A stretch of 64,000 bases of DNA from Selenomonadaceae bacterium (GCA_017476425.1 JAFUZV010000115.1:17349-81348), one strand, 5' to 3'. Counted from the stretch's first letter, positions 1-64,000 are shown. Numbers and translations: made by a program. The notes: generated by a model from the sequence alone, not told the origin.

Positions 1-1
1 T

Positions 2-295
2 CATTATAGTAGTGAAAAAGGTTTTGTTGTTATGCTTATTGCGAGAATGGTTCCATATGTTCCATCTGCATTGTTAAACGCTGTTGGAGCTCTTTCATCG
101 TTAAGTCTTCGTGATTATTTTATTGCGTCATTGATCGGAAAATTTCCTTCAACAGGTATTGAGGCGATAATTGGACACGATACTATTTTGCAAGAAGAAG
201 ATCCAACGAGAATAATTGTTGTCGTGATTTTTGCAATTATTTTGATCGCTTGGGCGTGGCACTATGAAAAAAGTGTAAAATCTCGATCTAATTAG
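2..295 (+). CDS. TVP38/TMEM64 (DedA-related) family membrane protein, C-terminal fragment; CDS enters from the left edge of the window
   Basis: Frame is open from base 2 with no upstream stop in the window. The hydrophobic sequence RMVPYVPSALLNAVGALSSLSLRDYFIASLIGKFPSTGIEAIIG resembles the conserved C-terminal half of TVP38/TMEM64 proteins (recognised from memory). Confidence 0.55.
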   Translation, partial: HYSSEKGFVVMLIARMVPYVPSALLNAVGALSSLSLRDYFIASLIGKFPSTGIEAIIGHDTILQEEDPTRIIVVVIFAIILIAWAWHYEKSVKSRSN

Positions 296-1010
296 TCCAC
301 ATTGAGGCAATTACTATTGCCGGCAATAAATTTGCAACTCTGATTTTAGACCCGAACATAAGATTTATTCCAACGCAAAAAATTAACGTACTACCAACAA
401 AAGAAAGATTTTTTAATGCAATGTCTGTCATAAATGGTTGAATAAATCCAGCAAAAAATGTTATTGTACCTTGAAAAATTCCAACTGAAATTGCTGAAAA
501 TATACAACCTTTACCAAGTGAAGCAGTTAATACAACTATAATGATTAAATCAAGCACAGATTTAGCATAGAGAATTGTAAAATCGCCTAACAATCTGTCT
601 TCAATAGCTCCTATAATTGCCATTGCTCCTATACAAATAGTTAATGAAGCGGTAACAAAGCCTTCAATAAATTTTGAATCGCTATCATTACCTGTCTTTG
701 CTCTTAACCACTTGCCAAATTGTTCCATATGACCATCAATATCAATTATTTCACCTATTAATCCACCAATCGTAAGGCTTATAATTAATATCATAGTTCC
801 GTTGGTTTCAATAGAGCCATCGGAATTTATTTTTAGCATATTGCTCAAAGTTCCAGCTATACCTAGAAATATGACGGAAACAGCACAACTCATTAAAAGT
901 GTTTCCTGCAATTTTTTTGTTAGCATTCGACCTGTTAAAAGACCAATAAAGCCGCCTATTATGATCCCTGCTACATTTATAACTGTTCCAAAACCTGCAA
1001 AGCCTTCCAT
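288..1010 (-). CDS. DUF554 family polytopic membrane protein (YdfK/YqgA-like)
   Basis: 240-aa ORF, Gly/Ile-rich with multiple TM segments. N-terminus MEGFAGFGTVINVAGIIIGGFIGLL is typical of DUF554. Converges on the previous CDS and overlaps it by 8 nt. Confidence 0.6.
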   Translation of the reverse strand: MEGFAGFGTVINVAGIIIGGFIGLLTGRMLTKKLQETLLMSCAVSVIFLGIAGTLSNMLKINSDGSIETNGTMILIISLTIGGLIGEIIDIDGHMEQFGKWLRAKTGNDSDSKFIEGFVTASLTICIGAMAIIGAIEDRLLGDFTILYAKSVLDLIIIVVLTASLGKGCIFSAISVGIFQGTITFFAGFIQPFMTDIALKNLSFVGSTLIFCVGINLMFGSKIRVANLLPAIVIASMWTN

Positions 1011-1152
1011 TAATTGATCATCTCCAAAATATTTTTTTTTATTATAAATGAAAATTTTTAATCTGAAAATATATGTGTAAATTTAAGTTGACTTTTTTAA
1101 AATTTAAACTATACTTAAAAATAATTAATAAATTTATGTGAGGTGAGCAAAA

Positions 1153-1803
1153 ATGTTTGTTGCAGCAAGAATGACAAAACACCCGGTTACAGTTACATCT
1201 GAAGCGACGATCAGTGAGGCGGCAAAGTTAATGAAGAAAAATCATTTTCACAGAATGCTTGTTGTTGATAATTGTAAACTTGTCGGCTATTTTAGTGATC
1301 GCGATGTTATGCGAGTTGCACCTTCACCAGCTACGACTCTTTCACGTTATGAAATTCGATCTTTACTTGACAAAATGAAAGTTACTGAAATTATGCAAAA
1401 AAAAGTAGTTACAGTTAAAGAAGATGCAACCGTTGAAGAAGCCGCATTAATAATGTATAATAACAAAGTCGGCGGCTTGCCTGTTATCAGTGATGTTGGC
1501 GCAGTTGTCGGAATTATAACGGCGACTGATATTTTAAAAACGTTTGTTGATGTTATGGGCTTGCCTTCAGGAAAAACAAGGCTTACTTTAGAAGTTGAGG
1601 ATAAAATTGGAACTATTGCAGATATAACTAAAATTTTTGCTGATTATGGTATCAATTTAGACAGCGTGATAACTTGTAAACAGGATTCCGGCAAGTATGA
1701 ATTAGTTGTCAGACTTGATGATATAGATAAAAATTTTGATAATATTAAATCAGAACTCGAAAGCAAAGGCTATAAAGTTGTTCACGTTGTCAAAATTGGC
1801 TAG
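1153..1803 (+). CDS. CBS-pair plus ACT-like domain protein (AcuB-like)
   Basis: 216-aa ORF with GAGGTGAG SD 5 nt upstream. Two CBS repeats (HRMLVVDNCKLVGYFSDRDV; GGLPVISDVGAVVGIITATDIL) are followed by an ACT-like C-terminus (RLTLEVEDKIGTIADITKIFADYGINL). Confidence 0.75.
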   Translation: MFVAARMTKHPVTVTSEATISEAAKLMKKNHFHRMLVVDNCKLVGYFSDRDVMRVAPSPATTLSRYEIRSLLDKMKVTEIMQKKVVTVKEDATVEEAALIMYNNKVGGLPVISDVGAVVGIITATDILKTFVDVMGLPSGKTRLTLEVEDKIGTIADITKIFADYGINLDSVITCKQDSGKYELVVRLDDIDKNFDNIKSELESKGYKVVHVVKIG

Positions 1804-1830
1804 TATACCTTATAAATGTGAGTTTTTAAT

Positions 1831-3039
1831 ATGATAGTTGGAATTATTGCGGAATATAATCCATTTCACAATGGACATCGTTATCAAATTGAACAAATAA
1901 AAAAGGAATTTCCGAATGCTAAAATAATTGTTTTGATGAGTGGCAGTTTTACACAACGTGGTGAGTCGGCAATTTTAGATAAATTTACAAGAGCGGAATT
2001 AGCAATAAAAGGCGGCTGTGATTTAGTGTTAGAACTGCCTTTTTTCTTTGCTGTTAGAAGTGCTCAAGATTTTGCACGCGGTGGAATAAATATATTTAAA
2101 AATTTAGGTTTAGTTGATTTTTTAGCGTTCGGAGCTGAAATATCTGATCTTGAATTATTAAAGAAAGTGGCAAATTTTTCAGATACAGTTGAATTTAATG
2201 GAATTTTACAGCAAAAAATAAATACTGGATTATCTTATGCAAATGCAATTTGTCAAACACTATCAAAATTATCAGGTATAGATAAAAAAGTTTTACGTTT
2301 GCCGAATATAATTTTGTCGATTGAATATCTCAGATCATTAAAAAATTTATCAATTCAACCGTTATTAATACCACGCATTTTATCAAGCCATAATGATGAA
2401 AATTTGAATGAAAAAATATCAAGTGCCTCAGCAATTCGCAAAGAAGTTTATTCAAAAAATCCTTCGTGGCTAAAAATTTCAGATACGATAGACAATGAAA
2501 CTTTAGCGGCTTTAAAATCTGCAGAATTACCAGATCAAGAAAAATTATTTTTGCCGCTGATGACAAAAATTATTTGCAGTAATTCCGAAGAATTAAAAAA
2601 AATTTACGGAATGAACGAAGGACTTGAAAATAAAATCATAAGCGTTGTTAATTCAGCAAAAAATTATGAAGAAATGGTAAATTTAATCGTCAGTCGTCGT
2701 TATACAAGATCAAAAGTACAAAGATTATTATTACACTTATTGATAGGTTTAGAAAAAAATCACGTTAAAAGTTTTGATCAAAGTTATGCAAGGATTTTAG
2801 CTTTTAATAATGCAGGTCGTGAACTAATTCAATCAATAAAAAAAACAGCCTCTATACCACTAATAACAAAGGCTGCTAAACATATTACAAGTAAATTAAT
2901 CTATGAAAATTCTCGTAATTTGGAGGTATACCAGGAAATTTTACAATTTGATATAATTTCTACTGACATATTTTCAATGTTGCATTCAAATTTTCAACTA
3001 AAACAAGATTTTATGCACTCACCGATTTACGTGAAATAA
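1831..3039 (+). CDS. tmcAL: tRNA(Met) cytidine acetate ligase / UPF0348 nucleotidyltransferase (YlbM-like)
   Basis: 402-aa ORF. N-terminal GIIAEYNPFHNGHRYQIEQIKK is the HxGH-type nucleotidyltransferase signature characteristic of the YlbM/TmcAL family. Confidence 0.75.
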   Translation: MIVGIIAEYNPFHNGHRYQIEQIKKEFPNAKIIVLMSGSFTQRGESAILDKFTRAELAIKGGCDLVLELPFFFAVRSAQDFARGGINIFKNLGLVDFLAFGAEISDLELLKKVANFSDTVEFNGILQQKINTGLSYANAICQTLSKLSGIDKKVLRLPNIILSIEYLRSLKNLSIQPLLIPRILSSHNDENLNEKISSASAIRKEVYSKNPSWLKISDTIDNETLAALKSAELPDQEKLFLPLMTKIICSNSEELKKIYGMNEGLENKIISVVNSAKNYEEMVNLIVSRRYTRSKVQRLLLHLLIGLEKNHVKSFDQSYARILAFNNAGRELIQSIKKTASIPLITKAAKHITSKLIYENSRNLEVYQEILQFDIISTDIFSMLHSNFQLKQDFMHSPIYVK

Positions 3040-3044
3040 AATTT

Positions 3045-3914
3045 TTAACCCTTATCAGACACTTCATTATAAACATCTTTCAATAAAGTTTCTTTTCTTA
3101 ATGAAGTACAGTTACATTTTTTGACATTTATAGAAATATTTCTAACTGTATCTAGTAAAATGTCAGTTATTAATTTAGCATCGTCATAGAAAATATCTTT
3201 CATTGTATCGTGTGACCAAGAATTTTTAATACCTTCACCATAATTTACGACAAATGAAAGATTCGCATAACAAGCACCGATCTCACGAGCAAGATAAACT
3301 TCAGGAACAAGACTTTGACTGACTATATCAGCGTGTCCTTTTAACATTGCAATTTCAGCAGGACTTTCAAAATGTCGACCATCAGTAACAGCACATATTC
3401 CACGATCAAAAATTCGACCGTTAAAATATTTTTTTGATGAAGAAAGCAAATAATTTCTTAATTCTGGACAAAGTGCTTCACGCATAACAAGTAAATAGCG
3501 ACCATCTAACATAACATCTTTACGAACTGATAAATCAATGTAGTCATCTGGTATAATTAAATCACGAGGATCAAGCAAATAATTGATCGAACCAACGCCG
3601 CTTTCTGATAAAATTCTTTTAACTTTAGCTTGTCTGAAAACCCAAAAAATTTGTCGTGAAGCATCAGCTCTACTAACGCCACTTCTCCACCCGTGCATTT
3701 TACAAGTTAAAACTGATTTATTATTCACGGTAAAATAAATAAATTTCGGGCTAATTCCATAAGGTGTATTAAAGAAAATATCTTTTTTGAGAATTTTTAT
3801 ATCTGTACCTTCAAAATTAAACGGAAAATTACTTGAAAGCGTACCTGAACCACCGATTATTGCAAAATCAGCAAGTGGAATATCATTATTTAAATCGTAC
3901 ACAACAAAAATCAC
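3045..3914 (-). CDS. MTAP-family (purine nucleoside phosphorylase family 2) enzyme, last gene of the radical-SAM operon
   Basis: 289-aa ORF. IIGGSGT near the N-terminus, TPYGISP, MHGW.., SGVGSIN and a SPAEIAML..GADIVSQSLVPEVYLAREIG layout match the 5'-methylthioadenosine phosphorylase fold pattern. Lies 3 nt downstream of the mqnC-like gene. Confidence 0.7.
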   Translation of the reverse strand: MIFVVYDLNNDIPLADFAIIGGSGTLSSNFPFNFEGTDIKILKKDIFFNTPYGISPKFIYFTVNNKSVLTCKMHGWRSGVSRADASRQIFWVFRQAKVKRILSESGVGSINYLLDPRDLIIPDDYIDLSVRKDVMLDGRYLLVMREALCPELRNYLLSSSKKYFNGRIFDRGICAVTDGRHFESPAEIAMLKGHADIVSQSLVPEVYLAREIGACYANLSFVVNYGEGIKNSWSHDTMKDIFYDDAKLITDILLDTVRNISINVKKCNCTSLRKETLLKDVYNEVSDKG

Positions 3915-3917
3915 CTT

Positions 3918-4940
3918 CTAAAACGTTTTCAAAATTTTATATTCAGTATCACGTTGAGCCGGAATTTTTCCAGTATACATTATTAAATTGATCATTTTTT
4001 GCATAGACATTTTATGAGAAGTTCCGGCGGCTCTAACAACATTTTCTTCAAGCATTATACTGCCCAGATCATCAGCACCAAAGCCTAAAGTTAATTGTCC
4101 TATTCTTTCACCTTGTGTAACCCAAGAACCTTGAATATGTTCAATATTTTCAAGGTATATTCTGCTAAATGCAAGAGTTTTCATATAATCACTAGCTGAA
4201 ACTTTTTCACCGCCTAATTTAGTATTATTCGGCTGAAAACTCCACATAATAAAAGCTCTAAAGCCGCCCGTTTCATCTTGCAAATTTCGGATTTTTTCCA
4301 TATGTTCAATTCTCTGCTCTAACGTTTCACCAAAACCTATAACCATAGTTGCAGTAGTTTTCATACCTATACTGTGTGCTATTTTCATAACATTTAACCA
4401 GTCATAACTTGAAATTTTCTTCGGACTAACCTTTTTTCTAACTGTATCTACTAAAATTTCAGCACCTCCGCCAGGTAAACTATCTAATCCTGCGGCTTGC
4501 AATCTCTTCAATGTTTCCAAAATCGAAATGCCTTCTAAATTTGCAAAGTATTGAATTTCAGTAGCAGTAAAAGAATGTATAGTTATATTAAATTGAATTT
4601 TTATCGAACGCAGCATTTTTTCATAATAATCAAGACCTAATTCAGGATTTAAACCGCCTTGAATCATTACTTGCGTTGCACCTAGCTCAACAGCCTCAAG
4701 AACTTTTTCTATAATTTCTTCGTGACTTAATAAATAAGCATCTTTGTTATTTTTTCGACGATAGAACGCACAAAAATTGCACTCGTTTTGACAAATATTT
4801 GTATAGTTAATATTACGATCAATTATAAATGTGGCGACATTGCCAAATTTTTTTTGTCGAATTTCATCTGCTTTTTTACCAAGAGTTAATAAATTTTCTT
4901 CTGATAATAATGTTATACCTTCATTTTTTGTTATACGCAT
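3918..4940 (-). CDS. mqnC: Radical SAM enzyme, MqnC-like (cyclic dehypoxanthinyl futalosine synthase family)
   Basis: CxxxCxxC cluster in NINYTNICQNECNFCAFYR. The C-terminal GFGADDLGSIMLEENVVRAAG motif is what I associate with MqnC. I moved the start to the internal Met (MRITKNEG..) at 4940, because the ORF-track start at 5000 would overlap the upstream gene by 56 nt. Confidence 0.6.
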   Translation of the reverse strand: MRITKNEGITLLSEENLLTLGKKADEIRQKKFGNVATFIIDRNINYTNICQNECNFCAFYRRKNNKDAYLLSHEEIIEKVLEAVELGATQVMIQGGLNPELGLDYYEKMLRSIKIQFNITIHSFTATEIQYFANLEGISILETLKRLQAAGLDSLPGGGAEILVDTVRKKVSPKKISSYDWLNVMKIAHSIGMKTTATMVIGFGETLEQRIEHMEKIRNLQDETGGFRAFIMWSFQPNNTKLGGEKVSASDYMKTLAFSRIYLENIEHIQGSWVTQGERIGQLTLGFGADDLGSIMLEENVVRAAGTSHKMSMQKMINLIMYTGKIPAQRDTEYKILKTF

Positions 4941-4944
4941 AAAT

Positions 4945-6036
4945 TTATCCTTTATAATTATAAAAACTATCACATTCAACAGGTTCATATCCTGCCTCAA
5001 TGATAATTTTATTTAATTTTTTACAAGTTATACCTGAATTTTCTTTTGATCCGGCTGAATGAATTATTTTTTCTTCACCGATCGTTCCGTCAAGATCATC
5101 AGCTCCAAAATTAAGTGCAAGTTGTGCGATCGGCAATGTCAACATTACCCAAAAGGCTTTTATATGATCAAAATTGTCAAGAATTAAACGCGATAACGAA
5201 ATCATTTTTAAATCTTCCCAAGAGCTGACACGTTCAAGATTATATTTTTTACCGAGTTCAGTATTTGCCGGGTGAAATGGAAACATCAAAAAGGCTTGAA
5301 ATCCACCGGTTTCATCTTGTAATTCACGTAATTTAATTAAATGATCAATACGTTCTTCAATCGTTTCAATATGACCGTACATTATTGACGCATTTGATTT
5401 TATTCCTAGTTTATGAGCTGTTCTCATAACGTTTAGCCATTCATCGCCGGTTGCTTTTTTAGGACAAATAATTTTTCTAACACGCTCCGAAAAAATTTCT
5501 GCGCCGCCGCCTAATAAGGAATTTAATCCAGCTATACTTAGAATTTTCAGCACTTCTTCAATACTTTTTGCACTCTGCTTGGAAAAATTTACAATTTCTA
5601 CAGGTGTAAATGCTCTTATGCTGATATTCGACAAAGATTTTTTTATAAATTTTACAATTTCAACATAATATTCAAAAGGTTTATTTGGATGCAAAGCACT
5701 AACAATATGAATTTCAGAGAGATTTTTAACAGACTTAATATCATTGACGATTTTTTCAATGTCGTTAATTTCTAGAGTATACCCGGAAAAATCATCAGAC
5801 TTGCAACTAAATGCACACAACGGACAATTTGAACTACAGATATTCGTCAAATTGATATGTCTATTGACTATATAAAAAACTTTGCGATCGGATTTTTTGA
5901 GTTTCATATTTTGCGCCCATTCACCGAGCGATAATAAATCATTATCTTCATAGAGTGCTAAAGCGTCTTTTTTAGTAAGCCGTTCACCTAAAAAGGCTTT
6001 TTCTCTAGCAATTTTAATTTCATTTTTTATAATCAT
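4945..6036 (-). CDS. Radical SAM enzyme, CofH/MqnE family (aminofutalosine synthase-like), paralog B
   Basis: 363-aa ORF. HINLTNICSSNCPLCAF cluster motif. C-terminal LNFGADDLDGTIGEEKIIHSAG is of MqnE/CofH type. Closely paralogous to the upstream gene. Confidence 0.6.
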   Translation of the reverse strand: MIIKNEIKIAREKAFLGERLTKKDALALYEDNDLLSLGEWAQNMKLKKSDRKVFYIVNRHINLTNICSSNCPLCAFSCKSDDFSGYTLEINDIEKIVNDIKSVKNLSEIHIVSALHPNKPFEYYVEIVKFIKKSLSNISIRAFTPVEIVNFSKQSAKSIEEVLKILSIAGLNSLLGGGAEIFSERVRKIICPKKATGDEWLNVMRTAHKLGIKSNASIMYGHIETIEERIDHLIKLRELQDETGGFQAFLMFPFHPANTELGKKYNLERVSSWEDLKMISLSRLILDNFDHIKAFWVMLTLPIAQLALNFGADDLDGTIGEEKIIHSAGSKENSGITCKKLNKIIIEAGYEPVECDSFYNYKG

Positions 6037-6038
6037 AC

Positions 6039-7136
6039 TTAGTTAATTAACCTCAAATTATTAAAATTACAATCACAAGCTGCCGGAACTCGTCCAATTT
6101 CTTTAATGATTTTTATGATCTCGTCTTCTTTTAATGCTGTCGGACTTGATGCGCCAGCTTCGTGCAAAATTGTTTCTTTGTGAATTGTGCCGTCAATGTC
6201 GTTTGCTCCAAAATTCAACGCAATTTGTGCAACAGGAACTGTCAACATTACCCAGTATGCTTTGATATTTTGAAAATTGTCCAACATTAGACGCGAAATT
6301 GCTATTGTTCTCAAATCGTCCCACATTGAAGTCTGTTTGATCGTCTTTCCAAGTTCAGTATTTTTAGGTAAGAATGGAAAACTTATAAAAGTTTGAAATC
6401 CTCCAGTTATATCTTGTAAATTTCGCAATTTTATCAAATGATCAACTCGTTCTTCTAAAGTTTCAATATGACCATAAAGCATACTTGCATTTGATTTAAT
6501 GCCTAATTCGTGAGCAATTCTCGAAGTCTCTAACCATTCTTCAGCAGTTGCCTTTTTAGGACAAAGTAAATTTCTTACACGATCCGAAAGAATTTCTGCG
6601 CCGCCGCCTGCGATCGCTTGTAAACCGGCGTTTTTAAGTTCAATCAACACATCTTTTAAAGGTTTACCTGAAATTTTTGCAAAATATGTAATTTCTACAG
6701 CTGTAAAACCTTTTATATATAAACTTGGAAAATGTTTATGAATTACAGTTAAAAAATCGACGTATTTTTTGAAATTCCACGTCGGATGCAAGCCGCTGAC
6801 TATATGCAATCCGGACATATTTGGGTCTTTCATTGCCTCTTCAATCGTATTAATCGCCTGTTCGATCGTCATTTCATATGCGCCTTTTGTTTCACGATCA
6901 CGACCGAACGCACAAAATTTACAAAGTGACGAACAAATATTTGTAAGATTGAGATGGCAATTAACATTGTAATAAACTATTTCACCACATTTTTTTTTGC
7001 GAACATAATCAGCAAGCGCACCAAGCCAGGCGAGATCATTACACGAAAATAATTTTATTCCGTCTTCACGACTCAACCGCTCATCATTCAAAATCTTTCG
7101 TTCAATTTCCGTAAAACTTCCGAACAAAAACATCAC
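6039..7136 (-). CDS. Radical SAM enzyme, CofH/MqnE family (aminofutalosine synthase-like), paralog A
   Basis: 365-aa ORF. HLNLTNICSSLCKFCAF cluster motif and LNFGANDIDGTIHKETILHEAG. First gene of the four-gene minus-strand operon (gaps of 2, 4 and 3 nt). Confidence 0.6.
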   Translation of the reverse strand: MMFLFGSFTEIERKILNDERLSREDGIKLFSCNDLAWLGALADYVRKKKCGEIVYYNVNCHLNLTNICSSLCKFCAFGRDRETKGAYEMTIEQAINTIEEAMKDPNMSGLHIVSGLHPTWNFKKYVDFLTVIHKHFPSLYIKGFTAVEITYFAKISGKPLKDVLIELKNAGLQAIAGGGAEILSDRVRNLLCPKKATAEEWLETSRIAHELGIKSNASMLYGHIETLEERVDHLIKLRNLQDITGGFQTFISFPFLPKNTELGKTIKQTSMWDDLRTIAISRLMLDNFQNIKAYWVMLTVPVAQIALNFGANDIDGTIHKETILHEAGASSPTALKEDEIIKIIKEIGRVPAACDCNFNNLRLIN

Positions 7137-7334
7137 CTACAATTTACATTTATAAATAATTAAAATTATATCACTTTTGAATTTCGTTTTGAAGTTTTTT
7201 AGCAACACATTTTAATAAATGAAAATTTATTTAATATCGATAAGCAAATTTCATTATCTTACTTAAAAATTTCCTTTTATTGTGATAAAATATGAAACGG
7301 AATTTTTTCCAAAATTTTTTCGAGGTGGTTTAAT

Positions 7335-8648
7335 TTGAATGTTTTAGAAAAAGTTTTTAAACTTAATGCAAAAGGTACAAGTGTTCGGACAGAGATAATT
7401 GCAGGTATTACAACCTTTATCGCTATGTCTTACATAGTTTTTGTAAATCCGAACATTTTGGCTGATGCAGGTATTCCGAAAGAAGCGGCGATCGCTTCAA
7501 CTATCTGGATCGCTGCGCTTGCGTCAATGGTTATGGGTGTCGTTGCGAATTATCCTGTTGCACTTGCTCCGGGTATGGGTTTAAATGCCTTCTTTGCTTA
7601 TTATGTCTGCGGAGTTTTAGGACTTCATTGGACTGTTGCACTCGGTGCAGTATTTTTCTCAGGCGTATTGTTTTTGATCTTAACGATCGGCGGCATTCGT
7701 CAAGCAATTATTAATTGTGTACCTAAAAATTTGAAATTTGCGATCGGTGTCGGAATAGGTTTATTCATTGCTTTTATCGGTCTCAAGGGTACAGGAATAA
7801 TAATTTCTGATCCTGCAACTTTTATAACACTCGGTCACCTTTCGCAGCCAACAACATTGCTTGCACTTTTCGGTCTCTTAATGACTGGCGGACTTATGGC
7901 ACTCAACATTCAAGGTGCAATTTTAATCGGAATAATTATCACAACGATTATTTCAATGTTTTTAGGTCTCTCTCCAACGCCTTCAAGTTTTAGCGATATT
8001 TTAAGTACTTCACTACCGAGTCTCGGTGAAACTTTTGGACAATTAGATATTGCCAGTGCTTGGTCTTATGGTATCGTTTCGATAATTTTCACTTTTACTG
8101 TTGTTGAGTTATTCGATAATATGGGCACTTTGATCGGTTTAACTCAGAAAGCAAATTTAGTCGACAAAGACGGCAAAATTGAAAATCTTGACAAAGCATT
8201 AACAACTGATGCAGTCGGTACGATCGCAAGTGCAATTTTCGGAACGTCAACGGTTACAAGTTACATTGAAAGCGCAGCAGGTATCGCCGCCGGTGGTAAG
8301 ACGGGTTTAACCGCTGTCACAACGGCTGTTATGTTTCTGATCACATTACTTTTTGCACCGCTGATCGGTTTAGTTCCTGCTTTTGCAACTTCACCGGCTT
8401 TGATCCTCGTCGGTGCAATGATGATGAACGGAATTAAACAAGTTGAATTTGAAGACTTTACTGACGGTTTTCCGGCGTTCTTGACAATTATAATGATGCC
8501 GATGACTTCTTCAATCGCTAATGGTTTTGCATTCGGTTTTGTCAGTTATGTATTTATGAAATGCGTCGGCAGAAAATTTTCTGAAATTCACCCGGTGATG
8601 TGGCTTGTCAGCATTGCATTTTTGATCAACCTCTTTATGCGTTCATAA
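7335..8648 (+). CDS. NCS2 family purine permease (adenine/guanine/hypoxanthine, AzgA/PbuG-like)
   Basis: 437-aa polytopic ORF with TTG start after GAGGTGG. N-terminus FKLNAKGTSVRTEIIAGITTFIAMSYIVFVNPNIL is characteristic of the AzgA-like NCS2 subfamily. Confidence 0.85.
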   Translation: MNVLEKVFKLNAKGTSVRTEIIAGITTFIAMSYIVFVNPNILADAGIPKEAAIASTIWIAALASMVMGVVANYPVALAPGMGLNAFFAYYVCGVLGLHWTVALGAVFFSGVLFLILTIGGIRQAIINCVPKNLKFAIGVGIGLFIAFIGLKGTGIIISDPATFITLGHLSQPTTLLALFGLLMTGGLMALNIQGAILIGIIITTIISMFLGLSPTPSSFSDILSTSLPSLGETFGQLDIASAWSYGIVSIIFTFTVVELFDNMGTLIGLTQKANLVDKDGKIENLDKALTTDAVGTIASAIFGTSTVTSYIESAAGIAAGGKTGLTAVTTAVMFLITLLFAPLIGLVPAFATSPALILVGAMMMNGIKQVEFEDFTDGFPAFLTIIMMPMTSSIANGFAFGFVSYVFMKCVGRKFSEIHPVMWLVSIAFLINLFMRS

Positions 8649-8676
8649 TTCTCAATAAACATTATGCAAAAAAAAT

Positions 8677-8715
8677 AATCCCGACATTTGTTATAAAGTG
8701 TTGGGATTTTATATT
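8677..8715 (+). terminator. Rho-independent terminator after the permease gene
   Basis: AATCCCGACA (8677-8686) pairs with TGTTGGGATT (8699-8708) with one G:U, followed by TTATATTTT. Confidence 0.7.
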
Positions 8716-8800
8716 TTCTTTAATTATATTGTAATAAATTGCTGATAATGTTAAAATTGCAGATAGTAAATATCAATCACTTTGAAAGGTGAAAATCGTT

Positions 8801-9571
8801 ATGAATATAAATCTGATAAAATTTAATACTGATATAGGGCGTACAAAGCCGGAAAATATAATTCATACAAAAAACGCTTGTCCATTTTGCGACGTGGAAC
8901 ATTTAACTGATATTATAGATACAGATGGCGATATAATTTTTCTCAAAAATAAATACAATGTGATTGAAGAAGCCGATCAATTTGTTTTGATTGAAGGATC
9001 TAAATGTGATATTGATATGCCTGATTATTCAAATGATCAAATGAGGCGCGTCATTAAAATGGGTATTAAGCATTGGAAACGATTATTAAATTGCGGCAAA
9101 TATCAAGAAGTACTTTTTTTTAAAAATTATGGTTCAATGTCCGGCGGGACGATTCGTCATCCTCATATGCAAGTTGTTGGTTTTCCTAAATTACAATCAG
9201 ATTTATTATTCTTTAGTGCAGAAATGCAAGGTATAATTATTAAAAATTCAAATGGTGTTGAAATGAATATTTCTAATTGTCCTCGTATCGGTTTTGGAGA
9301 AATTAACATTATACCTAAAAATTATGCTGATTTTGATACATTTGCAGACTTTATAAAAATAGGTGTCCATTATATTACTCATTACTTCAGAAAAAATTTG
9401 AACAGTTACAATATATTTTTTTATCACGAAGGTGAACAAATTTACGCTAAAATTATTCCTCGTTTTGCAACTTCACCTTACTTTGTTGGTTATAATATTC
9501 GTTTTCTGCCGAACAATATCGAACGAATTGCCAAAGAAATTCGCCACTTATATTTTGAAGATGAGGCGTAA
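8801..9571 (+). CDS. GalT-like HIT-superfamily protein (DUF4931-like)
   Basis: ATG at 8801 lies 8 nt after AGGTGA; the ORF-track GTG at 8789 falls inside the SD. CPFC near the N-terminus and a HPHMQVVGF histidine motif resemble the galactose-1-phosphate uridylyltransferase HxHxQ active site. Confidence 0.5.
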   Translation: MNINLIKFNTDIGRTKPENIIHTKNACPFCDVEHLTDIIDTDGDIIFLKNKYNVIEEADQFVLIEGSKCDIDMPDYSNDQMRRVIKMGIKHWKRLLNCGKYQEVLFFKNYGSMSGGTIRHPHMQVVGFPKLQSDLLFFSAEMQGIIIKNSNGVEMNISNCPRIGFGEINIIPKNYADFDTFADFIKIGVHYITHYFRKNLNSYNIFFYHEGEQIYAKIIPRFATSPYFVGYNIRFLPNNIERIAKEIRHLYFEDEA

Positions 9572-9580
9572 AATAAAATT

Positions 9581-9630
9581 GACTTTCATCACTATACTTT
9601 AATAAGTTGTTAGTGAGAAAGTCATTTTTT
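9581..9630. terminator. Bidirectional terminator between convergent genes
   Basis: GACTTTCATCACTA (9581-9594) pairs with TAGTGAGAAAGTC (9611-9623) with a 1-nt bulge. T-run downstream and A-run upstream. Confidence 0.6.
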
Positions 9631-9645
9631 ATAGCTATAAATATA

Positions 9646-10536
9646 TTATTCGTGAATTATAAAAGCATAACCGGCATCAAAAGATTCACCCGCAGGCAAT
9701 GAATGAATGCCATCTTTTTCGCTAATATCGCCTTTAAAATCAATAAAATCTGCGTGACCGTGCCAAGGTTCAATGCAAATGAATGGCGCACCACCTTTGT
9801 CAGGTGTCCAAATTCCCCAAAATGGAAAACCTTTAGCCTTGACGGTAATAGATTTTTTGCTTTTGCGGGAACATACAGAAACTTCATCAGACTGCAAATT
9901 ATCAAATACAAGTGCATCGCCTTTAAAAAGATCGTAATTCAAAGCCAATTCTTTACCGTAAATAGTCGCTATTCTTTCGTGAGTTAATGCGCCGCTTTTC
10001 ATATCAATCGGTATACGAGAACATTTTTCAGAAACATTGAATTTCAAATAGCAATCTTCAAAATTTTCACCGTCAACGATCGGACATTTCAAAGCCGGAT
10101 GCGCACCTATTGAAAAGTACATAACTTTGTCATCAACATTTTTGACAGTCCAAATAACCTCAACACGATTTTTTCTCAAGATATAAGTAATTTCAAGACG
10201 AAATTTAAACGGATAACTTTTTAAAGTCTCTTCGTTCCAATCAAGCGCAAAAACTACTTCATCTGACGATTCACTAATACATTGATAATCAGAAATTCTT
10301 CCAAAACCGTGACCAGGCATTGAAAATTCTTTGCCATCAACACGATATTTACTATCAACTAATTTACCAACGATCGGGAAAAGTACAGGTGAAGTATATT
10401 TCCACCATTTTGGATCGCCATTGAAAAGATATTCTGTATTATCAGAAACACCGATTATTGATTTAAGTTCAGCACCGTGATCGTCAATAGTGATTTTAAG
10501 AATATCATTTTTCAAAGTATGGATCATAATTTTCAC
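9646..10536 (-). CDS. Aldose 1-epimerase family protein (LacX/mutarotase-like)
   Basis: 296-aa ORF. The pattern FPIVGKL.., PGHGFGR, IGAHPA, CIEPWHG matches the mutarotase-fold signature residues. Confidence 0.8.
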   Translation of the reverse strand: MKIMIHTLKNDILKITIDDHGAELKSIIGVSDNTEYLFNGDPKWWKYTSPVLFPIVGKLVDSKYRVDGKEFSMPGHGFGRISDYQCISESSDEVVFALDWNEETLKSYPFKFRLEITYILRKNRVEVIWTVKNVDDKVMYFSIGAHPALKCPIVDGENFEDCYLKFNVSEKCSRIPIDMKSGALTHERIATIYGKELALNYDLFKGDALVFDNLQSDEVSVCSRKSKKSITVKAKGFPFWGIWTPDKGGAPFICIEPWHGHADFIDFKGDISEKDGIHSLPAGESFDAGYAFIIHE

Positions 10537-10616
10537 CTCTCAAATTAAACTAAAATCAAAATACTTTCTTAAATTGTTTATTAATTTCGTTCACAGTTTA
10601 AATTTTCCTTCTATAC

Positions 10617-10645
10617 TTGCAAAAAATTATATTATGCTTTAAAAT
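10617..10645 (+). promoter_or_regulatory. Sigma-70-type promoter candidate for the ATPase gene
   Basis: TTGCAA (10617-10622), 17-nt spacer, TAAAAT (10640-10645), 24 nt before the ATG at 10670. Confidence 0.45.
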
Positions 10646-10669
10646 ATTTGTTGAAGAGGTGATATATTT

Positions 10670-11866
10670 ATGAATACGACAATTAATAAAATATACTTGC
10701 AAAAATTGTTACAAGCTAAAGATGCTTTCTCTATAAAAATAATTACCGGCATTCGTGGCATTGGTAAAACTGAATTGCTTTTGAATTTTGCTGAAGAATT
10801 AAAAAATCAAGGTATACCTTCAGAACAGATCATTTATATTAATTTTGATAATGATGAAAATATTTTCGATTTTCAGCAGCTTTATGAATTTGTAAATGAA
10901 AAAATTGCATATTTTGAACAGGCTTATTTATTGTTTGATGAAATTCAACAAGTAACCGGCTGGGAAAAAGCAATTAACGCATTTTTTGTAGGTTCACCAG
11001 TAGATATTTATATTGCTTCGTCAACTAATGAAATTTTATCTGAAGACTTTTTGCATCTTTTATCAGAGCACTATGAATTAATTCAAATTTGTCCTGTATC
11101 ATTAAATTTGATTAAAGAAAATTCTAAATACACCTTAGAAAAATACAAAAAATTTGGTGGACTTCCTATTATTATGAAACTTCAAGATAGAGAAGAAGTT
11201 TTATCAACAATGTTAATGGGAATTTACAATACTATTTTGAACAAAGAAATTATTTCTCGTTATAGTGTTCGTGATTCAATTTTGCTTGAGTATATAATTA
11301 AATTTCTTGCTTTGAATATAGGAAAGGCTATTACTCCAAAAGCTATTGAAAAATATCTTTCTAATGTCAATCGCACTACAACCGGTTATACTATAGAAAA
11401 TTATTTAAATATGATCGATAAGTCCGGCTTATTTCACAAAATTTCAAGGTATGATATAAAAAATAGAACTCAAATCAACGGCTCAGAACGTTTTTTATGT
11501 TCGGATATTGGCATAAGAAATTTTCTTTCGGACTTTTCAGATCTTGAAAATGAGGCTATAATAAAAAATGTTGTCTGTATAGAACTTTTGCGACGTGGTT
11601 ATAAAATTTTTAGTGGTAAAATTAACAGAATGGACATAGATTTTGTTGCATTTAAGAATGACAATCCGATTTACTTTCAAGTTACTTCTAAGATCGAAAG
11701 CAATAAAAATTTGAAAAAAATAATTTCGCCTCTAAAAAAAATTCGTGATCAATATGATAAAATTATTTTGTCTATGGAAGAAAGTCAAGATGTCGTTGAT
11801 TATGATGGCGTTAAGATTTTTAATATTTTTGATTATTTTAATAGTGATTTTTTGACAAGTTTTTGA
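10670..11866 (+). CDS. AAA-type ATPase with DUF4143-like C-terminal domain
   Basis: 398-aa ORF. Walker A ITGIRGIGKTELL and Walker B-like YLLFDEIQ. Overall AAA_14 + DUF4143 architecture as recalled from memory. Confidence 0.65.
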   Translation: MNTTINKIYLQKLLQAKDAFSIKIITGIRGIGKTELLLNFAEELKNQGIPSEQIIYINFDNDENIFDFQQLYEFVNEKIAYFEQAYLLFDEIQQVTGWEKAINAFFVGSPVDIYIASSTNEILSEDFLHLLSEHYELIQICPVSLNLIKENSKYTLEKYKKFGGLPIIMKLQDREEVLSTMLMGIYNTILNKEIISRYSVRDSILLEYIIKFLALNIGKAITPKAIEKYLSNVNRTTTGYTIENYLNMIDKSGLFHKISRYDIKNRTQINGSERFLCSDIGIRNFLSDFSDLENEAIIKNVVCIELLRRGYKIFSGKINRMDIDFVAFKNDNPIYFQVTSKIESNKNLKKIISPLKKIRDQYDKIILSMEESQDVVDYDGVKIFNIFDYFNSDFLTSF

Positions 11867-11897
11867 ATTATAACTCAGAAAATTTGAGGTGTTTATT

Positions 11898-12353
11898 ATG
11901 GCAGAAAGAGAAATTAAATTTCGTGGTCTGAAAACGTTTCAAATCTTCAGTGGCGAAATTAAAAGGGTATGGATTTATGGCTTTTATTTAAAACGCGGCA
12001 CTTATGGTGATCCTGGACCTCAAGCACATATATTTGTATATGAAAACGGCTATGAAGGCTATAGAGTTGATGAAAAGACGATAGGACAATTTACAGGATA
12101 TTTTGATCGTGATGATAATGAAATTTATGAAGATGATATAGTTTCTCTTGATGATGGCAGAAATGGCGTTATAGATTTTTTTCGTGGTGCTTTTGTAATT
12201 CGTATAGGTAAGACAAAAATCCCAAAATTTTTAGCTGACTTTCGTAAATGGCAAATTAAAATTATCGGTAATCGTTTTGAAAATCCTGATCTCTTAGCTG
12301 AAATTTTCAAAGATCAATCATTAAAGATCAAGAAAAAAAGAGGTGTAAAATAA
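11898..12353 (+). CDS. YopX family (phage-derived) protein
   Basis: ATG at 11898 lies 6 nt after GAGGTG. REIKFRG near the N-terminus, GQFTGYFDRDDNEIYEDDIV and the C-terminal IIGNRFENPDLL are the YopX hallmarks. Confidence 0.7.
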   Translation: MAEREIKFRGLKTFQIFSGEIKRVWIYGFYLKRGTYGDPGPQAHIFVYENGYEGYRVDEKTIGQFTGYFDRDDNEIYEDDIVSLDDGRNGVIDFFRGAFVIRIGKTKIPKFLADFRKWQIKIIGNRFENPDLLAEIFKDQSLKIKKKRGVK

Positions 12354-12355
12354 AA

Positions 12356-12850
12356 ATGTTTAAGAATATTACAAAGAAAATTTTGGCAGGTGTAATGCTT
12401 GCCAGTTTTTTTTTAATAGACAATGTTGCAAATGCTTATGATCTGCCTGAAATAAAAATTGAAAATCCTAAAAAAGTAACTAAAAATAAAACTACAACAG
12501 AAAAAAATGACAAAACTAAAAAATCTGTGCCGTTAATGGATAAGAATTATATATTTATAGGAAAATACAAAGGTATGAATTACTATCTTGATCGATATTC
12601 AATTAAAATCAAGAAAAATAAATCTAACACTCGCAGTTGGACTCAATTTATTTTTCCGATTGGCGTTGAAGTAAAACCAATAAATTCTCGATCTACACTT
12701 CAAAAATTTTTCTTTGATGGTGAATTAGCTTATAATTCGACTCGCAAAAAAAATTTGATTGATGAAATTGAGAATGAAGAAGACAAAAATTTTTTAATGA
12801 ATTGTTTCAAAATCGGTTATCAAACTGCTTTTGAGGAGAGTATAAAATAG
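12356..12850 (+). CDS. Hypothetical secreted protein (signal peptide)
   Basis: 164-aa ORF starting 2 nt after the yopX stop. N-terminal KKILAGVMLASFFLIDNVANA signal-like segment followed by a Lys/Thr-rich linker. No family recognised. Confidence 0.4.
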   Translation: MFKNITKKILAGVMLASFFLIDNVANAYDLPEIKIENPKKVTKNKTTTEKNDKTKKSVPLMDKNYIFIGKYKGMNYYLDRYSIKIKKNKSNTRSWTQFIFPIGVEVKPINSRSTLQKFFFDGELAYNSTRKKNLIDEIENEEDKNFLMNCFKIGYQTAFEESIK

Positions 12851-12914
12851 AAAAAACTTAACTATATCTATAAAATTTTGCAGTATAACAAAAATCTGAT
12901 CTATATTTATAATA

Positions 12915-14315
12915 TTGGTGATTAAATTGAAACTATGTAAAGGAAAAATCATTCGAGTTCAACCTAAAAGTCTTGCTGAAGAAATTGATCTTAAAATTGG
13001 AGATAGTATAATAGAAATTAATGGTCGAAAGTTGTCTGACATAATAGATTTGAGTTTTGAACTTGCTGACGAAGAAATAGAACTGTTGATTGAACACGCA
13101 AATGGTGAGCGTGAAATTATTGCTTTTGATAAAGATATTGATGAAGAACTTGGCGTTGAATTTGAATCTGCAGTGTTTGACGGTATTCATTGTTGTAAAA
13201 ATCATTGTGTATTTTGTTTTGTTGATATGATTGCTCCAAAAATGCGCCGAACGCTTTCGATTAAAGACGATGATTATAGAATGTCTTTTTTATATGGCAA
13301 TTTTATAACGCTGACGAATTTGACTGATAATGATTATAAGCGAATTAAGCAATTTCATTTATCGCCGTTGTTTGTTTCAATTCACGCTATGAATCCTAAA
13401 ATTCGTGCAAAAATGTTAAGAACGCCGCTTGCTGAAAAAATCGTTGAACATCTTGACAAATTAGAAAATGCCGGAGTTGAATATCATACACAAGTTGTAC
13501 TATGTGAAGGTCTTAACGACAGTGAAGAGTTGGAAAGGACAATTAGCGAACTTGTGAAACGTCGTCCCAATGTTTTGTCTCTTGCAATAGTTCCAGTCGG
13601 TATCACTAAACACAGGCGTGATAAATTTCCGCTTAAACAATTTGATCGCACTGGTGCAATAAAAGTTATTGAACAGGTTGAACGTTGGCAAAAAAAATTG
13701 CGTCGTGAAACGGGAAAAACTTTTATTTATTTAGGTGATGAATTTTATATTCTTGCTGATCGTGAAATGCCGCCGGTTGAATTTTATGATGATTTTCCGC
13801 AACTTGATAATGGAATAGGTTTAACAAGAAGTTTTATCAGTGATTGGGAAAATGAGCCGATTACTACAAATGAATATATAAAAATGACAAATATTGATGT
13901 TATAGCTGGAATTTCTATTGCTCCGACGTTGAAAAAATTATCAAATGAGATAGTACACCTTAAAAATAATTTAAATATTCGTGTTTTGCCCGTCATAAAT
14001 GATTTTTTTGGCGATACCGTTAATGTTTCTGGTCTTTTAACGGGTATTGATATAATTAATACTTTAAAATCAGTTGGCGGCGAGCGTGACGGCATTTTGA
14101 TTCCAGAATCTGCTTTACGAAGTGGTGAAAATATTTTCCTTGATGATATTACACTTGATGAATTTAAGAAAAATTTTCCAGGTATAAAGATTGAAACTGT
14201 TCAATCTGGTGCAGAATTTAAGAGAGCCTTAATGGATTTTCACAGCTATAAAAAATTACGTGTTGAAGAATCAGCGTATATGTGGCAAAGCAATGCAGGT
14301 TATACTAAAATTTAA
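12915..14315 (+). CDS. PDZ + radical-SAM-like + DUF512 domain protein
   Basis: 466-aa ORF. N-terminal PDZ-like segment (IGDSIIEINGRKL), Cys cluster CCKNHCVFCFVD, and the C-terminal DUF512-type region. Start is uncertain (TTG 12915, GTG 12918 or TTG 12927). Confidence 0.7.
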   Translation: MVIKLKLCKGKIIRVQPKSLAEEIDLKIGDSIIEINGRKLSDIIDLSFELADEEIELLIEHANGEREIIAFDKDIDEELGVEFESAVFDGIHCCKNHCVFCFVDMIAPKMRRTLSIKDDDYRMSFLYGNFITLTNLTDNDYKRIKQFHLSPLFVSIHAMNPKIRAKMLRTPLAEKIVEHLDKLENAGVEYHTQVVLCEGLNDSEELERTISELVKRRPNVLSLAIVPVGITKHRRDKFPLKQFDRTGAIKVIEQVERWQKKLRRETGKTFIYLGDEFYILADREMPPVEFYDDFPQLDNGIGLTRSFISDWENEPITTNEYIKMTNIDVIAGISIAPTLKKLSNEIVHLKNNLNIRVLPVINDFFGDTVNVSGLLTGIDIINTLKSVGGERDGILIPESALRSGENIFLDDITLDEFKKNFPGIKIETVQSGAEFKRALMDFHSYKKLRVEESAYMWQSNAGYTKI

Positions 14316-14342
14316 AGGTATAATTATAAAATAGGTAATAAT

Positions 14343-15071
14343 ATGAGTGAAGAAAGATTACAAAAAATTTTGAGCCGTGCAGGTATTGCTTCACGACGTG
14401 AGGCTGAAAAAATGATTTTAGAAGGTAGAGTTAGTGTAAACGACAAAATTATAAATAAACTTGGTCAAAAATTTGAAAGTACAACTTGTAAAATTTGCGT
14501 TGACGGAAAAATCATTTCGCAAGTTGAATCAAAAATTTACATTTTACTAAATAAACCTAAAAATATTATTTCATCTGTAAAAGACGATCGTGGAAGAACA
14601 ACAGTTATAGATTTGATCACTGATATTAAAGAAAGAATTTATCCTGTTGGGAGACTTGATTTTGATACTGAAGGTTTAATATTGTTGACAAATGACGGTG
14701 AATTAATGAATGCTTTATTGCATCCAAAATTTCAAATTAATAAAACATACCTTGCAAAAATCACAGGTACAATAACAGAAGATAAATTAATTAAATTACG
14801 AACAGGAATAAAACTTGATGACGGTATAACAGCACCTGCAACAGTCGATGTGATTAAAAACTTAGGTACAACTTCAAAAATTGAAATTACAATTCACGAA
14901 GGGCGAAATCGTCAAATTAGAAGAATGTTATCTGCGATCGGCTGTGAAGTTAAAAGTTTAAAACGTATAAAATTTGCTAATTTATCGATCTATGGATTAA
15001 AAAGTGGTGAATATAGACAATTAACTGAAATGGAAATTAATAATTTGTACAAATTAACATCTTTGAGGTAA
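14343..15071 (+). CDS. rluB: 23S rRNA pseudouridine synthase, RsuA/RluB family
   Basis: 242-aa ORF. S4 domain (RLQKILSRAGIASRREAEKMILEGRVSVN) and catalytic motif YPVGRLDFDTEGLILLTNDGEL. Confidence 0.85.
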   Translation: MSEERLQKILSRAGIASRREAEKMILEGRVSVNDKIINKLGQKFESTTCKICVDGKIISQVESKIYILLNKPKNIISSVKDDRGRTTVIDLITDIKERIYPVGRLDFDTEGLILLTNDGELMNALLHPKFQINKTYLAKITGTITEDKLIKLRTGIKLDDGITAPATVDVIKNLGTTSKIEITIHEGRNRQIRRMLSAIGCEVKSLKRIKFANLSIYGLKSGEYRQLTEMEINNLYKLTSLR

Positions 15072-15075
15072 TATT

Positions 15076-16407
15076 ATGCTTAAAAAATTTGTAACAGATG
15101 ATCAAATTCAAAATGTGATTGATGGCTTAAATAAAATTTATGATCAGATGAAGATCAAAAATAAATTCTCAGCGTTGGAAATTAAGAATTTTATGGAATC
15201 ATATTTTGAAAAATCCGGCTATCGTGAAAAAAATAAGTCTTCTAAAAATAATAATATACTTGTAATTCACGATTCCGGAATTGGTGATTTTATAACTATA
15301 TCTGCATTTTTGAGAGAATTAAGGCGAATTTATCCAAAGTCTCATATTGATTTACTGGTAAATAAAAAGGCTGTACCTTTAGCGGAAACTTGTCCATATA
15401 TTGATAATTTGATAGTTATTGATCTATACTTAGGAAAATTTGATGAGTTTTTTGAATTTTATCAATATGTGATGGACGTTGTTAGAGACTTATTGCATAG
15501 AAAAATTGATATTGCTTTCAATCTCGGTCAACATCCAGGATCAAATTTACTTGCTTATATGAGTGGCGCAAAAGAACGAATTAATAACGGAGCACATTCT
15601 GATCACAATGAATTTATTAATTTAGGCAAAATACCTTTTGATTATTTTTCAGAATTAATGACGACTGAAATTGATACTACAGATCTAAAAAATCCACATT
15701 ATAGTGAACTTTATATTTGTATCTTGAAAAATTATGCAAAGACTCGAATTAACAACAGAGAATTAGAAATTTGGTTTAGTCCGAATGATAGATTTTTAGC
15801 TGAAATTAATCTGCAGCGTTTTGACAACAAAAAAATTTATGCAATTTCACTCGGCGGAGGATTCAAAAATAAACATTGGAAAGCCGAAAATTTTGCAAAA
15901 TTAATAAATATGATTTTAAAAAACGAATCTGCGACTTTTGCAATTTTTGGCGGACCTTCTGAAATTGCAGATGCAGAAATTATTAAATCGATCGTTGACG
16001 AACAATTTATAATAGATTTCACAGGCAAATTTAATTATCGTCAAAGTATGGCGTTGTTAAATCTTTGTGATTGTTACATTGGAAATGATACCGGCTTAAT
16101 GCACGCCGCAACGGCTTTGAAAATTCCGGTTTTAACTCCGAATTGTTTTGCTAATGATATTGAAATGACACCCGCTTCATCTTTGCAAAGATATCATCCT
16201 TATAAAGTTCCTTCTGTTGTCGTTCGTCCAAAACATGCTTTGCCGGAATGTCAAAATTCGCCTTCTTCTGAAAGAATCATTACAGGCTGTACTGCTGATG
16301 AATCACATTGCATAAATCAAATTACACCTGAAAAAATGTTTGAAGGTTTACAATTATTAAATAAACAAATTGCTAAAAATGCAAAGGAGCCTTTATTTCT
16401 TTGTTGA
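15076..16407 (+). CDS. Glycosyltransferase family 9 (LPS heptosyltransferase-like) with N-terminal extension
   Basis: 443-aa ORF. ILVIHDSGIGDFITISAFLRELRRIYP and GNDTGLMHAATALKIPV are GT9 signature regions. Confidence 0.65.
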   Translation: MLKKFVTDDQIQNVIDGLNKIYDQMKIKNKFSALEIKNFMESYFEKSGYREKNKSSKNNNILVIHDSGIGDFITISAFLRELRRIYPKSHIDLLVNKKAVPLAETCPYIDNLIVIDLYLGKFDEFFEFYQYVMDVVRDLLHRKIDIAFNLGQHPGSNLLAYMSGAKERINNGAHSDHNEFINLGKIPFDYFSELMTTEIDTTDLKNPHYSELYICILKNYAKTRINNRELEIWFSPNDRFLAEINLQRFDNKKIYAISLGGGFKNKHWKAENFAKLINMILKNESATFAIFGGPSEIADAEIIKSIVDEQFIIDFTGKFNYRQSMALLNLCDCYIGNDTGLMHAATALKIPVLTPNCFANDIEMTPASSLQRYHPYKVPSVVVRPKHALPECQNSPSSERIITGCTADESHCINQITPEKMFEGLQLLNKQIAKNAKEPLFLC

Positions 16408-16409
16408 CT

Positions 16410-17642
16410 ATGAAAAAAATTATTGTTATAGGTGGCGGTGCAGCCGGTATGATGGCTGCGATAAGTGCTGCTGAATTATCAAAAAATATAATCTTACTTG
16501 AAAAAACTAATTTTCTTGGCAAAAAACTAAGTATAACAGGAAAAGGTCGTTGTAATATTACAAATTTTGCTGATATACCTGAAATAATTAAAAATATTCT
16601 GGGCAATGGTCGTTTTCTGAATAGCGTTTTGAAAAATTTTGACTCAAATGACACGATAAATTTTTTTGAATCGCTTGGTGTCAAAACAAAGATCGAACGT
16701 GGCAATAGAGTTTTTCCGATGAGTGATAACGCAAAAGAAGTTGTTGACGCTTTGATCAATAAAATGATCAATTTAGGCGTTGATATTCGTACAAATGCAA
16801 GAGTGACAAAAATTATAACTACAGATAAAAAAATTACAGGTGTTGAAATCAATAACAAAATTGAAAGTGCTGATGCTGTAATTTTAGCAACCGGCGGAGC
16901 GTCATATCCTGCAACCGGATCAACCGGTGACGGTTTTAAACTTGCTAAACAAGTTGGTCATACGATCACAAAAATTTTACCTGCACTTGTGCCGCTTGAG
17001 ACTGAAGAAGAATTTGTGAAAGATTTACAAGGTTTATCTTTAAAAAATGTCAGAGTTACACTTTTTGCAGACAATAAAAAAATCGCCGATGAATTTGGCG
17101 AAATGTTATTTACTCATTTTGGCGTATCCGGACCAATAATTTTATCGTTAAGTCGTCAAGTTTCATTTTTGTTGAGTGAAAATAAATTCGTTGAACTATC
17201 GATAAATTTAAAACCTGCATTAACGCCGGAACAATTATCAGCAAGAGTACTAAGAGACTTTGAAAAATTCAAGCGAAAATCAGCTAAAAATGCACTCGTC
17301 GATCTCTTACCTTCAAAATTAATTTCGGTGATTTTAGATCTAGCCTTTATCGACGAAGAAAAACATATAGATTCAATAACTCAAGCTGAACGGCGACGCT
17401 TGATCGAAATTCTGCGTGATCTGCGATTGACGATCACAAAAACAAGATCGATTGAAGAAGCGATTGTAACTGCCGGCGGAATTTCAACGAAAGAAATTAA
17501 TCCCAAAACGATGGAATCTAAAATTATCAGCGGATTATTTTTTGCAGGCGAAGTTGTCGACGTTGACGGTTTCACCGGTGGATTTAATTTACAAGCCGCT
17601 TTTGCAATGGCGAATGCTGCCGGAAAATTTAGTTGTACTTAA
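16410..17642 (+). CDS. HI0933/BaiN-like NAD(P)/FAD-dependent flavoprotein
   Basis: MKKIIVIGGGAAGMMAA dinucleotide-binding N-terminus; GKGRCNITN; C-terminal GLFFAGEVVDVDGFTGGFNLQAAF. The start could instead be the TTG at 16401. Confidence 0.8.
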   Translation: MKKIIVIGGGAAGMMAAISAAELSKNIILLEKTNFLGKKLSITGKGRCNITNFADIPEIIKNILGNGRFLNSVLKNFDSNDTINFFESLGVKTKIERGNRVFPMSDNAKEVVDALINKMINLGVDIRTNARVTKIITTDKKITGVEINNKIESADAVILATGGASYPATGSTGDGFKLAKQVGHTITKILPALVPLETEEEFVKDLQGLSLKNVRVTLFADNKKIADEFGEMLFTHFGVSGPIILSLSRQVSFLLSENKFVELSINLKPALTPEQLSARVLRDFEKFKRKSAKNALVDLLPSKLISVILDLAFIDEEKHIDSITQAERRRLIEILRDLRLTITKTRSIEEAIVTAGGISTKEINPKTMESKIISGLFFAGEVVDVDGFTGGFNLQAAFAMANAAGKFSCT

Positions 17643-17754
17643 AAAAATTTACAACTCGTTGAAGGATTTACAAAAATTTTTCTTAATGATAAAGGAATAT
17701 TCAACGATACATAGAAAAATGAATTTATAATGAATCTGAAAACGAGGTGAAAAT

Positions 17755-19023
17755 ATGAAGTCGAAATTAAAAATTTCAACGGCAATTCTAACAACGGCGA
17801 TCAGTTCGTTAGCCTTGTTTAATTCTTTGACGACGGCTGAACCCGTTTCTGAATTGCAAATGGCACAGCCTGCCGAAACAATCACAAATCAACAATCGAC
17901 AATAAATCCAAATTCCGGCTTAAATCCAGGTTACAGCATAACGCCGATTCAAAATACAAAGCCTGTTCCGCCAAATGACAAATTGCCGAATATGACGGCA
18001 ACTTCAGCGGTTGTCATTGAGGCTAAAACCGGACACATAATTTATCAACGTGATGCACATAGAAAAATGTTTCCTGCGTCAACAACGAAAATGATGACTT
18101 TGATAACTGCGCTTGAATACGGCAATCTTGACGAAATTGTAACTGTCAGCAATAATGCATCAGGTGCAGAAGGATCAACGCTTTGGCTTGAAGTCGGTGA
18201 AAAAATTCCACTCGGCGATCTTTTAAGCGGAATGATGATGATCAGCGGAAATGACGCGGCGATAGCGATCGCTGAACACGTTGACGGCAGTGTTCCGAAA
18301 TTTGCAGCTCATATGACTAAACGTGCAAAGGAACTCGGCGCAAAAGATACAAATTTCACTAATGCTAACGGTTTGCCCGATGAAAATCATTATACTACAG
18401 CTTATGATCTGGCGATTCTTGCCGCTTATGGTTATTCACTTGATCATTTTGAAGAGATCGTCAGCACTAAAGAAAAAATTTTTCCTTGGGTACATGATCC
18501 TGCTCATCTTTTACGCAATGAAAATCAAATGTTATGGCTTTATCAAGGTGGCAACGGCGTTAAAACCGGTTATACTGATGCCGCCGGTCGTTGCTTGATC
18601 TCTGCCTCTAATCGAAATGGCGTACAGTTGATCGCCGTCGTTCTTGATAGTGTTTATATGTGGAATGATTCTATTGCACTTTTGGATTATGGTTTTTCAA
18701 AGGTTGAAAACTCAACACTGATTAGATCAAATGAAACGGTTGATAACGTTCCGATAATTTCCGGTCGTAAACATACTATGCCGGTCAAGACGACTGATGA
18801 AATTGTTATGCCGGTTTTCAAAGATGACAATGAAGCATACAAAATTAATTATGATATACCTAGTTTTTTGCGTGCACCTATCAAAAAAGGTGATACAGTT
18901 GGAAAAGTTCGTGTTCTATGTGACGGTCAAGAAGTTGCAGAAACAAATGTTGTTGCAACCAGTGACGTTGAACAGAAATCTTTCTTTAAAATGATTCTGA
19001 ATGCGATTCAATCATTTTTCTAA
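17755..19023 (+). CDS. Serine-type D-alanyl-D-alanine carboxypeptidase (PBP5-like)
   Basis: 422-aa ORF with GAGGTG SD and a signal peptide. SxxK (ASTTKMMT), SxN (SGNDAA) and KTG (VKTGYT) motifs are present in the correct order. Confidence 0.85.
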   Translation: MKSKLKISTAILTTAISSLALFNSLTTAEPVSELQMAQPAETITNQQSTINPNSGLNPGYSITPIQNTKPVPPNDKLPNMTATSAVVIEAKTGHIIYQRDAHRKMFPASTTKMMTLITALEYGNLDEIVTVSNNASGAEGSTLWLEVGEKIPLGDLLSGMMMISGNDAAIAIAEHVDGSVPKFAAHMTKRAKELGAKDTNFTNANGLPDENHYTTAYDLAILAAYGYSLDHFEEIVSTKEKIFPWVHDPAHLLRNENQMLWLYQGGNGVKTGYTDAAGRCLISASNRNGVQLIAVVLDSVYMWNDSIALLDYGFSKVENSTLIRSNETVDNVPIISGRKHTMPVKTTDEIVMPVFKDDNEAYKINYDIPSFLRAPIKKGDTVGKVRVLCDGQEVAETNVVATSDVEQKSFFKMILNAIQSFF

Positions 19024-19057
19024 CTGTAACTGAAAAATTTTACAGGAAGTGAATTTT

Positions 19058-19945
19058 ATGGATTTTTTTCACCAGTTTATACAACAATTAATCAATGGCG
19101 TTTCACTCGGCAGCATTTACGCTTTGATCGCTCTTGGTTATACGATGATCTACGGAATAATCAAGCTGATCAATTTTGCACACGGTGACGTTTATATGTT
19201 CGGTGCTTACATTGGATTTTTTGCGATTTCAATGTTACACCTGCCGATCATTCCGGCGTTGTTGATCTCAATGGTCATAACGGCTTGTCTTGGAATGCTG
19301 ATCGAAAAAATTGCTTATAAACCATTGCGTCACGCTCCAAGAATTTCTTTATTGATCACGGCGATCGGCGTTTCATTCTTTCTTGAATATGTAACAATGT
19401 ATTTTGTAACTCCAACGCCGAGAACTTTTCCGAATGTCATTGAAAATATTTCATTCAATTTCGGCGGTTTCATTATCAACGGTCAACAACTTCTGATCTT
19501 AGGAATTACGATCGTTTTGATGGCGATTTTAACTTATATTGTCCAAAAAACGAAAGTCGGTAAAGCAATGAGAGCGGCATCATTTGATACTGAAACGGCA
19601 CAATTAATGGGTATAAATTCCGATCAGATCATTTCATTGACATTCTGCATAGGATCAGCACTTGCGGCAGCCGCCGGCGTTTTAGTCGGTGTCTATTACA
19701 ATACTATTGATCCGTTGATGGGTATAATGCCCGGCTTGAAAGCCTTTGTTGCAGCAGTCTTAGGCGGAATTGGAATTTTACCGGGTGCAGTCGTCGGTGG
19801 TATCATTTTAGGCGTAATTGAAGCACTTGTATCCGGTTTTCTCTCGTCAACGTTTAGAGATGCAGCGGCCTTTGCGATCTTGATCCTTGTACTTTTGATC
19901 AAGCCTTCCGGTCTCTTCGGTAAAAATACTAATGAAAAGGTTTAA
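19058..19945 (+). CDS. livH: Branched-chain amino acid ABC transporter permease LivH
   Basis: ATG at 19058 after AGGAAGTGA. QQLINGVSLGSIYALIALGYTMIYG is the LivH N-terminal signature. Confidence 0.85.
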   Translation: MDFFHQFIQQLINGVSLGSIYALIALGYTMIYGIIKLINFAHGDVYMFGAYIGFFAISMLHLPIIPALLISMVITACLGMLIEKIAYKPLRHAPRISLLITAIGVSFFLEYVTMYFVTPTPRTFPNVIENISFNFGGFIINGQQLLILGITIVLMAILTYIVQKTKVGKAMRAASFDTETAQLMGINSDQIISLTFCIGSALAAAAGVLVGVYYNTIDPLMGIMPGLKAFVAAVLGGIGILPGAVVGGIILGVIEALVSGFLSSTFRDAAAFAILILVLLIKPSGLFGKNTNEKV

Positions 19946-20780
19946 AATTAATTCGTTATTTGAAGATGATACAGAAGAAATTTTTAATAATTGTAAAACT
20001 AAAATAATTGAATTTGGCGAAACATTTTCAATAGACACTTGCATTGATAAAATCATTCACGGCGATTGTTTAGAAGTTATGAGAAAAATGCCCGATCATT
20101 GCATTGATATTATAATTACTTCACCGCCATATAATTTGTTTAATTCGACGGGTAACGGCTTGCATAGAAATACTAAAGTCGGCAAATGGAAAAATGCCGC
20201 GATCAAAAACGGTTATGCTGAATATGATGACAATATGCCTTATGATGAATATATTTCTTGGCAGCGTGAATGCGTCACTGAAATGTGCAGGATTATTACA
20301 GACGACGGTGCAATTTTCTACAACAATAAAAATCGTGTACAAGCCGGACTTTTACAAGACAGAGGCGAAATTTTAAAAGGTTTTCCACTTCGACAAATTA
20401 TCACTTGGAAACGTTCCGGCGCAATTAATTTCAATCCCGGTTATTTCTTACCAACGACTGAACAAATTTATTTGATCTGTAACAAAAATTTTAAACTTGC
20501 AAAAGGCGCAAATAAATATACCGACGTTTGGGAAATCAAGCAGAAAATGAAAAATCCACATCCTGCACCTTTTCCCGAAGAACTTACAGATCGGATCGTT
20601 TCAAGCACGACAGGAAAAATCATTCTTGATCCATTCGGCGGTTCAGGTACAACGGCGGTATCTTGCAAAAAGTTCGATAGAAATTTTATTTTGATCGAAA
20701 AATCAATGAGATACTGCGAACTTGCAAAGAATAGAATTGAAGGCAAGGAAGATTGGCGCGATATACAAGATGATTTATGA
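19932..20780 (+). CDS. Site-specific DNA methyltransferase, beta-class amino-MTase (SPPY motif IV; N4-C or N6-A)
   Basis: 282-aa ORF overlapping the livH end by 14 nt. GDCLEVMRKMPDHCIDIIITSPPYNL (motif IV) is N-terminal and ILDPFGGSGTTAV (motif I) is C-terminal, which is the beta-class order. No endonuclease-like neighbour. Confidence 0.8.
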   Translation: MKRFKINSLFEDDTEEIFNNCKTKIIEFGETFSIDTCIDKIIHGDCLEVMRKMPDHCIDIIITSPPYNLFNSTGNGLHRNTKVGKWKNAAIKNGYAEYDDNMPYDEYISWQRECVTEMCRIITDDGAIFYNNKNRVQAGLLQDRGEILKGFPLRQIITWKRSGAINFNPGYFLPTTEQIYLICNKNFKLAKGANKYTDVWEIKQKMKNPHPAPFPEELTDRIVSSTTGKIILDPFGGSGTTAVSCKKFDRNFILIEKSMRYCELAKNRIEGKEDWRDIQDDL

Positions 20781-20826
20781 ATTATTTTAGAAAATTAATT
20801 TAAAACAGATTGGAGGAATTTATTGG

Positions 20827-21774
20827 ATGAACTCAATCAGAAAACGAGATTTTATAATGCTGATCGTCGGACTGATTGTCTTTGCAATATTGCAAGGCTT
20901 GATGAGTGCCGGAGTGATCGGATCGTTTTGGCAGCTGAATTTAATTTTAATCGGAATAAATATCATAATGTCAGCAAGTCTGAATTTGATCAACGGTTAT
21001 ACAGGACAATTTTCACTTGGTCACGCAGGATTTATGGCAGTCGGTGCTTATGTTGGAGTTGTCTGCACGACGAATTTCGGAATGCCGTTGATCGTTGCAT
21101 TGATCGCAGGTGCAGCGGCGGCAGGTCTTTTGGGATTTATGATCGGTCTTCCGACTCTTAGACTTCGTGGCGATTATCTTGCGATCGCAACTTTAGGACT
21201 TGGTGAAATTATTCGTATCGTGATTATGAATATTGAATACGTTGGCGGCGCAGCAGGTTTTAAAGGCATTAAACATTTAACGGACTTCACTTGGGTATTT
21301 TTCATAATGCTTTTTACTCTTTTCTTCATTAAAAATTTTGTCAACTCAACACACGGACGTGCTTGCATTTCGATTCGTGAAAATGAGATCGCCGCTGAGG
21401 CTATGGGTATCAACACGACGAAATATAAAGTAATGGCGTTCACGATCGGCGCAGCTTTCGCAGGTATCGCCGGCGGACTTTTCGCTCATCAATTCTATTT
21501 GATCAGTCCGAATTCATTTACTTTTATGGCTTCGTTCAATTATTTGATTATGGTTGTTTTAGGCGGACTCGGATCGATAACAGGATCAATCGCCGGAGCA
21601 TTCGTCGTTACATTCATTTCAGCGGCACTTGCAGCTTGGCCTGAATTTAGAATGATCATTTATGCACTTGCATTGATCTTGTTGATGTTTTATCGTCCGC
21701 AAGGTCTTTTCGGTTATATGGAAATTACAAATTTAAAACCGATTCGTCAAGTGCTTGATAAAATCAGTCGTTGA
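20827..21774 (+). CDS. livM: Branched-chain amino acid ABC transporter permease LivM
   Basis: 315-aa polytopic ORF. NLINGYTGQFSLGHAGFMAVGAY and LRLRGDYLAIATLGLGEIIR are LivM signatures. Confidence 0.85.
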   Translation: MNSIRKRDFIMLIVGLIVFAILQGLMSAGVIGSFWQLNLILIGINIIMSASLNLINGYTGQFSLGHAGFMAVGAYVGVVCTTNFGMPLIVALIAGAAAAGLLGFMIGLPTLRLRGDYLAIATLGLGEIIRIVIMNIEYVGGAAGFKGIKHLTDFTWVFFIMLFTLFFIKNFVNSTHGRACISIRENEIAAEAMGINTTKYKVMAFTIGAAFAGIAGGLFAHQFYLISPNSFTFMASFNYLIMVVLGGLGSITGSIAGAFVVTFISAALAAWPEFRMIIYALALILLMFYRPQGLFGYMEITNLKPIRQVLDKISR

Positions 21775-21834
21775 TTTTAAATCGTTGATGATAATTATAA
21801 TAGCGATAAAATTTTTAAAGAAAGGATTTTTATA

Positions 21835-22707
21835 ATGAATGTTGATAAATTCTTAATTACACAATACTTGGGGGGGGGGGGGCTTGCATATGAACTTTTG
21901 ACGAGCCGCCGTCTTGAAAATGATAAATGCCTTGAGAAATATGGATTCAAAGTCTATTCACAAAATGATGAAGATGGAATTATTGAAGAAATTTTTAATC
22001 GCATTGGTACGACGAATAAAATTTTCGTTGAGTTCGGAGTTGAAAATGGACTTGAGAGCAACGGTCATTATCTTCTGCATAAAGGCTGGCGTGGATTCTG
22101 GATCGATGGCAGTGAAAAAAATATTCAAGAAATTGCATCAAGATTTTATCCTGCGATCTCAAATAAACAGCTTGTTTTTAAATGTGCCTTCATCACTAAA
22201 GACAATATCAACGATTTAATAAGTAGCGTTGTGAAAGGTGAAATTGATCTTTTAAGCATTGATGTTGACGGTAATGATTATTACATTTGGGAAACAATTA
22301 ACGTTGTCAATCCTAGAGCAGTTGTTATTGAATACAATGCAAAATTTCCGCCTAATCATGAATGGAAAATGGCTTACAACGAAAAACATCATTGGGACGG
22401 CTCCGATTGTTTCGGTGCATCTTTGAAGGCTTTAGAACTTCTTGGTCGAAAACTTGGTTATCAATTAGTTGGAACCAATTTAAATGGTGTAAATGCTTTC
22501 TTTGTTAGAAAAGAATTAGCAGGTGACAAATTCATTCAAGCCGCAACGGCTGAAGAATTATATAATCCATTCAGAACAAAAACTCATAAATTTACAAATG
22601 GGCATCCTCCAGCGTATTTTTTAGATCACCAACTTCCGAATTTAGGTTTGAATAATTATAATCCTGTTGAATATGAGAAAGCGAAGTCAGATTTAAATCA
22701 AAAATAA
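21835..22707 (+). CDS. FkbM-like putative SAM-dependent methyltransferase carrying a 13-G tract at codons 12-16
   Basis: 290-aa ORF. YSQNDEDGIIEEIF and LLSIDVDGNDYYIWE resemble FkbM-type methyltransferase-like proteins (weak recall). The G13 run at 21870-21882 encodes GGGG and is in frame in this sequence. Confidence 0.45.
   Translation: MNVDKFLITQYLGGGGLAYELLTSRRLENDKCLEKYGFKVYSQNDEDGIIEEIFNRIGTTNKIFVEFGVENGLESNGHYLLHKGWRGFWIDGSEKNIQEIASRFYPAISNKQLVFKCAFITKDNINDLISSVVKGEIDLLSIDVDGNDYYIWETINVVNPRAVVIEYNAKFPPNHEWKMAYNEKHHWDGSDCFGASLKALELLGRKLGYQLVGTNLNGVNAFFVRKELAGDKFIQAATAEELYNPFRTKTHKFTNGHPPAYFLDHQLPNLGLNNYNPVEYEKAKSDLNQK
21870..21882 (+). repeat. Homopolymeric G13 tract inside the 5' end of a CDS (candidate slipped-strand phase-variation switch)
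   Basis: Counted directly: G at 21870 plus GGGGGGGGGG at 21871-21880 plus GG at 21881-21882. It is the only long G/C homopolymer I saw in this AT-rich window. Confidence 0.9.
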
Positions 22708-22723
22708 TTTATGGTGAACTTAT

Positions 22724-23437
22724 ATGAAACAAAAAATAATTTTAGATATTCATACTCACACTTATGCAAGCGGTCACGCTTATGGAACGATTCGAGAAAT
22801 GGCTTATGCAGCGAGCATTAAAGGTTTAAAGGCGATCGGTTTCACGGAACACGCTCCGGGCATTCCTGGAACTTGTGATCCGTTTTACTTTTGCAATTTA
22901 AAAGTTATTCCACGTGAAATTTTCGGAGTAAAAATTTTTCACGGCAGCGAGATTAACGTATTAAATGACGGAACTTTATCACTTGATCAAGAATGGATCG
23001 ATCGTCTTGATTATGGAATTGCCGGGATTCACGTACAATGTTATCACGATGAAGGCATTGCAAAGAATACTCAAAATTTAATTTCTTGTATGAAACACCC
23101 GAAAATTTATTTTGTTTCACATCCGGACGACGATCATACACCGCTTGATTACAATCATTTAGTGCTTGCAGCGAAAGAATATCACGTTGCACTTGAAATT
23201 AATAGCAGTTCACTTTTCAAAAAAGATCGGCGACTGAATTGTTACAAGAATTATGAAACAATGTTAAATCTCTGTATGAATTTGCAAGTTCCGATCTTCG
23301 TTGGCTCTGATGCTCATGATCCTTCAGGCGTTGGTGATTTTAAACTTGCTGAAGAATTTTTAACTGAAATGAATTTTGATGAAGATTTGATCATTAACAA
23401 TGATTTTGACAAGTTCGTTAAATTTATAAATTTTTGA
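22724..23437 (+). CDS. PHP-domain phosphatase (YcdX-like)
   Basis: 237-aa ORF. N-terminal LDIHTHTYASGHAYGTIREM and later GSDAHDP match the PHP metal-binding His/Asp pattern. Confidence 0.75.
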   Translation: MKQKIILDIHTHTYASGHAYGTIREMAYAASIKGLKAIGFTEHAPGIPGTCDPFYFCNLKVIPREIFGVKIFHGSEINVLNDGTLSLDQEWIDRLDYGIAGIHVQCYHDEGIAKNTQNLISCMKHPKIYFVSHPDDDHTPLDYNHLVLAAKEYHVALEINSSSLFKKDRRLNCYKNYETMLNLCMNLQVPIFVGSDAHDPSGVGDFKLAEEFLTEMNFDEDLIINNDFDKFVKFINF

Positions 23438-23446
23438 GGTGATCAA

Positions 23447-24220
23447 ATGGCGGAACTTTTAAAAGCTGAAAATGTTTCTGAAGTCTTCGGCGGCTTGAAA
23501 GCTGTTGACGACTTCAATATTTATATCAATCAAGGCGAATTGATTGGACTTATCGGACCGAATGGCGCAGGTAAAACGACGGCATTTAATCTGATAACCG
23601 GCGTTTATCAACCTACGACCGGCGAAATTACTTTTGACGGCAAAAGCCTTGTAGGTTTAAAGCCTTATCAAATTACTCAACGCGGTATTGCAAGGACTTT
23701 TCAAAATATCCGTTTGTTTTCTGAATTGAGTGTTTTAGATAATGTCAAGATTGCTTATCATTGCCACGTTAAATACGGTTTACTTGAATCCGTTTTGAGA
23801 CTCGGAAGATATTTTTCAGAAGAAGATGAGATCGAAGAGGAAAGTTTAAAGTTATTAAAAATTTTTAAACTTGATGAGCATGCAAATGAAGCCGCTAAAA
23901 ATTTGCCTTACGGTGCGCAGAGACGATTAGAGATCGCAAGAGCATTAGCGGCAAAACCAAAATTATTATTGCTTGATGAACCGGCGGCAGGTATGAATCC
24001 ACAAGAAACGAATGAATTAATGGAAATGATCCGCTGGATCAGAAAACAATTCGGCTTGACAGTACTTTTGATCGAACACGATATGAGTTTAGTAATGGGT
24101 ATCTGTGAAAGAATTTATGTTTTGGAATATGGGATTATAATTGCAAGCGGTACGCCGGAAGAAATTCAAAATAATCCTGAAGTTATTCGAGCTTATCTCG
24201 GTGCTGAAACGATCAATTAA
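23447..24220 (+). CDS. livG: Branched-chain amino acid ABC transporter ATP-binding protein LivG
   Basis: 257-aa ORF. FGGLKAVDDF, Walker A GPNGAGKTT, the LivG-specific insert (YHCHVKYGLLESVLRLGRY), LSGG-like YGAQRRLEIARAL and Walker B LLLLDEPAAG. Confidence 0.85.
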   Translation: MAELLKAENVSEVFGGLKAVDDFNIYINQGELIGLIGPNGAGKTTAFNLITGVYQPTTGEITFDGKSLVGLKPYQITQRGIARTFQNIRLFSELSVLDNVKIAYHCHVKYGLLESVLRLGRYFSEEDEIEEESLKLLKIFKLDEHANEAAKNLPYGAQRRLEIARALAAKPKLLLLDEPAAGMNPQETNELMEMIRWIRKQFGLTVLLIEHDMSLVMGICERIYVLEYGIIIASGTPEEIQNNPEVIRAYLGAETIN

Positions 24221-24239
24221 TATCAAAAATTTATTATTG

Positions 24240-24268
24240 AATCTGCTGACGATAGCGGATTTTTTTAT
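24240..24268 (+). terminator. Rho-independent terminator after livG
   Basis: AATCTGCTG (24240-24248), loop ACGA, TAGCGGATT (24253-24261) with two G:U pairs, then TTTTTTTATTT. Confidence 0.6.
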
Positions 24269-24300
24269 TTCAATTTTGATCGAAAATTTCTATAAAATGC

Positions 24301-24326
24301 TTGACAATCGTTTTTTTTTTTATAAT
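24301..24326 (+). promoter_or_regulatory. Promoter candidate for the RiPP-like cassette with a T11 tract in a short (14-nt) spacer
   Basis: Perfect TTGACA (24301-24306) and perfect TATAAT (24321-24326). The spacer ATCG+T10 is only 14 nt, and the T run spans 24311-24321. Confidence 0.4.
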
Positions 24327-24384
24327 GTTTTAAACTTTTTTAGCGTTTATTAATTGTTTATAAAATGAAGGTGGTTGTTGTATT

Positions 24385-24567
24385 ATGAAGAAAAAATATT
24401 CAGTGCCGAAAGTGATCAATATGCCGCAGGAAATTCAAAGTGGTGTTCCTGGAGCACTTTTAGGTGCAGCATATATGATTGGTCGTGCAGTTACAGCAGC
24501 AGTAAAAGGACACATTGATTTAAAAGCCGGTATGAACGAACCAAAAACTTTGCAGAGTAGGAAATAA
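24385..24567 (+). CDS. Candidate RiPP precursor peptide (60 aa, no Cys/Trp/Phe)
   Basis: GAAGGTGG SD 10 nt upstream. The stop lies 3 nt before the PqqD-like gene. Sequence: MKKKYSVPKVINMPQEIQSGVPGALLGAAYMIGRAVTAAVKGHIDLKAGMNEPKTLQSRK. Confidence 0.5.
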   Translation: MKKKYSVPKVINMPQEIQSGVPGALLGAAYMIGRAVTAAVKGHIDLKAGMNEPKTLQSRK

Positions 24568-24570
24568 ATT

Positions 24571-24882
24571 ATGTATAGAGATTTAGAAAGTTATTCAATC
24601 GTGAAAAATATTTTGCTTGAATCAGTGCCTAAAATTGAAGCGTTGAAATTTCGCACGGAAGGTGAAATTTTAATTGTCGTCAGTCGTGAAAAAAAACTTT
24701 TCTTTTTGAATGAAGTTGCAAAAGATTTTTTACTTCTTTGCAATGGTCAACGTACACTTGCAAAAATTATTGATGCGTTTATTGAAATTTATGACGTTGA
24801 AAAAGATCAGTTGACTAACGATTTGATCGATACAATTCAAGATTTGCAGTACAAGAGAATTTTGCGTGTGGAGGCGGCGTAA
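24571..24882 (+). CDS. PqqD-family peptide chaperone (RiPP recognition element)
   Basis: 103-aa ORF. FFLNEVAKDFLLLCNGQRTLAKIIDAFIEIYDVEKDQLTNDLIDTIQDLQYKRIL follows the PqqD/RRE consensus layout. Confidence 0.65.
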   Translation: MYRDLESYSIVKNILLESVPKIEALKFRTEGEILIVVSREKKLFFLNEVAKDFLLLCNGQRTLAKIIDAFIEIYDVEKDQLTNDLIDTIQDLQYKRILRVEAA

Positions 24883-24884
24883 AT

Positions 24885-25922
24885 ATGGACGAGATTGAAA
24901 AGCGTTTGAAACGTGAAGCGGCAAGTACTGCAAAAATTGACGAAGACCGAAACCGTTTGATAGCTGAAGGTAGTTATCCTGAAAAATTCAGTTTTCCGAT
25001 CGCTATGCAGTTTGAGGTTACTTCTAAATGTAATTTGCGTTGCAAGCACTGCTATAATCGTTCGGGCAATTCCAATGTTGCTGATACTGTGACCGGCGAT
25101 GATTGGATCAATTTTTCAAAAAAGTTAGTTGAAAAAGGCGGCTTATTTGAAACGACATTTTCCGGCGGTGAGCCATTACTTTTAGGCGATAAACTTTTTG
25201 AAATTATGGACGTACTTTATAAAGATGGTACAATTTTTAATCTCATATCGAATGGATATCTTTTCGACAAAAAGATTCTCGATAAATTAAAAAAATATCG
25301 TTTCTACTGGATTCAAATTTCACTTGATAGTTGTAATTCAAAAAGTCACGATGAATTTAGAGGCGTTAAAGGTAGTTGGGAACGTGCAACAAAGGCAGCT
25401 TATAGAATTGCATTGTCAGGAATACCGCTTAGAATTGCCTCAACTGTCACTCCGTCAGAGTTGGAAAATTTGGAGAAAATGGTGCAAACAGCGATCAATC
25501 TTGGAGCGTCATATTTGGTTATTGGTGAAGTTATGCCTAGTGGTCGTGCTTTTGACAATGAAGAAATTTTTTTGTCACGGGAGCAACTCAATCAATTTTA
25601 TTTAACTACTGACGAAATCATTAAACGTTATAAAAATCAGTTGACAATTTTAGTTAGCTCGACAACTCGCACACAGTTGAATTATTCTTCTTCTGAAAAA
25701 CTTGATGGTGCAGTTGTTCGACCGAATGGTGATGTTCGTTTAGATTGCACTTGTCCATTCGTCATAGGTAATATTTTGCGTGACGATGTAGAGGAAATTT
25801 GGGCGAAGTATTTTAATTGCTGGCAGAATCCACTTGTTAAGAAATTTATTGAATCTTGTGATCCTATAAGTGGAAAAAATTCTTTTGCTGAAAATTATAA
25901 CGGCGAGGATATTTATTTATAA
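24885..25922 (+). CDS. Radical SAM enzyme with reduced SPASM/twitch-like C-terminal domain (peptide maturase candidate)
   Basis: 345-aa ORF with GGAGGCGG SD. CNLRCKHCYN (Cx3Cx2C) and GGEPLL. The C-terminal part has NGDVRLDCTCPF plus only three further Cys (SLDSC, FNCW, ESCD). No Cx2Cx5Cx3C block is visible. Confidence 0.8.
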   Translation: MDEIEKRLKREAASTAKIDEDRNRLIAEGSYPEKFSFPIAMQFEVTSKCNLRCKHCYNRSGNSNVADTVTGDDWINFSKKLVEKGGLFETTFSGGEPLLLGDKLFEIMDVLYKDGTIFNLISNGYLFDKKILDKLKKYRFYWIQISLDSCNSKSHDEFRGVKGSWERATKAAYRIALSGIPLRIASTVTPSELENLEKMVQTAINLGASYLVIGEVMPSGRAFDNEEIFLSREQLNQFYLTTDEIIKRYKNQLTILVSSTTRTQLNYSSSEKLDGAVVRPNGDVRLDCTCPFVIGNILRDDVEEIWAKYFNCWQNPLVKKFIESCDPISGKNSFAENYNGEDIYL

Positions 25923-25931
25923 TATTTTTTT

Positions 25932-25964
25932 AAACGACGATAAAAAATATCGGCGTTTTTTTTT
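25932..25964 (+). terminator. Rho-independent terminator after the radical SAM gene
   Basis: AAACGACGATA / TATCGGCGTTT stem (one mismatch) with loop AAAAA, followed by a T-run to 25964. Confidence 0.65.
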
Positions 25965-26080
25965 GCAAAAAAAGTTTATAAAAAATTTAAATTTCGTTAA
26001 AAGAATTATAATAATATTTTTGTAAAATGTCTTATAATTGTAAAATGAATCCTGTACTTGTTAGAATGGTTGTGGTTTCT

Positions 26081-27550
26081 ATGACAATAAAGAAACGACT
26101 ATTACTTTCACATGTAACGGTATTCATCGTGCCTATAATAATGACCTTAATGGTAATATTAGTCTCAACAATAGGACTACTACTCTTTGCAAGAAGTGGC
26201 AATCACATATACATAGAAAGTAGCATAGAATTTCAACACGCCTGCGAAGCAATTCATCATATAGTCTTCAGACATATCAAAGAGAATGAAGAAAATGATT
26301 TAGAATATTGGCTGATAGGATTGCTTGCACCGGAACAAAATTATATACTCTTTCAAAAAGGTAATGAAACGATCTACAGTTACGGAAATTCAACTTTAGC
26401 AACACGAGGTCAACAAGAATTTGAACATAATAAGCATAATTATGAAAAGTTTGGCAGGGATTTCACTGACATAAATACTTTGGAAGATGATTTTGTATGT
26501 ATTGAAAAGCAAGTTATTGATAATCAATCTTATTGGTTGTACTTTGTAAGCGAAAAGTCTTCCTATAATAAAGATGAAGAATTAGAACGTGCAATAGAAC
26601 GTACAGGGTATTTTACAATTATTTCTTTAATGGCATTTGTTTTTTTGACAAGTTTATTTTTGTCAAGATACTTATTGCGAAATATTTTATCGCCTCTGCA
26701 TAAACTTAGACGCGGCGCAGAAAATATTCGTGAAGGTGAATTAGAATTACGATTAGAACACAATTCAGAGGATGAGATAAAACCTGTAATTGAAGCATTT
26801 AACCTAATGGCGCAAAGATTATTAGAATCTATGCAAGAACGAAAACGTGAGGAAAATAGTAGAAAAGAATTAGTTGCAAGTATTTCACACGATCTAAGGA
26901 CTCCACTGACAACAATTAAAGCATATATTGAAGGCTTGATTGACGGCGTGGCAGATTCACCGGCAAAACGTGACAGATATTTAAAAGTCATTAAAAAGAA
27001 TGCTGACGAATTAAATAATATGATCGAAGAACTATTTCTGTTTTCAAAAATTGCACTCGGTCAAAAAGCAATTCCATTAGAACCGATCGATCTTAAAAAA
27101 ATGCTTGAATTTTTCGTATCAGAAAATAATTATGCTTGGAAGAAAGCCGGAGCGACAGTTACATTAAAGGCTGAAGAACATATTATTATTATGGGTAGTT
27201 ACTTACTTCTTGAAAGAACGCTTTCAAATATCATAGGCAATAGCATTAAGTATAAGCCGGAATATGAAATTGACTGCTATATAAAATTAGTCGGTCAAGA
27301 TAAAATTGCGATCTTAAGCATAGCTGATAACGGATCAGGCGTGCCGGAAGAATCATTAAAGCGTTTAGTTGAACCGTTTTACAGGACTGACAAGGCAAGA
27401 AGTCGCACTGAAGACGGAACCGGCTTAGGACTTTCGATAGCGTTTAGAGCAATTGAAATGATGAAAGGAGAAATGAGAATAGAGAATGTAAAACCGCACG
27501 GTTTGATAGTGATTATTGAATTACCTATTTTTCAACAGGAAGAAGGTTAA
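26081..27550 (+). CDS. Sensor histidine kinase (2 TM + extracytoplasmic loop, HAMP, HisKA, HATPase_c)
   Basis: H-box ELVASISHDLRTPLTTI, N-box NIIGNSIKY and G-boxes DNGSGVP / GTGLGLSIA. I prefer the Met at 26081 (MTIKKRLLL..) because the ORF-track extension from 26027 overlaps a promoter-like block. Confidence 0.85.
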   Translation: MTIKKRLLLSHVTVFIVPIIMTLMVILVSTIGLLLFARSGNHIYIESSIEFQHACEAIHHIVFRHIKENEENDLEYWLIGLLAPEQNYILFQKGNETIYSYGNSTLATRGQQEFEHNKHNYEKFGRDFTDINTLEDDFVCIEKQVIDNQSYWLYFVSEKSSYNKDEELERAIERTGYFTIISLMAFVFLTSLFLSRYLLRNILSPLHKLRRGAENIREGELELRLEHNSEDEIKPVIEAFNLMAQRLLESMQERKREENSRKELVASISHDLRTPLTTIKAYIEGLIDGVADSPAKRDRYLKVIKKNADELNNMIEELFLFSKIALGQKAIPLEPIDLKKMLEFFVSENNYAWKKAGATVTLKAEEHIIIMGSYLLLERTLSNIIGNSIKYKPEYEIDCYIKLVGQDKIAILSIADNGSGVPEESLKRLVEPFYRTDKARSRTEDGTGLGLSIAFRAIEMMKGEMRIENVKPHGLIVIIELPIFQQEEG

Positions 27551-27555
27551 GGGCT

Positions 27556-28248
27556 ATGTGTCAAAAAATATTGATCATTGAAGATGATGCAGACATTTCG
27601 GCAATAGAAAGAGATTATTTAGAAATTAACGGCTATGAAACAGTAATAGCAGAAACCGGACCTGACGGAATGAAAGAAGCACTGACTGAAAATTATGATC
27701 TAATAATACTTGACATAATGTTGCCCGGTATGGATGGCTTTGAAGTTTGTCGAAATATTAGAGACAGACTAGATATACCGATAATGATGGTGACGGCTCG
27801 AAATACTGACGTTGACAAGATCAGAGGCTTAGGTTTTGGTGCTGATGATTATATGGAAAAGCCATTTTCGCCGAGTGTCCTGGTTGCAAAAATTAAAGCT
27901 CAGCTTGCACAATATAACCGTTTAAAAAATCCGGCAAACAGCGAGACTCAAAAATTAATGATCGGAAATATTACTTTAGAAGCAGATAAACATAGAGTTT
28001 TTGTCGGACAGATTGAAAAAGTTTTGCCTAACAAAGAATTTCAACTGCTTGAATTTCTAATGTCAAATCCTGATGTTGTTTTTAATCGTGAAACTTTGTA
28101 CGAAAGAATTTGGGGAATGGATTCAATGGGCAATACTTCAACAATTCCGGTACACATTAACAGATTACGCGAAGCGATCGAAGAAGAACCGACTAATCCA
28201 AAACATTTAATAACTGTTTGGGGCGTTGGTTATAAATTCAGACCTTGA
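27556..28248 (+). CDS. OmpR/PhoB-family response regulator
   Basis: 230-aa ORF. Receiver domain (ILIIEDD.., DLIILDIMLPGMDG, KPF) and winged-helix C-terminus (LTVWGVGYKFRP). Confidence 0.9.
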   Translation: MCQKILIIEDDADISAIERDYLEINGYETVIAETGPDGMKEALTENYDLIILDIMLPGMDGFEVCRNIRDRLDIPIMMVTARNTDVDKIRGLGFGADDYMEKPFSPSVLVAKIKAQLAQYNRLKNPANSETQKLMIGNITLEADKHRVFVGQIEKVLPNKEFQLLEFLMSNPDVVFNRETLYERIWGMDSMGNTSTIPVHINRLREAIEEEPTNPKHLITVWGVGYKFRP

Positions 28249-28260
28249 AAAAAATTTTTT

Positions 28261-28290
28261 AAGCGATCAAAAAAAGATCGCTTATTTTTT
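28261..28290 (+). terminator. Rho-independent terminator after the two-component operon
   Basis: Perfect 8-bp stem AAGCGATC / GATCGCTT with loop AAAAAAA, followed by ATTTTTT. Confidence 0.8.
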
Positions 28291-28390
28291 ATGAAAAATT
28301 TATAAAAAGTTTAAAGTTTATTAAGAAGTTGGTTAAAAGAATGAATTATAATTGTAAAAAAAGAAAAAATTTTGTTGGTGGTGAGTGAAA

Positions 28391-29014
28391 ATGTCAATAA
28401 ATTTGAATGACGGACAAGAAATTTATCTTCAAAAAAATGATGAAGGCTTGTTCGAGAAAATTAGGATCAAAATCGGCTGGCAAATGCCTTACAAGTCGTG
28501 TAACGGGCTTTGGTTTTCGGATTTCTTTGAACATAATTACATTGAATGTCATGCTTATATGTTGATGTACAGAGAAGAAATGACGGTAGATCACGAGGAT
28601 ATTATCAGTTATTGCAATTCAGAACACTATTCACAATCAGTGCGTTATCTCGGTAAATGCTTGGAAGACAGCGGATCAGTTTCAGAAATTATGTTGATCG
28701 ATCCTGAAAAAATTCCTGAGCAATATTCAATGATCGTTTTTATGGTTGATGTTTCAAAAGTGAATGGTCAAGGTCATCATTTTGGAATGATCAGAAATGC
28801 TTATATGAATATTTCTGACGAGGAAAATACTCAAAAAATTTGTCATTATAATTTGTCCGGCAGATATGACGGAATGACTTCAATGTTAATTGGTGCGTTG
28901 TGTCGTTGTAAAAACGGCTGGGAATTTTTGGCGATCGGTGAAGGCAGCACTGAAAATATCGTTGATAATTTGATTAAGCCGGATTTATATGAAGATAGTG
29001 CTATTGCGATCTAA
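28391..29014 (+). CDS. Divergent TerD-family stress protein
   Basis: ATG at 28391 after GGTGGTGAG. INLNDGQEIYL.., IRIKIGWQ, LIDPEKIPEQYSMIVFMV, FGMIRNAYMNISDEE and NGWEFLAIGEG follow the TerD/YceD layout. The usual acidic Ca-binding GDN..GDGDDE segment is not conserved. Confidence 0.65.
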   Translation: MSINLNDGQEIYLQKNDEGLFEKIRIKIGWQMPYKSCNGLWFSDFFEHNYIECHAYMLMYREEMTVDHEDIISYCNSEHYSQSVRYLGKCLEDSGSVSEIMLIDPEKIPEQYSMIVFMVDVSKVNGQGHHFGMIRNAYMNISDEENTQKICHYNLSGRYDGMTSMLIGALCRCKNGWEFLAIGEGSTENIVDNLIKPDLYEDSAIAI

Positions 29015-29023
29015 TAAGTTGCG

Positions 29024-29052
29024 TTGACAAATTGAAATTCAAATTATAAAAT
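29024..29052 (+). promoter_or_regulatory. Sigma-70-type promoter candidate for coaBC
   Basis: TTGACA (29024-29029), 17-nt spacer, TAAAAT (29047-29052). Confidence 0.5.
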
Positions 29053-29083
29053 ACCTGCAATTAACAGCAAAGCAGGTGAAAGA

Positions 29084-30265
29084 ATGAAATTTATAATCGG
29101 TGTAAGTGGCGGAATTGCAATTTATAAAGTAGTTGATCTTGTTCGGAAATTTAAAAAGCGTGGCGATGAAGTTCGTGTTGTAATGACTAAAGCCGCAACT
29201 AAATTTGTAACGCCTGAGCTTTTTCGTGAGATAAGTTTAGAACCGGTAATGACTGACGTTTTTGGAAATGATGAGACAGCAGCGCATATCAAATGGACTA
29301 AATGGTGCGATGCAATGATAATCGCACCGGCGACAGCAAATGTGATTGGCAAATTGTCTTCTGGTATTGCGGATGAGGCCTTAACGACGGTTGCGATCGC
29401 AATGACTAAGCCATTAATTGTTGTACCGGCGATGAATGAGGCAATGTATAACAGCGCAGCAGTTACAGCAAATTTATCAACGCTTAAAACTCGCGGCGTT
29501 AAGATCATTGATCCTTCAAAAGGTGAATTAGCTTGTGGCGGTGAAGGCGTTGGACGATTGCCGGAGTCTGAAGAGATCGTTAAACAGGTTGATAAAATTT
29601 TATCGCAGAAAAAAACTTTGTTCGGCAAAAAAATTATTGTTACGGCTGGCGGAACTCGTGAGCCGATCGATCCTGTTCGTTACATTGGCAATAGATCAAG
29701 CGGCAAAATGGGTCACGCTATTGCTAAAGCAGCGGCTGATCGTGGTGCGCAGGTTGTTTTAGTTACGACAAGTAATTTAACACCGCCTGAAAATGTCAGA
29801 GTTATCAATGTCGAATCAGCGGAGCAAATGCGATATATCGTCAATGCTGAATTTGAAATGAGCGATGCAGTTATTATGTCGGCGGCGGTTGCTGATTATA
29901 GAGTTGCTGAACCTGCAACGCAGAAGATCAAGAAAAATTCTGATACGTTGACTCTTGAACTTGTTAAAAATCCGGATATTTTATTTGAACTTGGTCAGAA
30001 AAAAAATCATCAGATTTTGATCGGTTTTGCTGCGGAAACTCAAACAGTTGAAGAGAATGCGATCGCTAAACTCAAGAAGAAAAATTTAGATATGATCGTT
30101 GCAAATGATGTTACTGCTAAAGGTGCAGGATTCGCCGTCGATACAAATATTGTGACGTTGATCACCTCAAAAGGTTTAAATTCTTATCCTCAAATGCAAA
30201 AATCTGAAGTTGCTGAAATTATTTTAAATGAACTTGAAAAATTTTTAACGAATGATAAAAATTGA
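29084..30265 (+). CDS. coaBC: Bifunctional phosphopantothenoylcysteine decarboxylase / phosphopantothenate-cysteine ligase
   Basis: 393-aa ORF. Flavoprotein N-domain (IIGVSGGIAIYK, PATANVIGK) and CoaB C-domain (ITAGGTREPIDPVRYIGNRSSGKMG, AAVADYR). Confidence 0.9.
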   Translation: MKFIIGVSGGIAIYKVVDLVRKFKKRGDEVRVVMTKAATKFVTPELFREISLEPVMTDVFGNDETAAHIKWTKWCDAMIIAPATANVIGKLSSGIADEALTTVAIAMTKPLIVVPAMNEAMYNSAAVTANLSTLKTRGVKIIDPSKGELACGGEGVGRLPESEEIVKQVDKILSQKKTLFGKKIIVTAGGTREPIDPVRYIGNRSSGKMGHAIAKAAADRGAQVVLVTTSNLTPPENVRVINVESAEQMRYIVNAEFEMSDAVIMSAAVADYRVAEPATQKIKKNSDTLTLELVKNPDILFELGQKKNHQILIGFAAETQTVEENAIAKLKKKNLDMIVANDVTAKGAGFAVDTNIVTLITSKGLNSYPQMQKSEVAEIILNELEKFLTNDKN

Positions 30266-30427
30266 TTTTAAGTTAATAAATATTGTTGCAGTTTTCATTG
30301 TGAAAGCTGTATTTTTTTATAAAAATTTTTATGCTTGACTTGTAAAATTGAAAATAAAACTTTATAATACACTTTGAAATGTATGAGCGGCAAAAATAAT
30401 TTTAATTCAATCGGAGGAATATTTTTT

Positions 30428-31438
30428 ATGAAGAATTGGAAAAAATTTTTAGTTGCGTCGCTTGCTTGTTCAGCAATTTTCGCAAGCACTACGCCTGTAA
30501 ATGCTGCTTACAGTCTCAATGAAGAAGTCAAAGACGCTACACCTGCATTAATTATGGCTTCAGAGATCGGAACTCTTAAATATGAAAATCCTAATTCCGC
30601 AATGATGCACGCTAATAACAAAGATGCGATCGTAATTTTGAGTTTTGGAACGACATATAAAGAATCTCGTGCAGCGACGATCGACGCAACGGCAAAAGCG
30701 ATCGCAAATGCTCATAAAGGTGTTAAATGTGTAACTGCTTTCACAAGTCATATCGTAATTGATCATATCAAAGAGAATGAAGGCAAATGCGATTATAAAA
30801 CGCCGGAAGAAACATTAGAAGATTTACAGCGTGAAGGTTATACTAGAATTGCACTTGTATCATTCGACGTTATTCCGGGTATGGAGTATGATTATGCAAA
30901 AGCCGTTTTCAACCTCTACAAAGATCAATTTAAAGCTATGACACTTTCAACGCCGCTTATGTATTGGCAAGGTCAAGAAGAACAATCTGACGACGTTATG
31001 GAATTTGTCAAGGCGATTAAATCAAATATGCCGAAAGTTGCTAAAGATGAAGCCGTTTTATTAATGGCGCACGGCACGCCGCATCCGTCGAATGCTTATT
31101 ACTCCGTTATCAACACTCGCTTGCATTACGCCGGAATGAATAACGCTTATGTTTATACTGTTGAAGGCTGGCCAAGACTTGAACAAGCAATTCACCGTCT
31201 CAAGAGAAAAGGTTTCAAAAAAGTTTTGCTTATGCCTATTATGATGGTTGCAGGTGATCACGCTAATAACGATATGGCGGGCGATGAGCCAGATTCACAT
31301 AAATCAATTCTTGAGAAAGAAGGCTTTACTGTAAGATCGTATTTGCACGGTCTCGGTGAAAATAAAAAAATTCAAAATCTCTTCGTCGAACGTGCTAATG
31401 AGGCTTGGGACGCTCTTCAAGGCAAAGAGAAAAAATAA
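30428..31438 (+). CDS. cbiK: CbiK-type sirohydrochlorin cobaltochelatase homolog with N-terminal signal peptide
   Basis: ATG at 30428 after GGAGG. MKNWKKFLVASLACSAIFASTTPVNA signal-like segment. ILSFGTTY and LMAHGTPHPSNAYY are CbiK-type motifs. Confidence 0.7.
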   Translation: MKNWKKFLVASLACSAIFASTTPVNAAYSLNEEVKDATPALIMASEIGTLKYENPNSAMMHANNKDAIVILSFGTTYKESRAATIDATAKAIANAHKGVKCVTAFTSHIVIDHIKENEGKCDYKTPEETLEDLQREGYTRIALVSFDVIPGMEYDYAKAVFNLYKDQFKAMTLSTPLMYWQGQEEQSDDVMEFVKAIKSNMPKVAKDEAVLLMAHGTPHPSNAYYSVINTRLHYAGMNNAYVYTVEGWPRLEQAIHRLKRKGFKKVLLMPIMMVAGDHANNDMAGDEPDSHKSILEKEGFTVRSYLHGLGENKKIQNLFVERANEAWDALQGKEKK

Positions 31439-31470
31439 TTTTGATCGTACAAAAGATTTTGAAAATTTGT

Positions 31471-31499
31471 TTGACCAACGATTTTAATTGTTGTATATT
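31471..31499 (+). promoter_or_regulatory. Sigma-70-type promoter candidate for the fructose operon
   Basis: TTGACC (31471-31476), 17-nt spacer, TATATT (31494-31499). A near-palindrome TTGCAAAT..ATTTTGCAA (31508-31531) lies just downstream and could be an operator. Confidence 0.5.
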
Positions 31500-31572
31500 A
31501 TAGCTGATTGCAAATTAAATTCATTTTGCAAGAGGCTATTATTTTTTTAATTATATTTGAGGAGGAATTGAA

Positions 31573-32484
31573 TTGATTTACACAGTAACTTTCAATCCTG
31601 CGCTTGATTACATTTTGCGCCTTGATAATCCGCTTAAAACCGGCGGAATTAATCGCGTAAGCTATGAAAATGTTCTCGGCGGCGGAAAAGGTATTAATGT
31701 TTCAATCGTTCTTAGTAATCTCGGTCAAAAATCTACTGCGCTCGGTTTCGTTGCAGGTTTTACCGGTGAAGAGATCAAGCGTCAACTTCTTGAACATAAT
31801 GTGCAAAGTGATTTTGTGCAACTGCCTAACGGTTTCACTAGAATCAATGTTAAAATCAAAGCTGACGTTGAGACAGAGATCAACGGTCAAGGTCCGGACA
31901 TTAGCGAGGCAAAACGTGAAGAACTCTTCAAACAGCTTGAAAAACTTGGCGAAGGTGACACGTTAGTTTTAAGTGGATCAGTTCCAAAAACTTTACCAGA
32001 TGATATGTATCAGCAAGTACTTTTGAGACTTCAAGATAAGAAGATCAGAATTGTTGTTGATGCTGAAAAAGGTCTTTTGTTGAAAGTTTTGCAGTATAAG
32101 CCGTGGCTGATTAAACCTAATAATCACGAACTCGGTGATATGTTCGGCGTTAAACTCAAGAGTAATGAAGAGATCGTTGAATATGCTAAGAAGTTGCAAG
32201 AGAAAGGCGCACAAAATGTTTTGATCTCAATGGCAGGCGACGGAGCGATCTTAGTTACTGCTGATGGCGATTCTCATTTTTCACCGGCTCCAAAAGGTAC
32301 TCTTGTTAATTCGATCGGTGCAGGTGATTCAATGGTTGCAGGTTTCATCACCGGTTACATTGAAAGCAACGGCGATTATAAGAAGGCTTTCCATATGGGT
32401 ATTGCAACCGGTTCAGCCTCTGCATTCTCTGAAAATCTTGCAACACGTCCTGAAGTCGAGGCACTTTTGAAAACAATTCAATAA
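31573..32484 (+). CDS. fruK: 1-phosphofructokinase (PfkB family)
   Basis: 303-aa ORF with TTG start 7 nt after GGAGG. IYTVTFNPALDY, GGKGINV and the C-terminal GAGDSMVAGF motifs. Confidence 0.85.
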   Translation: MIYTVTFNPALDYILRLDNPLKTGGINRVSYENVLGGGKGINVSIVLSNLGQKSTALGFVAGFTGEEIKRQLLEHNVQSDFVQLPNGFTRINVKIKADVETEINGQGPDISEAKREELFKQLEKLGEGDTLVLSGSVPKTLPDDMYQQVLLRLQDKKIRIVVDAEKGLLLKVLQYKPWLIKPNNHELGDMFGVKLKSNEEIVEYAKKLQEKGAQNVLISMAGDGAILVTADGDSHFSPAPKGTLVNSIGAGDSMVAGFITGYIESNGDYKKAFHMGIATGSASAFSENLATRPEVEALLKTIQ

Positions 32485-32486
32485 AT

Positions 32487-32528
32487 AATTCATAATTCGG
32501 AATTCGGAATTAGGAATTGTTGATTAGT
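32487..32528 (+). repeat. Degenerate 7-nt tandem array (AATTCAT AATTCGG AATTCGG AATTAGG AATTGTT GATTAGT) in the fruK-PTS spacer
   Basis: Read directly. Six in-phase heptamers start 3 nt after the fruK stop and contain three GGA motifs. Confidence 0.85.
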
Positions 32529-32559
32529 AAAATTAATTAATTACAAGAAGTGAAATAAA

Positions 32560-33441
32560 ATGAAAATCACTAAATTTATTCCAAAGGGTTCAGTTGCACT
32601 TAATATGAATCCGTCAAGCAAGCAAGAAGCGATCGATATGTTAATTGATCTGCTTGCGTCGAGCGGCGTTATCAAAGATAAAAAAGCCATTCGTAAAGAC
32701 GTTTTAGCACGTGAAGCCGGCGGATCAACAGGTTTAGGCAATGGTTTAGCGACTCCGCACGCACAAAATAATAGCGTCAAAAAACCGGCGATTGCTGCGA
32801 TAACTGTTCCTAATGGCGTTGAATTTGATTCGATCGACGGTAAACCTGCAAGATTATTATTCTTGTTTGCTGCACCTGAAAAAGCTGATGATAAATCATT
32901 GACTGAAATGGGTCGACTTGCAGTCTTGTTAATGGATCCGGACTTTAAAGAATCATTGATCAAAGCAAAGACTACTGACGAATTTTTAAAGTTGATCGAT
33001 GCAAAAGAATCTGAACGTGAGGCATCAGAGGCAAAATCTAATTCAACACCTGCTGAACGTGTAAAAATTTTAGCTGTGACGGCTTGTCCGACAGGAATTT
33101 CATCAGCACATATGGCGGCTGAGGCACTCAAACAAGCAGCTTGGAAACGCAGCATTGCAATTCACGTTGAAACTCGTGGTGCTGAAGGCGTTTATGATGA
33201 ACTTTCTGACGATGATATTAAAGAGGCTGACGCGATCATTGTTGCTGCAAGTGCTAATGTTCCTATGTATAGATTTAACGGCAAGCGTTTAATCCAAACT
33301 GCCGTTGTTACAGGTATCAACAAGCCGGATCAACTTCTTGAACGTGTCTTATCCGGTCACGCTCCGATTCACCATCAAGATGAAGATGATGCCAGCTTTA
33401 GCAGCAAAATTCTCAAGAAGATCAAAAGCATATTTTCTTAA
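32560..33441 (+). CDS. PTS fructose-family EIIA-EIIB protein (no EIIC domain)
   Basis: 293-aa ORF. EIIA(Fru/Mtl/Ntr) segment with GLGNGLATPHA, then EIIB(Fru) with ILAVTACPTGISSAHMAAEAL. Clear paralog of the N-terminal half of the next gene. Confidence 0.8.
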   Translation: MKITKFIPKGSVALNMNPSSKQEAIDMLIDLLASSGVIKDKKAIRKDVLAREAGGSTGLGNGLATPHAQNNSVKKPAIAAITVPNGVEFDSIDGKPARLLFLFAAPEKADDKSLTEMGRLAVLLMDPDFKESLIKAKTTDEFLKLIDAKESEREASEAKSNSTPAERVKILAVTACPTGISSAHMAAEALKQAAWKRSIAIHVETRGAEGVYDELSDDDIKEADAIIVAASANVPMYRFNGKRLIQTAVVTGINKPDQLLERVLSGHAPIHHQDEDDASFSSKILKKIKSIFS

Positions 33442-33525
33442 TTGGTAATTGATAATGGGTAATTGGCAATTATTAAACAGAAAATCTTCAATTACCCATT
33501 ACACATTACCCATTACACATTAATA
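33440..33525 (+). repeat. Two opposed 7-nt arrays (AATTGGT-type x5, then ATTACCC/ATTACAC x4-5) forming a 13-bp hairpin between the PTS genes
   Basis: Units AATTGGT AATTGAT AATGGGT AATTGGC AATTATT (33440-33474) and ATTACCC ATTACAC ATTACCC ATTACAC ATTAATA (33491-33525). Positions 33453-33465 are the exact reverse complement of 33489-33501. Confidence 0.85.
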
Positions 33526-33534
33526 GAAAGTGAA

Positions 33535-35466
33535 GTGAAAAAAGTGAGAGTTACTGAATTACTCAAAAACGCAAGTATCGATCTCGGTGCTCACGTCAAA
33601 GATAAGCAAGATGCAATTTCACATCTTGTTGATCTTATGGAAAAAGGCGGCAACCTCAAAGACAAAGAGCAGTATAAGAAAGATGTTCTTGCACGTGAAG
33701 CATCCGGCACAACAGGTTTAGGTGATGGAATTGCAACGCCGCACGCTAAATCCGCCGGCGTTAAGGCTCCGGGTCTTGCCGCAATGACTATTCCTGAAGG
33801 TATCGACTTTCAATCTATGGACGGCAACCCAGCGAGATTATTTTTTGCGATTGCTGCTCCGGCTGATGGTGCTGACGATCATTTAATGATTCTTTCAAAA
33901 CTTGCAACAATGATTATGGATCCGGATTTTAAAGAGGCGTTGATCAAATCGACAACTAAAGAAGAATTTTTAAAACTGATCGACGACAAAGAAGACGGAA
34001 AATTTCAAGCTCCGGCTGATTCAGCAAATGCTGCACCGGTTTCAACTGCAGATCACATTCAAATTCTTGCTGTTACCGCTTGTCCGACCGGTATTGCTCA
34101 TACTTTTATGGCGGCTGAGTCACTGGAACAGCACGCCAAAAAACGTGGAATTTCGATCAAAGTTGAGACGAACGGCTCCGGCGGTGCTAAGAATGTTTTG
34201 ACGGCTGAAGAAATTGCAAAAGCTGACGGTATTATCGTTGCAGCTGATAAGAATGTTGCAATGGCACGTTTCGACGGTAAGAAAGTTGTTATCACGAAAG
34301 TTGCAGACGGTATTAATAAGGCTGATGAACTTATTGATCGTGCGCTTGCAGGTTCTGCGCCGGTTTATCACGCCGCTGCCGGTGGTGCTGAGGCTGAAGG
34401 TGCATCAGACGTTTCAAATGAAAGTCTTGGTCGTCAAGCGTACAAGCATTTGATGAATGGCGTTTCTCATATGTTACCGTTCGTTGTCGGCGGTGGTATT
34501 TTGATCGCTCTTGCATTCTTGATTGATGGTTTTATGGTTGATCTTAATAGTTTACCTGCTGATCAACGTGGTAATTTCGGATCGATAACACCTGTTGCAG
34601 CGTTCTTCAAAAATACCGGCGGCGCAGCATTCGGATTTATGTTACCTGTTCTTGCAGGTTTTATCGCAATGTCGATCGCTGATCGTCCGGGTCTTGCAGC
34701 TGGCTTTGTCGGTGGTGCACTTTCCGGTGCTAATGGTTCAGGTTTCTTAGGTGCACTTTTAGCCGGTTTTCTTGCAGGCTGGATTGTCAACAAACTCAAG
34801 ACTATTACAGAATCATTGCCGGATGCACTTGCAGGTATCAGACCGATTTTGATTTATCCTTTACTTGGTATTTTGTTTATTGGTATAATTTGCACTTTGA
34901 TTATTGGTCCGCCGATCGCTGCTATTAACAGCTGGTTGATTGATACACTTAGTAATATGGATCCTTCTGCTAAAGTTTTGATGGGTGCACTTGTCGGTGG
35001 TATGATGGCTATTGATATGGGTGGTCCGATCAATAAAGCGGCTTATGTTACCGGCGTTGGTCTTCTCACTCAAGGCAATTATTATGTTATCGCTGCTGTT
35101 ATGGCCGGCGGTATGGTTCCGCCGCTTGCGATTGCATTTGCTACAATGTTCTTTAAAAATAAATTCACTGAAAACGAAGTTAAATCCGGTCCGACTAACG
35201 TTGTTATGGGACTTTCCTTCATTACTGAAGGTGCAATTCCATTCGCGGCGGCTGATCCTGTTCACGTCATTCCGCCTTGCGTTATAGGTTCCGCTTTAGC
35301 CGGTGCACTTGTTATGATGTTCGGTTGCACTTTAATGGCTCCTCACGGTGGAATTTTCGTTGTTCCGACGATCGGCAATCCATTAATGTATCTTGTTGCG
35401 ATCTTTGCAGGCGCAGCAGTTGGTGCAGTTGCTCTCGGAATGTTCAAGAAAGCTCCGCAGAAATAA
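33535..35466 (+). CDS. fruA: PTS fructose-specific EIIABC component
   Basis: EIIA (GLGDGIATPHA), EIIB (ILAVTACPTGIAHTFMAAESL) and a polytopic EIIC. The start is set to in-frame GTG 33535 (GTG 33544 is also possible) because the ORF-track start at 33463 lies inside the repeat hairpin. Confidence 0.85.
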   Translation: MKKVRVTELLKNASIDLGAHVKDKQDAISHLVDLMEKGGNLKDKEQYKKDVLAREASGTTGLGDGIATPHAKSAGVKAPGLAAMTIPEGIDFQSMDGNPARLFFAIAAPADGADDHLMILSKLATMIMDPDFKEALIKSTTKEEFLKLIDDKEDGKFQAPADSANAAPVSTADHIQILAVTACPTGIAHTFMAAESLEQHAKKRGISIKVETNGSGGAKNVLTAEEIAKADGIIVAADKNVAMARFDGKKVVITKVADGINKADELIDRALAGSAPVYHAAAGGAEAEGASDVSNESLGRQAYKHLMNGVSHMLPFVVGGGILIALAFLIDGFMVDLNSLPADQRGNFGSITPVAAFFKNTGGAAFGFMLPVLAGFIAMSIADRPGLAAGFVGGALSGANGSGFLGALLAGFLAGWIVNKLKTITESLPDALAGIRPILIYPLLGILFIGIICTLIIGPPIAAINSWLIDTLSNMDPSAKVLMGALVGGMMAIDMGGPINKAAYVTGVGLLTQGNYYVIAAVMAGGMVPPLAIAFATMFFKNKFTENEVKSGPTNVVMGLSFITEGAIPFAAADPVHVIPPCVIGSALAGALVMMFGCTLMAPHGGIFVVPTIGNPLMYLVAIFAGAAVGAVALGMFKKAPQK

Positions 35467-35510
35467 TTTTCAGTAAATAATTTTGTAAATAAAACTTTCA
35501 ATAAAAAATT

Positions 35511-35556
35511 CAAATAAAAAATCCACTTGCATAATTTAGCGAGTGGAAATTTTTTT
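35511..35556 (+). terminator. Rho-independent terminator after fruA; copy 1 of a 38-nt perfect direct repeat
   Basis: TCCACTTGC / GCGAGTGGA stem (one G:U) with loop ATAATTTA and a T-run. The string CAAATAAAAAATCCACTTGCATAATTTAGCGAGTGGAA recurs at 35898-35935. Confidence 0.75.
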
Positions 35557-35567
35557 ATAAAAAATAC

Positions 35568-35598
35568 TTGACAAAAGCAAATTTTTTTTTTTTATAAT
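35568..35598 (+). promoter_or_regulatory. Promoter candidate with a T12 tract in a 19-nt spacer
   Basis: Perfect TTGACA (35568-35573) and TATAAT (35593-35598). The T run spans 35582-35593. Confidence 0.4.
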
Positions 35599-35642
35599 TT
35601 TACTTAAAGATTTTTTAAATATTATTCTTAAGAAAGTAGTTG

Positions 35643-35864
35643 ATGATTATGATTAGAAATAATTTTGTTCGTATTTTTATTTTGACGATCATTTTAAATT
35701 TTGCTATTGCAGGTTCGGCATTCGCTGGGAGATATCAGCATACTATAATTATTCATAATAATACTGGTGCGACGATTATAAGATATTATATTGCTGATAA
35801 TAATTCAACTAATTGGGGAGCTATTGATACAACGAAAAACTTTGAATATACTGCAGTAGAGTGA
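35643..35864 (+). CDS. Small hypothetical secreted protein (about 73 aa)
   Basis: Signal-peptide-like FVRIFILTIILNFAIAGSAFA. Weak SD. It has its own promoter-like and terminator-like elements. No family recognised. Confidence 0.35.
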   Translation: MIMIRNNFVRIFILTIILNFAIAGSAFAGRYQHTIIIHNNTGATIIRYYIADNNSTNWGAIDTTKNFEYTAVE

Positions 35865-35897
35865 AATATAATATTGGCTAAAGATATTTTTTCAAAA

Positions 35898-35942
35898 CAA
35901 ATAAAAAATCCACTTGCATAATTTAGCGAGTGGAATTTTTTT
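35898..35942. terminator. Copy 2 of the terminator-containing direct repeat (bidirectional, also abuts the HTH gene stop)
   Basis: Identical 38 nt to 35511-35548 followed by T7. An A-run upstream would let it serve the convergent minus-strand gene as well. Confidence 0.7.
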
Positions 35943-36375
35943 ATCCTAATAATTGATTTTCACCTAACTGTTCAAGCATTGAATTTATATCTTCGACGGA
36001 TAAATCTTTTTCGATCGATAAAATTATAACTGCGTCCCAAGTATTACGTGGATATAGTAAGGCTTGCCCGGCGTATCGTAATAAATATTGCGTTTCATCA
36101 AGATCAAGTTTCATTGCACGAGCGATCGCCAAAAGTTTTGTCCGTGAAGGTTTTTTATTTCCGTTAAATATGTGATAGGCATAAGTCCTTTCAATTTTTG
36201 AATCTCTAACAACTTCAGCTTTTGATAAATTTTTCGACTCTAACAATTTTGATAAATATTCAGAAAGTGAAATTGTAAATTCTTCACGATTAGACGATAG
36301 AAATTTTTCAATGTCGTCGTCAGTTTTGAGTTCTGAAAATAATTTATCAGTGTCCTTATCGTGCAATTTTTTCAT
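35941..36375 (-). CDS. XRE-family helix-turn-helix protein
   Basis: 144-aa ORF with GGAGGCAAC SD. HTH-like core LSKAEVVRDSKIERTYAYHIFNGNKKPSRTKLLAIARAM. Confidence 0.65.
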   Translation of the reverse strand: MKKLHDKDTDKLFSELKTDDDIEKFLSSNREEFTISLSEYLSKLLESKNLSKAEVVRDSKIERTYAYHIFNGNKKPSRTKLLAIARAMKLDLDETQYLLRYAGQALLYPRNTWDAVIILSIEKDLSVEDINSMLEQLGENQLLG

Positions 36376-36424
36376 AGTTGCCTCCGAAAAAATTTTTGAT
36401 AAAATTGCTTTTGAGGTGATCGAA

Positions 36425-37432
36425 ATGGATTTATTGAAAGATTTTTATGAAGTGATTGACGTTTTGAAAGATGATCAAAATGGAAAAGTTTCAGTTGTCT
36501 ATGATAAAGTTGGTCAACAAGTCTGCGTTGCTAAACGTCGTGATCTTAAATCTGCTGAAATGTATTATAATCTGCAAAAACTCAAAAATAAATACGTTCC
36601 GAAAATTTATCGACTGATTGAAATTAACGAAACGCTTTTAGTTATCGAAGAATACATTGCAGGTCGTACGCTTGCAGAAATTTTGAAGTACGAAAATCAT
36701 TTTGACGAATCAACAGCGGCTGATATTCTTTTGCAAATTTGCAACGCTTTGAAAATCTTGCACGAAAAAAATATTATTCATAGGGACATTAAGCCGTCAA
36801 ATATTATGTTGACGAATGACGGCGAAATTAAATTGATCGACTTCAGCATTGCAAGCATTTTGAAGATTGACAATAAAAATGATACTGAAAATTTAGGCAC
36901 TCGTGGATATGCTCCGCCGGAACAATACGGCTTTGCTCCGACTGATGCTCGCAGTGATATTTATTCTCTTGGTATGACACTTCAAAGACTTTTAGGTAAA
37001 AATTATCGTGGTTACCTTCAAAAGATCATTAAGCGTTGCACGAAATTAGATCCAATGCAACGATATTTAGATATTGATTCTTTGATCGATGATCTTGAAC
37101 ATAGACGCTGGCGGAAAAAACTTTCTCAACTCAAAAATCAACCTGCGAATAATCTTCAATCAACGATCGACGATCAAGACGTTTATGATAAACTTTCGGA
37201 ACTTATCAAGTTGACTGAAGAGATCGACGCACTCGAAGAAGATTATAACGCCGTCAAAAGTGATGATAAAATTCAAGCGCAATGTATAATGAAAGGTGCT
37301 GAACGGCTTGCAAAGGAATTTGAAAATATCGCTGATTCATTAAACGACGCTGATTTTGAAGAGATGGCGAAAGCAATTATTGAATACCCTGTTGAAAATC
37401 TTTTTGATGATCACGACGACAAAAATAAATGA
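36425..37432 (+). CDS. Hanks-type Ser/Thr protein kinase, soluble, with acidic coiled-coil tail
   Basis: ATG at 36425 after GAGGTG. Catalytic loop HRDIKPSNIML, DFS (DFG-like) and GTRGYAPPE. No TM or PASTA segment visible. Confidence 0.85.
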   Translation: MDLLKDFYEVIDVLKDDQNGKVSVVYDKVGQQVCVAKRRDLKSAEMYYNLQKLKNKYVPKIYRLIEINETLLVIEEYIAGRTLAEILKYENHFDESTAADILLQICNALKILHEKNIIHRDIKPSNIMLTNDGEIKLIDFSIASILKIDNKNDTENLGTRGYAPPEQYGFAPTDARSDIYSLGMTLQRLLGKNYRGYLQKIIKRCTKLDPMQRYLDIDSLIDDLEHRRWRKKLSQLKNQPANNLQSTIDDQDVYDKLSELIKLTEEIDALEEDYNAVKSDDKIQAQCIMKGAERLAKEFENIADSLNDADFEEMAKAIIEYPVENLFDDHDDKNK

Positions 37433-37501
37433 AAATTTTTTTGCGATTGTGTCCTACGAAGACACCACAAATAAAAATTTTTTTGATATTATAATTTCTG
37501 A

Positions 37502-37696
37502 TCATTGAGAGTCGTTTATTTGTTCTTTACGTTCGTTGGAAACTTTTAATTGATCAAGTGCATACTCACAACATTGAGCCACTAAGTTATTCATTGAAAC
37601 GCCTTGTTCCTGAGCTACGGTTGCAAGGCGTTTAACTAAATCAGTAGGCAAGCGAAAAGTTTTGTTGACCATTTCAATTTTCTTTACAGTGAACAT
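37502..37696 (-). CDS. Ribbon-helix-helix (Arc/CopG-like) DNA-binding protein
   Basis: 64-aa ORF with GAGGAGGAG SD. KTFRLPTDLVKRLATVAQEQGVSMNNLVAQCCEYAL fits a beta-strand plus two-helix RHH layout. Confidence 0.55.
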   Translation of the reverse strand: MFTVKKIEMVNKTFRLPTDLVKRLATVAQEQGVSMNNLVAQCCEYALDQLKVSNERKEQINDSQ

Positions 37697-37775
37697 TATA
37701 AAAATCTCCTCCTCAAATCATATTTTAGAAAAGATTTTTAATTCATTATATACCATAAATTTTGAATATAAATTT

Positions 37776-37792
37776 AAGTGCAAATAGCACTT
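37776..37792. promoter_or_regulatory. Perfect inverted repeat AAGTGC-N5-GCACTT overlapping the -35 box (candidate operator)
   Basis: Read directly at 37776-37792. It overlaps the first two bases of TTGACA at 37791 and lies between the divergent RHH gene and the membrane-protein operon. Confidence 0.4.
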
Positions 37793-37819
37793 GACATTAA
37801 AAAAAAAAAACGCTATTAT
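37791..37819 (+). promoter_or_regulatory. Promoter candidate with an A12 tract in the 17-nt spacer
   Basis: TTGACA (37791-37796), spacer containing A12 (37799-37810), TATTAT (37814-37819). Confidence 0.45.
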
Positions 37820-37901
37820 AAAAATATATTTTATTTACACTTAACTTGACTTGACTGTATTTGATTTTATTTTTTTAAAGTGTCGTAAGGTGGTGGATTT
37901 T

Positions 37902-38744
37902 ATGGATCAATTTTCTAAAAATCGTTATATCAAAGCTGGAGTTGATACAGTAAATAAAGAGTTTAATAATCAAGTGGCTGAAAACTTTGATGCAGTAATT
38001 GATGGGCGAAAAAAATTTAGTCAAGCGGCTGGTGATATAGTTGTCAATACTGCAACTAATTCAATCGTAACTTATGGTAAAGAACACGGTGAAGAAATTG
38101 CTGAGAAGGCTTTTAAAAGTCTTGCAAAGGAAGTTGAAAAACGAGTCGGCAAAAATATTTTGAGTAACACTTTAAAGTCAAATTCTGTTATTACTACAGC
38201 AGGAGCAATTTATGATGTTTACGATTCATTTGATAAGTTAATGAAAGGAGAAATTACAGGCACTGAATTTTTAAACAAATTTGTCGATAAAGGCTTAGAC
38301 ATTGTAATTCAAAATGCAGCTACTATGGCAGGAACTGCTATTGGTGCATTTGTAGGCGGTCCGGTCGGAGCAGTTGTCGGTAACATTGCAGGTGCGATCA
38401 TTAATTACTTTGCAAGTGGTTTCTTGAATGGCGTAGTTAATCGAATACGTTATTTTCGTATGGAGGCTAAAGCTGCACGTCAACGTTATGAATTTATACA
38501 CGCTTTCTGTGAACATTCAATCGCAATGATGAAAGCACAACGTGAAGAATTTGAACGTGACGTTGCACAATTTTTAAGTAATCGTCAGCAAGTTATCGAC
38601 AGAAGTCTTAACAATTATGAAACGGCACTTAAAAATAATGATTTTGATTCGATGAATGATGCACTCAACGATATAGCAGAAGAATTTGGCGGAGAACTTA
38701 CATTTAAAACGTTTGATGAATTTGACAGATTTATGAGGAGTTGA
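37902..38744 (+). CDS. Hypothetical protein with central glycine-zipper membrane segment and helical C-terminal domain
   Basis: ATG at 37902 after AAGGTGGTGG. GTAIGAFVGGPVGAVVGNIAGAIINYFASGF is a GxxxG-rich hydrophobic stretch. The C-terminus is charged and helical. No family recognised. Confidence 0.4.
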   Translation: MDQFSKNRYIKAGVDTVNKEFNNQVAENFDAVIDGRKKFSQAAGDIVVNTATNSIVTYGKEHGEEIAEKAFKSLAKEVEKRVGKNILSNTLKSNSVITTAGAIYDVYDSFDKLMKGEITGTEFLNKFVDKGLDIVIQNAATMAGTAIGAFVGGPVGAVVGNIAGAIINYFASGFLNGVVNRIRYFRMEAKAARQRYEFIHAFCEHSIAMMKAQREEFERDVAQFLSNRQQVIDRSLNNYETALKNNDFDSMNDALNDIAEEFGGELTFKTFDEFDRFMRS

Positions 38745-38748
38745 TTTT

Positions 38749-39540
38749 ATGCCGTTACCTTTTATTTTAGGCGCAGCAGCAGTTTTCGGAGCAGTAAAAA
38801 CTATTGATTCGTTGGATACAATGGACAGAGCAAAATCAATTAACAGAGAAGCTCAAGAAATTGCTGACAATGCAAAAAGTAATTACGAAGCCGCTAAAAG
38901 AGATTGTCAAAACACTCTTGAATGTTTGGGAAAAAACAAAGTTTACATTAAACAGACAAGTATTAAATATTTTACTCATCATTTTTTGCAGATTCATAAT
39001 TTACCGTTTGAATATAATGTTAAAATAAATGAATTAAGAGAAGAAGCCATTAGTGACGATAAGTTGATGAGAAACGTTGAAGACTTTGAATTTTTGGATT
39101 TTGCAGCGATTGGAGTAGCCGGTTATGCACTTGGAGCATTAAATCCAATTACTATTGCATTTAGTGGTTTAATTTTGAGGGATAAAGCAGATACGGCACT
39201 TTCTAATGCAAAATCAAATCGTGATAAGGCTCGTATGTATGAAGAACAATGTAGAAGTGCTTGTTCCTTTCTCAATGCAGTTTCGGCTCGTGGTTATCAA
39301 ATTAATGAGATTCTTGATGAATTGAATGAAAAATTTATACCAACGGTTACAGATGTAAAAGATATTATTTCAACTTACGGCACTGATTTCAGACAGTATA
39401 GTTACAATGTACAAAGAAGAGTGATGAATGCATTTAGTGTATCAGATGTTATAAGACAAATTTTAAATACTCCAATGTTGACTGAGAATGGAAAAAATAT
39501 TAATCCTCAAATCGTTGGCTTGATTGAAAAGCACGGTTAA
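38749..39540 (+). CDS. Hypothetical protein with N-terminal and central hydrophobic segments and coiled-coil-like regions
   Basis: 263-aa ORF starting 4 nt after the previous stop. Hydrophobic segments are MPLPFILGAAAVFGAV and FAAIGVAGYALGALNPITIAFSGLIL. No family recognised. Confidence 0.4.
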   Translation: MPLPFILGAAAVFGAVKTIDSLDTMDRAKSINREAQEIADNAKSNYEAAKRDCQNTLECLGKNKVYIKQTSIKYFTHHFLQIHNLPFEYNVKINELREEAISDDKLMRNVEDFEFLDFAAIGVAGYALGALNPITIAFSGLILRDKADTALSNAKSNRDKARMYEEQCRSACSFLNAVSARGYQINEILDELNEKFIPTVTDVKDIISTYGTDFRQYSYNVQRRVMNAFSVSDVIRQILNTPMLTENGKNINPQIVGLIEKHG

Positions 39541-39809
39541 TGAGTAAGTTTGAGTGCGATAAATGTGGTTTATGTTGTCAACAATTATCGAAGTCTGAAT
39601 TATATTCTTCATTAGATCGTGGCGATGGAGTTTGCAGACATTTCGATGAAACAACTAAACTTTGCAAAATTTATGCTAACCGTCCGATCATTTGTAATGT
39701 GGATGAAATTTATGATCGATTTTTGAATAAAAAGATCAGTCGAAAAGCATTTCACGATTTAAATTACGCCGTTTGTCGGCAATTAAAAAAAGTAGGCAAC
39801 TCATTTTAG
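39540..39809 (+). CDS. YkgJ-type CxxCxxCC cysteine-cluster (putative Zn/Fe-binding) protein
   Basis: 89-aa ORF. Its ATG overlaps the previous TAA by 1 nt (TAATG). FECDKCGLCCQ plus downstream Cys residues match the UPF0153/YkgJ pattern. Confidence 0.65.
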   Translation: MSKFECDKCGLCCQQLSKSELYSSLDRGDGVCRHFDETTKLCKIYANRPIICNVDEIYDRFLNKKISRKAFHDLNYAVCRQLKKVGNSF

Positions 39810-39826
39810 AATTGTCTACTTTTTTT
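39791..39826. terminator. Bidirectional terminator between the ykgJ-like gene and the SCIFF gene
   Basis: AGTAGGCAA (39791-39799) pairs with TTGTCTACT (39812-39820) with one G:U. T6 follows on the plus strand and A7 precedes, giving a T-run on the minus strand. Confidence 0.7.
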
Positions 39827-39847
39827 GTTGCGATCATTTCAAAGAAA

Positions 39848-39994
39848 TTATTTCTTTTGACGCTCGCAGACTTGATTTCCAACTGTGCAACTAGTCTTAC
39901 AAGCTGATTGACAAGATGCTTGACATTCGCCACAGCCGCCTTGTTTGATCGATTCTTGCAACGTTGGTTTGTTTACGGTTTTAATGTGCTTCAT
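39848..39994 (-). CDS. SCIFF (six-cysteines-in-forty-five) ranthipeptide precursor; absent from the ORF track
   Basis: Hand translation of the minus strand gives MKHIKTVNKPTLQESIKQGGCGECQASCQSACKTSCTVGNQVCERQKK (48 aa, 6 Cys). GAGGTG SD lies 6 nt upstream. It matches the remembered SCIFF consensus GGCGECQ.SCQSACKTSCTV.NQ.CE. Confidence 0.85.
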   Translation of the reverse strand: MKHIKTVNKPTLQESIKQGGCGECQASCQSACKTSCTVGNQVCERQKK

Positions 39995-40042
39995 AAAAAT
40001 CACCTCTGAAAATTTTTCTGATTGAATACGCAGACACTAAAA

Positions 40043-41254
40043 TTATTTATCAATCGGCAATTTGATCAGCTCACCAAAATAATCATTCATACTTTCAGGA
40101 TGCCACGTATATAAACCATTAAACGGCGTGAAAGTAAATTCACCGAATTTGATCGTGCCGTCATTCAATCGATATAAATCAATTCTAACATATGCAAAGC
40201 CTTTTGACAACTGTTCGGAAAGATCAATCATCTCATCTAAATTATCCGGCTTATCGACTTTTAAATCACTGCTTGGATAATCACTGCTTGAAAAGTCCAT
40301 TTTTTTCCAATTTCGATCGTAATTATTTTTACAAAGACCTTTGCCACGATTCGACAAAAACATTATACTTTCAACTTTGCCGCCGAAACACCAAAATTTA
40401 TAATCCCAAAGATCACCAGGCAAATTTTCAATGTACTCTTCAGCAATAATTTTCGGCTTTATGTCAAGATATTGCAACTGCAAACCGTTATAAGCATAAT
40501 TGATTTTCAACCAACGATCAAAGTTTGCCTTAGCCTTTGCAATGTCTAACTTTGATTTATCCTTGACGATAACATTCATTGCACTGCCGTGATTGCATTT
40601 CAGAACGAAACGATCCGGCAGTTCATCAAAATTAATTTCGTCGAAATTATCCCATACACCTAACAACGGAATTAAATATTTTTCACCGATCTTTTCTTTG
40701 ATATAATCCCGAACTAAATATTTATCAGTCAACAAAGTTTTCAAAGGATCACGATCATATAATTTCAACCACTGAAGTTTATCGTTGAACTTTTTGGGAT
40801 TTTCAAGATCAACATCTTCGCCGGTTCTCATCTTGTACCAATAACTTAGCATCAATGGATATTCTTCAGGCGTTATGTCTTTGAAAAAATAACCGTCATC
40901 AAAAAAATCGATCTCAAAAAAATTTTTTATATTAAGTGATCGGCACTTTTCGATCATTTCAATACGCAAAGTCGATCTAGCAGCAATCAAAACAACATCA
41001 TTATCAGATATATTTACTTCGTCAATAAGTTTTACATCTCTATCAGATATTTTATTAAACTTTCTTGTCAACTTTGAAACGATAAACGAATCAAACTTTT
41101 TACCTAAGTCATTATCATTGAGATAGGTCAATGTAAATTTGCCGTAATTTCCGGCACCATAAATATAAATTTTTTCGTAATTCTTCAGACATTTGGGCAG
41201 AGTGTAAAATATTGAAGATTGAAATTTGTTCTCGGAGACATTCATAAAATTCAC
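40043..41254 (-). CDS. TupA-like ATP-grasp protein with N-terminal Rossmann-like domain
   Basis: 403-aa ORF. FNDKLQWLKLYDRDPLKTLLTDKYLVRDYIKEKIG and FVLKCNHGS match the TupA-like ATP-grasp family as recalled. Confidence 0.65.
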   Translation of the reverse strand: MNFMNVSENKFQSSIFYTLPKCLKNYEKIYIYGAGNYGKFTLTYLNDNDLGKKFDSFIVSKLTRKFNKISDRDVKLIDEVNISDNDVVLIAARSTLRIEMIEKCRSLNIKNFFEIDFFDDGYFFKDITPEEYPLMLSYWYKMRTGEDVDLENPKKFNDKLQWLKLYDRDPLKTLLTDKYLVRDYIKEKIGEKYLIPLLGVWDNFDEINFDELPDRFVLKCNHGSAMNVIVKDKSKLDIAKAKANFDRWLKINYAYNGLQLQYLDIKPKIIAEEYIENLPGDLWDYKFWCFGGKVESIMFLSNRGKGLCKNNYDRNWKKMDFSSSDYPSSDLKVDKPDNLDEMIDLSEQLSKGFAYVRIDLYRLNDGTIKFGEFTFTPFNGLYTWHPESMNDYFGELIKLPIDK

Positions 41255-41394
41255 CTCACTAAAAAATATTAATTCTTCAAAAACTTTATCGATCGAAATC
41301 TATTTAATTATAAATTTTTTTCAACACGTTAAAAATTTTTCTTAACAAAAACAGTTAAATATAAAATATTTTTAAAGATCAATAAGATTGTAAA

Positions 41395-41423
41395 TTGAAT
41401 TTGAAGAAAAAATAAAGTATAAT
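41395..41423 (+). promoter_or_regulatory. Sigma-70-type promoter candidate for the rubrerythrin-like gene
   Basis: TTGAAT (41395-41400), 17-nt spacer, TATAAT (41418-41423). Confidence 0.5.
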
Positions 41424-41457
41424 ATTAACGTCAATAATTTGATAGGAGAGATTTTTA

Positions 41458-42003
41458 ATGAGCATTCAAGGATTAACGAAAGACACAGAACTTGAGTCAA
41501 TGATCAAAAATGTTATGATGGCTGAAGCGAATGGCACAATGATGTATTATGCGCTTGCACGTCTTGCAACTGAGCAAGGTATGGGCGATGTAGCAAAAAC
41601 ACTTATCGAATCAGCGAATCAAGAGGCAGTGCACGCAGGATTTTATGCAACGCTTAACGGAAAATATCCTAAAGACTTTTGGCAACTTCTTGAAACCGTC
41701 AAAAAAGCTGAAATTGCCGGTGAAGCACAAGTTAAAGCGATGGCTGATAAAGTTCGTGCTGCGGGATTTAATGAAGCGGCTGATGAAATGGAAATTTTCG
41801 CTAAACAAGAAGGACATCACGGCGTTGTAATTGATGAGATTTTCAAAAAGTATAAGCCGAAAAAGCTCGACACTGCCGGACAAAAAATTTATGTTTGTCC
41901 TATCTGCGGCTATGAATTTGTTGGCGATCTTGATTCTGAGCCGAACGATTGGACTTGTCCGCTTTGTGGTCAACCTAAGTCCGTTTTTAAAATTAAAGAA
42001 TGA
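41458..42003 (+). CDS. Rubrerythrin-family protein (ferritin-like diiron domain + C-terminal rubredoxin-like Cys4)
   Basis: 181-aa ORF. ExxH pairs (NQEAVHAG; KQEGHHG) and CPICGYEF...CPLCGQPK. Confidence 0.75.
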
Positions 42004-42566
42004 TTCAGAGGCAAAGTGTTAAGTCACTGCTTTCAGCCTCATTAAAGGAATTAGCTAAAAATAAACCTGTAGATAAAATTACAATTCGAGAAATAACTCA
42101 AAATTGTGGAATAACGTCACCGACTTTCTATAATTATTTTCACGATAAATATGAGTTAATGGCGTGGATTTATAACGAAAAAGTTGAAGAAGCAATGAAA
42201 AATTTAGGCGATAAAATATCATTTGAAGATGTCGTCTATAAATGGATAGAACCTCTTTTGGAAGATGAAGAATTTTATCTAAACTTGTTGAAAAATGCTG
42301 TAGGGCAGAATGCCTTTCGTTATACCACTAATGATCACGCAATATGTCTAGTTTCAGAATGGATAAAAAAACGCCATAATATTTCCGAATTGCCGAAAGA
42401 AATTCAATTTTATTTGAGGTTTTATATGAGGGCACTTTCAGAAACGATTAATGATTGGTTTATAGGAAAATGTTCATATTCAACGCGAGAATTAGCCAGA
42501 TTATTAATTGAAGCTATGCCAAATAAATTAAAACCGCTACTTTTAGTTGATTTTACAATTAAATGA
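42000..42566 (+). CDS. TetR/AcrR family transcriptional regulator
   Basis: 188-aa ORF. Its ATG overlaps the upstream TGA (ATGA). HTH segment [24 protein letters not shown]. Confidence 0.75.
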
Positions 42567-42686
42567 TTTTGAAAAATTTTTTTATAAAAATTTCGTTTTG
42601 TAAATTGAAATAATTTGACATTTATAATATTCTAATGACATAAAAATTTGTTGTTAGAATATTATTTTTGATTGGAGGACAATTTT

Positions 42687-43478
42687 ATGTCGATGGTAAA
42701 AGATTATTTGAATAATCCATTTAAGCACGGTATTGAATCTGGTATTTTGCAATATGGCGTTGCACAGGAAACGACATCAGCAGACGTTGCAGAAGTTTTA
42801 GCGACTTCAAAATATGATTGGCTCTTTGTCGACGGTGAACACGGTCCACATACAGTGCAAACGATTTTGGAAATTGCAAGAGCTATTGCGCCGTATGATA
42901 TGACACCGGTTGTTAGAGTTCCTGAAGCCGGCACTGGAATTTTTAAACAACTTCTTGACAGCGGCATTCAAAATATTATCATTCCGAAAGTTGAAACCGG
43001 TGAAGAAGTCGAAAAAATTATGTACTGGGCAAGCTATGCACCTCGTGGCAATCGTGGTTTTGGAGCTACAGCAGTTCGTGCAGGTCGTTTTGGTCGTCAC
43101 GGTGATTATCTTGATCGTGAACTTGATGAGATTTGCATTTTGCCGCAAATTGAAAGTAAACGCGGCTATGCAAATCTTGACGAAATTGCAAAAGTTCCTG
43201 GAATCGGTGGTATCTTCTTAGATCCGATTGACTTAGCAGTTGATATGGGACACGGAATTGATATTTTTCATCCTGAAGTTGCAGAGGCTATGGACGATAT
43301 GATCAAACGAATTAAGGCACTCGGAAAACCTGTCGGAACAATCGCAGTTACACCTGAACAAGCGAAACATTTTGCCGATTTAGGTGCAAGTTTCTTAGCT
43401 CTCGGTGCTGATACTGCATTCTTAGTCAACGCTGCCGATAACACTCTTGATACTTTCAAGAAAGCTATTGAAAGTTAA
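42687..43478 (+). CDS. HpcH/HpaI family aldolase
   Basis: ATG at 42687 after [21 protein letters not shown] and the PQIESK motifs are typical of class II HpcH/HpaI aldolases. Confidence 0.8.
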
Positions 43479-43623
43479 TTTAATGATTCTAAAAATAAGA
43501 AAATTTCAGAAGGTCACACGTTGAATTATACAATGCTACTTGGAGTGTAAAATTTGAAATACAAAAGAAAAGTTCAGCGTGAAAAATCTAATGAGAAATA
43601 ATTTAAAAATGAATAGTGATCGC

Positions 43624-44871
43624 TTAAATCGCAAAATCAATCAATGAAGTCATCACTTCTAATGGATATTCTTCAAAATTGATTATATAATCCAAAATAA
43701 TCTGTTGAAATTTCGTTGCGTGATCAACTCGCTTTGAAAATCTTTCAACAAATTCAAGAAGATCATCAATAGAAAAATCTTCTTTTATCACAGCAGTCAT
43801 TGAGATTAAACCGAACTCAAAAAATTTAAAAAGCGTCAAAAATAATAAATAATTTCTCATCAACGAGCCGGACATATGACAAGGAAAAATTCCGCCAAAA
43901 AAACTATGAACTAAATAATTTTCAAGCACGTGATTAAATGGATCAAGTGCTATTTTTTTATAAATTTTTATATTGTTATCGTAAAGTCTGAAAAGTTCCG
44001 GCAATGGTTTATTTGTCTCGTCGATAAATTCAAACGCTTCTGCAACATATTTCGTGAAATTTCTCTGCTCTGTTGAGAAGTAAACAACGGCTTTTGAAAA
44101 AATTTTTTCGGCAAGTTCAAACATTATACTTAAATAATTTTCTCGTTGAAATTTTAGCGATCTGACCTTTGCCGTCAAATTTTTAAAATAATCTTCTGAT
44201 CGATAAATGCCAAAAATCAAATTTAAATGTTCACCTTTACCGTTAATAATCAAGCCGTCGATCTCTGAAAAAATTATCCCAAGTGCTGTTAATCGTTCAT
44301 TTAATGTCATTCGTCGATCTTGAAGTACTTCAAAGGCGATCTGCTGAAGGATCACTAAATATTTTCTCGTTGGTACTTCATTGACACTGCGATAAAAGAA
44401 ACTTGCTGCGTGCGTCGTCTTGAATGTCATTTTTTCAAATTTCATTGGCGATTTTTTCATTAGTGCAAGTCTAGCGGCGATCGGACAAGTTAAACTCAAA
44501 CTGCGTTCAATAACTTTATCAACTACATAAGTCCGGCGTGGAAAATCAGCGCAAGTATCAGATAAAAATTCTTCACCAAAATTTTTTTGAATCGTACAAA
44601 GCAAATCATCTCTTAACATCGGACAAATTGCATTTTCAAGCCGCATTCTATACGTCTTTGTTGATTTATTCCACTCTAAACTGTCAAGAATTTTTCGACG
44701 CAAATTTTGATCGCTAATTGATTTATATTTTTGATGAGTTTGTCGATCAATATCAACTTGAAAACCTTTGCAACAAGCTGCACCGCAATATTGCCAATCA
44801 CATTTAAAAAATTTCAAATAATCCGGCACTATGCAGGTAAATTCTTTCTCAATCTCTATCATATCTATCAC
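43624..44871 (-). CDS. fliB: FliB-like flagellin lysine-N-methylase family protein
   Basis: 415-aa ORF. The N-terminal FKCDWQYCGAACCKGFQVDIDRQTHQKYK matches the FliB Cys-cluster signature (C..C..CC.G..I..D..T...Y) as recalled. Last gene of the long minus-strand operon. Confidence 0.55.
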   Translation of the reverse strand: MIDMIEIEKEFTCIVPDYLKFFKCDWQYCGAACCKGFQVDIDRQTHQKYKSISDQNLRRKILDSLEWNKSTKTYRMRLENAICPMLRDDLLCTIQKNFGEEFLSDTCADFPRRTYVVDKVIERSLSLTCPIAARLALMKKSPMKFEKMTFKTTHAASFFYRSVNEVPTRKYLVILQQIAFEVLQDRRMTLNERLTALGIIFSEIDGLIINGKGEHLNLIFGIYRSEDYFKNLTAKVRSLKFQRENYLSIMFELAEKIFSKAVVYFSTEQRNFTKYVAEAFEFIDETNKPLPELFRLYDNNIKIYKKIALDPFNHVLENYLVHSFFGGIFPCHMSGSLMRNYLLFLTLFKFFEFGLISMTAVIKEDFSIDDLLEFVERFSKRVDHATKFQQIILDYIINFEEYPLEVMTSLIDFAI

Positions 44872-44941
44872 TCCAAAAAAAAAATTTTACCGCAAAATCG
44901 TTTAAATTGCGATAAAAATTTTTATTTAATTCAAATTTTAT

Positions 44942-45787
44942 TTAAAGAAGTTTAATAATCGCCTCGTTGATCCTTCTTGCAACATAAACATTATTCATTA
45001 CATAAAGGTGAATCCCGTCGACACCATTAGCCAGCAGATCAACAATTTGATTTTGTGCATAAACTATTCCGGCTTCCTGCAACGCCTCATCATTATCACC
45101 ATATTTATCAAGAATCTTTCTAAACTTGATCGGTAATGTTGCGCCGCAGATATTAATCATTCGTTCAATATGTTTCTTCTTAGTTACCGGCATAATTCCG
45201 GCTTCAATAGGAACATTTACACCGAGTCGATCAATTTTTTCACGGAAGTAATAAAACGAATTATTATCAAAGAAAAGTTGAGAGATTAAACCATCAACAC
45301 CGGCATCAACTTTTTGCTTGAGATAATTCAGATCGCTGTCAAAATCGATCGCCTCAGTATGTCCTTCAGGATAACAAGCAGCGTAGATTTTAAATTTGCT
45401 ATCGGTTTTCTCACGAATGAATTTTATCAGATCAACTGCGTGAATAAAATCATTTTTCGGTTCAACTCCAGGCACTTTATCACCACGAAGTGCCAAAATT
45501 TCATTAATTCCACTCAATTCAAGTTGATACAAAATATTTTCTGCATCAGCTTTCGTCAGATTAATGCAAGGCATATGAGCAACGCTTTTTCTATGATATT
45601 TGTCTTTGATCGCCGTCGCAACTTCAATCATTCTTTCGCTTGCATTAGAACTTGATCCACCGGCTCCGCAAGTTACGCTGATAAAATCCGGCTGAAGATC
45701 GGAAAGTTGATCAAGTGTATTATAAATCACTTCAACCGGCATATCTTTTTTCGGCGGAAAGACTTCAAACGAAAATTTTGTCCTCAT
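44942..45787 (-). CDS. metF: 5,10-methylenetetrahydrofolate reductase
   Basis: 281-aa ORF. SFEVFPPKK, ISVTCGAGGS and ALRGD are MTHFR hallmarks. The start overlaps the upstream GT41 gene by 23 nt. Confidence 0.85.
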   Translation of the reverse strand: MRTKFSFEVFPPKKDMPVEVIYNTLDQLSDLQPDFISVTCGAGGSSSNASERMIEVATAIKDKYHRKSVAHMPCINLTKADAENILYQLELSGINEILALRGDKVPGVEPKNDFIHAVDLIKFIREKTDSKFKIYAACYPEGHTEAIDFDSDLNYLKQKVDAGVDGLISQLFFDNNSFYYFREKIDRLGVNVPIEAGIMPVTKKKHIERMINICGATLPIKFRKILDKYGDNDEALQEAGIVYAQNQIVDLLANGVDGIHLYVMNNVYVARRINEAIIKLL

Positions 45788-48700
45788 CTTCTTTTTTCAC
45801 CTCACTCATCTTTTTGATCAGTTGATTATAGCACTGCTCCAATATCTGAATATAAATCTTAGGTTGAAATGTATCTGTTTTTTGCATCATCGAACGAAGA
45901 TTTTTGTGTAACATTGTCAGTGCGTCTTTATCATTTGCAAGTCCGACTGCACGCCCGATATATTCATTAACATTATTTACCGCAAAATCTTTCAAGCCGT
46001 TGATATTTTGCATAATCGACAAAGCAAAGCGACTGTCACGGCGTTCATAGTACAAACTTACTACCGGCACGCCCATAAAGATTGAATCAAAAGTCATAGC
46101 GGCATCAGAACGTGGAAAAGTATCAAGCATTATATCAATATCCAAAATGTGTTTGAGATAATCAAATTCTGTTATTTTGAATGTTACATTATCCATATTA
46201 AAGCCGATTTTTTTCAAACGATTATAAGCCGAATCTACCATTGAATCACTTTTAAATTCATCTGATCTGATAATCAATTTTGAATCCGGAACACGTTTTA
46301 AAATTTCATTCCAGATTTTCAAAATATCATCACTAATTTTTTTATAAGAATGAAATGCACCGAAAGTTACATAATTATTTTTCAGACAAGGCGGATACAC
46401 CGGTTTAGGAGCTTCGCTATTACTTGCATAACTGAATTGACAAGGAAAATAAATGAATGTCTCTTTGAAATATTTTTGATGAAGTTCAGGCGGATCAGTC
46501 TGCTTATCCGTTATGAAATAATTCATTGTATTAAGTCCGGTTGTCGCTGCCGCACCGATCGCTGAAATTTGAATTGGTGCAGGTTTATAACTAAACGCTG
46601 CTAATGAAGTTGTAGGACTATGACCATCAAGATCAACCAAAATATCAATTTGATCGTCGTGAATTTTCTCTGCAAGTTGTTCAATCGTTAAATCATCAAC
46701 TCTTTCAAAATGTTCGACGGCAGGAACGATCGCATTAGTGAATGGATCATCAGCGTCGCTAGTCGAATAGCAATAAACTTCAAAATTATTTTTATTATGA
46801 CAAGCAAGAATGCCATAAATAAAAGCAAATTTATCACTCTTACAGAAATATTTTGAAACGTAACAAACTTTAATACGTCGTTGACCTTCGATAATTCCAT
46901 TAAAATCATTAAATTGATCGTAAGGTTTAACGTTATCAAAGATTTTCTGATATTGAAAATGAGTATTTGCAAGATCAGCAGTCGAAATGTTGAGATTTTC
47001 TAAAGCGTCAAGAGTCTTGCTGAAAAGTTTTGTACGTTCTTCAAAATCCGCCGCAAGATTAATCGAATGATTGTAATGTTCAAACGCATCAGCATTATTA
47101 CTATTAATTATTGCAAGTTCACCACGAAGTACATCATAACGCTTGATCAGTTCACGATCTGTTTGATCATTAAAATACTTTTTCGCCGAACAAATTTTTT
47201 CATAAGCACCGGCATAATCGTTGAGATTTTCTTTAGCCTTAGCAAGCAACAAATAAATTTCAGCAAGATTTTTATTTTCAACTTCAGTTGCACGATCTAA
47301 ATAATAAGCCGCACGCTTAACATTTACGATATTTTCGATCTTACCTTCGTTAAAGCCTTCTTCATAATTAACATACTCAAGTGCACGCTGATAAAATTTT
47401 TCTGCATCTTCAGTTGTGATCGGCGGCTCATCTTGTGGAAAGTCCGGCAATTCTTCACCATTAATCCACGCATTAAAAATTTTTTCATAAGCTGATTCGA
47501 CTTCTGCCATATAAATTGTATCATTCATAATAGGTGATTGTCTCATCTGTCGACGTAAAGTCAAATGATAATTCCTTACACGATCCCAATCGTTAGCAAG
47601 ATCAATCGCTTTTTGAATGTATTCTTCTTCGGAGAAAGTGCAAAGTTCATCAAGTCCCATATTGTGAAGAAGTGAATAACCAAAACGAGCGTTATGACGT
47701 TCACCAACAAGAGTAATGACCGGAATGCCCATATAAAGTGCATCGCAAGTTGTACCGCCGCCGGGATATGGAAAAGTATCAAGCGCAATATCCGTCAAAT
47801 TATATTTGTGAAGATATTTTATTTCGTCAGCTTCCATTATAACCCGATCAAGCGGAAGACCTGCCGCCTTCATTCTCTCTTTAGCGTCATTAATTCCATA
47901 TTCAGTTCTAAACGCTTTACCTTTCAAGAATAATTTTGAGTTCGGTACAGCGTTAATTATTTTTGCCCAAGCTCTCAACGTCTCATCAGTAACTTTAGCG
48001 AAATTATTAAAACTTACGAAAGTTATATAACCATTCTTAGTGCAAGGTGCAGGCGTGATTTCACTCGGTGCATCGTGCCACATATAACAGAAATGACTAT
48101 GTTGCAGACGCAGAATTTTTTCACTAAAAAAGTCGTCGTTAAGTCCTTGCGGATCAGTGTATTTATCGCACAAGAAATAATCAATCGTCTTTAAACCGGT
48201 TGAATTAAACCAACCGATCGCACTGATTTGAACCGGCGCAGGTTTATAAGCCATAACTTGTAAAGTGTTATTAGCCGTGTGACCGGAGAGATCAACCAAA
48301 ATATCAATTTCATCATTTTTGATCTTCTCCGCCGCTTGTGCAGGTGTATCAAATAAAATATTCGTCCAGTGATCAACACTTTTTTTAAATTCTTGTGCTG
48401 CCTGATCTTCCATACATTTTGGATAACAATAGACTTCAAATCTACTTTTATCATAAGCCTTGTAAAAAGCATAACTGAAGAATGCAACAACGTGACGACG
48501 AATATCCGGCGAAATATAACCGATACGAATTTTTTCGTGACGTGGATGAGTTAAACGATCGTGTTGATACGGATTAAAATCTTTGAAAATATCATTATAA
48601 TCACAAATTGCCTTGAATAAATCCTCACGGCTGATATTAACATTGTGCAAGGAGAAAAGATAATTGCTGTAGTCGTCGCACTTGATATTAAACAAATATT

Positions 48701-49199
48701 TATAAGTTTCCGGCTCATTCTTGTATGGTGAAATATCATTAACAGAACTCTTATAGTAATGTTCAATACTTTTTGGAGCATCACCGACATAACGATAGGC
48801 ATGACCTAAAATATTGTGAATCATCATTTTAGTTAAAAGCGTTGCATCCGGAATTTCTAAAGCCTTTTCAGCGTATTTTATACAGCTTTCATAATCGTGA
48901 CGAAGATCATAAACTCTTGATTTCAAAAACATTCGATATGACGACGGCGGAAAATGTTTTTCCATATACTCAGACGCTTTAGCAGCTCTATCAGTTTCGT
49001 TAATATCAACCAAAATTGAAGTGACTTTTTCGCAAGGATAAGGCTCAGTCGGAGAGAGTGCCATAATTTCCTCTGTAAGTCTAATGGTATTCGGACGATC
49101 GTGCTTGTTCATATGAGTATCAAGCAGTTCAGTTAATAAAGTTGCTACTTGTTTTTTCTTCTTCTCAACGTCTTTTTTATTTGTTTTAAGTTTTCGCAT
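45765..49199 (-). CDS. TPR protein with two tandem GT41 (SPINDLY/O-GlcNAc-transferase-like) catalytic modules
   Basis: 1144-aa ORF. Two homologous blocks are present (IRIGYISPDIRRHVVAFF...LVDLSGHTANNTLQVMAYKPAPVQISAIGWFNSTGL and IKVCYVSKYF...LVDLDGHSPTTSLAAFSYKPAPIQISAIGAAATTGL), each preceded by TPR-like helical repeats. Confidence 0.7.
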   Translation of the reverse strand: MRKLKTNKKDVEKKKKQVATLLTELLDTHMNKHDRPNTIRLTEEIMALSPTEPYPCEKVTSILVDINETDRAAKASEYMEKHFPPSSYRMFLKSRVYDLRHDYESCIKYAEKALEIPDATLLTKMMIHNILGHAYRYVGDAPKSIEHYYKSSVNDISPYKNEPETYKYLFNIKCDDYSNYLFSLHNVNISREDLFKAICDYNDIFKDFNPYQHDRLTHPRHEKIRIGYISPDIRRHVVAFFSYAFYKAYDKSRFEVYCYPKCMEDQAAQEFKKSVDHWTNILFDTPAQAAEKIKNDEIDILVDLSGHTANNTLQVMAYKPAPVQISAIGWFNSTGLKTIDYFLCDKYTDPQGLNDDFFSEKILRLQHSHFCYMWHDAPSEITPAPCTKNGYITFVSFNNFAKVTDETLRAWAKIINAVPNSKLFLKGKAFRTEYGINDAKERMKAAGLPLDRVIMEADEIKYLHKYNLTDIALDTFPYPGGGTTCDALYMGIPVITLVGERHNARFGYSLLHNMGLDELCTFSEEEYIQKAIDLANDWDRVRNYHLTLRRQMRQSPIMNDTIYMAEVESAYEKIFNAWINGEELPDFPQDEPPITTEDAEKFYQRALEYVNYEEGFNEGKIENIVNVKRAAYYLDRATEVENKNLAEIYLLLAKAKENLNDYAGAYEKICSAKKYFNDQTDRELIKRYDVLRGELAIINSNNADAFEHYNHSINLAADFEERTKLFSKTLDALENLNISTADLANTHFQYQKIFDNVKPYDQFNDFNGIIEGQRRIKVCYVSKYFCKSDKFAFIYGILACHNKNNFEVYCYSTSDADDPFTNAIVPAVEHFERVDDLTIEQLAEKIHDDQIDILVDLDGHSPTTSLAAFSYKPAPIQISAIGAAATTGLNTMNYFITDKQTDPPELHQKYFKETFIYFPCQFSYASNSEAPKPVYPPCLKNNYVTFGAFHSYKKISDDILKIWNEILKRVPDSKLIIRSDEFKSDSMVDSAYNRLKKIGFNMDNVTFKITEFDYLKHILDIDIMLDTFPRSDAAMTFDSIFMGVPVVSLYYERRDSRFALSIMQNINGLKDFAVNNVNEYIGRAVGLANDKDALTMLHKNLRSMMQKTDTFQPKIYIQILEQCYNQLIKKMSEVKKEDEDKIFV

Positions 49200-49222
49200 T
49201 TAATCTTAACCTCCAAAAAAAT

Positions 49223-50311
49223 TTATTTATTGCCTTTCATTCTGGCATAATCCGCTTTCCATACTTCTAAGCGTTCTTTTGCCATCTTAGCCATCGTATT
49301 ATTAAATAACATCGGTTCTAATCCGTCATAATTTGCATATGCTTTTAAAGCCGTTTCCATTTCGGCGATCGCTTCAGGAAATTTTCTTTCAATGATCAAA
49401 CATTCAGCGTGTTCAGCGTGAAATTCCGGCGTTTCTGGAAAATCCTTAACGGCTTTAGCAGAATATTTGATCCGATCGACAATTCGTCTCGGCTCTCTTG
49501 CGAGAATATTTAACAAAATTCTATATGAGGAACTTGCAAAGGTTGTATCACGTCGACCGCCGTTAATATCTTTGATAGCATATTTTTCAGCGTTGATATA
49601 ATCTTTCAAGCCGTTGTAACACTGCGCAATATAACCATAAATTCTTTCCGGCTGATCAGTTAATTCAAGTTCAGCAAGCAGCATTTTTAAATTTCGCCGT
49701 GCCTTGTCAGCATTAATCGCCGTTGAATAGCCAGTATGATAAAGCGTCAAAATTTCCGTCGGAACTAAAGATAATTCAGTCAACGTTGTATTGTCAGCTC
49801 TATGAAGTTCTTCGTGAATCCTTCCAACGTATTTATAACCTTCAAAATTTCTGAACGCTCTTAGCAAGTAAGTTGTATCTAAAACTTTATTTTGTCTGTC
49901 AACGTCGATATTTATCAGATTAACTAAAATTCCTTCTTTATGTTCCTTATCAGCCTTTTCAATCAGCGGACGAATATTTTTTGCAGTCTCTTTTGAAAAA
50001 AATTCATCAGCGTCAAGAAATAAAATCCAATCGCCGGTAGCGTTATCAAGTGCCATATTGCGAGGCTTTGAAAAGTCATTAGTCCATTCGCAATTTAAAA
50101 CTTTTGCGCCGAAAGTCTTTGCAACTTCAATCGTTTGATCAGTGGAGCCGGTGTCTACGATCACAATTTCATCAACTTGACTTTTAAGACTGTTAATTGA
50201 TCGAGGCAAATTATTTTCTTCATTCTTAGTAATGTAGCAAGCCGTAATTTTCAGTTGAGATTTTATTTGTGACTTTGATTTAATTTTTTTCGTCGGTTTT
50301 AATTTTCTCAT
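49223..50311 (-). CDS. GT2 glycosyltransferase-TPR fusion (GmaR-like), paralog 5 of 5
   Basis: 362-aa ORF. ITACYITKNEE, VIVDTGSTDQT and DWILFLDADEFF (DxD), with a TPR-like C-terminal half. N-terminal tag MRKLKPTKKIKSKS. Confidence 0.75.
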   Translation of the reverse strand: MRKLKPTKKIKSKSQIKSQLKITACYITKNEENNLPRSINSLKSQVDEIVIVDTGSTDQTIEVAKTFGAKVLNCEWTNDFSKPRNMALDNATGDWILFLDADEFFSKETAKNIRPLIEKADKEHKEGILVNLINIDVDRQNKVLDTTYLLRAFRNFEGYKYVGRIHEELHRADNTTLTELSLVPTEILTLYHTGYSTAINADKARRNLKMLLAELELTDQPERIYGYIAQCYNGLKDYINAEKYAIKDINGGRRDTTFASSSYRILLNILAREPRRIVDRIKYSAKAVKDFPETPEFHAEHAECLIIERKFPEAIAEMETALKAYANYDGLEPMLFNNTMAKMAKERLEVWKADYARMKGNK

Positions 50312-50328
50312 TTAATCACCTTCATTTC

Positions 50329-50391
50329 AATGCAGAATGTAGAATGCAGAATTCAAAATTATTTAGCCCTCAGCCCTCAGCATTTAGCCCT
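50329..50391. repeat. Nine in-phase heptamers (AATGCAG AATGTAG AATGCAG AATTCAA AATTATT TAGCCCT CAGCCCT CAGCATT TAGCCCT) between two GT2-TPR genes
   Basis: Read directly. The array starts 5 nt from the SD complement (CACCTTC, 50317-50323) of the downstream minus-strand gene and runs into the last codons of the upstream gene (stop at 50370-50372). Confidence 0.85.
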
Positions 50392-51332
50392 ATAATTTTC
50401 AGAGAACTTTTTGCTAATGATTTTATATCTTGATCGGAACTCTTAGCAGCAATTTTAAGATCAACTTTTGCTTTGTCAAGTTGTTTCGTGAGATAAAACA
50501 TTAAACCTCGTTCAAGCCGAAAATAATAATCATTAGGAATTTCATCAACCGCTTGATTAGCAACTTTAATAATTTCTTCCGGCGAACAATTTACTTGACG
50601 CATTGCATTTAAAGTCTTGCGATAAAAAATATTTAAGCCGGTGATCGGACGCAGATCAGTTTCAAGAATTTTATTAGCGTGTTCAAGTGCCTTTGCATAA
50701 TCGCCAAGAGCATAATAACAATCGACAAGTGCAATATGATGACGGAATTGCAAACCGATCTGATCGATCTCTTTGTTAATAATTCGTAAATTGCGATTTA
50801 GTTTATCATTCGCTTTTGATTCACTGTAACCAGTATGATAGATCGTTAAATCGTCATTTGCAACTTCATAATTAAAATTTCCGCCTTTAATATTCTCTAA
50901 ATTCTCGTGAATGAGTCCTTGATAGCGGAGATAATCGACGTTGCGAAAAATCCTCACATAAATATCACGGTTAAGCGGCTTGTTATTATGATCAGTGTCA
51001 ATGTCGATTCTTGGAATGAAAACAGCATCGCTTTTGAAATTTTTAAATGCACGACGAATTTTTTTCGGCTTAATGAAATATTCATCAGCGTCGATCATAA
51101 TGATCCATTCACCGGCAGCATTTTCAATCGCTAAATTTCTCGGCTCACTAAAATCATCTTTCCATTCGTAATTAATAATTTTAGCGTTGAATGATTTTGC
51201 AATTTTGATCGTCCGATCAGTTGATCCGGTGTCGACAATGATTAATTCGTCAACACTTTTGATAAGTGATTCGATCGACTTTGATAAATTTTTCTCTTCA
51301 TTCTTAACAATGTAGCACGCAGAAATTTTCAT
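50370..51332 (-). CDS. GT2 glycosyltransferase-TPR fusion (GmaR-like), paralog 4 of 5 (lacks the basic N-terminal tag)
   Basis: 320-aa ORF beginning MKISACYIVKNEEKNL. IIVDTGSTDRT and EWIIMIDADEYF. The start overlaps the upstream stop by 4 nt. Confidence 0.75.
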   Translation of the reverse strand: MKISACYIVKNEEKNLSKSIESLIKSVDELIIVDTGSTDRTIKIAKSFNAKIINYEWKDDFSEPRNLAIENAAGEWIIMIDADEYFIKPKKIRRAFKNFKSDAVFIPRIDIDTDHNNKPLNRDIYVRIFRNVDYLRYQGLIHENLENIKGGNFNYEVANDDLTIYHTGYSESKANDKLNRNLRIINKEIDQIGLQFRHHIALVDCYYALGDYAKALEHANKILETDLRPITGLNIFYRKTLNAMRQVNCSPEEIIKVANQAVDEIPNDYYFRLERGLMFYLTKQLDKAKVDLKIAAKSSDQDIKSLAKSSLKIIGLNAEG

Positions 51333-52687
51333 TGCATTAACCTCTTAACTTCGTCTAAACGTTCTTGCACTCGTCCGGCGATTCTTGCAAAATATTTTTT
51401 CGGATCATTATTCCATAACTCCAACGATTTTTGCAAATCTTCAAAGCCTTTATCAAGTCGATTATTATCAATGTAAATCATTCCACGTTCAGCATAAAAC
51501 TCAGGACATTGAGGAAAATATTTTATCGCTTCATTGACAACTTTTAAAATATTTTCGATCGGCTTTTTGAGAAGATACATAGCCTTGATAATTATTCGAT
51601 ATAATTTATCAGTACGAAAATTATTTTTGATCGCGGCATTCGCAAATTGCAAGGCTTTTTCTTGATCGCCAATGATTGAATAATTGTCAGCAAAATCAGC
51701 GTCGTGATAAGGTTGATGACCGTGAATTTTAATATCATTTTTAATCTTCACAATATCACGTTGACAATAAGAATTGATCGCTTCTTGTTTACGATTCATT
51801 TTTTCTAAAATTATTCCACGCTGATCATAAAATAACGGCAAGTCCGGCAGACATTTGATCGCTTCATCAATCGCTTGTAAAATTTCTTCGTTAGGATATT
51901 TCAATTCATACATTGCTTTCAAAATGTGAATGAATGGTGCTTCAGGATTTGTAATTATTTCTTTGTAATTCTTCGCTGCACGTTTAGCATAATTTAAACA
52001 ATTTTCCCATTCACCTAAGCCTGCATAACAATTTGCATAACTCATATCTTGCTGAACTCTATAGCCATAATTTTTAATTTCAAGCTCCAAAATTCTCAAG
52101 TTGCGAAGATATTTTTCACGATGAACTGATTGACTGTAGCCGGTATGATAAGCAGTCAGAGCATCATCAGCTAAAGTAAATGGCATTTTTTTATCCTTGA
52201 TATTTTCTAAATTCTCGTGAATCATTCCACGATAACGCAGCCACGAAACATTTTTAAAAATTCTCAAGTCACGGTTACGATTAATTTCACGATTATTATT
52301 ATCTTCGTCGATATTGATCCGCTGAATTAAAATTGTTGTTGCAGTCGACGATAATTTTTCAATCGCCGGACGAACTTTTTCCGGGTAAATGAAAAATTCA
52401 TCAGCGTCCAAAAAAATGATCCAATCACCTGTTGCGTTATCAAGTGCAACATTTCTCGGTGCAGAAAAATCATCATTCCATTCAAAATTAATGACCTTTG
52501 CATTGTACGACTTAGCGATCTCAATAGTTCGATCAGTCGATCCCGTATCAACAACAATCAATTCATTAACAGCGTTAATTAGCGAGTCGATCGATCTTGC
52601 TAAATTCTTCTCTTCATTTTTAACGATATAACAAGCGGAAATTTTTAATTTTGATTTAGTTTTCTTTGATGGTTTTAATTTTCTCAT
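51329..52687 (-). CDS. GT2 glycosyltransferase-TPR fusion (GmaR-like), paralog 3 of 5
   Basis: 452-aa ORF. MRKLKPSKKTKSKLKISACYIVKNEE, VVDTGSTDRT and DWIIFLDADEFF. It has the longest TPR tail of the five. The start overlaps the upstream stop (ATGA). Confidence 0.75.
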   Translation of the reverse strand: MRKLKPSKKTKSKLKISACYIVKNEEKNLARSIDSLINAVNELIVVDTGSTDRTIEIAKSYNAKVINFEWNDDFSAPRNVALDNATGDWIIFLDADEFFIYPEKVRPAIEKLSSTATTILIQRINIDEDNNNREINRNRDLRIFKNVSWLRYRGMIHENLENIKDKKMPFTLADDALTAYHTGYSQSVHREKYLRNLRILELEIKNYGYRVQQDMSYANCYAGLGEWENCLNYAKRAAKNYKEIITNPEAPFIHILKAMYELKYPNEEILQAIDEAIKCLPDLPLFYDQRGIILEKMNRKQEAINSYCQRDIVKIKNDIKIHGHQPYHDADFADNYSIIGDQEKALQFANAAIKNNFRTDKLYRIIIKAMYLLKKPIENILKVVNEAIKYFPQCPEFYAERGMIYIDNNRLDKGFEDLQKSLELWNNDPKKYFARIAGRVQERLDEVKRLMQ

Positions 52688-53823
52688 TTTGATAACCTCT
52701 GAAATTCAATAGCACGATTTTTATAATTTTGATTCTGCGGTGAAATTTTGATCGCCTCAGAAATATTTTTTTGCGCCGCTTTGAAATTCCCTGCAAGTGC
52801 CTCAAGTTCTGCAAGCTGCGCATAAACAACATCAACCATTCTGGCAAAATATGAATCCTCGTGAATATTTTTCGGCGAATTTTTCCAAACTCTCAACGAT
52901 TGGTGAAAACTTTCATAAGCCTCAGATAATCTATTGAGATCGCATAAAACGATCGCACGAATTGCATAAAAATCCGGAATGTTAGGCAAAACTTTTATCG
53001 CCTCATCAGCAACTTTCAAACGTTCTTCATCTGGATATTTTAATTCGTGCATTGCATTGATCAAATTCCTGTAAATTCTTCCACGTCCGGTTAATGTCCT
53101 TGACGTTGAATTTAAAACTTTTTCAGCGTAGTAAATAACTTTCTCATAGTCTTCAAGTCCAACATAACAATCAACAAGTGCTATATCGTGCTTAGGCTCA
53201 CGTCCGAAAAGTTTAATTTCTTTTTCGATCAGTTTTAAATTTCTTTCGTGTTTACTTTTGATCGTCGTTGCTCCGTAGCCTGTGTGATAAATCGTTAAAT
53301 CTTCGTCAGCAAAAGTAAAATTTAAATTTTTGCCTCGAATATCAGTTATATTTTCGTGAATTAAACCACGATAACGAAGATAATTAACATTTTTAAAAAT
53401 TCGTGGATTCCAATCTCGACTAATTTCTCTATTACCTTTTGATTCATCGATATTGATCCGCTGATTTAAAATCACGTCTTTACTTGATAACTTTTCGATC
53501 GCTGATCTAACTTTCTTAGGCGTAATGAAATACTCATCAGCATCTAAAAAAATTATCCAATCACCTGTAGCATTATCGATCGCAATATTTCTCGGCGTTG
53601 AAAAATCATCTTGCCATTTCGTTTCGATCATCTTTGCGCCGTATGAATTAGCTATTTCGATAGTTCGATCACTTGATCCCGTATCAACAACGATCAATTC
53701 ATCAACAACATTTTTAAGACTGTCGATCGATCTAGGTAAATTTTCTTCTTCATTCTTAACCATATAGCAAGCCGTTAATTTTAATGTTGACTTCAATTTT
53801 TTTGATGGTTTTAATTTCCTCAT
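52684..53823 (-). CDS. GT2 glycosyltransferase-TPR fusion (GmaR-like), paralog 2 of 5
   Basis: 379-aa [39 protein letters not shown] and DWIIFLDADEYF. 4-nt overlap with the upstream gene. Confidence 0.75.
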   Translation of the reverse strand: MRKLKPSKKLKSTLKLTACYMVKNEEENLPRSIDSLKNVVDELIVVDTGSSDRTIEIANSYGAKMIETKWQDDFSTPRNIAIDNATGDWIIFLDADEYFITPKKVRSAIEKLSSKDVILNQRINIDESKGNREISRDWNPRIFKNVNYLRYRGLIHENITDIRGKNLNFTFADEDLTIYHTGYGATTIKSKHERNLKLIEKEIKLFGREPKHDIALVDCYVGLEDYEKVIYYAEKVLNSTSRTLTGRGRIYRNLINAMHELKYPDEERLKVADEAIKVLPNIPDFYAIRAIVLCDLNRLSEAYESFHQSLRVWKNSPKNIHEDSYFARMVDVVYAQLAELEALAGNFKAAQKNISEAIKISPQNQNYKNRAIEFQRLSK

Positions 53824-54872
53824 TTCAATTTTCCTTTGTACTCTTCAATCTCTTTCATTCTCTCAAGAACTTTATCAATCGCCGCTGAAAAATAAGAATC
53901 ATTATGGACTTTATGATCTAAATGTTTCCAAACCTCAAGCGATTTTTCAAACGATTTGTAAGCCTCATCAATATATCCAAGTCCACAGAGGATCATTCCA
54001 CGTTCAGCATAAAATTCCGGCAGATTCGGCATTTCTTTTATCGCTCGTTCAACTATCAACAACATTTTTTCATCAGAATATTTCAAATCACGCATTGCAT
54101 TTAACACTTTATGATAGAGATCGCCGCGACTGGTAATAATATCAACGTCAGCATTTAAAGCCTTAAGTGCGTGAAGTAATGCTTTCTCACTATTGCCTAA
54201 ACCTGCATAACAATCAGCAAGTGCAATATCGTGTTGAGACTGATGTCCGATCATTTCAATTTCACGATTAATTATTTCAAGATTTCTTAGCAATTTATTT
54301 TTAATGATCTGCGAACTATAGCCGGTATGATAAATTGCAAGATCATCATCAGCAAAAACATATTTCAATTTACCGTCTTTAATGTTGGTGATATTTTCGT
54401 GAATTAATCCACGATAACGAAGGTGATCAACATTTTTAAAAATTCTAGCACACCAATCACGTGTTAATTCTTGATTTTGATTATCTTGATCAATATTAAT
54501 TCTTGAAATTAAAATAACTTCTTTAGTTGAAAATTTTTCGATCGCTTGACGGACTTTTTTAGGATTTATAAAAAATTCATCAGCGTCAAGGAAAATGATC
54601 CAATCGCCATTTGAATTATCAATCGCTAAATTGCGTGGCGTGCTAAAATCATCATTCCAAACATAATTAAAAATTTTAGCATTGTAACTTTCAGCAATTT
54701 CAATCGTCCGATCAGTTGATCCCGTGTCGACAACAATAATTTCATCAACTGCATTGATCAGTGAATCGATCGATCGCTTTAAATTATTTTCTTCATTCTT
54801 AACGATATAACAAGCCGAAATTTTAATTTGAGATCGTGATTTAAATTTCTTCGACGATTTTATTTTCTTCAA
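53820..54872 (-). CDS. GT2 glycosyltransferase-TPR fusion (GmaR-like), paralog 1 of 5
   Basis: 350-aa ORF. MKKIKSSKKFKSRSQIKISACYIVKNEE, VVDTGSTDRT and DWIIFLDADEFF. Confidence 0.75.
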   Translation of the reverse strand: MKKIKSSKKFKSRSQIKISACYIVKNEENNLKRSIDSLINAVDEIIVVDTGSTDRTIEIAESYNAKIFNYVWNDDFSTPRNLAIDNSNGDWIIFLDADEFFINPKKVRQAIEKFSTKEVILISRINIDQDNQNQELTRDWCARIFKNVDHLRYRGLIHENITNIKDGKLKYVFADDDLAIYHTGYSSQIIKNKLLRNLEIINREIEMIGHQSQHDIALADCYAGLGNSEKALLHALKALNADVDIITSRGDLYHKVLNAMRDLKYSDEKMLLIVERAIKEMPNLPEFYAERGMILCGLGYIDEAYKSFEKSLEVWKHLDHKVHNDSYFSAAIDKVLERMKEIEEYKGKLK

Positions 54873-54878
54873 AATTTT

Positions 54879-55073
54879 TCACCTTCTTTTGGAACGCTTA
54901 AACATATTTAACAACAAGAAGGCAATTACCACACCGGCGAATATATAAATATCATTTTCGTGCACAAGATCGCCTGTACCATTTTCTTCGATCTTAACGA
55001 AAATCGCCATTACAACCAAAATCACTACTAAAACATTTGAGATCAATCGTCCGTGAGTTTTTAAAAATTGCAT
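54879..55073 (-). CDS. Small two-TM membrane protein, first gene of the glycosyltransferase operon
   Basis: 64-aa ORF with a strong SD (AAGGCGGTGAAG). Two hydrophobic segments. The stop lies 6 nt before the next gene. Confidence 0.4.
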   Translation of the reverse strand: MQFLKTHGRLISNVLVVILVVMAIFVKIEENGTGDLVHENDIYIFAGVVIAFLLLNMFKRSKRR

Positions 55074-55167
55074 AACTTCACCGCCTTATTAATCACTTGC
55101 AATTATTATCAATAACGTTTAAAATATATTCAGATTTAAAATTAAAAAATTTTTGAGGAGAATATAA

Positions 55168-55680
55168 ATGGGCATTTTAGATAAAATTAAAAATCTTCTT
55201 CCGAAACGTAAGCCGGCTGAGCCGGTCAATAACATTCCGAAAGAGAAAGAGAATATCCGTAAAACTTTTGGAGTTTATTGCCGTAGCAAGCACAACACCG
55301 AAGGCGATAAACTTTGTCCGAAATGCACTGCACTTTTGACGACGATTTTTACTAAGATCGGTCGCTGTCCTTATGGAATTACAAAGCCGATCTGTGATAA
55401 ATGTGAAACGCCTTGTTTTGGTGAGAAACAAACTAAAGATTTTTTGGAAATCATGAACTCATCGCAGAAAAAAATGTTGCTCTCTCATCCTATGATGACG
55501 ATCAAACACAAAATTCAACGTCTCGGTGTAGATTATGCTATTCAAGAGCGAAATAAAAAATCAACTGATAAACAAAAAGAAGCTGAAGAGAAAGTTAAAT
55601 CAAAGATCGCAAATGCTTTGAAATCACCTAAATCTTCAAAATCAAAATCGAAATCAAAAAGTAAGAAAAAGAAAAAATAA
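55168..55680 (+). CDS. Nitrous-oxide-stimulated-promoter (YgbA-like) family Cys-rich protein with Lys/Ser-rich tail
   Basis: 170-aa ORF. YCRSKHN..LCPKCTALL..RCPYGITKPICDKCETPCF..LLSHPMMTIKH follows the YgbA_NO family layout. The C-terminus is KSPKSSKSKSKSKSKKKKK. Confidence 0.6.
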   Translation: MGILDKIKNLLPKRKPAEPVNNIPKEKENIRKTFGVYCRSKHNTEGDKLCPKCTALLTTIFTKIGRCPYGITKPICDKCETPCFGEKQTKDFLEIMNSSQKKMLLSHPMMTIKHKIQRLGVDYAIQERNKKSTDKQKEAEEKVKSKIANALKSPKSSKSKSKSKSKKKKK

Positions 55681-55698
55681 TTGATCTCAAAATTTGAA

Positions 55699-55725
55699 TT
55701 GCCGTTAAAAACGGTGATTTTTTTT
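55699..55725 (+). terminator. Weak rho-independent terminator
   Basis: TTGCCGTT / AACGGTGA short stem (5 Watson-Crick pairs plus wobble) followed by T8. Confidence 0.4.
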
Positions 55726-55733
55726 GCGATAAA

Positions 55734-56963
55734 TTATTTTCTTGAAGGTTCTAAACTAAATTCACTAGGTGGCGGAGGCTGTTCACCGGCAAGAATTTTT
55801 TTCTGAATTTCTTTCTCACCTTGACGACCTATATTAACCAAAATACCCATTGCCGCCATCGTAATAATCAACGAAGTACCGCCGTAACTAATGAATGGCA
55901 AAGGAACTCCGACAACAGGAAACATTCCGCCGACCATTAATAGATTGGCGATCGCTTGACCAACAACTAAAATCATTATACCCATTGAAAGAATTTGCCC
56001 ATAAGTATCTTTAGCTTTGTTGGCAACTCTGGCACTATAGACAGCAAGAGCGGCAAAAAGTAAGAAAACAAATATCGCACCTAAAAAACCATTCTCTTGA
56101 CAGAAGATCGCAAAAGCAAAATCTGTATGAGCTTCCGGCAAATAATCATATTTACTAACGCCGACACCTAAACCCATACCGGTTAACTCACCGCTGCCGA
56201 TCGCTGAAAGTGACTGCACTGTTTGATAACCTATATTTTGAGCATCTGACCAAGGATCAAAAGCAACTTTCAATCTGTCAATACGGTAAGGCTGTCTTAA
56301 AATCATTATTATCGCACCGGCAATAACAGCTCCGATCATCATTCGTAATTTCCACATTTCAAGTCCGACAACGATCATCATAAAAATCGGAACTCCTAAA
56401 ATTATGCAGGCTGTTCCCATATCCGGTTCTTGTTCCGTCAAAAAGAACATTATGAATATAAAGCCCATCTGCGGCGTTGCAATATCGATTTTTCGTTGAG
56501 CTTGCACTTTAACAGCCAGATAAGCTGAAATTAGTAGAATTGCAACGAGTTTAGCCATTTCCGCCGGTTGAAATTGTGTTACTCCGAGTGGTAACCAACG
56601 CCTTGCACCATTGACTGAAGGTCCTATGAATAAGACGAGTACAAGACATATGATCGTTATCAAAAGGACGATCGGAATATATCGCCGCCAAACGTGATAA
56701 TCAAATGCAAAGCAACAGCCAAAAGCGATAAAACCGATCACTACGTTAATAATATGTCGTTTCAAAAAAAAGTATGGCGTATCAAATTCAGCCTCAGCAA
56801 TTATAAAACTTGAACTAAAAACATTAATCGTTCCTAAAATCAGCAAGACAACCATTATACCGATGAGTGCTTCCATATCGTTATTCCAGAATTTTTTTCT
56901 TTCGATATTAGCAGGTTGATTATTAGATTTAGAAGTGGACTTGCTAACAACTTTTTCAGGCAA
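55734..56963 (-). CDS. FtsW/RodA/SpoVE family peptidoglycan glycosyltransferase
   Basis: 409-aa polytopic ORF. GARRWL, QPAEMAKL, PEAHTDFAF and PFISYGGTS motifs are present. Confidence 0.85.
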   Translation of the reverse strand: MPEKVVSKSTSKSNNQPANIERKKFWNNDMEALIGIMVVLLILGTINVFSSSFIIAEAEFDTPYFFLKRHIINVVIGFIAFGCCFAFDYHVWRRYIPIVLLITIICLVLVLFIGPSVNGARRWLPLGVTQFQPAEMAKLVAILLISAYLAVKVQAQRKIDIATPQMGFIFIMFFLTEQEPDMGTACIILGVPIFMMIVVGLEMWKLRMMIGAVIAGAIIMILRQPYRIDRLKVAFDPWSDAQNIGYQTVQSLSAIGSGELTGMGLGVGVSKYDYLPEAHTDFAFAIFCQENGFLGAIFVFLLFAALAVYSARVANKAKDTYGQILSMGIMILVVGQAIANLLMVGGMFPVVGVPLPFISYGGTSLIITMAAMGILVNIGRQGEKEIQKKILAGEQPPPPSEFSLEPSRK

Positions 56964-56972
56964 ATTATCACC

Positions 56973-57641
56973 TCATTCAATTAAAAATTTCACGACGCAA
57001 CGACAAATCGGCACGCCTTGAGAACTAAATTTTTTTTCGTATTCCGTTTGAATATTATCAGCCGGCTCATTAGCGTGAAGATCATAAGTAATTTCACTGA
57101 CATTAAGTCCGGCAATTTCAAATTGTTCAAGTGAATAGTCAAACAAGCCGCGATTATCAGTCTTGAAAAAAATTTCACCATTCGGCTTGAGAATGCTTCT
57201 ATATTTTTCAAGAAAATTTATATTTGTAAGTCGACGTTTAGCGTGTCGCTTTTTAGGCCAGGGATCGCAGAAATTTATATAAATTCGATCGATCTCATCC
57301 TCAGCAAAAATTTTTTCAATATTATTAATGTTAAAGACCAGCAGACGAATATTTTTTAAATCCTTCTCACGGACTTTTCTAGCAGCTGCATAAACAACTG
57401 TCGCCTCAAGTTCAATTCCGATAAAATAAATTTCTTGATTAATCTCAGAAAGTTGACTTATAAAATCACCTTTGCCTGTTCCTAGTTCAACGAAAATTTT
57501 TTTATCAGACGGCGAATCTTGATCAAAAATCTTTCGCCATTTTCCACGACAATCATCACCGGTTTCAACGTCAATACTTGCAACTATATCAGAAAAGTTT
57601 TCAAGTTTCTCATTAACATTGTGCTTTTTTCTAAGTCTCAA
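56973..57641 (-). CDS. trmB: tRNA (guanine-N7)-methyltransferase
   Basis: The start is set to the TTG giving MRLRKKHNV.. after GGAAGTGAG; the ORF-track extension to 57725 has no SD. VELGTGKGDF SAM motif and FCDPWPKKRHAKRR. Confidence 0.85.
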   Translation of the reverse strand: MRLRKKHNVNEKLENFSDIVASIDVETGDDCRGKWRKIFDQDSPSDKKIFVELGTGKGDFISQLSEINQEIYFIGIELEATVVYAAARKVREKDLKNIRLLVFNINNIEKIFAEDEIDRIYINFCDPWPKKRHAKRRLTNINFLEKYRSILKPNGEIFFKTDNRGLFDYSLEQFEIAGLNVSEITYDLHANEPADNIQTEYEKKFSSQGVPICRCVVKFLIE

Positions 57642-57833
57642 ATTCTCACTTCCTTTTTTGAAAATAATATTAACAAATTTTATCGTCATATGCAAATTTT
57701 TCTTTAGCTTAAAAAATTTTTTCACAAATTCATTAGTAATTGATCAAACGATCTTGCAACGAATAAAATTAAATGCTATGATCAATAAAACTTTTAAAAA
57801 CTATTTAAATTTTTATTGGAGGAGATGATTCTT

Positions 57834-58682
57834 GTGAGGTCAACAAAAAAAATTGGTGCAATGTTGACAATTATGGCGTTTGTGTTATCGCTTATGGCAA
57901 TTACAGCATTCGCCGCAACAAATGATGGTGTCGATTGGGACAAAGGCATTATTCGTGCAACCGGCTATGCTACCGGTAAAAATCGTGCTTTAGCTCATAG
58001 AGCTGCAAGAATGGACGCAATGAGAAATCTTGCGGAACAAGTCAAAGGTGTACAAGTTGATGCTGAGAGTACAATGGAAGACTTAGAACTTAAAAATGAT
58101 CTCGTTAAAACGAAAGTTAGTGCAATAATTAAAAATATGCAAGAAGTTGGTGAGCCGACTTATGATAAAGATGGCTATTGTTCAATAGTTATGGAAATGC
58201 CGCTTTTCGGTTCCTCTGATTCACTTGCGGAAGCTGCATTTATTCCATTCAAAGCTCAAGCTAAAGAACCTTTTCCACAACCTACAACTACTACCACTAC
58301 GACAACAACTACAATTACAAGTAATAGTGCTGTTGCAGCCGCTTCAGCTTATAATTACACCGGTTTAATTGTTGACTGTTCCGGTCTCGGTCTTAAGCCG
58401 GTTATGTCGCCGGTTATCAAAAATAACAGCGGTCAACCTATCTACGGTTATAAAAATTTAGACTATGATAAAATTATTGCTTACGGTATGGCATCTTATG
58501 TTAAAAGTGTAAATGATTCAGCGGCATCACGTGCCGGAAATAATCCGCTTGTTGTTAAAGCTCTTTCCGTTGAAAATCACAATGCTAATCCCGTTATTAA
58601 AATTTCTGACTCCGATGCTATTTTGATCGCTAATCAAGGAAGTCATTTTTTGGATAATTGCGCAGTAGTTTTTGTCAGATAA
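57834..58682 (+). CDS. Secreted protein with LPP20-like N-terminal domain, poly-Thr linker and unknown C-terminal domain
   Basis: GTG at 57834 lies 9 nt after GGAGGAG. Signal peptide ending AFA. GIIRATGYATGKN..RAARMDAMRNLAEQV resembles the LPP20/FlgP-type fold (weak recall). The linker is PTTTTTTTTTTIT. Confidence 0.45.
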   Translation: MRSTKKIGAMLTIMAFVLSLMAITAFAATNDGVDWDKGIIRATGYATGKNRALAHRAARMDAMRNLAEQVKGVQVDAESTMEDLELKNDLVKTKVSAIIKNMQEVGEPTYDKDGYCSIVMEMPLFGSSDSLAEAAFIPFKAQAKEPFPQPTTTTTTTTTTITSNSAVAAASAYNYTGLIVDCSGLGLKPVMSPVIKNNSGQPIYGYKNLDYDKIIAYGMASYVKSVNDSAASRAGNNPLVVKALSVENHNANPVIKISDSDAILIANQGSHFLDNCAVVFVR

Positions 58683-58712
58683 ACGAAACTTAAATAAAAA
58701 TTTAAATTTTAT

Positions 58713-58752
58713 GTAGAGAGTTTAATAAATAATTTGGACTCTCTATTTTTTT
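58713..58752 (+). terminator. Rho-independent terminator
   Basis: TAGAGAGT / ACTCTCTA stem with a 16-nt AT loop, followed by T7. Confidence 0.65.
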
Positions 58753-58833
58753 ATAATTAAAATTGCAACCTTGTCATTAAAAATATTTTTTTATATAATA
58801 ACCAAAATAATTTTTTGAGAGGTTAAAAATTTT

Positions 58834-60633
58834 ATGAACGATAGAATAAGAAATTTTTCAATCATTGCACATATTGATCACGGTAAAAGTACTTTAGCAG
58901 ATCGATTGATCGAAACGACCGGCACAGTTGAAAAGCGTGATATGTCTGATCAACTTCTTGATAATATGGAGTTGGAACGTGAAAGAGGAATAACGATCAA
59001 AGCGCAGACTGTTCGATTAAAATATATTGCAAGTGACGGCAAAGAATATCGATTGAATTTGATCGACACGCCTGGACACGTTGATTTTACATATGAAGTT
59101 TCAAGAAGTCTTGCGGCTTGTGAAGGTGCATTGCTGGTTGTTGATGCGTCTCAAGGCGTTGAGGCACAGACTTTATCGAATGTCTATCTTGCACTTGATA
59201 ACGATCTTGAGATCGTGCCGGTGATCAATAAAATTGATCTTCCGAGTGCTGATCCTGATCGTGTTAAAGAAGAGATCGAAGAGGCGATCGGACTTGACGC
59301 AAGCGAAGCAATTTTATGCAGTGCTAAAACCGGTGAAGGTATCAACGAAATCTTAGAAGCGATTGTAAAAAAAATTCCGCCACCGAGTGGTGACAGTAAT
59401 AAATCTTTGCAAGCGTTAATTTTCGATTCATATTTTGATTCATACAAAGGCGCAGTTGCACACGTTAGAATTTTCAACGGTACAGTCAAAAAAGGTGATC
59501 GTTTGAAATTGATCGCTACAAGTAAAGAATTTGAGGCAACAGAGATCGGCTATTTTTCACCGTCAATGGTTGAAGTTGATCAACTTTCTGCCGGTGAAGT
59601 TGGTTACATTTGCGGATCATTAAAAGATGTTCGTGATGTTCGTGTTGGTGATACGATAACAAGTCTTGAAAATTCTGCAGAGGCGTTAAGCGGTTATCGT
59701 GCACCTGTTCCGATGGTTTTCTGCGGACTTTATCCAACTGATTCCGCTGATTATGACAATTTAAAAGACGCTTTAGAGAAATTGCAACTCAATGACGCAG
59801 CTTTAGTATTTGAGCCGGAAACTTCGGCGGCTTTAGGTTTTGGATTTCGCTGTGGTTTTTTGGGACTTCTTCATATGGACGTAATTCAAGAGAGATTAGA
59901 ACGTGAATACAAATTGAAACTTGTAACAACTGCGCCGTCAGTCGTCTATCACGTTACTAAGACTGACGACGAAAAGGTGACGGTTGATAATCCTGCGGCA
60001 CTTCCACCGGCAACCGAAATTAAATTTATTGAAGAACCGATCGTTAAGGCAACTGTTATTGTTCCGTCTGATTATATCGGCGCAGTTATGGAACTTTGCA
60101 GAGACAAACGTGGAATTTATAAATCAATGGACTATATCGACAAGACAAGAGTAATGATCACTTATGAAATTCCGCTGAATGAAATTATTTTTGATTTCTT
60201 CGATAAATTGAAGTCAATGACTCGTGGTTATGCAAGTCTTGATTATGAGCTTGCCGGTTATAATGAATCTGATTTAGTCAAGTTAGACGTTTTACTTAAT
60301 GGTGATATGGTTGATGCGTTAAGTGCGATCGTTCACAAAACTCGTGCGGCTCGTGTTGGTCGTGCATTGGCTTTGAAGTTGAAGAGATTGATCCCAGAAC
60401 AATTATTTGATATTCCGGTGCAAGCGGCGATCGGCGGACGTGTTATCGCTCGTGAAACTGTCAAGGCAAGACGGAAAGATGTTTTAGCGAAATGTTACGG
60501 CGGTGATGTTAGCAGAAAAAGAAAATTACTTGAGAAGCAGAAAGAAGGCAAGAAACGAATGAAGGCAGTCGGATCGGTTGAATTGCCTCAAGAAGCATTT
60601 ATGGCAGTGTTGAAAGTTGGCGACGAAGTTTAA
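58834..60633 (+). CDS. lepA: Translation elongation factor 4 (LepA)
   Basis: 599-aa [32 protein letters not shown] and NKIDLP G-motifs, plus the LepA-specific C-terminus. Confidence 0.95.
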
Positions 60634-60647
60634 CGAGGTATCTTTCA

Positions 60648-61358
60648 ATGTATGGCTTATCAATCAAACAATTTAAAACTTTGCTGGAAATTTTATCAGC
60701 AAAAAAAGAATCAATTTCACAAGTAAAAATTTTCGGTTCAAGAGCTCGTGGCGATTATAAAGTCACTTCTGACATTGATCTAGCAATAATTTTTACACGT
60801 CAAATTCAAACGTCATTATCAGCAGCATTTGAAAATAGCAATTTGCCATATACCATTGACATAATCGACTACAATGAAGTCAAAAATAAAAATTTGCTGG
60901 AAAATATCAATCGAGATGGAAAAATATTATTCGCAAATAATGAAGGTGTTTTGATGAATACAGAGGAATTAAATTTGAAATTTGAAGATTATAGCCGTGC
61001 TTGTGAAAAATTGCAGTCGGCATTGACTAAAGATATTTCTGCTGATGATTTATATTTAGACGGCGTGATTCAACGCTTTGAATTTTGTTTTGAGTTGTCT
61101 TGGAAGTTGATGAAGGCTTATTTATCGTTTGAAGGAATAGAATCAAATAGTCCACGCAGCAGCATTCGAGAATCGTTTAAAATCGGATTGATAACTGAAG
61201 CGGAAGATTGGCTTGATATGTTGGAAAAACGCAACCTTTCATCTCATACTTACGACGAAGAGACAGCAATAGAAATTTATCAGCACATATCACAAAAATA
61301 TATTTCATTGCTGATTAATTTCAAAGAAGAATTACAAGGCAAGTTGATAGAAAAATAG
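60648..61358 (+). CDS. Fused minimal nucleotidyltransferase (MNT) - HEPN (HI0074-family) protein
   Basis: 236-aa ORF. N-terminal GSRARGDYKVTSDIDLAI (GS..RG..DxD). The C-terminal part has QRFEFCFELSWKLMKAYL and an Rx4H motif (RNLSSH). Confidence 0.7.
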   Translation: MYGLSIKQFKTLLEILSAKKESISQVKIFGSRARGDYKVTSDIDLAIIFTRQIQTSLSAAFENSNLPYTIDIIDYNEVKNKNLLENINRDGKILFANNEGVLMNTEELNLKFEDYSRACEKLQSALTKDISADDLYLDGVIQRFEFCFELSWKLMKAYLSFEGIESNSPRSSIRESFKIGLITEAEDWLDMLEKRNLSSHTYDEETAIEIYQHISQKYISLLINFKEELQGKLIEK

Positions 61359-61397
61359 ATGGACTATTGAAATTAAAATTTTTTGGAGGTGTTCTCA

Positions 61398-61976
61398 TTG
61401 AAAAAATTTGTTATTCGTTTTATGTTGCTGACGTTAGCAATGATGATCGCTGCAATGGCGACAACTTCGGCGAAAGCTAACATTGAAGAGCAGCGTCAAG
61501 AAGTCCGTGAAATGTCAAAAGCAACATTGACTAAACTTTATGAGAAATATCCAAATGCTCAACGTGTTATCAAAAATTGTTATGGCTATGCAACATTAAG
61601 CAATGCTAACACTAATGTCATTCTTCTAAGCAGTAGTCACGGTCGCGGCGTTGCTTATAACAACGAAACCGGCGAAGAAGTTTTTATGAAAATGAAGGAA
61701 GTTGGAATAGGAATCGGAGCTGGTGCTCGTGAATATGATTTGATCTTTGTCTTTGATGACGTTGATGCTTGGAATAAATTTATCAGCGGTCAAACGAAAT
61801 TTGGCGGCGAAGCAAGTGCAACGGCAACTGATGGCAAAAGCGGCGGAGCGATCGAAGGTGCAACACTTCTTTCAAGCGGTATTTGGGTTTATCAAATGAC
61901 GACGAAAGGTCTTTCACTTGAGGCAACACTTAACGGAACGAAATATTATAAAGATAAAAAACTCAACAAAAAGTAA
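61398..61976 (+). CDS. SYLF (DUF500/Ysc84-like) lipid-binding domain protein with signal peptide
   Basis: TTG at 61398 lies 6 nt after GGAGGTG. GYATLSN, GVAYNNETGEEVFMKM, GIGIGAGAREYDLIFVF and KFGGEASATA follow the SYLF layout. Confidence 0.65.
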   Translation: MKKFVIRFMLLTLAMMIAAMATTSAKANIEEQRQEVREMSKATLTKLYEKYPNAQRVIKNCYGYATLSNANTNVILLSSSHGRGVAYNNETGEEVFMKMKEVGIGIGAGAREYDLIFVFDDVDAWNKFISGQTKFGGEASATATDGKSGGAIEGATLLSSGIWVYQMTTKGLSLEATLNGTKYYKDKKLNKK

Positions 61977-62017
61977 TTTAATTCAAAAATCCTTTCAAAA
62001 AAATTTTCAACAAAAAA

Positions 62018-62052
62018 ACCTTGATCGAAATTTACGGTCAAGGTTGATTTTT
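62018..62052. terminator. Bidirectional terminator between the SYLF gene and flgE
   Basis: AACCTTGATCG / CGGTCAAGGTT stem (one G:U) with a 6-nt loop. T-run downstream and A7 upstream. Confidence 0.75.
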
Positions 62053-62065
62053 TATATCTGTTTAA

Positions 62066-63751
62066 TTATCTCTTCATATTAACAAGCGTTTCAAGCATTT
62101 CATCACCGACATTAATGATCTTGCTGTTAGCTTGGAAACCACGCTGAGTAATTATCATTTCGGAGAACTCATTTGCAAGATCGACGTTAGACATTTCAAG
62201 TGCTGAAGGCGTGATCGTCAAGCCAAGATCCGGCGCAGTCTTGATATTAGCTTGTCCTGAGTTATTAGATTCTGCATAAAGACTGTTACCGCTCTTAGTT
62301 AAGCCGGCGGCATTAGTAAATTGTGCAACGGCGACTTGTGCCTCAAATTGATTCATACCGTTAGTATAAGTACCTGTTATTACACCGGAAGTATCAACAG
62401 AAATACTTACAAGCGTACCGGCAACATTACCATTAGCAGAAGGATAAGCACTATTACTACCGGAATATTGTGTCAAACCTTGGAAGTTAGCAGTAGGCGT
62501 TGTAACACTGGCACCATTAACAGGAACACTACTATAACTTTCAATTTGATTAACATAAGAATTAATGCCAGAAGCATAACCTCTTATATTAGTATTCGTA
62601 GTAGTAGACGTATAAGTTCTGCCATTTATGACATACTGATAAACGGCTTCTGAACCTCGTCTTTGAACATACATGGTAGCATTCTCTTCATCTGGAACAG
62701 CATCAAAATTATATTCAAGTCTCATTTTACAAGTAAGATTACCAGTAGATTGACCATTTGAGTCGAACTGAATAGTAAATGACGACACTAGAGTATCGTT
62801 ATTATCTACGAATGATACACGAGTATAAGTTCCATCAGACTCTTTGACATATGAATAAACCGATGCGTAAGTAGTTGCTATTCTGTTATTATTGCTGTCA
62901 AATGTTACACCTTTTGACGGATTAGTTATATTAGTCACAGGTGCAGTACCTGCAGTTGTTAAACTCGCAAGCGATGCTAACCAAGTATTAGCACCAGCCT
63001 TTTCCAGTTGAACAGGAACACTATGAGACATACCTTCAGAGTCGTAAACTTGCAAAACAGTTGACATAGGAATTGAATGACCAACAGTATATCTTCCGCT
63101 AGTAACGGTTACGGTTGAGCCATCTGATAAAGTTATATTTGAAATTGTACCACTGGCAATATTGACTGTAGATCCGTAAGTTTTAATATCATCAATCGCC
63201 GTGATCAAAGGCTCATTTGCATTCAAGTTGCCGTTAAAAGTAATTTCAGTTGTTGCCGCTGCCGCCATAGTCTTACCGGTTGGAACAATAATATCAGAAG
63301 GCTGTGAATTTGTATTGAGTGATCCATTAACAGCATTCCAGCCTTGAACTTTTAAACCACTGCCTGGAAGTACGTAATAACCATTTTCATCAAAGCTGAA
63401 TGCACCATCACGAGTATAGAAAGTCGAATCACCATTTTTAACGACGAATAAACCATTTCCGCTGAGTGCTAAGTCTGTATTTTTACCTGTACCTTGTGGT
63501 GAACCGTCAGTAAAAATAAGATCGATACTTGCAACGCTGACACCTAAACCGATTTGCTTAGGGTTAGTACCGCCGACATTATCAGCCGGAGCTGCTGCGC
63601 CGGACTGCGTCTGTGATAACATATCTGCAAAAGTCGTACGACTTGATTTAAAACCAACTGTATTAATGTTAGCAATATTGTTGCCGATTGAATCCATACG
63701 AGTCTGGTGAACTTTAAGACCAGATACTCCGGCAAACAGGGAACGCATCAT
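62066..63751 (-). CDS. flgE: Flagellar hook protein FlgE (long form with large variable central domain)
   Basis: 561-aa ORF. MMRSLFAGVSGLKVHQTRMDSIGNNIANINTVGFK N-terminus and the C-terminal LEMSNVDLANEFSEMIITQRGFQANSKII are canonical hook/rod terminal motifs. AAGGAG SD. Confidence 0.9.
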   Translation of the reverse strand: MMRSLFAGVSGLKVHQTRMDSIGNNIANINTVGFKSSRTTFADMLSQTQSGAAAPADNVGGTNPKQIGLGVSVASIDLIFTDGSPQGTGKNTDLALSGNGLFVVKNGDSTFYTRDGAFSFDENGYYVLPGSGLKVQGWNAVNGSLNTNSQPSDIIVPTGKTMAAAATTEITFNGNLNANEPLITAIDDIKTYGSTVNIASGTISNITLSDGSTVTVTSGRYTVGHSIPMSTVLQVYDSEGMSHSVPVQLEKAGANTWLASLASLTTAGTAPVTNITNPSKGVTFDSNNNRIATTYASVYSYVKESDGTYTRVSFVDNNDTLVSSFTIQFDSNGQSTGNLTCKMRLEYNFDAVPDEENATMYVQRRGSEAVYQYVINGRTYTSTTTNTNIRGYASGINSYVNQIESYSSVPVNGASVTTPTANFQGLTQYSGSNSAYPSANGNVAGTLVSISVDTSGVITGTYTNGMNQFEAQVAVAQFTNAAGLTKSGNSLYAESNNSGQANIKTAPDLGLTITPSALEMSNVDLANEFSEMIITQRGFQANSKIINVGDEMLETLVNMKR

Positions 63752-63775
63752 AATAAATCACTACTCCTTCAATAT

Positions 63776-63852
63776 AATGCGGAATTATGAATGCGGAATG
63801 CGTAATTAATAATTGATCCAATTCCGAATTCCTCATTCCGAATTAATTCGAC
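63776..63852. repeat. Eleven in-phase heptamers forming an imperfect long hairpin in the flgE 5' region
   Basis: Plus-strand units are AATGCGG AATTATG AATGCGG AATGCGT AATTAAT AATTGAT CCAATTC CGAATTC CTCATTC CGAATTA ATTCGAC. The first half is largely complementary to the second (16 of 19 in the best register). The array starts 5 nt from the SD complement CTCCTTC (63764-63770). Confidence 0.85.
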
Positions 63853-64000
63853 GTTCCTTGTCGATATTGCCGATTTCCATTCGTTTAATTATTTTCTGCT
63901 GCTACAATTTGAATTTTTGCAACTTACAATATCTATATCGAAATTTTATTTTCATTTCTTAAATATTTTTTAATTTCAAAAGTCGATAGAGATATTCATA

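Follow-up and report, generated by a model that had tools for sequence, protein, structure and literature searches.

Poly-G/C tracts of 8 or more nucleotides in 5' coding regions are slipped-strand contingency loci in Campylobacter, Neisseria, Haemophilus and Helicobacter. In Haemophilus influenzae, lic1 carries 5'-CAAT repeats in licA, the first gene of its operon. The core phasome of Campylobacter includes SAM-dependent methyltransferase genes with poly-G tracts of 8-13, and "3 Gly to 9G" has been proposed as the origin of the Campylobacter tracts (PMC6321876). Repeat-driven phase variation has been studied almost wholly in host-adapted pathogens. According to a 2025 review the apparent restriction of phase-variable genomes to pathogens is an open question which may come from database bias (PMC11868660). 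Among the open-access papers listed by our searches, none connected phase variation or repeat tracts with Selenomonas, Negativicutes, Veillonella, Megamonas or FkbM.

Here we describe a locus of a Selenomonadaceae bacterium where a run of 13 G probably works as such a switch. The whole stretch of DNA that was analysed, called the window below, has 64,000 nt with a GC content of 34.7% and matches ENA contig ERZ27256838 k141_736318. The run lies in an ORF whose product has the same sequence as MBR1729468.1 in GenBank, a "hypothetical protein" from the MAG of a Selenomonadaceae bacterium. The ORF and its surroundings are listed below with positions in the window.

19049-19945, + strand: livH permease, first liv gene of the unit (domain search).
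19932-20780, + strand: type II-like N6/N4 DNA methyltransferase between livH and livM (PF01555, 1.2e-37; PADLOC MTase_II, 4.8e-101).
20827-21774, + strand: livM permease, immediately 5' of the variable slot (BPD_transp_2, 1.3e-46).
21785-21812, + strand: promoter-like TTGATG-16-TAAAAT in the 60-nt spacer between livM and the ORF (consensus match only, 9/12).
21820-21826, + strand: Shine-Dalgarno-like GAAAGGA, 8 nt 5' of the ATG (read directly).
21835-22707, + strand: the ORF, 290 aa, ON at G13, beginning MNVDKFLITQYLGGGGLAYELL; accessory protein of predicted SAM-methyltransferase fold, distantly FkbM-like.
21870-21882, + strand: G13 homopolymer, the putative hypermutable tract (sequence read directly).
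21891-21893, + strand: TGA stop of the +1 state (G11, G14, G17), peptide of 18-20 codons (simulation); the G14 contig L167 is in this state.
21898-21900, + strand: in-frame TTG, codon 22, picked as the start by gene callers on OFF alleles.
21899-21901, + strand: TGA stop of the -1 state (G9, G12, G15), peptide of 20-22 codons (simulation).
22724-23437, + strand: PHP-domain phosphatase, 16 nt 3' of the ORF (PF02811; NF006702, 2.8e-73).
23447-24220, + strand: livG-type ABC ATPase, last gene of the transcription unit and possible polarity target (ABC_tran and BCA_ABC_TP_C).
24239-24262, + strand: terminator-like hairpin followed by a T run, 3' of livG (site prediction).

G13 begins at the last base of codon 12 (TTG) and fills the whole of codons 13-16, which are four GGG codons for four Gly, and the protein across the tract reads MNVDKFLITQYL-GGGG-LAYELL. 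The sequence-only reading had placed the run at codons 12-16, 35 nt into the ORF and in frame (ON), and direct reading gave exactly the same. It had also taken G13 as the only long G/C homopolymer in the 64 kb, and there is indeed no second G or C run of six or more in the window. Base composition predicts about 1e-5 chance runs of at least G13 in the window, and a first-order model about 3e-6. The 49 other long ORFs of the window use GGG for 19 of their 1102 Gly codons (1.7%), and four GGG in a row are therefore improbable by chance (~9e-8). The G13 tract is kept against the codon bias.

When tract lengths from G8 to G17 were simulated, the full ORF was obtained from G10, G13 and G16 alone, and at all other lengths translation ended after 17-22 codons at one of the two TGA stops. 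No usable start was found in the two other frames upstream of G13 in the window ORF. Downstream of G13 there is no in-frame ATG before codon 179, and the earlier claim that no in-frame Met could rescue translation after a slip holds, with the nuance of the TTG at codon 22. This TTG is probably not a real rescue start because it has no Shine-Dalgarno sequence. Two gene-called OFF alleles (P0122 and P0123) have 269 aa and begin with MTSRRLEND; if the switch is real, gene callers mis-annotate OFF alleles as proteins of 269-272 aa truncated at the N-terminus. Some homologues have a further ATG in a different frame, from which the same protein would be made with another N-terminus (P0017 vs L088).

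Comparison of related strains showed that the tract differs in length (G13/G14 and G10/G9) with the indel confined to the tract; these and all lengths given below are consensus calls of short-read metagenome assemblies, in which long G runs are error-prone. Between L086 (Logan SRR12529321) and the window there are 13 SNPs in 4.5 kb and no gap, and L086 has G13 (ON). Since this second, non-identical assembly also has G13, the run is not an artefact of one assembly. L167 (SAMN15829980), which comes from another sample in a ruminant-gut study, shares 99.4% identity with the window across 2,529 nt. The two differ by 14 SNPs and a single 1-nt gap, where the tract of L167 has one more G, which makes it G14 and OFF. 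In the sister lineage represented by L001, the protein is 89% identical to that of the window, the gene order is shared and the tract is G10 (ON). L168 is 98.0% identical to L001, and the one 1-nt gap between them is again the tract (G9, OFF, vs G10, ON). AAAGGA also precedes the start in L001 and L167.

ON and OFF tracts recurred across diverged homologues. In distant homologues, with proteins 60-81% identical, the same codon bears runs of G8-G11, with three further loci ON and five OFF. The ON state was found with G10 in L005 and with G9 in L088, in L089 and in L172-L174 (three samples), and the OFF state with G11 in L003, G9 in L087, G8 in L169 and L170, and G9 in L019, a Gemmiger MAG (Clostridia). 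The rest of the ORF was intact in every out-of-frame allele: P0122, P0123, P0002, P0004 and P0010 have complete bodies of 269-272 aa, and L087 and L019 were intact by tblastn. Some tracts look stable because all three assemblies of the L172 lineage share G9. Among three assemblies, no length variation was seen in three G8-G9 tracts of neighbouring glycan genes (L175-L177).

The family consensus at the tract site is [WY]-x-G-G-[ILMF]-x-[YW], and tract-free relatives have IWGGLRW or TGGFCWEEL there. Because the Gly-Gly motif is family-wide at this site, the tract looks like an expansion of glycine codons, and it may have arisen by expanding a conserved Gly-Gly(-Gly) motif. Poly-G is absent from three Synergistales/Fretibacterium homologues, which carry a pentanucleotide repeat (CACGA/GACAC) after about codon 8. 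L011, with seven (CACGA)n copies, is in frame, and L014 (ten copies) and L016 (nine) are out of frame.

Of the 166 homologue loci, 21 carry a repeat tract between -250 and +60 nt from the site, where about 3 are predicted from a background of 0.06 per kb; four of the 21 (L027, L061 and L094 at or near a contig end, and L098 inside a low-complexity block near one) were discounted as junk-like runs amid low-complexity sequence. Runs of C16-C20 or A33 upstream of termite-gut homologues were rejected as probable artefacts of assembly or two-colour chemistry. Because frame and start are ambiguous, no use was made of the G14 before L023 or of the T14 that precedes the Helicobacter bilis homologues L070 and L072.

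The near-identical contig pairs and the ON/OFF tracts in diverged homologues support the slipped-strand ON/OFF switch which the sequence-only reading had proposed. Features of an SSR contingency locus were found together, including a tract in the 5' coding region, an early stop without rescue, length differences between strains, and intact bodies in both ON and OFF alleles. In our judgement, G13 is likely to be a simple-sequence contingency switch, with slipped-strand phase variation and translational ON/OFF. During replication, slipped-strand mispairing would add a G to the run or remove one. With G10, G13 or G16, the ATG at 21835 would read through to give an enzyme of 289-291 aa with the SAM-methyltransferase fold (ON). 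With other lengths, translation would stop 17-22 codons in, just past the tract, with no usable restart, and the enzyme would be absent (OFF). A later slip would restore the frame. Such switching may be frequent and reversible within a single population.

The same tract could be a neutral mutational hotspot in a dispensable gene, of which the out-of-frame copies are heading to pseudogenes. The gene is accessory, its slot is occupied by a GNAT acetyltransferase in a sister lineage, and many unrelated operons contain a lone homologue; roughly half of the contigs are OFF, which drift would also bring about. However, decay would be expected to erode the tract and bring other lesions, whereas every OFF allele keeps a full uninterrupted ORF body 3' of the tract, and near-identical pairs compared over 2.5 kb and 1.1 kb have no indel outside the tract. 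Also, a long G run is kept at the same codon over 60-89% protein identity in genomes with rare GGG, and a different repeat type is present at the same place in another phylum (Synergistales). We therefore consider neutral decay unlikely.

It is very unlikely that the length differences are sequencing or assembly errors, with a gene always in frame and a tract that is just a short poly-glycine. Long G runs are miscalled by Illumina chemistry and by assemblers, C16-C20/A33 junk lies at the start of or beside the homologue contigs L027, L061, L094 and L098, and three of the seven OFF contigs (L003, L168, L169) derive from one co-assembly, ERZ1667847. But OFF alleles were recovered by different assemblers in no fewer than five independent assemblies (ERZ28655174, ERZ1667847, Ga0310697, ERZ27234821 and the Lapin Gemmiger MAG), and G13 was recovered twice from non-identical populations. 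A consensus error rate of about 50% is implausible, and the pentanucleotide repeats of Synergistales, which are not subject to homopolymer sequencing error, are also ON and OFF.

We give hardly any weight to an action on RNA or translation (transcriptional slippage at the G13 run, or frameshifting by the ribosome), with graded expression and OFF genotypes still making some enzyme: RNA polymerase slips on long homopolymers and can thereby partly rescue out-of-frame alleles, and some homologues have the second ATG in another frame (P0017 vs L088), but the other frames of the window offer no alternative start, no frameshift-stimulating structure is present, there is no riboswitch or frameshift element since Rfam found no family anywhere in the window, and such action would supplement, not replace, the DNA length variation observed between strains.

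The product of the putative switch belongs to a large group of more than 7,800 homologues, nearly all unnamed. The ORF has no significant match in Pfam or NCBIfam. The sequence-only reading had called the gene FkbM-like and suggested an HMM search for the FkbM fold. In that search, PF05050 (Methyltransf_21, FkbM) matched the window protein with E 0.027 and 15.0 bits, below the gathering cut-off of 22.7 bits, so formal membership of PF05050 is not supported. The likeness itself recurs, as the same below-threshold match was present in 23 of 23 aligned relatives (best E 3e-4), in all of them at residues 125-177. In L004 and L006, the family domain is fused to a canonical FkbM domain (PF05050, 1.6e-16).

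A PDB profile search found no sequence relatives, only a chance match to ThiF (E 0.37). The AlphaFold model built from the alignment of relatives had a pLDDT of 63.8, which is moderate confidence, and a pTM of 0.69; strands and helices alternate in a confidently predicted core, and residues 1-20 including the Gly tract are disordered. Foldseek against PDB gave 129 matches at E <=1e-3, and the best 50 of the 129 all have the class I SAM-methyltransferase fold, with modest TM-scores of 0.35-0.43; the resemblance is a generic one. Residues 64-72, FVEFGVENG, follow the strand 63-67 and are conserved across the family as a candidate glycine-rich motif I. The predicted structure thus supports a SAM-methyltransferase fold, distantly FkbM-like, and of the earlier label the fold stands but the family assignment does not. 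The family is an effectively unannotated sister family of FkbM.

The gene had also been read as lying inside the liv operon, which is borne out by the order livH, DNA methyltransferase, livM, ORF, PHP, livG on the + strand. Intergenic gaps in the livH-livG unit are 9-60 nt, livH and the DNA methyltransferase overlap by 14 nt, and the only terminator-like + strand site between genes from livH to livG is that at 24239-24262. The promoter-like site before the ORF is weak evidence, because the region holds fewer such sites than its shuffles. With this tight spacing and single terminator, an OFF state may possibly act on PHP and livG via polarity.

The PHP gene stays beside livG even where another gene replaces the ORF. 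In L178, from a sister lineage with a livG of at least 90% identity, the order is livM-GNAT-PHP-livG, with a GNAT acetyltransferase in the place of the ORF. In L001, an unknown 144-aa ORF replaces the DNA methyltransferase, and DpnI and another restriction enzyme follow livG. It means that the interval between livM and PHP is a variable slot and the ORF an accessory cassette in it. The DNA methyltransferase, which bears no repeat tract, is another accessory insertion in the operon. GC3 is 0.27-0.30 in the DNA methyltransferase, the ORF and PHP, vs 0.39-0.41 in livH and livM.

The poly-G homologues are also found as single genes in other contexts: TerD-ORF-TerD in L005, L087, L088, L170 and L171, ilvC-ORF-leuCD in L003, and motA-motB-acpS-ORF in L172 and L089. 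One 65%-identical relative of 407 aa lies in a glycan cluster (acyltransferase, FdtA, GT2, DegT, methyltransferase, epimerase), and distant relatives (30-49% identity) are on IMG/VR viral contigs. These contexts suggest that the family is a mobile accessory modification enzyme. A function related to branched-chain amino acids was considered from L003 between ilvC and leuCD and from the liv operon of the window, and was rejected because the other contexts (TerD, motAB-acpS, MeaB, glycan cluster) disagree. Neither the ORF nor the PHP gene matched a defence system in PADLOC. A defence-island reading therefore has no support, even with a DNA methyltransferase next door and the DpnI and restriction enzyme genes of L001.

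By analogy with the relatives in glycan clusters and with FkbM-type O-methyltransferases, the enzyme may methylate a cell-envelope glycan; the liv-operon context of the window or of L001 gives no glycan hint. If it does modify a glycan, the switch would diversify the surface against phages or host immunity.

A wider reading, which we put forward tentatively, is that this unannotated FkbM-like methyltransferase family may be a recurrent, convergent contingency gene of gut and rumen anaerobes and a single-gene cassette entering liv, ilv-leu, ter and mot operons. If so, the family would be a ready marker of repeat-driven phase variation in non-pathogenic uncultured commensals, and the switch could also modulate a branched-chain amino-acid transporter operon by polarity. 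For the locus itself, population-level ON/OFF alleles of a poly-G switch were obtained from metagenome contigs alone in uncultured animal-gut Selenomonadaceae. If the switch is real, classical contingency loci would be at work in commensal Negativicutes, and an abundant "hypothetical protein" family with thousands of members would gain a functional handle.

Among the known systems, phasevarions (Mod, HsdS/HsdM) are alike in that a repeat tract switches a methyltransferase. The ORF is not a phasevarion, however, because the tract-bearing protein has no DNA-methyltransferase domain by Pfam, NCBIfam or PADLOC, and unlike in phasevarions the true DNA methyltransferase, two genes upstream at 19932-20780, is without a repeat tract. 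The FkbM family (PF05050) shares the class I SAM-methyltransferase fold predicted here, the IDLLSIDVDGND motif resembles the FkbM core and the two domains are fused in L004, but the protein scores below the gathering cut-off and has no NCBIfam or PDB sequence match.

The lic1 locus of Haemophilus influenzae is similar in having the repeat just past the start codon and co-transcribed genes downstream, and alternative ATGs occur in some homologues here (P0017). Its repeat is a tetranucleotide and its downstream genes belong to the same pathway, whereas PHP and livG are functionally unrelated to the ORF and their coupling is hypothetical. In Neisseria gonorrhoeae pgtA, a coding poly-G tract switches a glycan-modifying enzyme, as it putatively does here, and alleles exist with and without the tract, but pgtA is a pilin glycosyltransferase with a known substrate and phenotype (PMC2193922).

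The poly-G genes of Campylobacter, among them the SAM-dependent methyltransferases Cj0170 and UbiE_3 (PhasomeIt, PMC6321876), come nearest of the known systems and are alike in the intragenic G8-13 tract in an AT-rich genome, the translational ON/OFF, the length variation within a homology group, the accessory target of SAM-methyltransferase type and the proposed origin from consecutive Gly codons. The host here is an uncultured Selenomonadaceae (Negativicutes) gut/rumen commensal and not an Epsilonproteobacterial pathogen, and the gene lies in an amino-acid transporter operon and not in a capsule or flagellar glycan locus. Unlike in Campylobacter, there is no sign of a multi-locus phasome, because one G/C tract was found in 64 kb. 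The mechanism itself is already known, and what this locus adds to it is an uncultured commensal host, ON/OFF evidence from metagenomes, and differing repeats at one place in one family.

The family of the 290-aa methyltransferase-like ORF contains repeat tracts other than poly-G. The homologues from Synergistales/Fretibacterium carry a (CACGA)n pentanucleotide repeat shortly 3' of the start codon, which is a second, independent repeat type within the same gene family. The number of repeat units and the resulting frame were as follows.

L011, 5932-5966: (CACGA)7, in frame
L014, 5922-5971: (CACGA)10, out of frame
L016, 5927-5971: (CACGA)9, out of frame

Homopolymers were also seen in two further groups of homologues, and in both the frame and the start are ambiguous. 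The Helicobacter bilis homologues (L070, L072) have T14 at 5839-5852, about 130 nt 5' of the start, and the homologue from a termite-gut Spirochaetaceae (L023) has G14 at 5366-5379, starting at a candidate ATG.

Comparison of the homologue protein P0017 with locus L088 (971-1020) revealed a second ATG in another frame, located 11 nt 3' of the main start and in frame at G10. Translation from this ATG gives an enzyme that differs only in its N-terminus of 9 residues (MILFFLPIR...). Therefore, the gene of this lineage might be ON in two of the three phases. The window ORF lacks an alternative start of this kind.

A relative with 65% identity lies in a glycan cluster (L175-L177) and has no poly-G tract itself. 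Three other genes of the cluster in L175, encoding an Acyl_transf_3 protein, a methyltransferase and a hexapeptide acetyltransferase, carry one G8-G9 tract each (at 2985, 7040 and 10500), and L176 and L177 are likewise. The lengths of these three tracts were identical across the three assemblies, showing no variation.

In two Selenomonadales MAGs (L004 5956-8271 and L006 5959-8136), the family makes up the first half of a larger protein (725-771 aa), and the second half consists of a canonical FkbM domain (PF05050, 1.6e-16). The fusion gene has no poly-G tract, and its neighbour encodes a polysaccharide deacetylase. In IMG/VR, 20 viral contigs (L187-L206) encode distant relatives of the family with 30-49% identity; they include very large contigs (up to 228 kb) and one giant-virus MAG.

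The window itself has three A/T homopolymers of at least 11 nt, each located in a spacer that is flanked 5' by a perfect -35 box (TTGACA) and 3' by a -10-like box.

Window 24311-24321: T11, in TTGACA-atcg-T11-ATAAT
Window 35582-35593: T12, in TTGACA-aaagcaaa-T12-ATAAT
Window 37799-37810: A12, in TTGACA-tt-A12-cgc-TATTAT

These candidate promoter-spacer tracts may tune transcription. Downstream of T11 there is a RiPP-like cluster with a 60-aa ORF, PqqD and a radical-SAM protein (24385-25922).

The liv unit of the window (19049-24220) is closed by a terminator-like site directly 3' of livG. In the window and in the sister lineage L001 alike, livH-livM-livG has neither livF nor a substrate-binding gene (livJ/K) next to it. 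The place between livM and the PHP gene is not always occupied by the methyltransferase-like ORF. In a lineage with livG at least 90% identical (L178, L179), it is replaced by a GNAT acetyltransferase without any repeat tract (L178 1612-2283), while PHP is kept together with livG; this place is therefore a replaceable cassette site. The gap between livH and livM is filled in the window by a type II-like N6/N4 DNA methyltransferase (19932-20780), overlapping the livH stop, and the corresponding place in L001 is occupied by a 144-aa ORF (4482-4916). Genes for DpnI and a type II REase-like protein (DUF6996/6997) are located 3' of livG in L001 (8443-9997). Restriction-modification genes use the liv operon as a landing pad.

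What the first reader, a model, noticed from the sequence alone, without database searches (positions are those of the whole stretch)
24301..25964. Precursor / PqqD-like / radical-SAM cassette whose 60-aa precursor has no Cys, Trp or Phe
Seen in sequence:
- A terminator-bounded unit (terminators at 24240-24268 and 25932-25964) holds three tightly coupled genes with 3-nt and 2-nt gaps.
- The first is a 60-aa peptide (MKKKYSVPKVINMPQEIQSGVPGALLGAAYMIGRAVTAAVKGHIDLKAGMNEPKTLQSRK).
- The second is a 103-aa PqqD-like RRE protein.
- The third is a 345-aa radical SAM enzyme (CNLRCKHC). Its C-terminal domain keeps the NGDVRLDC element but carries only five extra Cys and no visible Cx2Cx5Cx3C SPASM block.

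Established knowledge:
- Sactipeptide and ranthipeptide thioethers need Cys, and streptide-type links need Trp.
- Cys-free rSAM substrates exist (YydG/PoyD epimerases, mycofactocin MftABC with the same A-B-C gene order, Tyr/Arg/Lys carbon-carbon or ether crosslinks).
- I do not recognise this peptide as belonging to any of them.

Inference:
- This is either a new crosslink or epimerisation class acting on a Gly/Ala-rich amphipathic core (two Tyr, one His, one Arg in the middle region), or a non-exported cofactor-like product.
- The second option is raised because no protease or ABC exporter is adjacent.
- A two-component system follows immediately downstream.
Basis: partly seen in the sequence, partly recalled or inferred. 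Interest (0 to 1): 0.8.

Follow-up and report, generated by a model that had tools for sequence, protein, structure and literature searches.

The report
Uncharacterised radical-SAM peptide maturation cassette
A small operon encodes a 60-residue peptide, a peptide-binding chaperone and a radical-SAM enzyme from a rare, unnamed family found in gut and rumen anaerobes, so it probably makes a modified membrane-active peptide by chemistry not yet described.

Summary
Window 24385-25922 (+) carries three tightly coupled genes: a 60-aa peptide, a 103-aa PqqD-type recognition protein and a 345-aa radical-SAM enzyme.

The cassette recurs in about 90 metagenomic and genomic loci from Negativicutes, Lentisphaerota, Synergistota and Spirochaetota. 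A homologous short ORF sits directly upstream of PqqD in 46 of the 53 non-redundant loci where rSAM and PqqD are both seen.
- Y-x-x-P leader motif: 92/92 precursors.
- Gly/Ala/Val-rich hydrophobic core, usually with a basic tail.
- [R/K]-A-[V/L] anchor: 86/92.
- dN/dS 0.09-0.26 in well-diverged pairs.

No curated family, name or paper covers the peptide or the enzyme. No protease, exporter or other neighbour is conserved. The only recurrent extra gene is a small CxxCxxCC (YkgJ-like) protein.

The enzyme folds like the sactisynthase SkfB. Outside CxxxCxxC it keeps one invariant Cys (C288), and most relatives have lost the other auxiliary-cluster cysteines.

No Cys or aromatic residue is conserved in the precursors, so thioether and aromatic crosslinks cannot be the common chemistry. 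My best guess (about 0.4) is leader-guided C-alpha epimerisation with C288 as hydrogen donor. This is untested.

Verdict: a real, unassigned RiPP-like family, best classed as a new variant of a known kind.

The parts
24239..24262 (+). Intrinsic terminator closing the upstream livG-like gene. It isolates the cassette as its own transcription unit.
   Evidence: 10-bp stem followed by a T-run. (-9.9 kcal/mol, z = -2.8).
24301..24326 (+). Promoter-like TTGACA / TATAAT pair with a 14-nt spacer. Its function is uncertain.
   Evidence: Read directly. The consensus scan did not report it because of the short spacer.
24368..24374 (+). Ribosome-binding site AAGGTGG, 10 nt upstream of the peptide start codon.
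   Evidence: sequence.
24385..24567 (+). Precursor peptide gene (60 aa; NCBI MBR1729471.1, annotated hypothetical). Layout: leader MKKKYSVPKVINM..., then a probable core from about V21 (VPGALLGAAYMIGRAVTAAVKGHIDLKAGMNEPKTLQSRK).
   Evidence: The family has 92 unique precursors. dN/dS is 0.09-0.26.
24397..24408 (+). Codons for Y5-S-V-P8, the invariant Y-x-x-P leader motif. This is the presumed contact for the PqqD-type RRE.
   Evidence: Y..P is present in 92/92 precursors. The leader gives weak hits to tryglysin and lasso precursor models over residues 1-12. That it binds the RRE is inferred.
24484..24492 (+). Codons for R34-A35-V36, the nearly invariant [R/K]-A-[V/L] anchor of the core.
   Evidence: R72/K14, A69, V56 among 86 anchored sequences.
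24571..24882 (+). Discrete PqqD-family RiPP recognition element (103 aa).
   Evidence: Pfam PF05402, E = 1.6e-11. It is below every NCBIfam equivalog cut-off. It is adjacent to the precursor in essentially all loci.
24885..25922 (+). Radical-SAM maturase (345 aa; MBR1729473.1). It has a SPASM/twitch-type fold without a cis RRE. The N-terminus is a long helix (residues 3-27).
25029..25052 (+). C49-x3-C53-x2-C56, the radical-SAM [4Fe-4S] motif.
   Evidence: Invariant in 80/80 homologues.
25746..25748 (+). C288 (in RLDC), the only invariant Cys outside the SAM-cluster motif. It is a candidate H-atom donor or a residual cluster ligand.
   Evidence: 80/80. It sits just after the beta-hairpin at 275-285 of the degenerate SPASM region. 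The assigned role is inferred.
25932..25966 (+). Terminator-like hairpin plus T9 run that ends the cassette. Moderate strength.
   Evidence: -7.7 kcal/mol, z = -1.2. The scan did not call it.
39540..39809 (+). Distant CxxCxxCC (YkgJ-like, PF03692) gene. It is a possible trans partner of the rSAM, but it is coupled here to two unrelated unknown genes, so the link is uncertain.
   Evidence: 39.5% identical (E = 1.7e-15) to the cassette-linked copy in L081. Pfam hit. ORF context.

Best explanation
This is a self-contained RiPP-type maturation module of an undescribed family.

**Proposed mechanism**
1. The 60-aa peptide is the substrate. (Inferred.)
2. Its N-terminal leader (MKKKYSVPKV, with the invariant Y-x-x-P) is bound by the separate PqqD-type recognition protein. 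(Inferred.)
3. PqqD presents the Gly/Ala/Val-rich core to the radical-SAM enzyme. (Inferred.)
4. The enzyme cleaves SAM to a 5'-deoxyadenosyl radical and abstracts a hydrogen from an aliphatic position of the core, near the conserved [R/K]-A-[V/L] anchor. (Inferred.)

**Why epimerisation is the leading guess**
- No Cys or aromatic residue is conserved in the substrates.
- The enzyme keeps a single invariant extra cysteine (C288).
- Most relatives have lost the other auxiliary-cluster ligands.
- The most likely outcome is therefore a redox-neutral C-alpha epimerisation (L to D), with C288 returning the hydrogen.

**Proposed product and partner**
- The product would be a hydrophobic membrane-active peptide, basic-tailed in most members. 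(Inferred.)
- The small CxxCxxCC protein that accompanies most relatives would be a metal-cluster or electron-transfer partner acting in trans. (Inferred.)

**Shown versus inferred**
- Shown: gene content, conservation, co-occurrence, fold, and the cysteine pattern.
- Inferred: substrate identity, RRE-leader contact, the reaction, the role of C288, the role of the CxxCxxCC protein, and the activity of the product.

**Rough confidence**
- RiPP-type maturation of this peptide: about 0.85.
- Chemistry independent of Cys and aromatics: about 0.75.
- Epimerisation specifically: about 0.4.
For: **Architecture**
- Peptide, PqqD and rSAM are separated by 3-nt and 2-nt gaps.

**Co-occurrence**
- About 90 loci hold the family rSAM.
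- In 46 of the 53 non-redundant loci where rSAM and PqqD are both seen, a leader-bearing short ORF ends -40 to +120 nt from the PqqD start.
- Two gene orders occur: pep-PqqD-rSAM and (YkgJ)-rSAM-pep-PqqD.
- Some loci carry 2-3 tandem precursors.

**Precursor family**
- Y..P in 92/92; [R/K]-A-[V/L] anchor in 86/92.
- Longest uncharged stretch: median 17 residues (range 6-53), 81% G/A/V/L/I/M.
- Median charge of the region after residue 18 is +3, range -8 to +6.
- dN/dS 0.09-0.26 at dS of about 1.

**Spread across phyla**
- Selenomonadaceae, Phascolarctobacterium, Megamonas, Sporomusa, Lentisphaerota, Synergistales and Termitinemataceae.

**Enzyme**
- AF2 model pLDDT 95.5.
- Nearest solved folds are RiPP maturases: SkfB (TM 0.70) and SuiB (0.64-0.66).
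- Nearest by sequence are SkfB and PqqE in the PDB, and GeoRSP, NirJ2, AlbA, AhbD and PqqE in NCBIfam, all far below cut-off.

**Cysteine census over 80 homologues**
- CxxxCxxC and C288 are invariant.
- C290, C312 and C325 are kept only in the window's subfamily (23-26 of 26). In the other subfamily they are kept in 4, 24 and 3 of 54.

**Aromatics**
- At least P0163 and P0175 have no aromatic residue in the core.

**Literature parallel (PMC8326336)**
- Proteusin epimerases carry only the SAM cluster plus one strictly conserved Cys, which acts as hydrogen donor.
- Epimerases and sactisynthases differ only in whether the C-alpha radical meets a Cys of the enzyme or of the peptide.
- Epimerised peptides are membrane-active.

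**CxxCxxCC partner**
- Adjacent in 16/22 loci of the Cys-poor subfamily against 1/7 of the Cys-retaining one.
- The RLDCxC motif is present in 0/38 against 7/8.
Against: - No chemistry was observed. Epimerisation rests on elimination and analogy.
- The enzyme is only remotely similar to the known epimerase YydG/EpeE: 34 bits, core only. YydG is not among the top 50 Foldseek matches.
- C288 occupies the position of a SPASM Aux-I ligand. In the window's subfamily it could simply be one of four ligands (C288, C290, C312, C325) of a retained auxiliary cluster. That would permit oxidative chemistry.
- The recurrent CxxCxxCC protein could equally serve as an electron acceptor for an oxidative reaction.
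- Known epimerases are reported to act independently of the leader. Here a dedicated RRE is conserved.
- The whole peptide is conserved in modules, including a C-terminal P-K-T-L-Q-type motif. This is unusual for a leader/core RiPP.
Confidence: 0.4

Rival explanations
1. The enzyme installs an oxidative carbon-carbon (or carbon-oxygen) crosslink involving the conserved Arg/Lys. In this window the candidate pair is Tyr30-Arg34, with Y-x-x-x-R spacing. This would resemble the Arg-Tyr link of RrrB, the Trp-Arg link of WprB or the Glu-Tyr link of PqqE. The electron would leave through a residual auxiliary cluster (C288/C290/C312/C325) or through the CxxCxxCC protein.
For: - Position -4 from the Arg is Tyr, Trp, His or Phe in 65 of 110 sequences counted. 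A further 23 have an aromatic at -8, on the same helical face.
- The window's subfamily conserves four C-terminal Cys.
- Arg-Tyr and Glu-Tyr crosslinks by related enzymes are documented (PMC9389541; PMC11851443).
- The gene order matches pqqA-D-E.
Against: - Leu replaces the aromatic at -4 in 25/86 sequences.
- At least two precursors (P0163, P0175) have no aromatic residue anywhere in the core. Several others have only a distant His.
- The larger subfamily lacks any auxiliary-cluster Cys set.
- The enzyme scores far below the WgkB, PqqE and MftC cut-offs.
Confidence: 0.2
2. The enzyme performs another aromatic-independent modification of an aliphatic residue or of the backbone. Possibilities include desaturation, hydroxylation, cyclopropanation-like C-C formation between aliphatic side chains, or backbone rearrangement or cleavage.
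For: - The same elimination argument applies: no conserved Cys or aromatic.
- The nearest folds include cluster-less or cluster-poor enzymes with diverse chemistry, BlsE and DesII.
- rSAM-SPASM enzymes acting on Val methyl groups are known (PMC10878394, listed).
Against: - There is no specific positive evidence.
- Most of these reactions are oxidative and normally use full SPASM domains, which are lacking here.
Confidence: 0.2
3. The peptide is the precursor of a non-exported, cofactor-like small molecule, in the manner of PQQ or mycofactocin.
For: - The gene order peptide-PqqD-rSAM equals pqqA-D-E and mftA-B-C.
- No exporter or protease is conserved nearby.
Against: - No partner enzymes are conserved: no PqqB/C/F-like or MftD/E/F-like genes, and no dependent dehydrogenases.
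- Core length varies widely (uncharged stretch 6-53 residues) and is hydrophobic.
- Several loci carry 2-3 divergent tandem precursors.
- No pair of reactive residues is invariant.
- The enzyme scores 86.9 against a 265 cut-off for MftC, and 99.4 against 381 for PqqE.
Confidence: 0.06
4. The short ORF is a small membrane protein that merely travels with the enzyme, and the rSAM acts on a non-peptide substrate. One homologue, for example, is annotated as heme b synthase.
For: - One relative (GMO32901.1) is labelled heme b synthase.
- AhbD and NirJ models give about 100-110 bits.
- The hydrophobic peptides look like membrane helices.
Against: - The AhbD and NirJ scores are about five-fold below their cut-offs of 500.
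- A PqqD-type peptide chaperone is always present and immediately follows the short ORF.
- The invariant Y-x-x-P leader is typical of RRE-bound leaders.
- No haem-pathway genes are conserved nearby.
Confidence: 0.05

Closest known systems
Epipeptide (YydF/YydG = EpeX/EpeE) and proteusin (PoyA/PoyD) radical-SAM epimerase systems
   Same: - The substrates are hydrophobic peptides without functional Cys.
- A radical-SAM enzyme abstracts the C-alpha hydrogen.
- A single critical enzyme Cys acts as hydrogen donor.
- Proteusin epimerases have no auxiliary cluster.
- The products are membrane-active (PMC8326336).
- Here there is one invariant extra Cys, a degenerate auxiliary site, and Gly/Ala/Val-rich cores.
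   Different: - Sequence similarity to YydG is only remote: 34 bits.
- A discrete PqqD RRE is conserved here, whereas known epimerases act independently of the leader.
- There is no nitrile-hydratase-like leader.
- There is no yydHIJ-type protease or ABC exporter.
- The chemistry is untested.
Sactisynthases SkfB and AlbA (twitch/SPASM RiPP maturases)
   Same: - SkfB is the closest solved structure (TM 0.70) and the closest PDB sequence (111 bits).
- The AlbA model scores 107 bits.
- Recognition is leader-guided.
   Different: - The RRE is a separate protein, not an N-terminal domain.
- The substrates have no conserved Cys, so no thioether is possible.
- The auxiliary-cluster Cys set is reduced to one invariant Cys.
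- Scores are far below the cut-offs: 850 for AlbA, 300 for SkfB.
PQQ (PqqA/D/E) and mycofactocin (MftA/B/C)
   Same: - The three-gene order is the same: peptide, discrete PqqD-family chaperone, rSAM.
- The PqqD domain is shared.
- The substrates are Cys-free.
   Different: - There are no downstream tailoring enzymes.
- The core is long, variable and hydrophobic.
- Scores are below the PqqE, MftC and PqqD equivalog cut-offs.
- There is no full SPASM domain.
Tryglysin (WgkA/B/C) and other streptococcal RaS-RiPPs
   Same: - A discrete PqqD-like RRE (WgkC) works with an rSAM.
- The leader start MKKxYxxP resembles the tryglysin precursor model: E = 0.025 over residues 1-11.
- The clusters are small.
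   Different: - There is no W-G-K motif.
- WgkB scores 73.6 bits against a 650 cut-off, and WgkC 22 against 110.
- There is no exporter and no Rgg/SHP regulator.
- The hosts are diderm anaerobes.
GeoRSP system (TIGR04302/TIGR04303; function unknown)
   Same: - It gives the best NCBIfam hit for the rSAM (119.5 bits).
- Its PqqD model also hits.
- This suggests a similar split of functions over small proteins.
   Different: - Scores are well below the cut-offs of 400 and 100.
- The CxxCxxCC protein matches no NCBIfam model.
- GeoRSP is itself uncharacterised.

Membership tests
RiPP-type precursor / RRE / radical-SAM maturase module (generic) | A short precursor gene adjacent to and co-oriented with the maturase and RRE genes | tested here: met
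   Window gaps are 3 nt and 2 nt. The arrangement recurs in about 90 loci.
RiPP-type precursor / RRE / radical-SAM maturase module (generic) | A PqqD-like RiPP recognition element | tested here: met
   PF05402, E = 1.6e-11, 44.8 bits against a gathering score of 23.4.
RiPP-type precursor / RRE / radical-SAM maturase module (generic) | Radical-SAM CxxxCxxC core | tested here: met
   PF04055, 79.7 bits. C49/C53/C56 are invariant in 80/80.
RiPP-type precursor / RRE / radical-SAM maturase module (generic) | The peptide is actually modified by the enzyme | not testable with these tools
   Needs co-expression and mass spectrometry.
SPASM-domain rSAM enzymes | C-terminal seven-Cys motif (CX9-15GX4C ... 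CX2CX5CX3C ... C) binding two auxiliary clusters | tested here: not met
   The Pfam SPASM hit is partial, 19.2 bits against 21.5. Only C288 is invariant, and there is no CX2CX5CX3C block.
Sactipeptide / ranthipeptide | Conserved Cys in the core as thioether donor | tested here: not met
   The window peptide has no Cys. Cys after the leader occurs in only 12/92 precursors and at no conserved position.
Streptide-, darobactin- and triceptide-type aromatic crosslinked RiPPs | A conserved aromatic residue (Trp, Tyr, Phe or His) in the crosslink motif | tested here: not met
   No aromatic column is conserved. P0163 and P0175 have no aromatic residue in the core.
Mycofactocin (MftABC) | Precursor ending in ...C-G-V-Y, and an MftC equivalog score | tested here: not met
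   The peptide ends in ...TLQSRK. TIGR03962 scores 86.9 bits against a cut-off of 265.
PQQ (PqqADE) | PqqA E-x-x-x-Y motif, PqqE and PqqD equivalog scores, and pqqB/C genes | tested here: not met
   PqqE scores 99.4 against 381, and PqqD 31 against 46. No pqqB/C-like neighbours are conserved.
Radical-SAM peptide epimerases (PoyD type / YydG type) | A strictly conserved enzyme Cys that serves as hydrogen donor | tested here: inconclusive
   One invariant non-cluster-motif Cys (C288, 80/80) fits the pattern described in PMC8326336. Its role is untested, and it could instead be a cluster ligand.
Radical-SAM peptide epimerases (PoyD type / YydG type) | Sequence homology to PoyD or YydG | tested here: not met
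   YydG (8ai1-8ai6) scores only 34 bits over the rSAM core. It is absent from the top 50 structural matches.
Radical-SAM peptide epimerases (PoyD type / YydG type) | D-amino acids in the product | not testable with these tools
   Needs D2O labelling, Marfey analysis or NMR.
Heme b synthase AhbD / NirJ (non-RiPP rSAM) | Equivalog score and a tetrapyrrole-pathway context | tested here: not met
   AhbD scores 101.6 against 500, and NirJ2 110.2 against 500. No haem genes are conserved nearby.
Anti-phage defence system (PADLOC catalogue) | A match to a catalogued defence protein family | tested here: not met
   The only hits are generic rSAM-core hits to pVip models. The peptide, PqqD and the CxxCxxCC protein have none.

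The most novel reading that the evidence does not exclude
The cassette defines a new RiPP class built on a sactisynthase-derived radical-SAM enzyme that has lost its auxiliary clusters.
- The enzyme uses its one remaining Cys (C288) to epimerise residues in a ribosomal Gly/Ala/Val-rich peptide.
- The product would be a gramicidin- or polytheonamide-like D/L membrane channel, made by common gut Negativicutes (Phascolarctobacterium, Megamonas).
- A YkgJ-type CxxCxxCC protein would supply the missing redox site in trans.
- With no exporter or protease, the module would be mobile and self-sufficient. It could act on the producer's own membrane, as a stress or abortive-infection effector. One locus does sit inside a Gabija/TIR/Schlafen defence island.
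Probability: 0.15. Interest if true: 0.85.

Novelty: new variant of a known kind. Interest (0 to 1): 0.6.

Why it matters
**New enzymology and a new peptide scaffold**
- If the peptide is modified as proposed, this is an undescribed branch of radical-SAM peptide chemistry.
- The substrates offer neither Cys nor a conserved aromatic residue.
- The enzyme shows a SPASM/twitch domain in the act of losing its clusters.

**A hypothesis about a poorly understood protein family**
- The inverse relation between retained enzyme cysteines and an adjacent CxxCxxCC protein gives a testable idea.
- The idea is that an auxiliary redox site can be supplied in trans by the poorly understood PF03692 family.

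**Accessible and relevant hosts**
- The family occurs in abundant, cultivable human-gut and rumen anaerobes: Phascolarctobacterium succinatutens (WP_021720652.1, seen on 67 contigs) and Megamonas funiformis (WP_320769636.1).
- The product could therefore matter for gut microbial competition or membrane physiology.

**Tractable in the laboratory**
- The module has only three or four genes, so it suits heterologous reconstitution.

Tried and rejected
**Known classes tested and not met**
- Sacti-/ranthipeptide, streptide/triceptide-type, mycofactocin, PQQ, AhbD/NirJ and catalogued defence systems. Each failed a defining feature.

**Searches that found nothing**
- Six literature searches found nothing on this family: YkgJ/PqqD/rSAM; Phascolarctobacterium; Negativicutes; CxxCxxCC with radical SAM; RRE-Finder with novel RiPP; six core-motif strings.
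- The RaS-RiPP human-microbiome review does not mention these hosts.
- A PDB sequence search with the C-terminal domain alone gave only spurious matches to the antibody framework LVQPGGSLRLSCAA.
- Rfam found nothing around the cassette.
- A viral-contig scan found no copy.

**Neighbour analysis**
- Neighbour clustering, plus Pfam and PADLOC on the 130 nearest neighbours, found no conserved extra gene: no exporter, protease or immunity candidate.
- The top families reached 4/130. There was only a scatter of mobile and defence genes.
- The downstream histidine kinase and response regulator were rejected as part of the module.

**Glycyl-radical idea, considered and dropped**
- The subfamily-B core (A/G)-G-Y-A-(A/V) resembles the RVSGYAV site of pyruvate formate-lyase.
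- The Gly before Tyr is present in only 27/86 sequences (Ala in 38), there is no R-V before it, and the peptides are too small to shelter a stable radical.

**Technical limits**
- I could not measure the distances from C288 to the active site or to C290/C312/C325, because model coordinates are not exposed.


Full report
**1. Observation**

- Peptide: 24385-24567, 60 aa, with no Cys, Trp or Phe.
- PqqD-like protein: 24571-24882, 103 aa.
- Radical-SAM protein: 24885-25922, 345 aa.
- The gaps are 3 nt and 2 nt.

A strong Shine-Dalgarno sequence (AAGGTGG, 24368-24374) precedes the peptide.

Family assignments:
- Pfam confirms PqqD (E = 1.6e-11) and Radical_SAM (E = 3.7e-22).
- The SPASM model gives only a partial, sub-threshold hit: 19.2 bits against 21.5, over residues 275-308.

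Transcription signals:
- The upstream terminator (24239-24262) is solid.
- The downstream hairpin plus T9 run (25932-25966) is plausible but modest.
- The TTGACA/TATAAT pair at 24301-24326 has a 14-nt spacer, so its promoter status is uncertain.

The five extra Cys are C150, C288, C290, C312 and C325.

**2. Is the short ORF a real, conserved gene?**

Yes.

How the loci were gathered:
- The rSAM has hundreds of homologues. Its exact copy is MBR1729473.1, from a Selenomonadaceae MAG.
- I collected about 90 loci holding family members from genome and metagenome collections and from exact-protein look-ups.

What they show:
- In 46 of the 53 non-redundant loci where rSAM and PqqD are both seen, a short ORF with the leader motif ends -40 to +120 nt from the PqqD start.
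- Profile searches recover 54 peptide clusters at 90% identity. They recover only 29 clusters at 50% identity among 1.84 billion representatives. Every named copy is called hypothetical, and none has a Pfam domain.
- I compiled 92 unique precursors.

Shared features of the precursors:
- A leader M-K-K-x-Y-x-x-P-x-[VI], with Y..P in 92/92.
- A hydrophobic-Pro element (VPGAL / IPAA).
- A Gly/Ala/Val-rich uncharged stretch: median 17 residues, range 6-53, 81% G/A/V/L/I/M.
- An anchor [R/K]-A-[V/L] in 86/92.
- A C-terminal tail that is basic in most. The median charge of the region after residue 18 is +3, range -8 to +6.

Selection on the ORF:
- Pairs with dS of about 0.9-1.9 have dN/dS 0.09-0.26.
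- Closely related pairs (dS below 0.4) give noisier ratios of 0.2-1.4.
- Some loci carry two or three tandem divergent precursors, which is typical of RiPP clusters.

**3. The module and its surroundings**

Two gene orders exist.
- Type A, as in the window: peptide, PqqD, rSAM. The rSAM is at least about 52% identical to the window's.
- Type B: rSAM, peptide, PqqD. The rSAM is 43-50% identical.

The fourth gene:
- A fourth small gene recurs. It encodes an 85-110-aa CxxCxxCC protein (PF03692, YkgJ-like). It lies just before or after the set.
- The window has no adjacent copy.
- A 39.5%-identical one lies 13.6 kb downstream, at 39540-39809. It is coupled there to two unknown genes.

Other neighbours:
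- Beyond these four genes nothing is conserved.
- Clustering of neighbours gives at most 5 of 60 unique loci for any family.
- Pfam on the 130 nearest neighbours peaks at 4/130, for generic ABC ATPases.
- There is no conserved protease, exporter or immunity gene.
- Homologues of the window's histidine kinase and response regulator appear near only 2 of 60 loci, so they are not part of the module.

Genomic setting:
- Neighbours include a scatter of integrases, HTH/WYL regulators and defence genes.
- In one locus (L085) the cassette lies between a Gabija-like pair and TIR/Schlafen genes. There an SNF2 helicase is inserted between PqqD and rSAM.
- This points to variable genomic islands, but it is anecdotal.
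- In the window the cassette sits among branched-chain amino-acid ABC transporter (liv-type) genes that are interrupted by several unrelated genes.
- All hosts identified are diderm anaerobes from gut, rumen or termite habitats. That they are diderm is my own taxonomic knowledge.

**4. The enzyme**

No NCBIfam equivalog is reached. The table gives score against cut-off.

| NCBIfam model | Score (bits) | Cut-off (bits) |
|---|---|---|
| GeoRSP_rSAM | 119.5 | 400 |
| NirJ2 | 110 | 500 |
| AlbA | 107 | 850 |
| AhbD | 102 | 500 |
| PqqE | 99 | 381 |
| SkfB | 90 | 300 |
| MftC | 87 | 265 |
| WgkB | 74 | 650 |

Structure:
- The AlphaFold model is confident: pLDDT 95.5, built on 80 sequences.
- It is closest to SkfB (TM 0.70), then SuiB, BlsE, DesII, CteB and anSME.
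- This is a SPASM/twitch-type maturase fold without a cis RRE. A single long N-terminal helix (residues 3-27) takes its place.
- By sequence the PDB match (SkfB, PqqE) covers only the core, residues 38-264.

Cysteine census over 80 homologues:
- CxxxCxxC and C288 are invariant.
- C290, C312 and C325 are kept in the window's subfamily: 23, 24 and 26 of 26.
- In the other subfamily they are kept in only 4, 24 and 3 of 54.
- The family as a whole therefore cannot bind a canonical auxiliary cluster. The window's own enzyme might retain one four-Cys site.

Relation to the CxxCxxCC gene:
- It is adjacent in 16/22 type-B loci against 1/7 type-A loci.
- The RLDCxC motif is present in 0/38 type-B enzymes against 7/8 type-A enzymes.
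- This inverse relation suggests, by inference only, that the small Cys-rich protein replaces the lost redox site in trans.

**5. What chemistry?**

Ruled out as the common reaction:
- Thioethers. There is no conserved substrate Cys.
- Aromatic crosslinks. Position -4 from the Arg is Tyr in only 34/86, Leu in 25 and Trp in 9. At least two precursors have no aromatic residue in the core at all.

What remains:
- What remains is chemistry on aliphatic residues, on the backbone, or on the conserved Arg/Lys.

Why I favour epimerisation:
- The literature (PMC8326336) describes radical-SAM epimerases and sactisynthases as divergent solutions.
- Both abstract the C-alpha hydrogen. The radical is then quenched either by a Cys of the peptide (giving a thioether) or by a Cys of the enzyme (giving epimerisation).
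- Proteusin epimerases carry only the SAM cluster plus one strictly conserved Cys.
- The present family fits this picture. It has a sactisynthase-like fold, substrates without Cys, one invariant extra Cys at the former Aux-I ligand position, and decaying auxiliary ligands.
- The Gly/Ala/Val-rich hydrophobic cores also recall polytheonamide and gramicidin-type D/L channel peptides. This comparison is from my own knowledge.
- I therefore take C-alpha epimerisation as the single most likely reaction, at about 0.4.

Why this stays uncertain:
- It is an argument from elimination and analogy.
- Similarity to YydG is minimal.
- Known epimerases do not need the leader, whereas a dedicated RRE is conserved here.
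- C288 may merely be a cluster ligand in this subfamily.

Other options:
- A Tyr30-Arg34 crosslink of the RrrB/PqqE type is possible for this particular peptide, but it cannot be the family's common reaction.
- A cofactor role is unlikely. Core length is variable, multiple precursors occur, and no partner enzymes are conserved.

**6. Comparison with known systems and novelty**

- In organisation it works like PqqADE, MftABC and WgkABC: peptide, discrete PqqD chaperone, rSAM.
- In fold it resembles SkfB.
- In probable chemistry it resembles epipeptides and proteusins.
- It is a member of none of these. Each membership test that could be run failed on a defining feature.
- Neither curated databases (NCBIfam June 2026, Pfam 2025, PADLOC) nor the searchable literature describe it.
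- I class it as a new variant of a known kind: an rSAM-RiPP module.
- It has three unusual traits: cluster-poor SPASM remnants, a recurrent CxxCxxCC partner, and no export or processing genes.

**7. Verdict**

- Interest is about 0.6. This is a concrete, tractable lead to new radical-SAM peptide chemistry in common gut anaerobes, but genome mining regularly produces leads of this general type.

Noticed in passing
window 39540-39809 (+): An 89-aa CxxCxxCC (PF03692, YkgJ/YcgN-like) gene. It is 39.5% identical to the copy that directly follows the rSAM in a Lentisphaerota locus (L081). Here it overlaps the stop codon of an unknown 263-aa gene and follows another unknown 297-aa gene. It may be the trans partner of the cassette or may serve another operon.
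   Followed up: partly
L085 / L086, about 1-7800: The cassette sits in a defence island: AAA_21/OLD-TOPRIM plus a UvrD helicase (GajB hit) upstream, and TIR_2 and Schlafen-AlbA_2 proteins downstream. A 486-aa SNF2-type helicase is inserted between PqqD and rSAM, with overlapping reading frames.
   Followed up: partly
L167 4044-4846; L169 4075-4740; L159 / L162: Several loci carry multiple precursors. There are three tandem divergent copies in a Termitinemataceae contig, all ending in an L-P-x-L-D-x-V-type tail. In a Megamonas-type locus two copies flank PqqD. Two further loci each have two tandem 57-aa copies.
   Followed up: partly
window 19049-24220: The branched-chain amino-acid ABC transporter genes (two BPD_transp_2 permeases and a LivG-like ATPase) are interrupted. 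The intervening genes are an N6/N4 DNA methylase gene (19932-20780, overlapping the end of the first permease gene), an unknown 290-aa gene and a PHP-domain gene. The region looks like a patchwork of insertions, and the cassette follows directly.
   Followed up: no
window 28385-29014 (+): A TerD-domain stress protein gene lies immediately after the two-component system.
   Followed up: no
Precursor cores of subfamily B (for example L156, L158, L003): The motif (A/G)-G-Y-A-(A/V) resembles the glycyl-radical site R-V-S-G-Y-A-V of pyruvate formate-lyase. The Gly is present in only 27/86 precursors and the R-V is absent, so I judge the resemblance coincidental.
   Followed up: yes
L001 / L137 / L139 / L158 (Phascolarctobacterium), about 2.2-6.6 kb downstream of the rSAM start: In Phascolarctobacterium loci the cassette is followed on the same strand by several genes. 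From the sequences (my reading, not tested against Pfam) they look like an ATP-grasp-like 409-aa protein, a 220-aa protein, a carbamoyltransferase-like 537-aa protein and a glycosyltransferase-like 314-aa protein. This is specific to that lineage and could be extra tailoring or an unrelated operon.
   Followed up: no
GMO32901.1 (P0105; L167 3001-4047): A family member is annotated in GenBank as heme b synthase. The AhbD model scores the window's family member only 101.6 bits against a cut-off of 500, so this label is probably an over-annotation.
   Followed up: partly
rSAM C-terminal motif, window residues about 275-292: A profile of the C-terminal domain matches the antibody heavy-chain framework 1 (LVQPGGSLRLSCAA) in the PDB, through the family motif IIRPNGDVRLDC. 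This is a chance similarity and could mislead automated searches.
   Followed up: yes

Follow-up and report, generated by a model that had tools for sequence, protein, structure and literature searches.

Systems that decorate flagellin are already known from several groups of bacteria. Caulobacter FlmG acts in the cytoplasm, prior to export: its TPR domain binds flagellin, and the sugar is transferred by a second, catalytic domain (PMC7591256). Maf paralogs owe their different site specificities to their TPR domains, and in Clostridium the combination of GT2 and TPR already serves as a criterion for flagellin glycosyltransferases (both in PMC13317340, the former as cited there). Listeria monocytogenes GmaR is a soluble protein that O-glycosylates flagellin directly in the cytoplasm; its C-terminal part, which binds MogR, makes it a bifunctional thermosensor (PMC9638930). 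In enterobacteria, flagellin glycosylation islands (FGI) and FliB methylation islands (FMI) form part of the flagellin locus fliDC/fliAZ (De Maayer & Cowan 2016, PMC4875605). Each carries one to three glycosyltransferases plus sugar-synthesis genes; GT2 and GT41 are mutually exclusive, and FGI and FliB islands are almost so (PMC4875605). The flagellin of Selenomonas sputigena is heavily O-glycosylated at many sites with rhamnose-containing glycans (cited in PMC13339959, PMC7142665 and bioRxiv 10.1101/2024.05.20.594992).

The locus described here was found in a 64-kb stretch of DNA, hereafter the window, from a metagenome-assembled genome (MAG) of an uncultured, rumen-type Selenomonadaceae bacterium. 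It is an operon with an unusually modular, split-up build: the GT2 modules are separate genes, the array stands apart from any flagellin gene, and FliB and MetF are attached to it. The best-supported reading, and the one originally predicted, is that of a putative multi-enzyme system for flagellin glycosylation and methylation that would act before export, to which we assign a probability of roughly 0.75. The support is comparative and consists of relatedness to GmaR, 16 loci elsewhere with flagellin adjacency, and the recurrence of FliB in four lineages.

How does this locus compare with the described systems? The GT2 proteins of the operon and GmaR are both predicted to be soluble, with an equal proposed mode of action. 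The N-terminal GT-A domain of GmaR is clearly homologous to theirs (E 1e-31), the nucleotide-binding and DxD regions being conserved in the alignment, and TPR-type helices come next. GmaR differs in that it is a single protein of 637 aa, extended by a linker and by anti-repressor domains for binding of MogR, and in that it transfers one GlcNAc, with UDP-GlcNAc as donor, to a single site. The window proteins, in contrast, are 320-452 aa long, have nothing after the short helical domain and no MogR-binding part, and occur five times, in two classes, alongside GT41 modules and FliB. The enterobacterial FGI and FMI (PMC4875605) share with the operon the families GT2, SPINDLY-type GT41 and FliB as well as the proposed job, but here five GT2 modules, two GT41 modules and FliB occur together, without sugar-synthesis genes and without a flagellin neighbour. 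FlmG and Maf follow the same modular logic of TPR recognition plus a catalytic domain; they differ in transferring nonulosonic acids, with catalytic folds or families described as unrelated to GT2, and the window lacks genes for nonulosonic-acid synthesis.

Organization of the operon

The operon comprises nine co-directional open reading frames on the minus strand, running from 55073 to 43624. That they are separated by short gaps or overlap, as originally predicted, was verified by recomputing the reading frames and junctions. The junctions in gene order are +6, -4, -4, -4, +58, +23, -23 and +70 nt, and all three -4 overlaps consist of ATGA; the gene of paralog b shares one with either neighbour. 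In total there are seven modules of sugar-adding enzymes (five GT2 and two GT41) plus a lysine methylase.

The first gene (54879..55073, minus strand) encodes a small 64-aa protein with two hydrophobic segments and no family match in Pfam or NCBIfam. Homologs, scoring 98 bits in L086 and about 48 bits in L002, L008 and L010, head the glycosyltransferase array there and keep this position even with a different upstream neighbour. The operon promoter is presumed to be in the intergenic region toward the divergent YgbA_NO gene (55074..55167, no strand assigned). No strong sigma-70-type site falls in this region among the listed window matches, and a sigma-28-type promoter has no match anywhere in the window.

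Five GT2 paralogs with TPR-like domains

Four of the paralogs follow directly on the minus strand. These are a (53820..54872; 350 aa, TTG start; PF00535 81.9 bits, TPR_2 28.6 bits), b (52684..53823; 379 aa; PF00535 81.7 bits, TPR_2 27.3 bits), c (51329..52687; 452 aa; PF00535 91.4, TPR_9 37.7 and TPR_2 37.1 bits) and d (50370..51332; 320 aa, a GT2 domain with a short helical tail; PF00535 72.6 bits). Paralog e (49223..50311, minus strand; 362 aa; PF00535 91.6 bits) comes after a spacer. The GT2 model PF00535 thus scores 73-92 bits in all five (cut-off 23.3 bits), full-length alignment was obtained across the entire set, and the DxD and other catalytic motifs are invariant in it. The prediction of five tandem GT2 plus TPR paralogs holds, with the qualification that TPR models exceed the Pfam cut-offs in three of them, the 350-, 379- and 452-aa proteins, of which c has the longest TPR region among the five. 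The TPR matches of d are weak and below the cut-offs, and e has no TPR match in Pfam. The AlphaFold model of e (pLDDT 92.4) consists of a GT-A domain and then eight repeat-like helices.

A neighbour-joining tree, a check that had been proposed, places paralogs a-d in one class (B) and e in another (A), where e groups with the first GT2 domain of flagellin-adjacent proteins. The class-B paralogs are four recent duplicates. For paralog c, 1:1 orthologs occur in both L086 and L087, and compared with the L087 ortholog its GT domain is 75% and its C-terminal domain 61% identical; orthologs of d are found in L087 (8018-8935) and as the first half of a 692-aa fusion protein in L086. Identity of the TPR-like domains is 22-45% among paralogs versus 48-63% among orthologs, and that of the GT domains is 47-68% versus 63-75%. 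Divergence of the paralogs is mainly in the TPR-like domains. As these domains diverged among paralogs and were kept among orthologs, the pattern fits acceptor-site specialization, and the original suggestion that the paralogs are site- or acceptor-specific is consistent with it.

Of interest are the nearest solved relatives. A phmmer search of the PDB with paralogs b and e, whose invariant catalytic motifs are shared by a, c and d, gave GmaR (22ao_A) as the top match for both (E 1.2e-31 and 3.5e-31, respectively; 112-113 bits). The second-best solved relative of b is SunS, and the top Foldseek matches of e are the protein-directed glycosyltransferases SunS and ThuS (E 1e-20), whose matches extend over all of e and take in the helical domain (TMq 0.65-0.70). 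Theirs is the nearest whole-protein fold, in which the GT-A domain precedes a TPR-like helical domain for recognition of a protein or peptide acceptor. Could the GT2-TPR proteins then be SunS-type glycocin S-glycosyltransferases that act on a secreted bacteriocin peptide? Besides leading the structural matches, SunS (TIGR04195) is the best NCBIfam match for all five paralogs, but its scores of 67-86 bits are far under the cut-off of 350, and by sequence GmaR outscores it (112 versus 73 bits). The operon, moreover, has no C39-peptidase ABC transporter and no thiol-disulfide oxidoreductase or thioredoxin-like gene, a precursor-peptide gene was not noticed, and five copies together with GT41 and FliB are unlike a glycocin cluster in context and copy number. 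We give this possibility hardly any credence.

The lower-ranked Foldseek matches of e, which are TarS, TarP and RmlT (E 1e-8 to 1e-11), raise the question of whether a cell-envelope glycopolymer is the target of the GT2 enzymes, as teichoic acid is glycosylated by these proteins, with a wall or LPS locus having come to lie beside fliB by chance. These matches, however, span the generic GT-A core only (TMq 0.34-0.43). There are also weak NCBIfam matches to EPS and teichuronic-acid glycosyltransferases, and a gene for a TupA-like ATP-grasp protein is situated 2.4 kb downstream, but three plus-strand genes intervene between it and the operon. No flippase, polymerase, polyprenyl-phosphate transferase or ABC exporter domain was detected in the operon with Pfam and NCBIfam, and the 64-aa protein is its sole apparent membrane protein. 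As flagellin adjacency among relatives also speaks against it, a role in glycopolymer decoration seems very improbable.

The double GT41 protein

The 1144-aa protein (45765..49199, minus strand) has the order helical repeat, GT41 module 1, helical repeat, GT41 module 2. PF13844 scores 285.4 bits (cut-off 25 bits), spread over four stretches, and the catalytic modules occupy residues 200-585 and 760-1129. Among solved structures, SPINDLY is its best relative (259 bits), ahead of the OGT of T. terrenum and human OGT. It had been described as a TPR protein with two GT41 modules, and this description is upheld, the helical repeats being recognized in the predicted structure. Pfam TPR is sub-threshold (TPR_1 22.6 bits), designed CTPR proteins match residues 94-153 (E 7.6e-9), and in the AlphaFold model (pLDDT 77.9 overall) a helical-repeat block with pLDDT of about 90 precedes each GT41 module (residues 8-205 and 596-754).

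The two modules differ in their active-site residues. In human OGT, we take the conserved His to belong to the catalytic site, the Lys to bind the donor phosphate and the G-x-T-T motif to form a phosphate loop. Module 1 keeps the His (RRH), the Lys (FNNFAK) and a GGGTTCD loop. In module 2 the Lys is retained, but Ser replaces the conserved His, a position that in this module is not conserved across the 11 aligned homologs, and SDAAMT stands in place of GTTTT. Having lost this His and the greater part of the phosphate-binding loop, module 2 may be a scaffold or have altered activity.

MetF and FliB

The last two genes are on the minus strand as well. The first is metF (44942..45787), which encodes a 5,10-methylenetetrahydrofolate reductase of 281 aa. 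Its 23-nt overlap with the GT41 gene is as predicted, and the product passes the equivalog model TIGR00676 (310 bits, cut-off 293.7) and matches PF02219 with 250 bits. The second is fliB (43624..44871), which encodes a flagellin lysine-N-methylase of 412-415 aa. The FliB-like methylase of the original prediction can be named with more precision, as it matches the equivalog model NF038110 at full length (positions 1-371 of 373; 201.8 bits, cut-off 85), and the identical gene of L001 carries a PF27117 (FliB_C) annotation. The HMM assignment put forward as a check, made with Pfam and NCBIfam, gave GT2, GT41, MetF and FliB matches above cut-offs.

To our knowledge, flagellin is the only known substrate of FliB. 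In the Salmonella fliB-fliC layout the gene is beside that of flagellin; here FliB abuts glycosyltransferases instead. A full-length fliB gene after the GT41 double-module gene is found in four lineages with differing flanks, which are the window lineage, where metF lies between the two, and L006, L092/93 and L094/95, where fliB comes directly next. MetF is inside the array only in the window's species (the window and L001) and is missing from the arrays of L006, L092/93 and L094/95. As the metF linkage is limited to one species, it may be incidental.

Related loci in other Selenomonadaceae

Sixteen loci of other Selenomonadaceae, including those of Selenomonas ATCC 33150, S. flueggei, S. ruminantium, Pectinatus, Mitsuokella and Anaerovibrio, have a flagellin gene directly upstream of two to five GT2 and one to five GT41 homologous modules. 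The gap between flagellin gene and modules is 97-269 nt in 12 of the 16. The sets of Selenomonas ATCC 33150, S. flueggei, S. ruminantium and Pectinatus cerevisiiphilus, with 3-5 GT2 and 2-5 GT41 modules, resemble the window array in having GT2 plus TPR-like units of ~340 aa, TPR-GT41 units, and GT2 first. They differ in that fusion of the modules has produced proteins of 500-2000 aa, encoded directly after the flagellin gene, without FliB or MetF, whereas the window array has five separate GT2 genes and no flagellin neighbour and ends with metF and then fliB. The expansion to five GT2 copies, of which the original prediction knew no earlier description, is not exceptional in module number: three to five GT2 modules are normal in these relatives, where they are parts of larger proteins. 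Identity between the operon proteins and the flagellin-adjacent homologs is only about 35-50%.

Selenomonas ATCC 33150 is a strain of the species with heavily O-glycosylated flagellin, and it has a flagellin-adjacent module set. The glycosylation of S. sputigena flagellin documented by mass spectrometry fits such multi-enzyme sets. In the literature searched, there is no publication that assigns the flagellin-adjacent GT2 and GT41 genes of Selenomonadaceae.

Glycosyltransferase genes in or beside the flagellin locus, the position by which an FGI is recognized, are a feature of these 16 loci but not of the window or its clade. A flagellin gene is beside the array in none of the 21 loci of that clade, and no flagellin was found among the Pfam-screened open reading frames of at least 100 aa in the 64-kb window. 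With no such neighbour in its own clade, we infer the flagellin substrate from FliB and from more distant relatives. Did the array acquire another substrate after it left the flagellin gene? Another cytoplasmic or surface protein might be glycosylated, for example a pilin, an adhesin or a protein of the S-layer or outer membrane, or the enzymes might act on many proteins, as OGT does. In keeping with this, the arrays of the window's clade are surrounded by housekeeping genes, the double GT41 gene is often alone, with no GT2 partner (L002, L008, L009 and L016), and a cyanobacterial GT41 Ogt modifies pilin (PMC9306852). Yet this very clade has four lineages in which a full-length FliB is in the operon or abuts the double GT41 gene, homologous modules adjoin flagellin genes in the 16 other loci, and the nearest characterized GT2 relative is a flagellin transferase. 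A switch to another protein is therefore judged unlikely. Also counting against flagellin as the substrate is that no sugar-synthesis family is represented among the nine operon products (Pfam, NCBIfam).

Natural fusions link one, two or three GT2-TPR units to the double GT41 module in proteins of 1459-2161 aa. Because sister lineages fuse up to three such units with it, it is argued that the separate proteins of the window may act as one complex.

Proposed mode of action

If flagellin is the substrate, the operon enzymes would be soluble, cytoplasmic proteins that decorate it ahead of export. Donors, order of action and complex formation, as we infer them from comparative data, would be as follows. 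Each GT2 protein would use a nucleotide-sugar donor in its GmaR-like GT-A catalytic domain, where the DxD motif is intact, and its own TPR-like helical domain would dock it onto flagellin, or onto flagellin that already bears sugar. The enzymes would O-glycosylate Ser/Thr residues or lengthen glycans. Class-B paralogs a-d most likely have a common donor chemistry and are distinguished by the acceptor site, the stage of the glycan or the flagellin paralog, and class-A paralog e would represent a distinct, older type. GT41 module 1, with a complete OGT/SPINDLY-type active site, probably adds another sugar; module 2 may serve as a scaffold, or as an enzyme of altered activity. FliB would next methylate flagellin lysines in a SAM-dependent reaction, and the co-transcribed MetF may boost the supply of methyl groups.

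The spacer element and flgE

Between paralogs d and e is a 58-nt spacer (50312..50369, minus strand) that carries heptad repeats, AATGCAG x3.4 and AGCCCTC x2.4. A sigma-70-like site, a consensus match only (11 of 12 positions), is found just upstream at 50479-50452. The spacer is missing in the nearest relatives: there is a 5-nt gap in L087, and the genes are fused in L086. Its predicted RNA fold is no better than that of shuffled sequence (z +0.6). A leader shared with flgE had been noted at this junction, and as a sequence it is real, with ATTCYGCATT present four times in the window (chance expectation 1.05), as a tandem pair in front of the 362-aa gene and another such pair in front of flgE. 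It is not flagellum-specific, as the heptad-repeat intergenic class that contains it is also found in a PTS-fructose operon, and it thus carries no information on flagellar co-regulation.

The flgE gene itself was correctly placed about 7 kb away, outside the operon. This FlgE-like hook protein gene (62066..63751, minus strand) encodes Flg_bb_rod, FlgE D1 and Flg_bbr_C domains (Pfam), and the protein scores 236.7 bits with TIGR03506 (cut-off 70.25). Its presence indicates that the organism has flagellar genes.

Organization of the operon

Nine minus-strand open reading frames run head to tail from position 55073 to 43624. Their junctions are, in order, +6, -4, -4, -4, +58, +23, -23 and +70 nt, and all three 4-nt overlaps are ATGA. 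Gene 1 (54879-55073, minus strand) encodes a 64-aa protein with two hydrophobic segments. Genes 2-6 encode proteins of 350, 379, 452, 320 and 362 aa, in all of which an N-terminal Pfam GT2 domain (73-92 bits) precedes a helical C-terminal region; gene 7 encodes a 1144-aa protein with a Pfam GT41 match of 285 bits. They are followed by MetF (gene 8; 310 bits with TIGR00676, whose cut-off is 293.7) and by FliB (gene 9), which matches the NF038110 equivalog model over its full length (201.8 bits against a cut-off of 85). The original prediction of nine co-directional genes with tiny gaps or ATGA overlaps, a 23-nt overlap of metF with the GT41 gene and a FliB-like gene thus agrees with the coordinates and junctions, and the five GT2 proteins, GT41, MetF and FliB all score above family cut-offs. 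A FlgE-like hook gene is indeed found 7 kb away, at 62066-63751.

The flanks are housekeeping genes: YgbA_NO (divergent), RodA/FtsW, TrmB and LepA upstream, and an HpcH-type aldolase, a TetR regulator and rubrerythrin downstream. GC content is the same in the island (0.344) as elsewhere in the window (0.347), and so gives no hint of recent import. A Pfam screen of non-overlapping open reading frames of at least 100 aa found no flagellin gene in the window. The source organism is an uncultured rumen-type MAG that, by the names its homologs carry, belongs to Selenomonadaceae (Negativicutes); the locus recurs on an ENA metagenome contig, and one of its genes is also present on an NCBI MAG contig.

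A small protein of 61-74 aa with two hydrophobic segments, which matched no known family, heads the glycosyltransferase array in five lineages (window 54879-55073, minus strand; L086 4064-4258; L002 9458-9643; L008 9607-9831; L010 8726-8947; L numbers denote homologous loci).

GT2 proteins

The five GT2 paralogs align end to end, and the nucleotide-binding VVDTGS.D, DxD (DADE), IHE and YHTGY motifs are invariant in all of them; thus none resembles a dead copy. All had been described as GT2 plus TPR proteins. The GT2 part holds for each, but TPRs are above Pfam thresholds in only three of the five. As the 362-aa paralog has no Pfam TPR match, an AlphaFold model of it was made (pLDDT 92.4), in which a GT-A domain spans residues 22-195 and eight helices come after it.

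What kind of acceptor do these enzymes use? The nearest solved relative by sequence is the glycosyltransferase domain of GmaR, which in Listeria acts as flagellin O-GlcNAc transferase (E 1e-31, 112-113 bits), with SunS next at about 70 bits. The best whole-protein structural matches of the 362-aa model are SunS and ThuS (E 1e-20, TMq 0.65-0.70), GT-A plus TPR-like enzymes that glycosylate a peptide directly, whereas the wall-teichoic-acid transferases TarS and TarP match in the catalytic core alone (TMq <0.43). This difference argues that the five paralogs are protein-directed GT2 enzymes with a structure of the GmaR/SunS type, as judged from the model. Glycosylation of a cell-envelope polymer, to which the resemblance to TarS and TarP in the core might point, is accordingly improbable. 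A glycocin system, suggested by SunS being the top NCBIfam model, is more improbable still, as the scores are 67-86 bits against a cut-off of 350. The paralogs lack the linker and anti-repressor domains of GmaR (PMC9638930), and because these regulatory domains are absent they are not GmaR orthologs.

Phylogeny of the GT2 domains, by a neighbour-joining tree that carries no bootstrap support, separates two old classes, A and B. Class A includes the 362-aa protein, which adjoins GT41; its closest grouping is with domain 1 of flagellin-adjacent proteins of other Selenomonadaceae and with units fused to the double-GT41 protein in sister lineages. The other four paralogs belong to class B and stem from duplications that postdate the split from the L006 lineage, where there is one gene per class. 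Class B paralogs have one-to-one orthologs in L086 and L087, and the five-gene array is therefore at least genus-deep. Identity between paralogs is 47-68% in the glycosyltransferase domains and 22-45% in the C-terminal helical domains; between orthologs of the two species compared it is 63-75% and 48-63%, respectively. Thus the paralogs diverge chiefly in the putative acceptor-binding domain, with each version conserved. Acceptor or site specialization predicts such a pattern of sequence divergence, although the pattern is no proof of it.

Double-GT41 protein

With domain HMMs derived from homologous sequences, two catalytic modules are located in the 1144-aa protein (residues 200-585 and 760-1129), as had been proposed. 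Its relatives of solved structure are Arabidopsis SPINDLY, which scores 259 bits with module 1 and 177 bits with module 2, together with Thermobaculum OGT and human OGT. Pfam TPR matches are all sub-threshold, but in the AlphaFold model (pLDDT 77.9) a helical-repeat block lies ahead of each module (8-205 and 596-754, both with pLDDT of about 90), which indicates that the protein is a tandem duplication of a TPR-GT41 unit. Module 1 retains three conserved elements of SPINDLY and the OGTs: the His, the Lys and the GGGTT loop. In module 2 the Lys is kept, but the His is replaced by Ser ('FCKSD' compared with SPINDLY 'FFTHS' and T. terrenum OGT 'RCHP') and 'SDAAMT' stands at the place of SPINDLY 'GTTTT'; the His position of module 2 shows no conservation across 11 aligned homologs. 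Because of the lost His and the changed loop, module 2 may be non-catalytic or altered.

Related loci in Selenomonadaceae

Searching one genome per species with a query alignment for the 1144-aa protein gave 80 loci, nearly all from Selenomonadaceae. GT2, GT41, FliB, MetF and flagellin were mapped on all 80 by local phmmer and hmmsearch. Sixteen loci show the order flagellin gene, GT2 modules, GT41 modules, with the flagellin gene immediately upstream of the GT2 modules and, in 12 of the 16, a gap of 97-269 nt. These include Selenomonas ATCC 33150, Selenomonas sp. AE3005, S. flueggei, S. ruminantium, Pectinatus cerevisiiphilus, Mitsuokella and Anaerovibrio. Three of the putative adjacent flagellins were checked against NCBIfam, and their best matches are flagellin models. 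Module totals in these 16 loci are 2-5 for GT2 and 1-5 for GT41, and the GT2 units, of about 340 aa apiece, are fused into proteins of 500-1550 aa.

The clade of the window comprises 21 loci, and identity of the double-GT41 protein is 47-100%. Within the sequence available, a flagellin gene never lies beside the array in this clade. Is the substrate here a different protein? This is unlikely, though less so than the envelope or glycocin alternatives: the detachment from flagellin would fit it, while the flagellin-adjacent loci and the FliB genes of the clade point to flagellin. GT2 copy number varies from zero (L002, L008, L009, L016) through one (separate in L010; fused to the double-GT41 protein in L011-13, L017 and L019), two (separate in L006; fused in L004) and three (separate in L092/93; fused in L014, L015 and L027, as proteins of 2136-2161 aa) to five (the window, L086, L087). 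By Rosetta-stone reasoning, these fusions are evidence of joint action of the GT2 and GT41 proteins. Full-length FliB comes immediately after the double-GT41 gene in L006, L092/93 and L094/95, and the surrounding genes differ in each; in the window FliB also follows, with metF inserted between. FliB is also found alone, and MetF is within the array only in the species of the window.

Single polypeptides of 1812-2161 aa combine two or three GT2-TPR units with two GT41 modules, i.e. up to five glycosyltransferase domains, and stand alone among housekeeping genes (L014 2058-8465; L015 6965-13372; L027 3574-10056; L004 9950-15385). Outside Selenomonadaceae, six GT41 modules are found in single giant proteins of 4869 aa (a cyanobacterium, L032 2635-17241) and 3733 aa (a Pelobacter MAG, L033 5621-16819), a Planctomycetota MAG has eight or nine tandem GT41 genes (L051 374-16047), and a run of five GT41 genes with seven modules is present in a Veillonellaceae MAG (L023 9434-24375).

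A FliB-like gene that recurs within a few kb of single-module GT41 genes (L055, L064, L072, L074, L075, L077, L082) was considered as further linkage and rejected, because it is a half-length FliB homolog in a mutS-mutL/smpB housekeeping context. This homolog (about 345 aa; L075 14870-15907) aligns with no more than positions 1-193 of the FliB model but nevertheless exceeds its cut-off; it adjoins FMN reductase and mutL genes, is conserved in many Selenomonadaceae and may be mis-annotated as a flagellin methylase.

Repeats in the leader

The motif ATTCYGCATT has four occurrences in the window, as two tandem pairs, one just 5' of the flgE ribosome-binding site and the other just 5' of that of the 362-aa gene. 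By chance 1.05 occurrences would be expected, although the motif was picked post hoc. TRF resolves the sites into heptad tandem repeats: AATGCAG/AGCCCTC at 50329-50381 and AATGCGG/AATTCCG at 63776-63844. Repeats of this type also separate pfkB from a PTS gene and one PTS gene from another (AATTCGG at 32494-32518; TAATTGG/ATTACAC at 33439-33522). The inverted arrays between the two PTS genes form a long, strong hairpin (-27.4 kcal/mol, z -6.2), while the flgE leader and the glycosyltransferase junction fold no better than shuffled sequence. The 58-nt spacer is absent at the same junction in L087 (5-nt gap) and L086 (genes fused). Among 89 sequences the exact motif occurs in no other lineage, being confined to the window's own locus, with a loose antisense match in an L026 gene.

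The leader common to flgE and the operon is therefore real as a sequence element, but as a sign of flagellar co-regulation it was rejected, since repeats of this type also lie at PTS genes, the copies at flgE and at the glycosyltransferase junction fold no better than chance, and the junction spacer is lacking in L086 and L087. The intergenic heptads may represent a species-specific REP-like or RNA-stability element. A sigma-28-type promoter (TAAA-N14-17-GCCGATAW) has no match in the window, and sigma-70 and terminator scans gave consensus-level matches only. The loose match in L026 (about 6900-6990, minus strand) is a repeat run of the ATTCCGCATT/ACGCATT type, antisense inside the GT41 gene of an Anaerovibrio MAG.

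Proposed function and significance

The operon is most likely a flagellin-modification locus whose general kind is known, and no new kind of system emerges from it. As a flagellin glycosylation island it would not be canonical, as it has no adjacent flagellin gene and no sugar-synthesis genes. FliB methylation of flagellin lysines with SAM is established for Salmonella. In Enterobacteriaceae, GT2 and GT41 are reported to be mutually exclusive, and glycosylation and FliB islands almost so (PMC4875605); in contrast, GT2, GT41 and FliB genes are combined here, and glycosylation and methylation genes are joined in one operon.

Beside the observed domain assignments, motifs, synteny and fusions of the operon stands a mechanism, modelled on GmaR, FlmG and Maf paralogs, whose flagellin substrate, donors, order of steps and assembly into a complex are putative. 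The FlmG TPR domain binds flagellin (PMC7591256), and Maf paralogs are credited with TPR-dependent site choice (as cited in PMC13317340). The soluble GT2-TPR enzymes and the TPR-GT41 protein would probably assemble as one complex, whose helical-repeat domains would recognize flagellin in the cytoplasm. O-linked glycans would be built from common nucleotide sugars on the surface-exposed region of flagellin before export; FliB would then methylate lysines with SAM, and MetF may aid methyl supply.

Modules range from 0-5 GT2 and 2-5 GT41 per locus, with all genes separate at one extreme and one polypeptide of about 2160 aa with five catalytic domains at the other. The 'expansion' of paralogs originally proposed is real in that five GT2 copies are present, but is better seen as the most fragmented form of a modular system that extends across the family. 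Selenomonadaceae may thus possess a combinatorial kit for complex, heterogeneous flagellin O-glycans, whereby GT2-TPR and TPR-GT41 units are duplicated, split or fused and the TPR of each unit sets the site, glycan stage or flagellin paralog; in the lineage of the window the kit would be detached from the flagellin gene and tied to FliB and MetF, so that one co-expressed pathway would both glycosylate and methylate a single protein. A probability of about 0.4 is assigned to this tentative reading.

Flagellin of S. sputigena is heavily O-glycosylated at many sites, with rhamnose-containing glycans, according to PMC13339959, PMC7142665 and bioRxiv 10.1101/2024.05.20.594992, which cite Rath et al. 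2018. The family offers candidate genes for these glycans, which were seen by mass spectrometry. Among the papers searched, none assigns these Selenomonadaceae genes; a prior description in the S. sputigena primary work is possible. How do O-glycosyltransferases choose sites on a protein? This is an open question (PMC7591256), for which the family represents a natural series, with similar catalytic domains and diverging TPR-like domains. As the same modules also occur both separate and fused, domain swaps and reconstitution with flagellin are simple to design in culturable S. ruminantium, Selenomonas ATCC 33150 and Pectinatus.

Other features of the window

At 37851-41254, two plus-strand open reading frames with no family match (297 and 263 aa) are followed by a minus-strand TupA-like ATP-grasp gene; no link was found between this region, 2.4 kb downstream of fliB, and the island. 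Three tandem paralogous radical-SAM proteins (360, 363 and 365 aa; 3045-7136, minus strand) have CofH/MqnC C-terminal domains and adjoin a PNP_UDP_1 nucleosidase-like gene; the cluster may be a futalosine-type menaquinone cluster or a relative. A branched-chain amino-acid ABC transporter operon (19049-24220, plus strand) is oddly interrupted between two permease genes and the ATPase gene by an N6_N4_Mtase DNA methylase (19932-20780), a 290-aa open reading frame without assignment and a PHP-domain gene. At 24571-25922 (plus strand), with about 350 nt of unassigned sequence upstream, a PqqD-like gene and a radical-SAM gene may constitute a small RiPP-type maturation pair.
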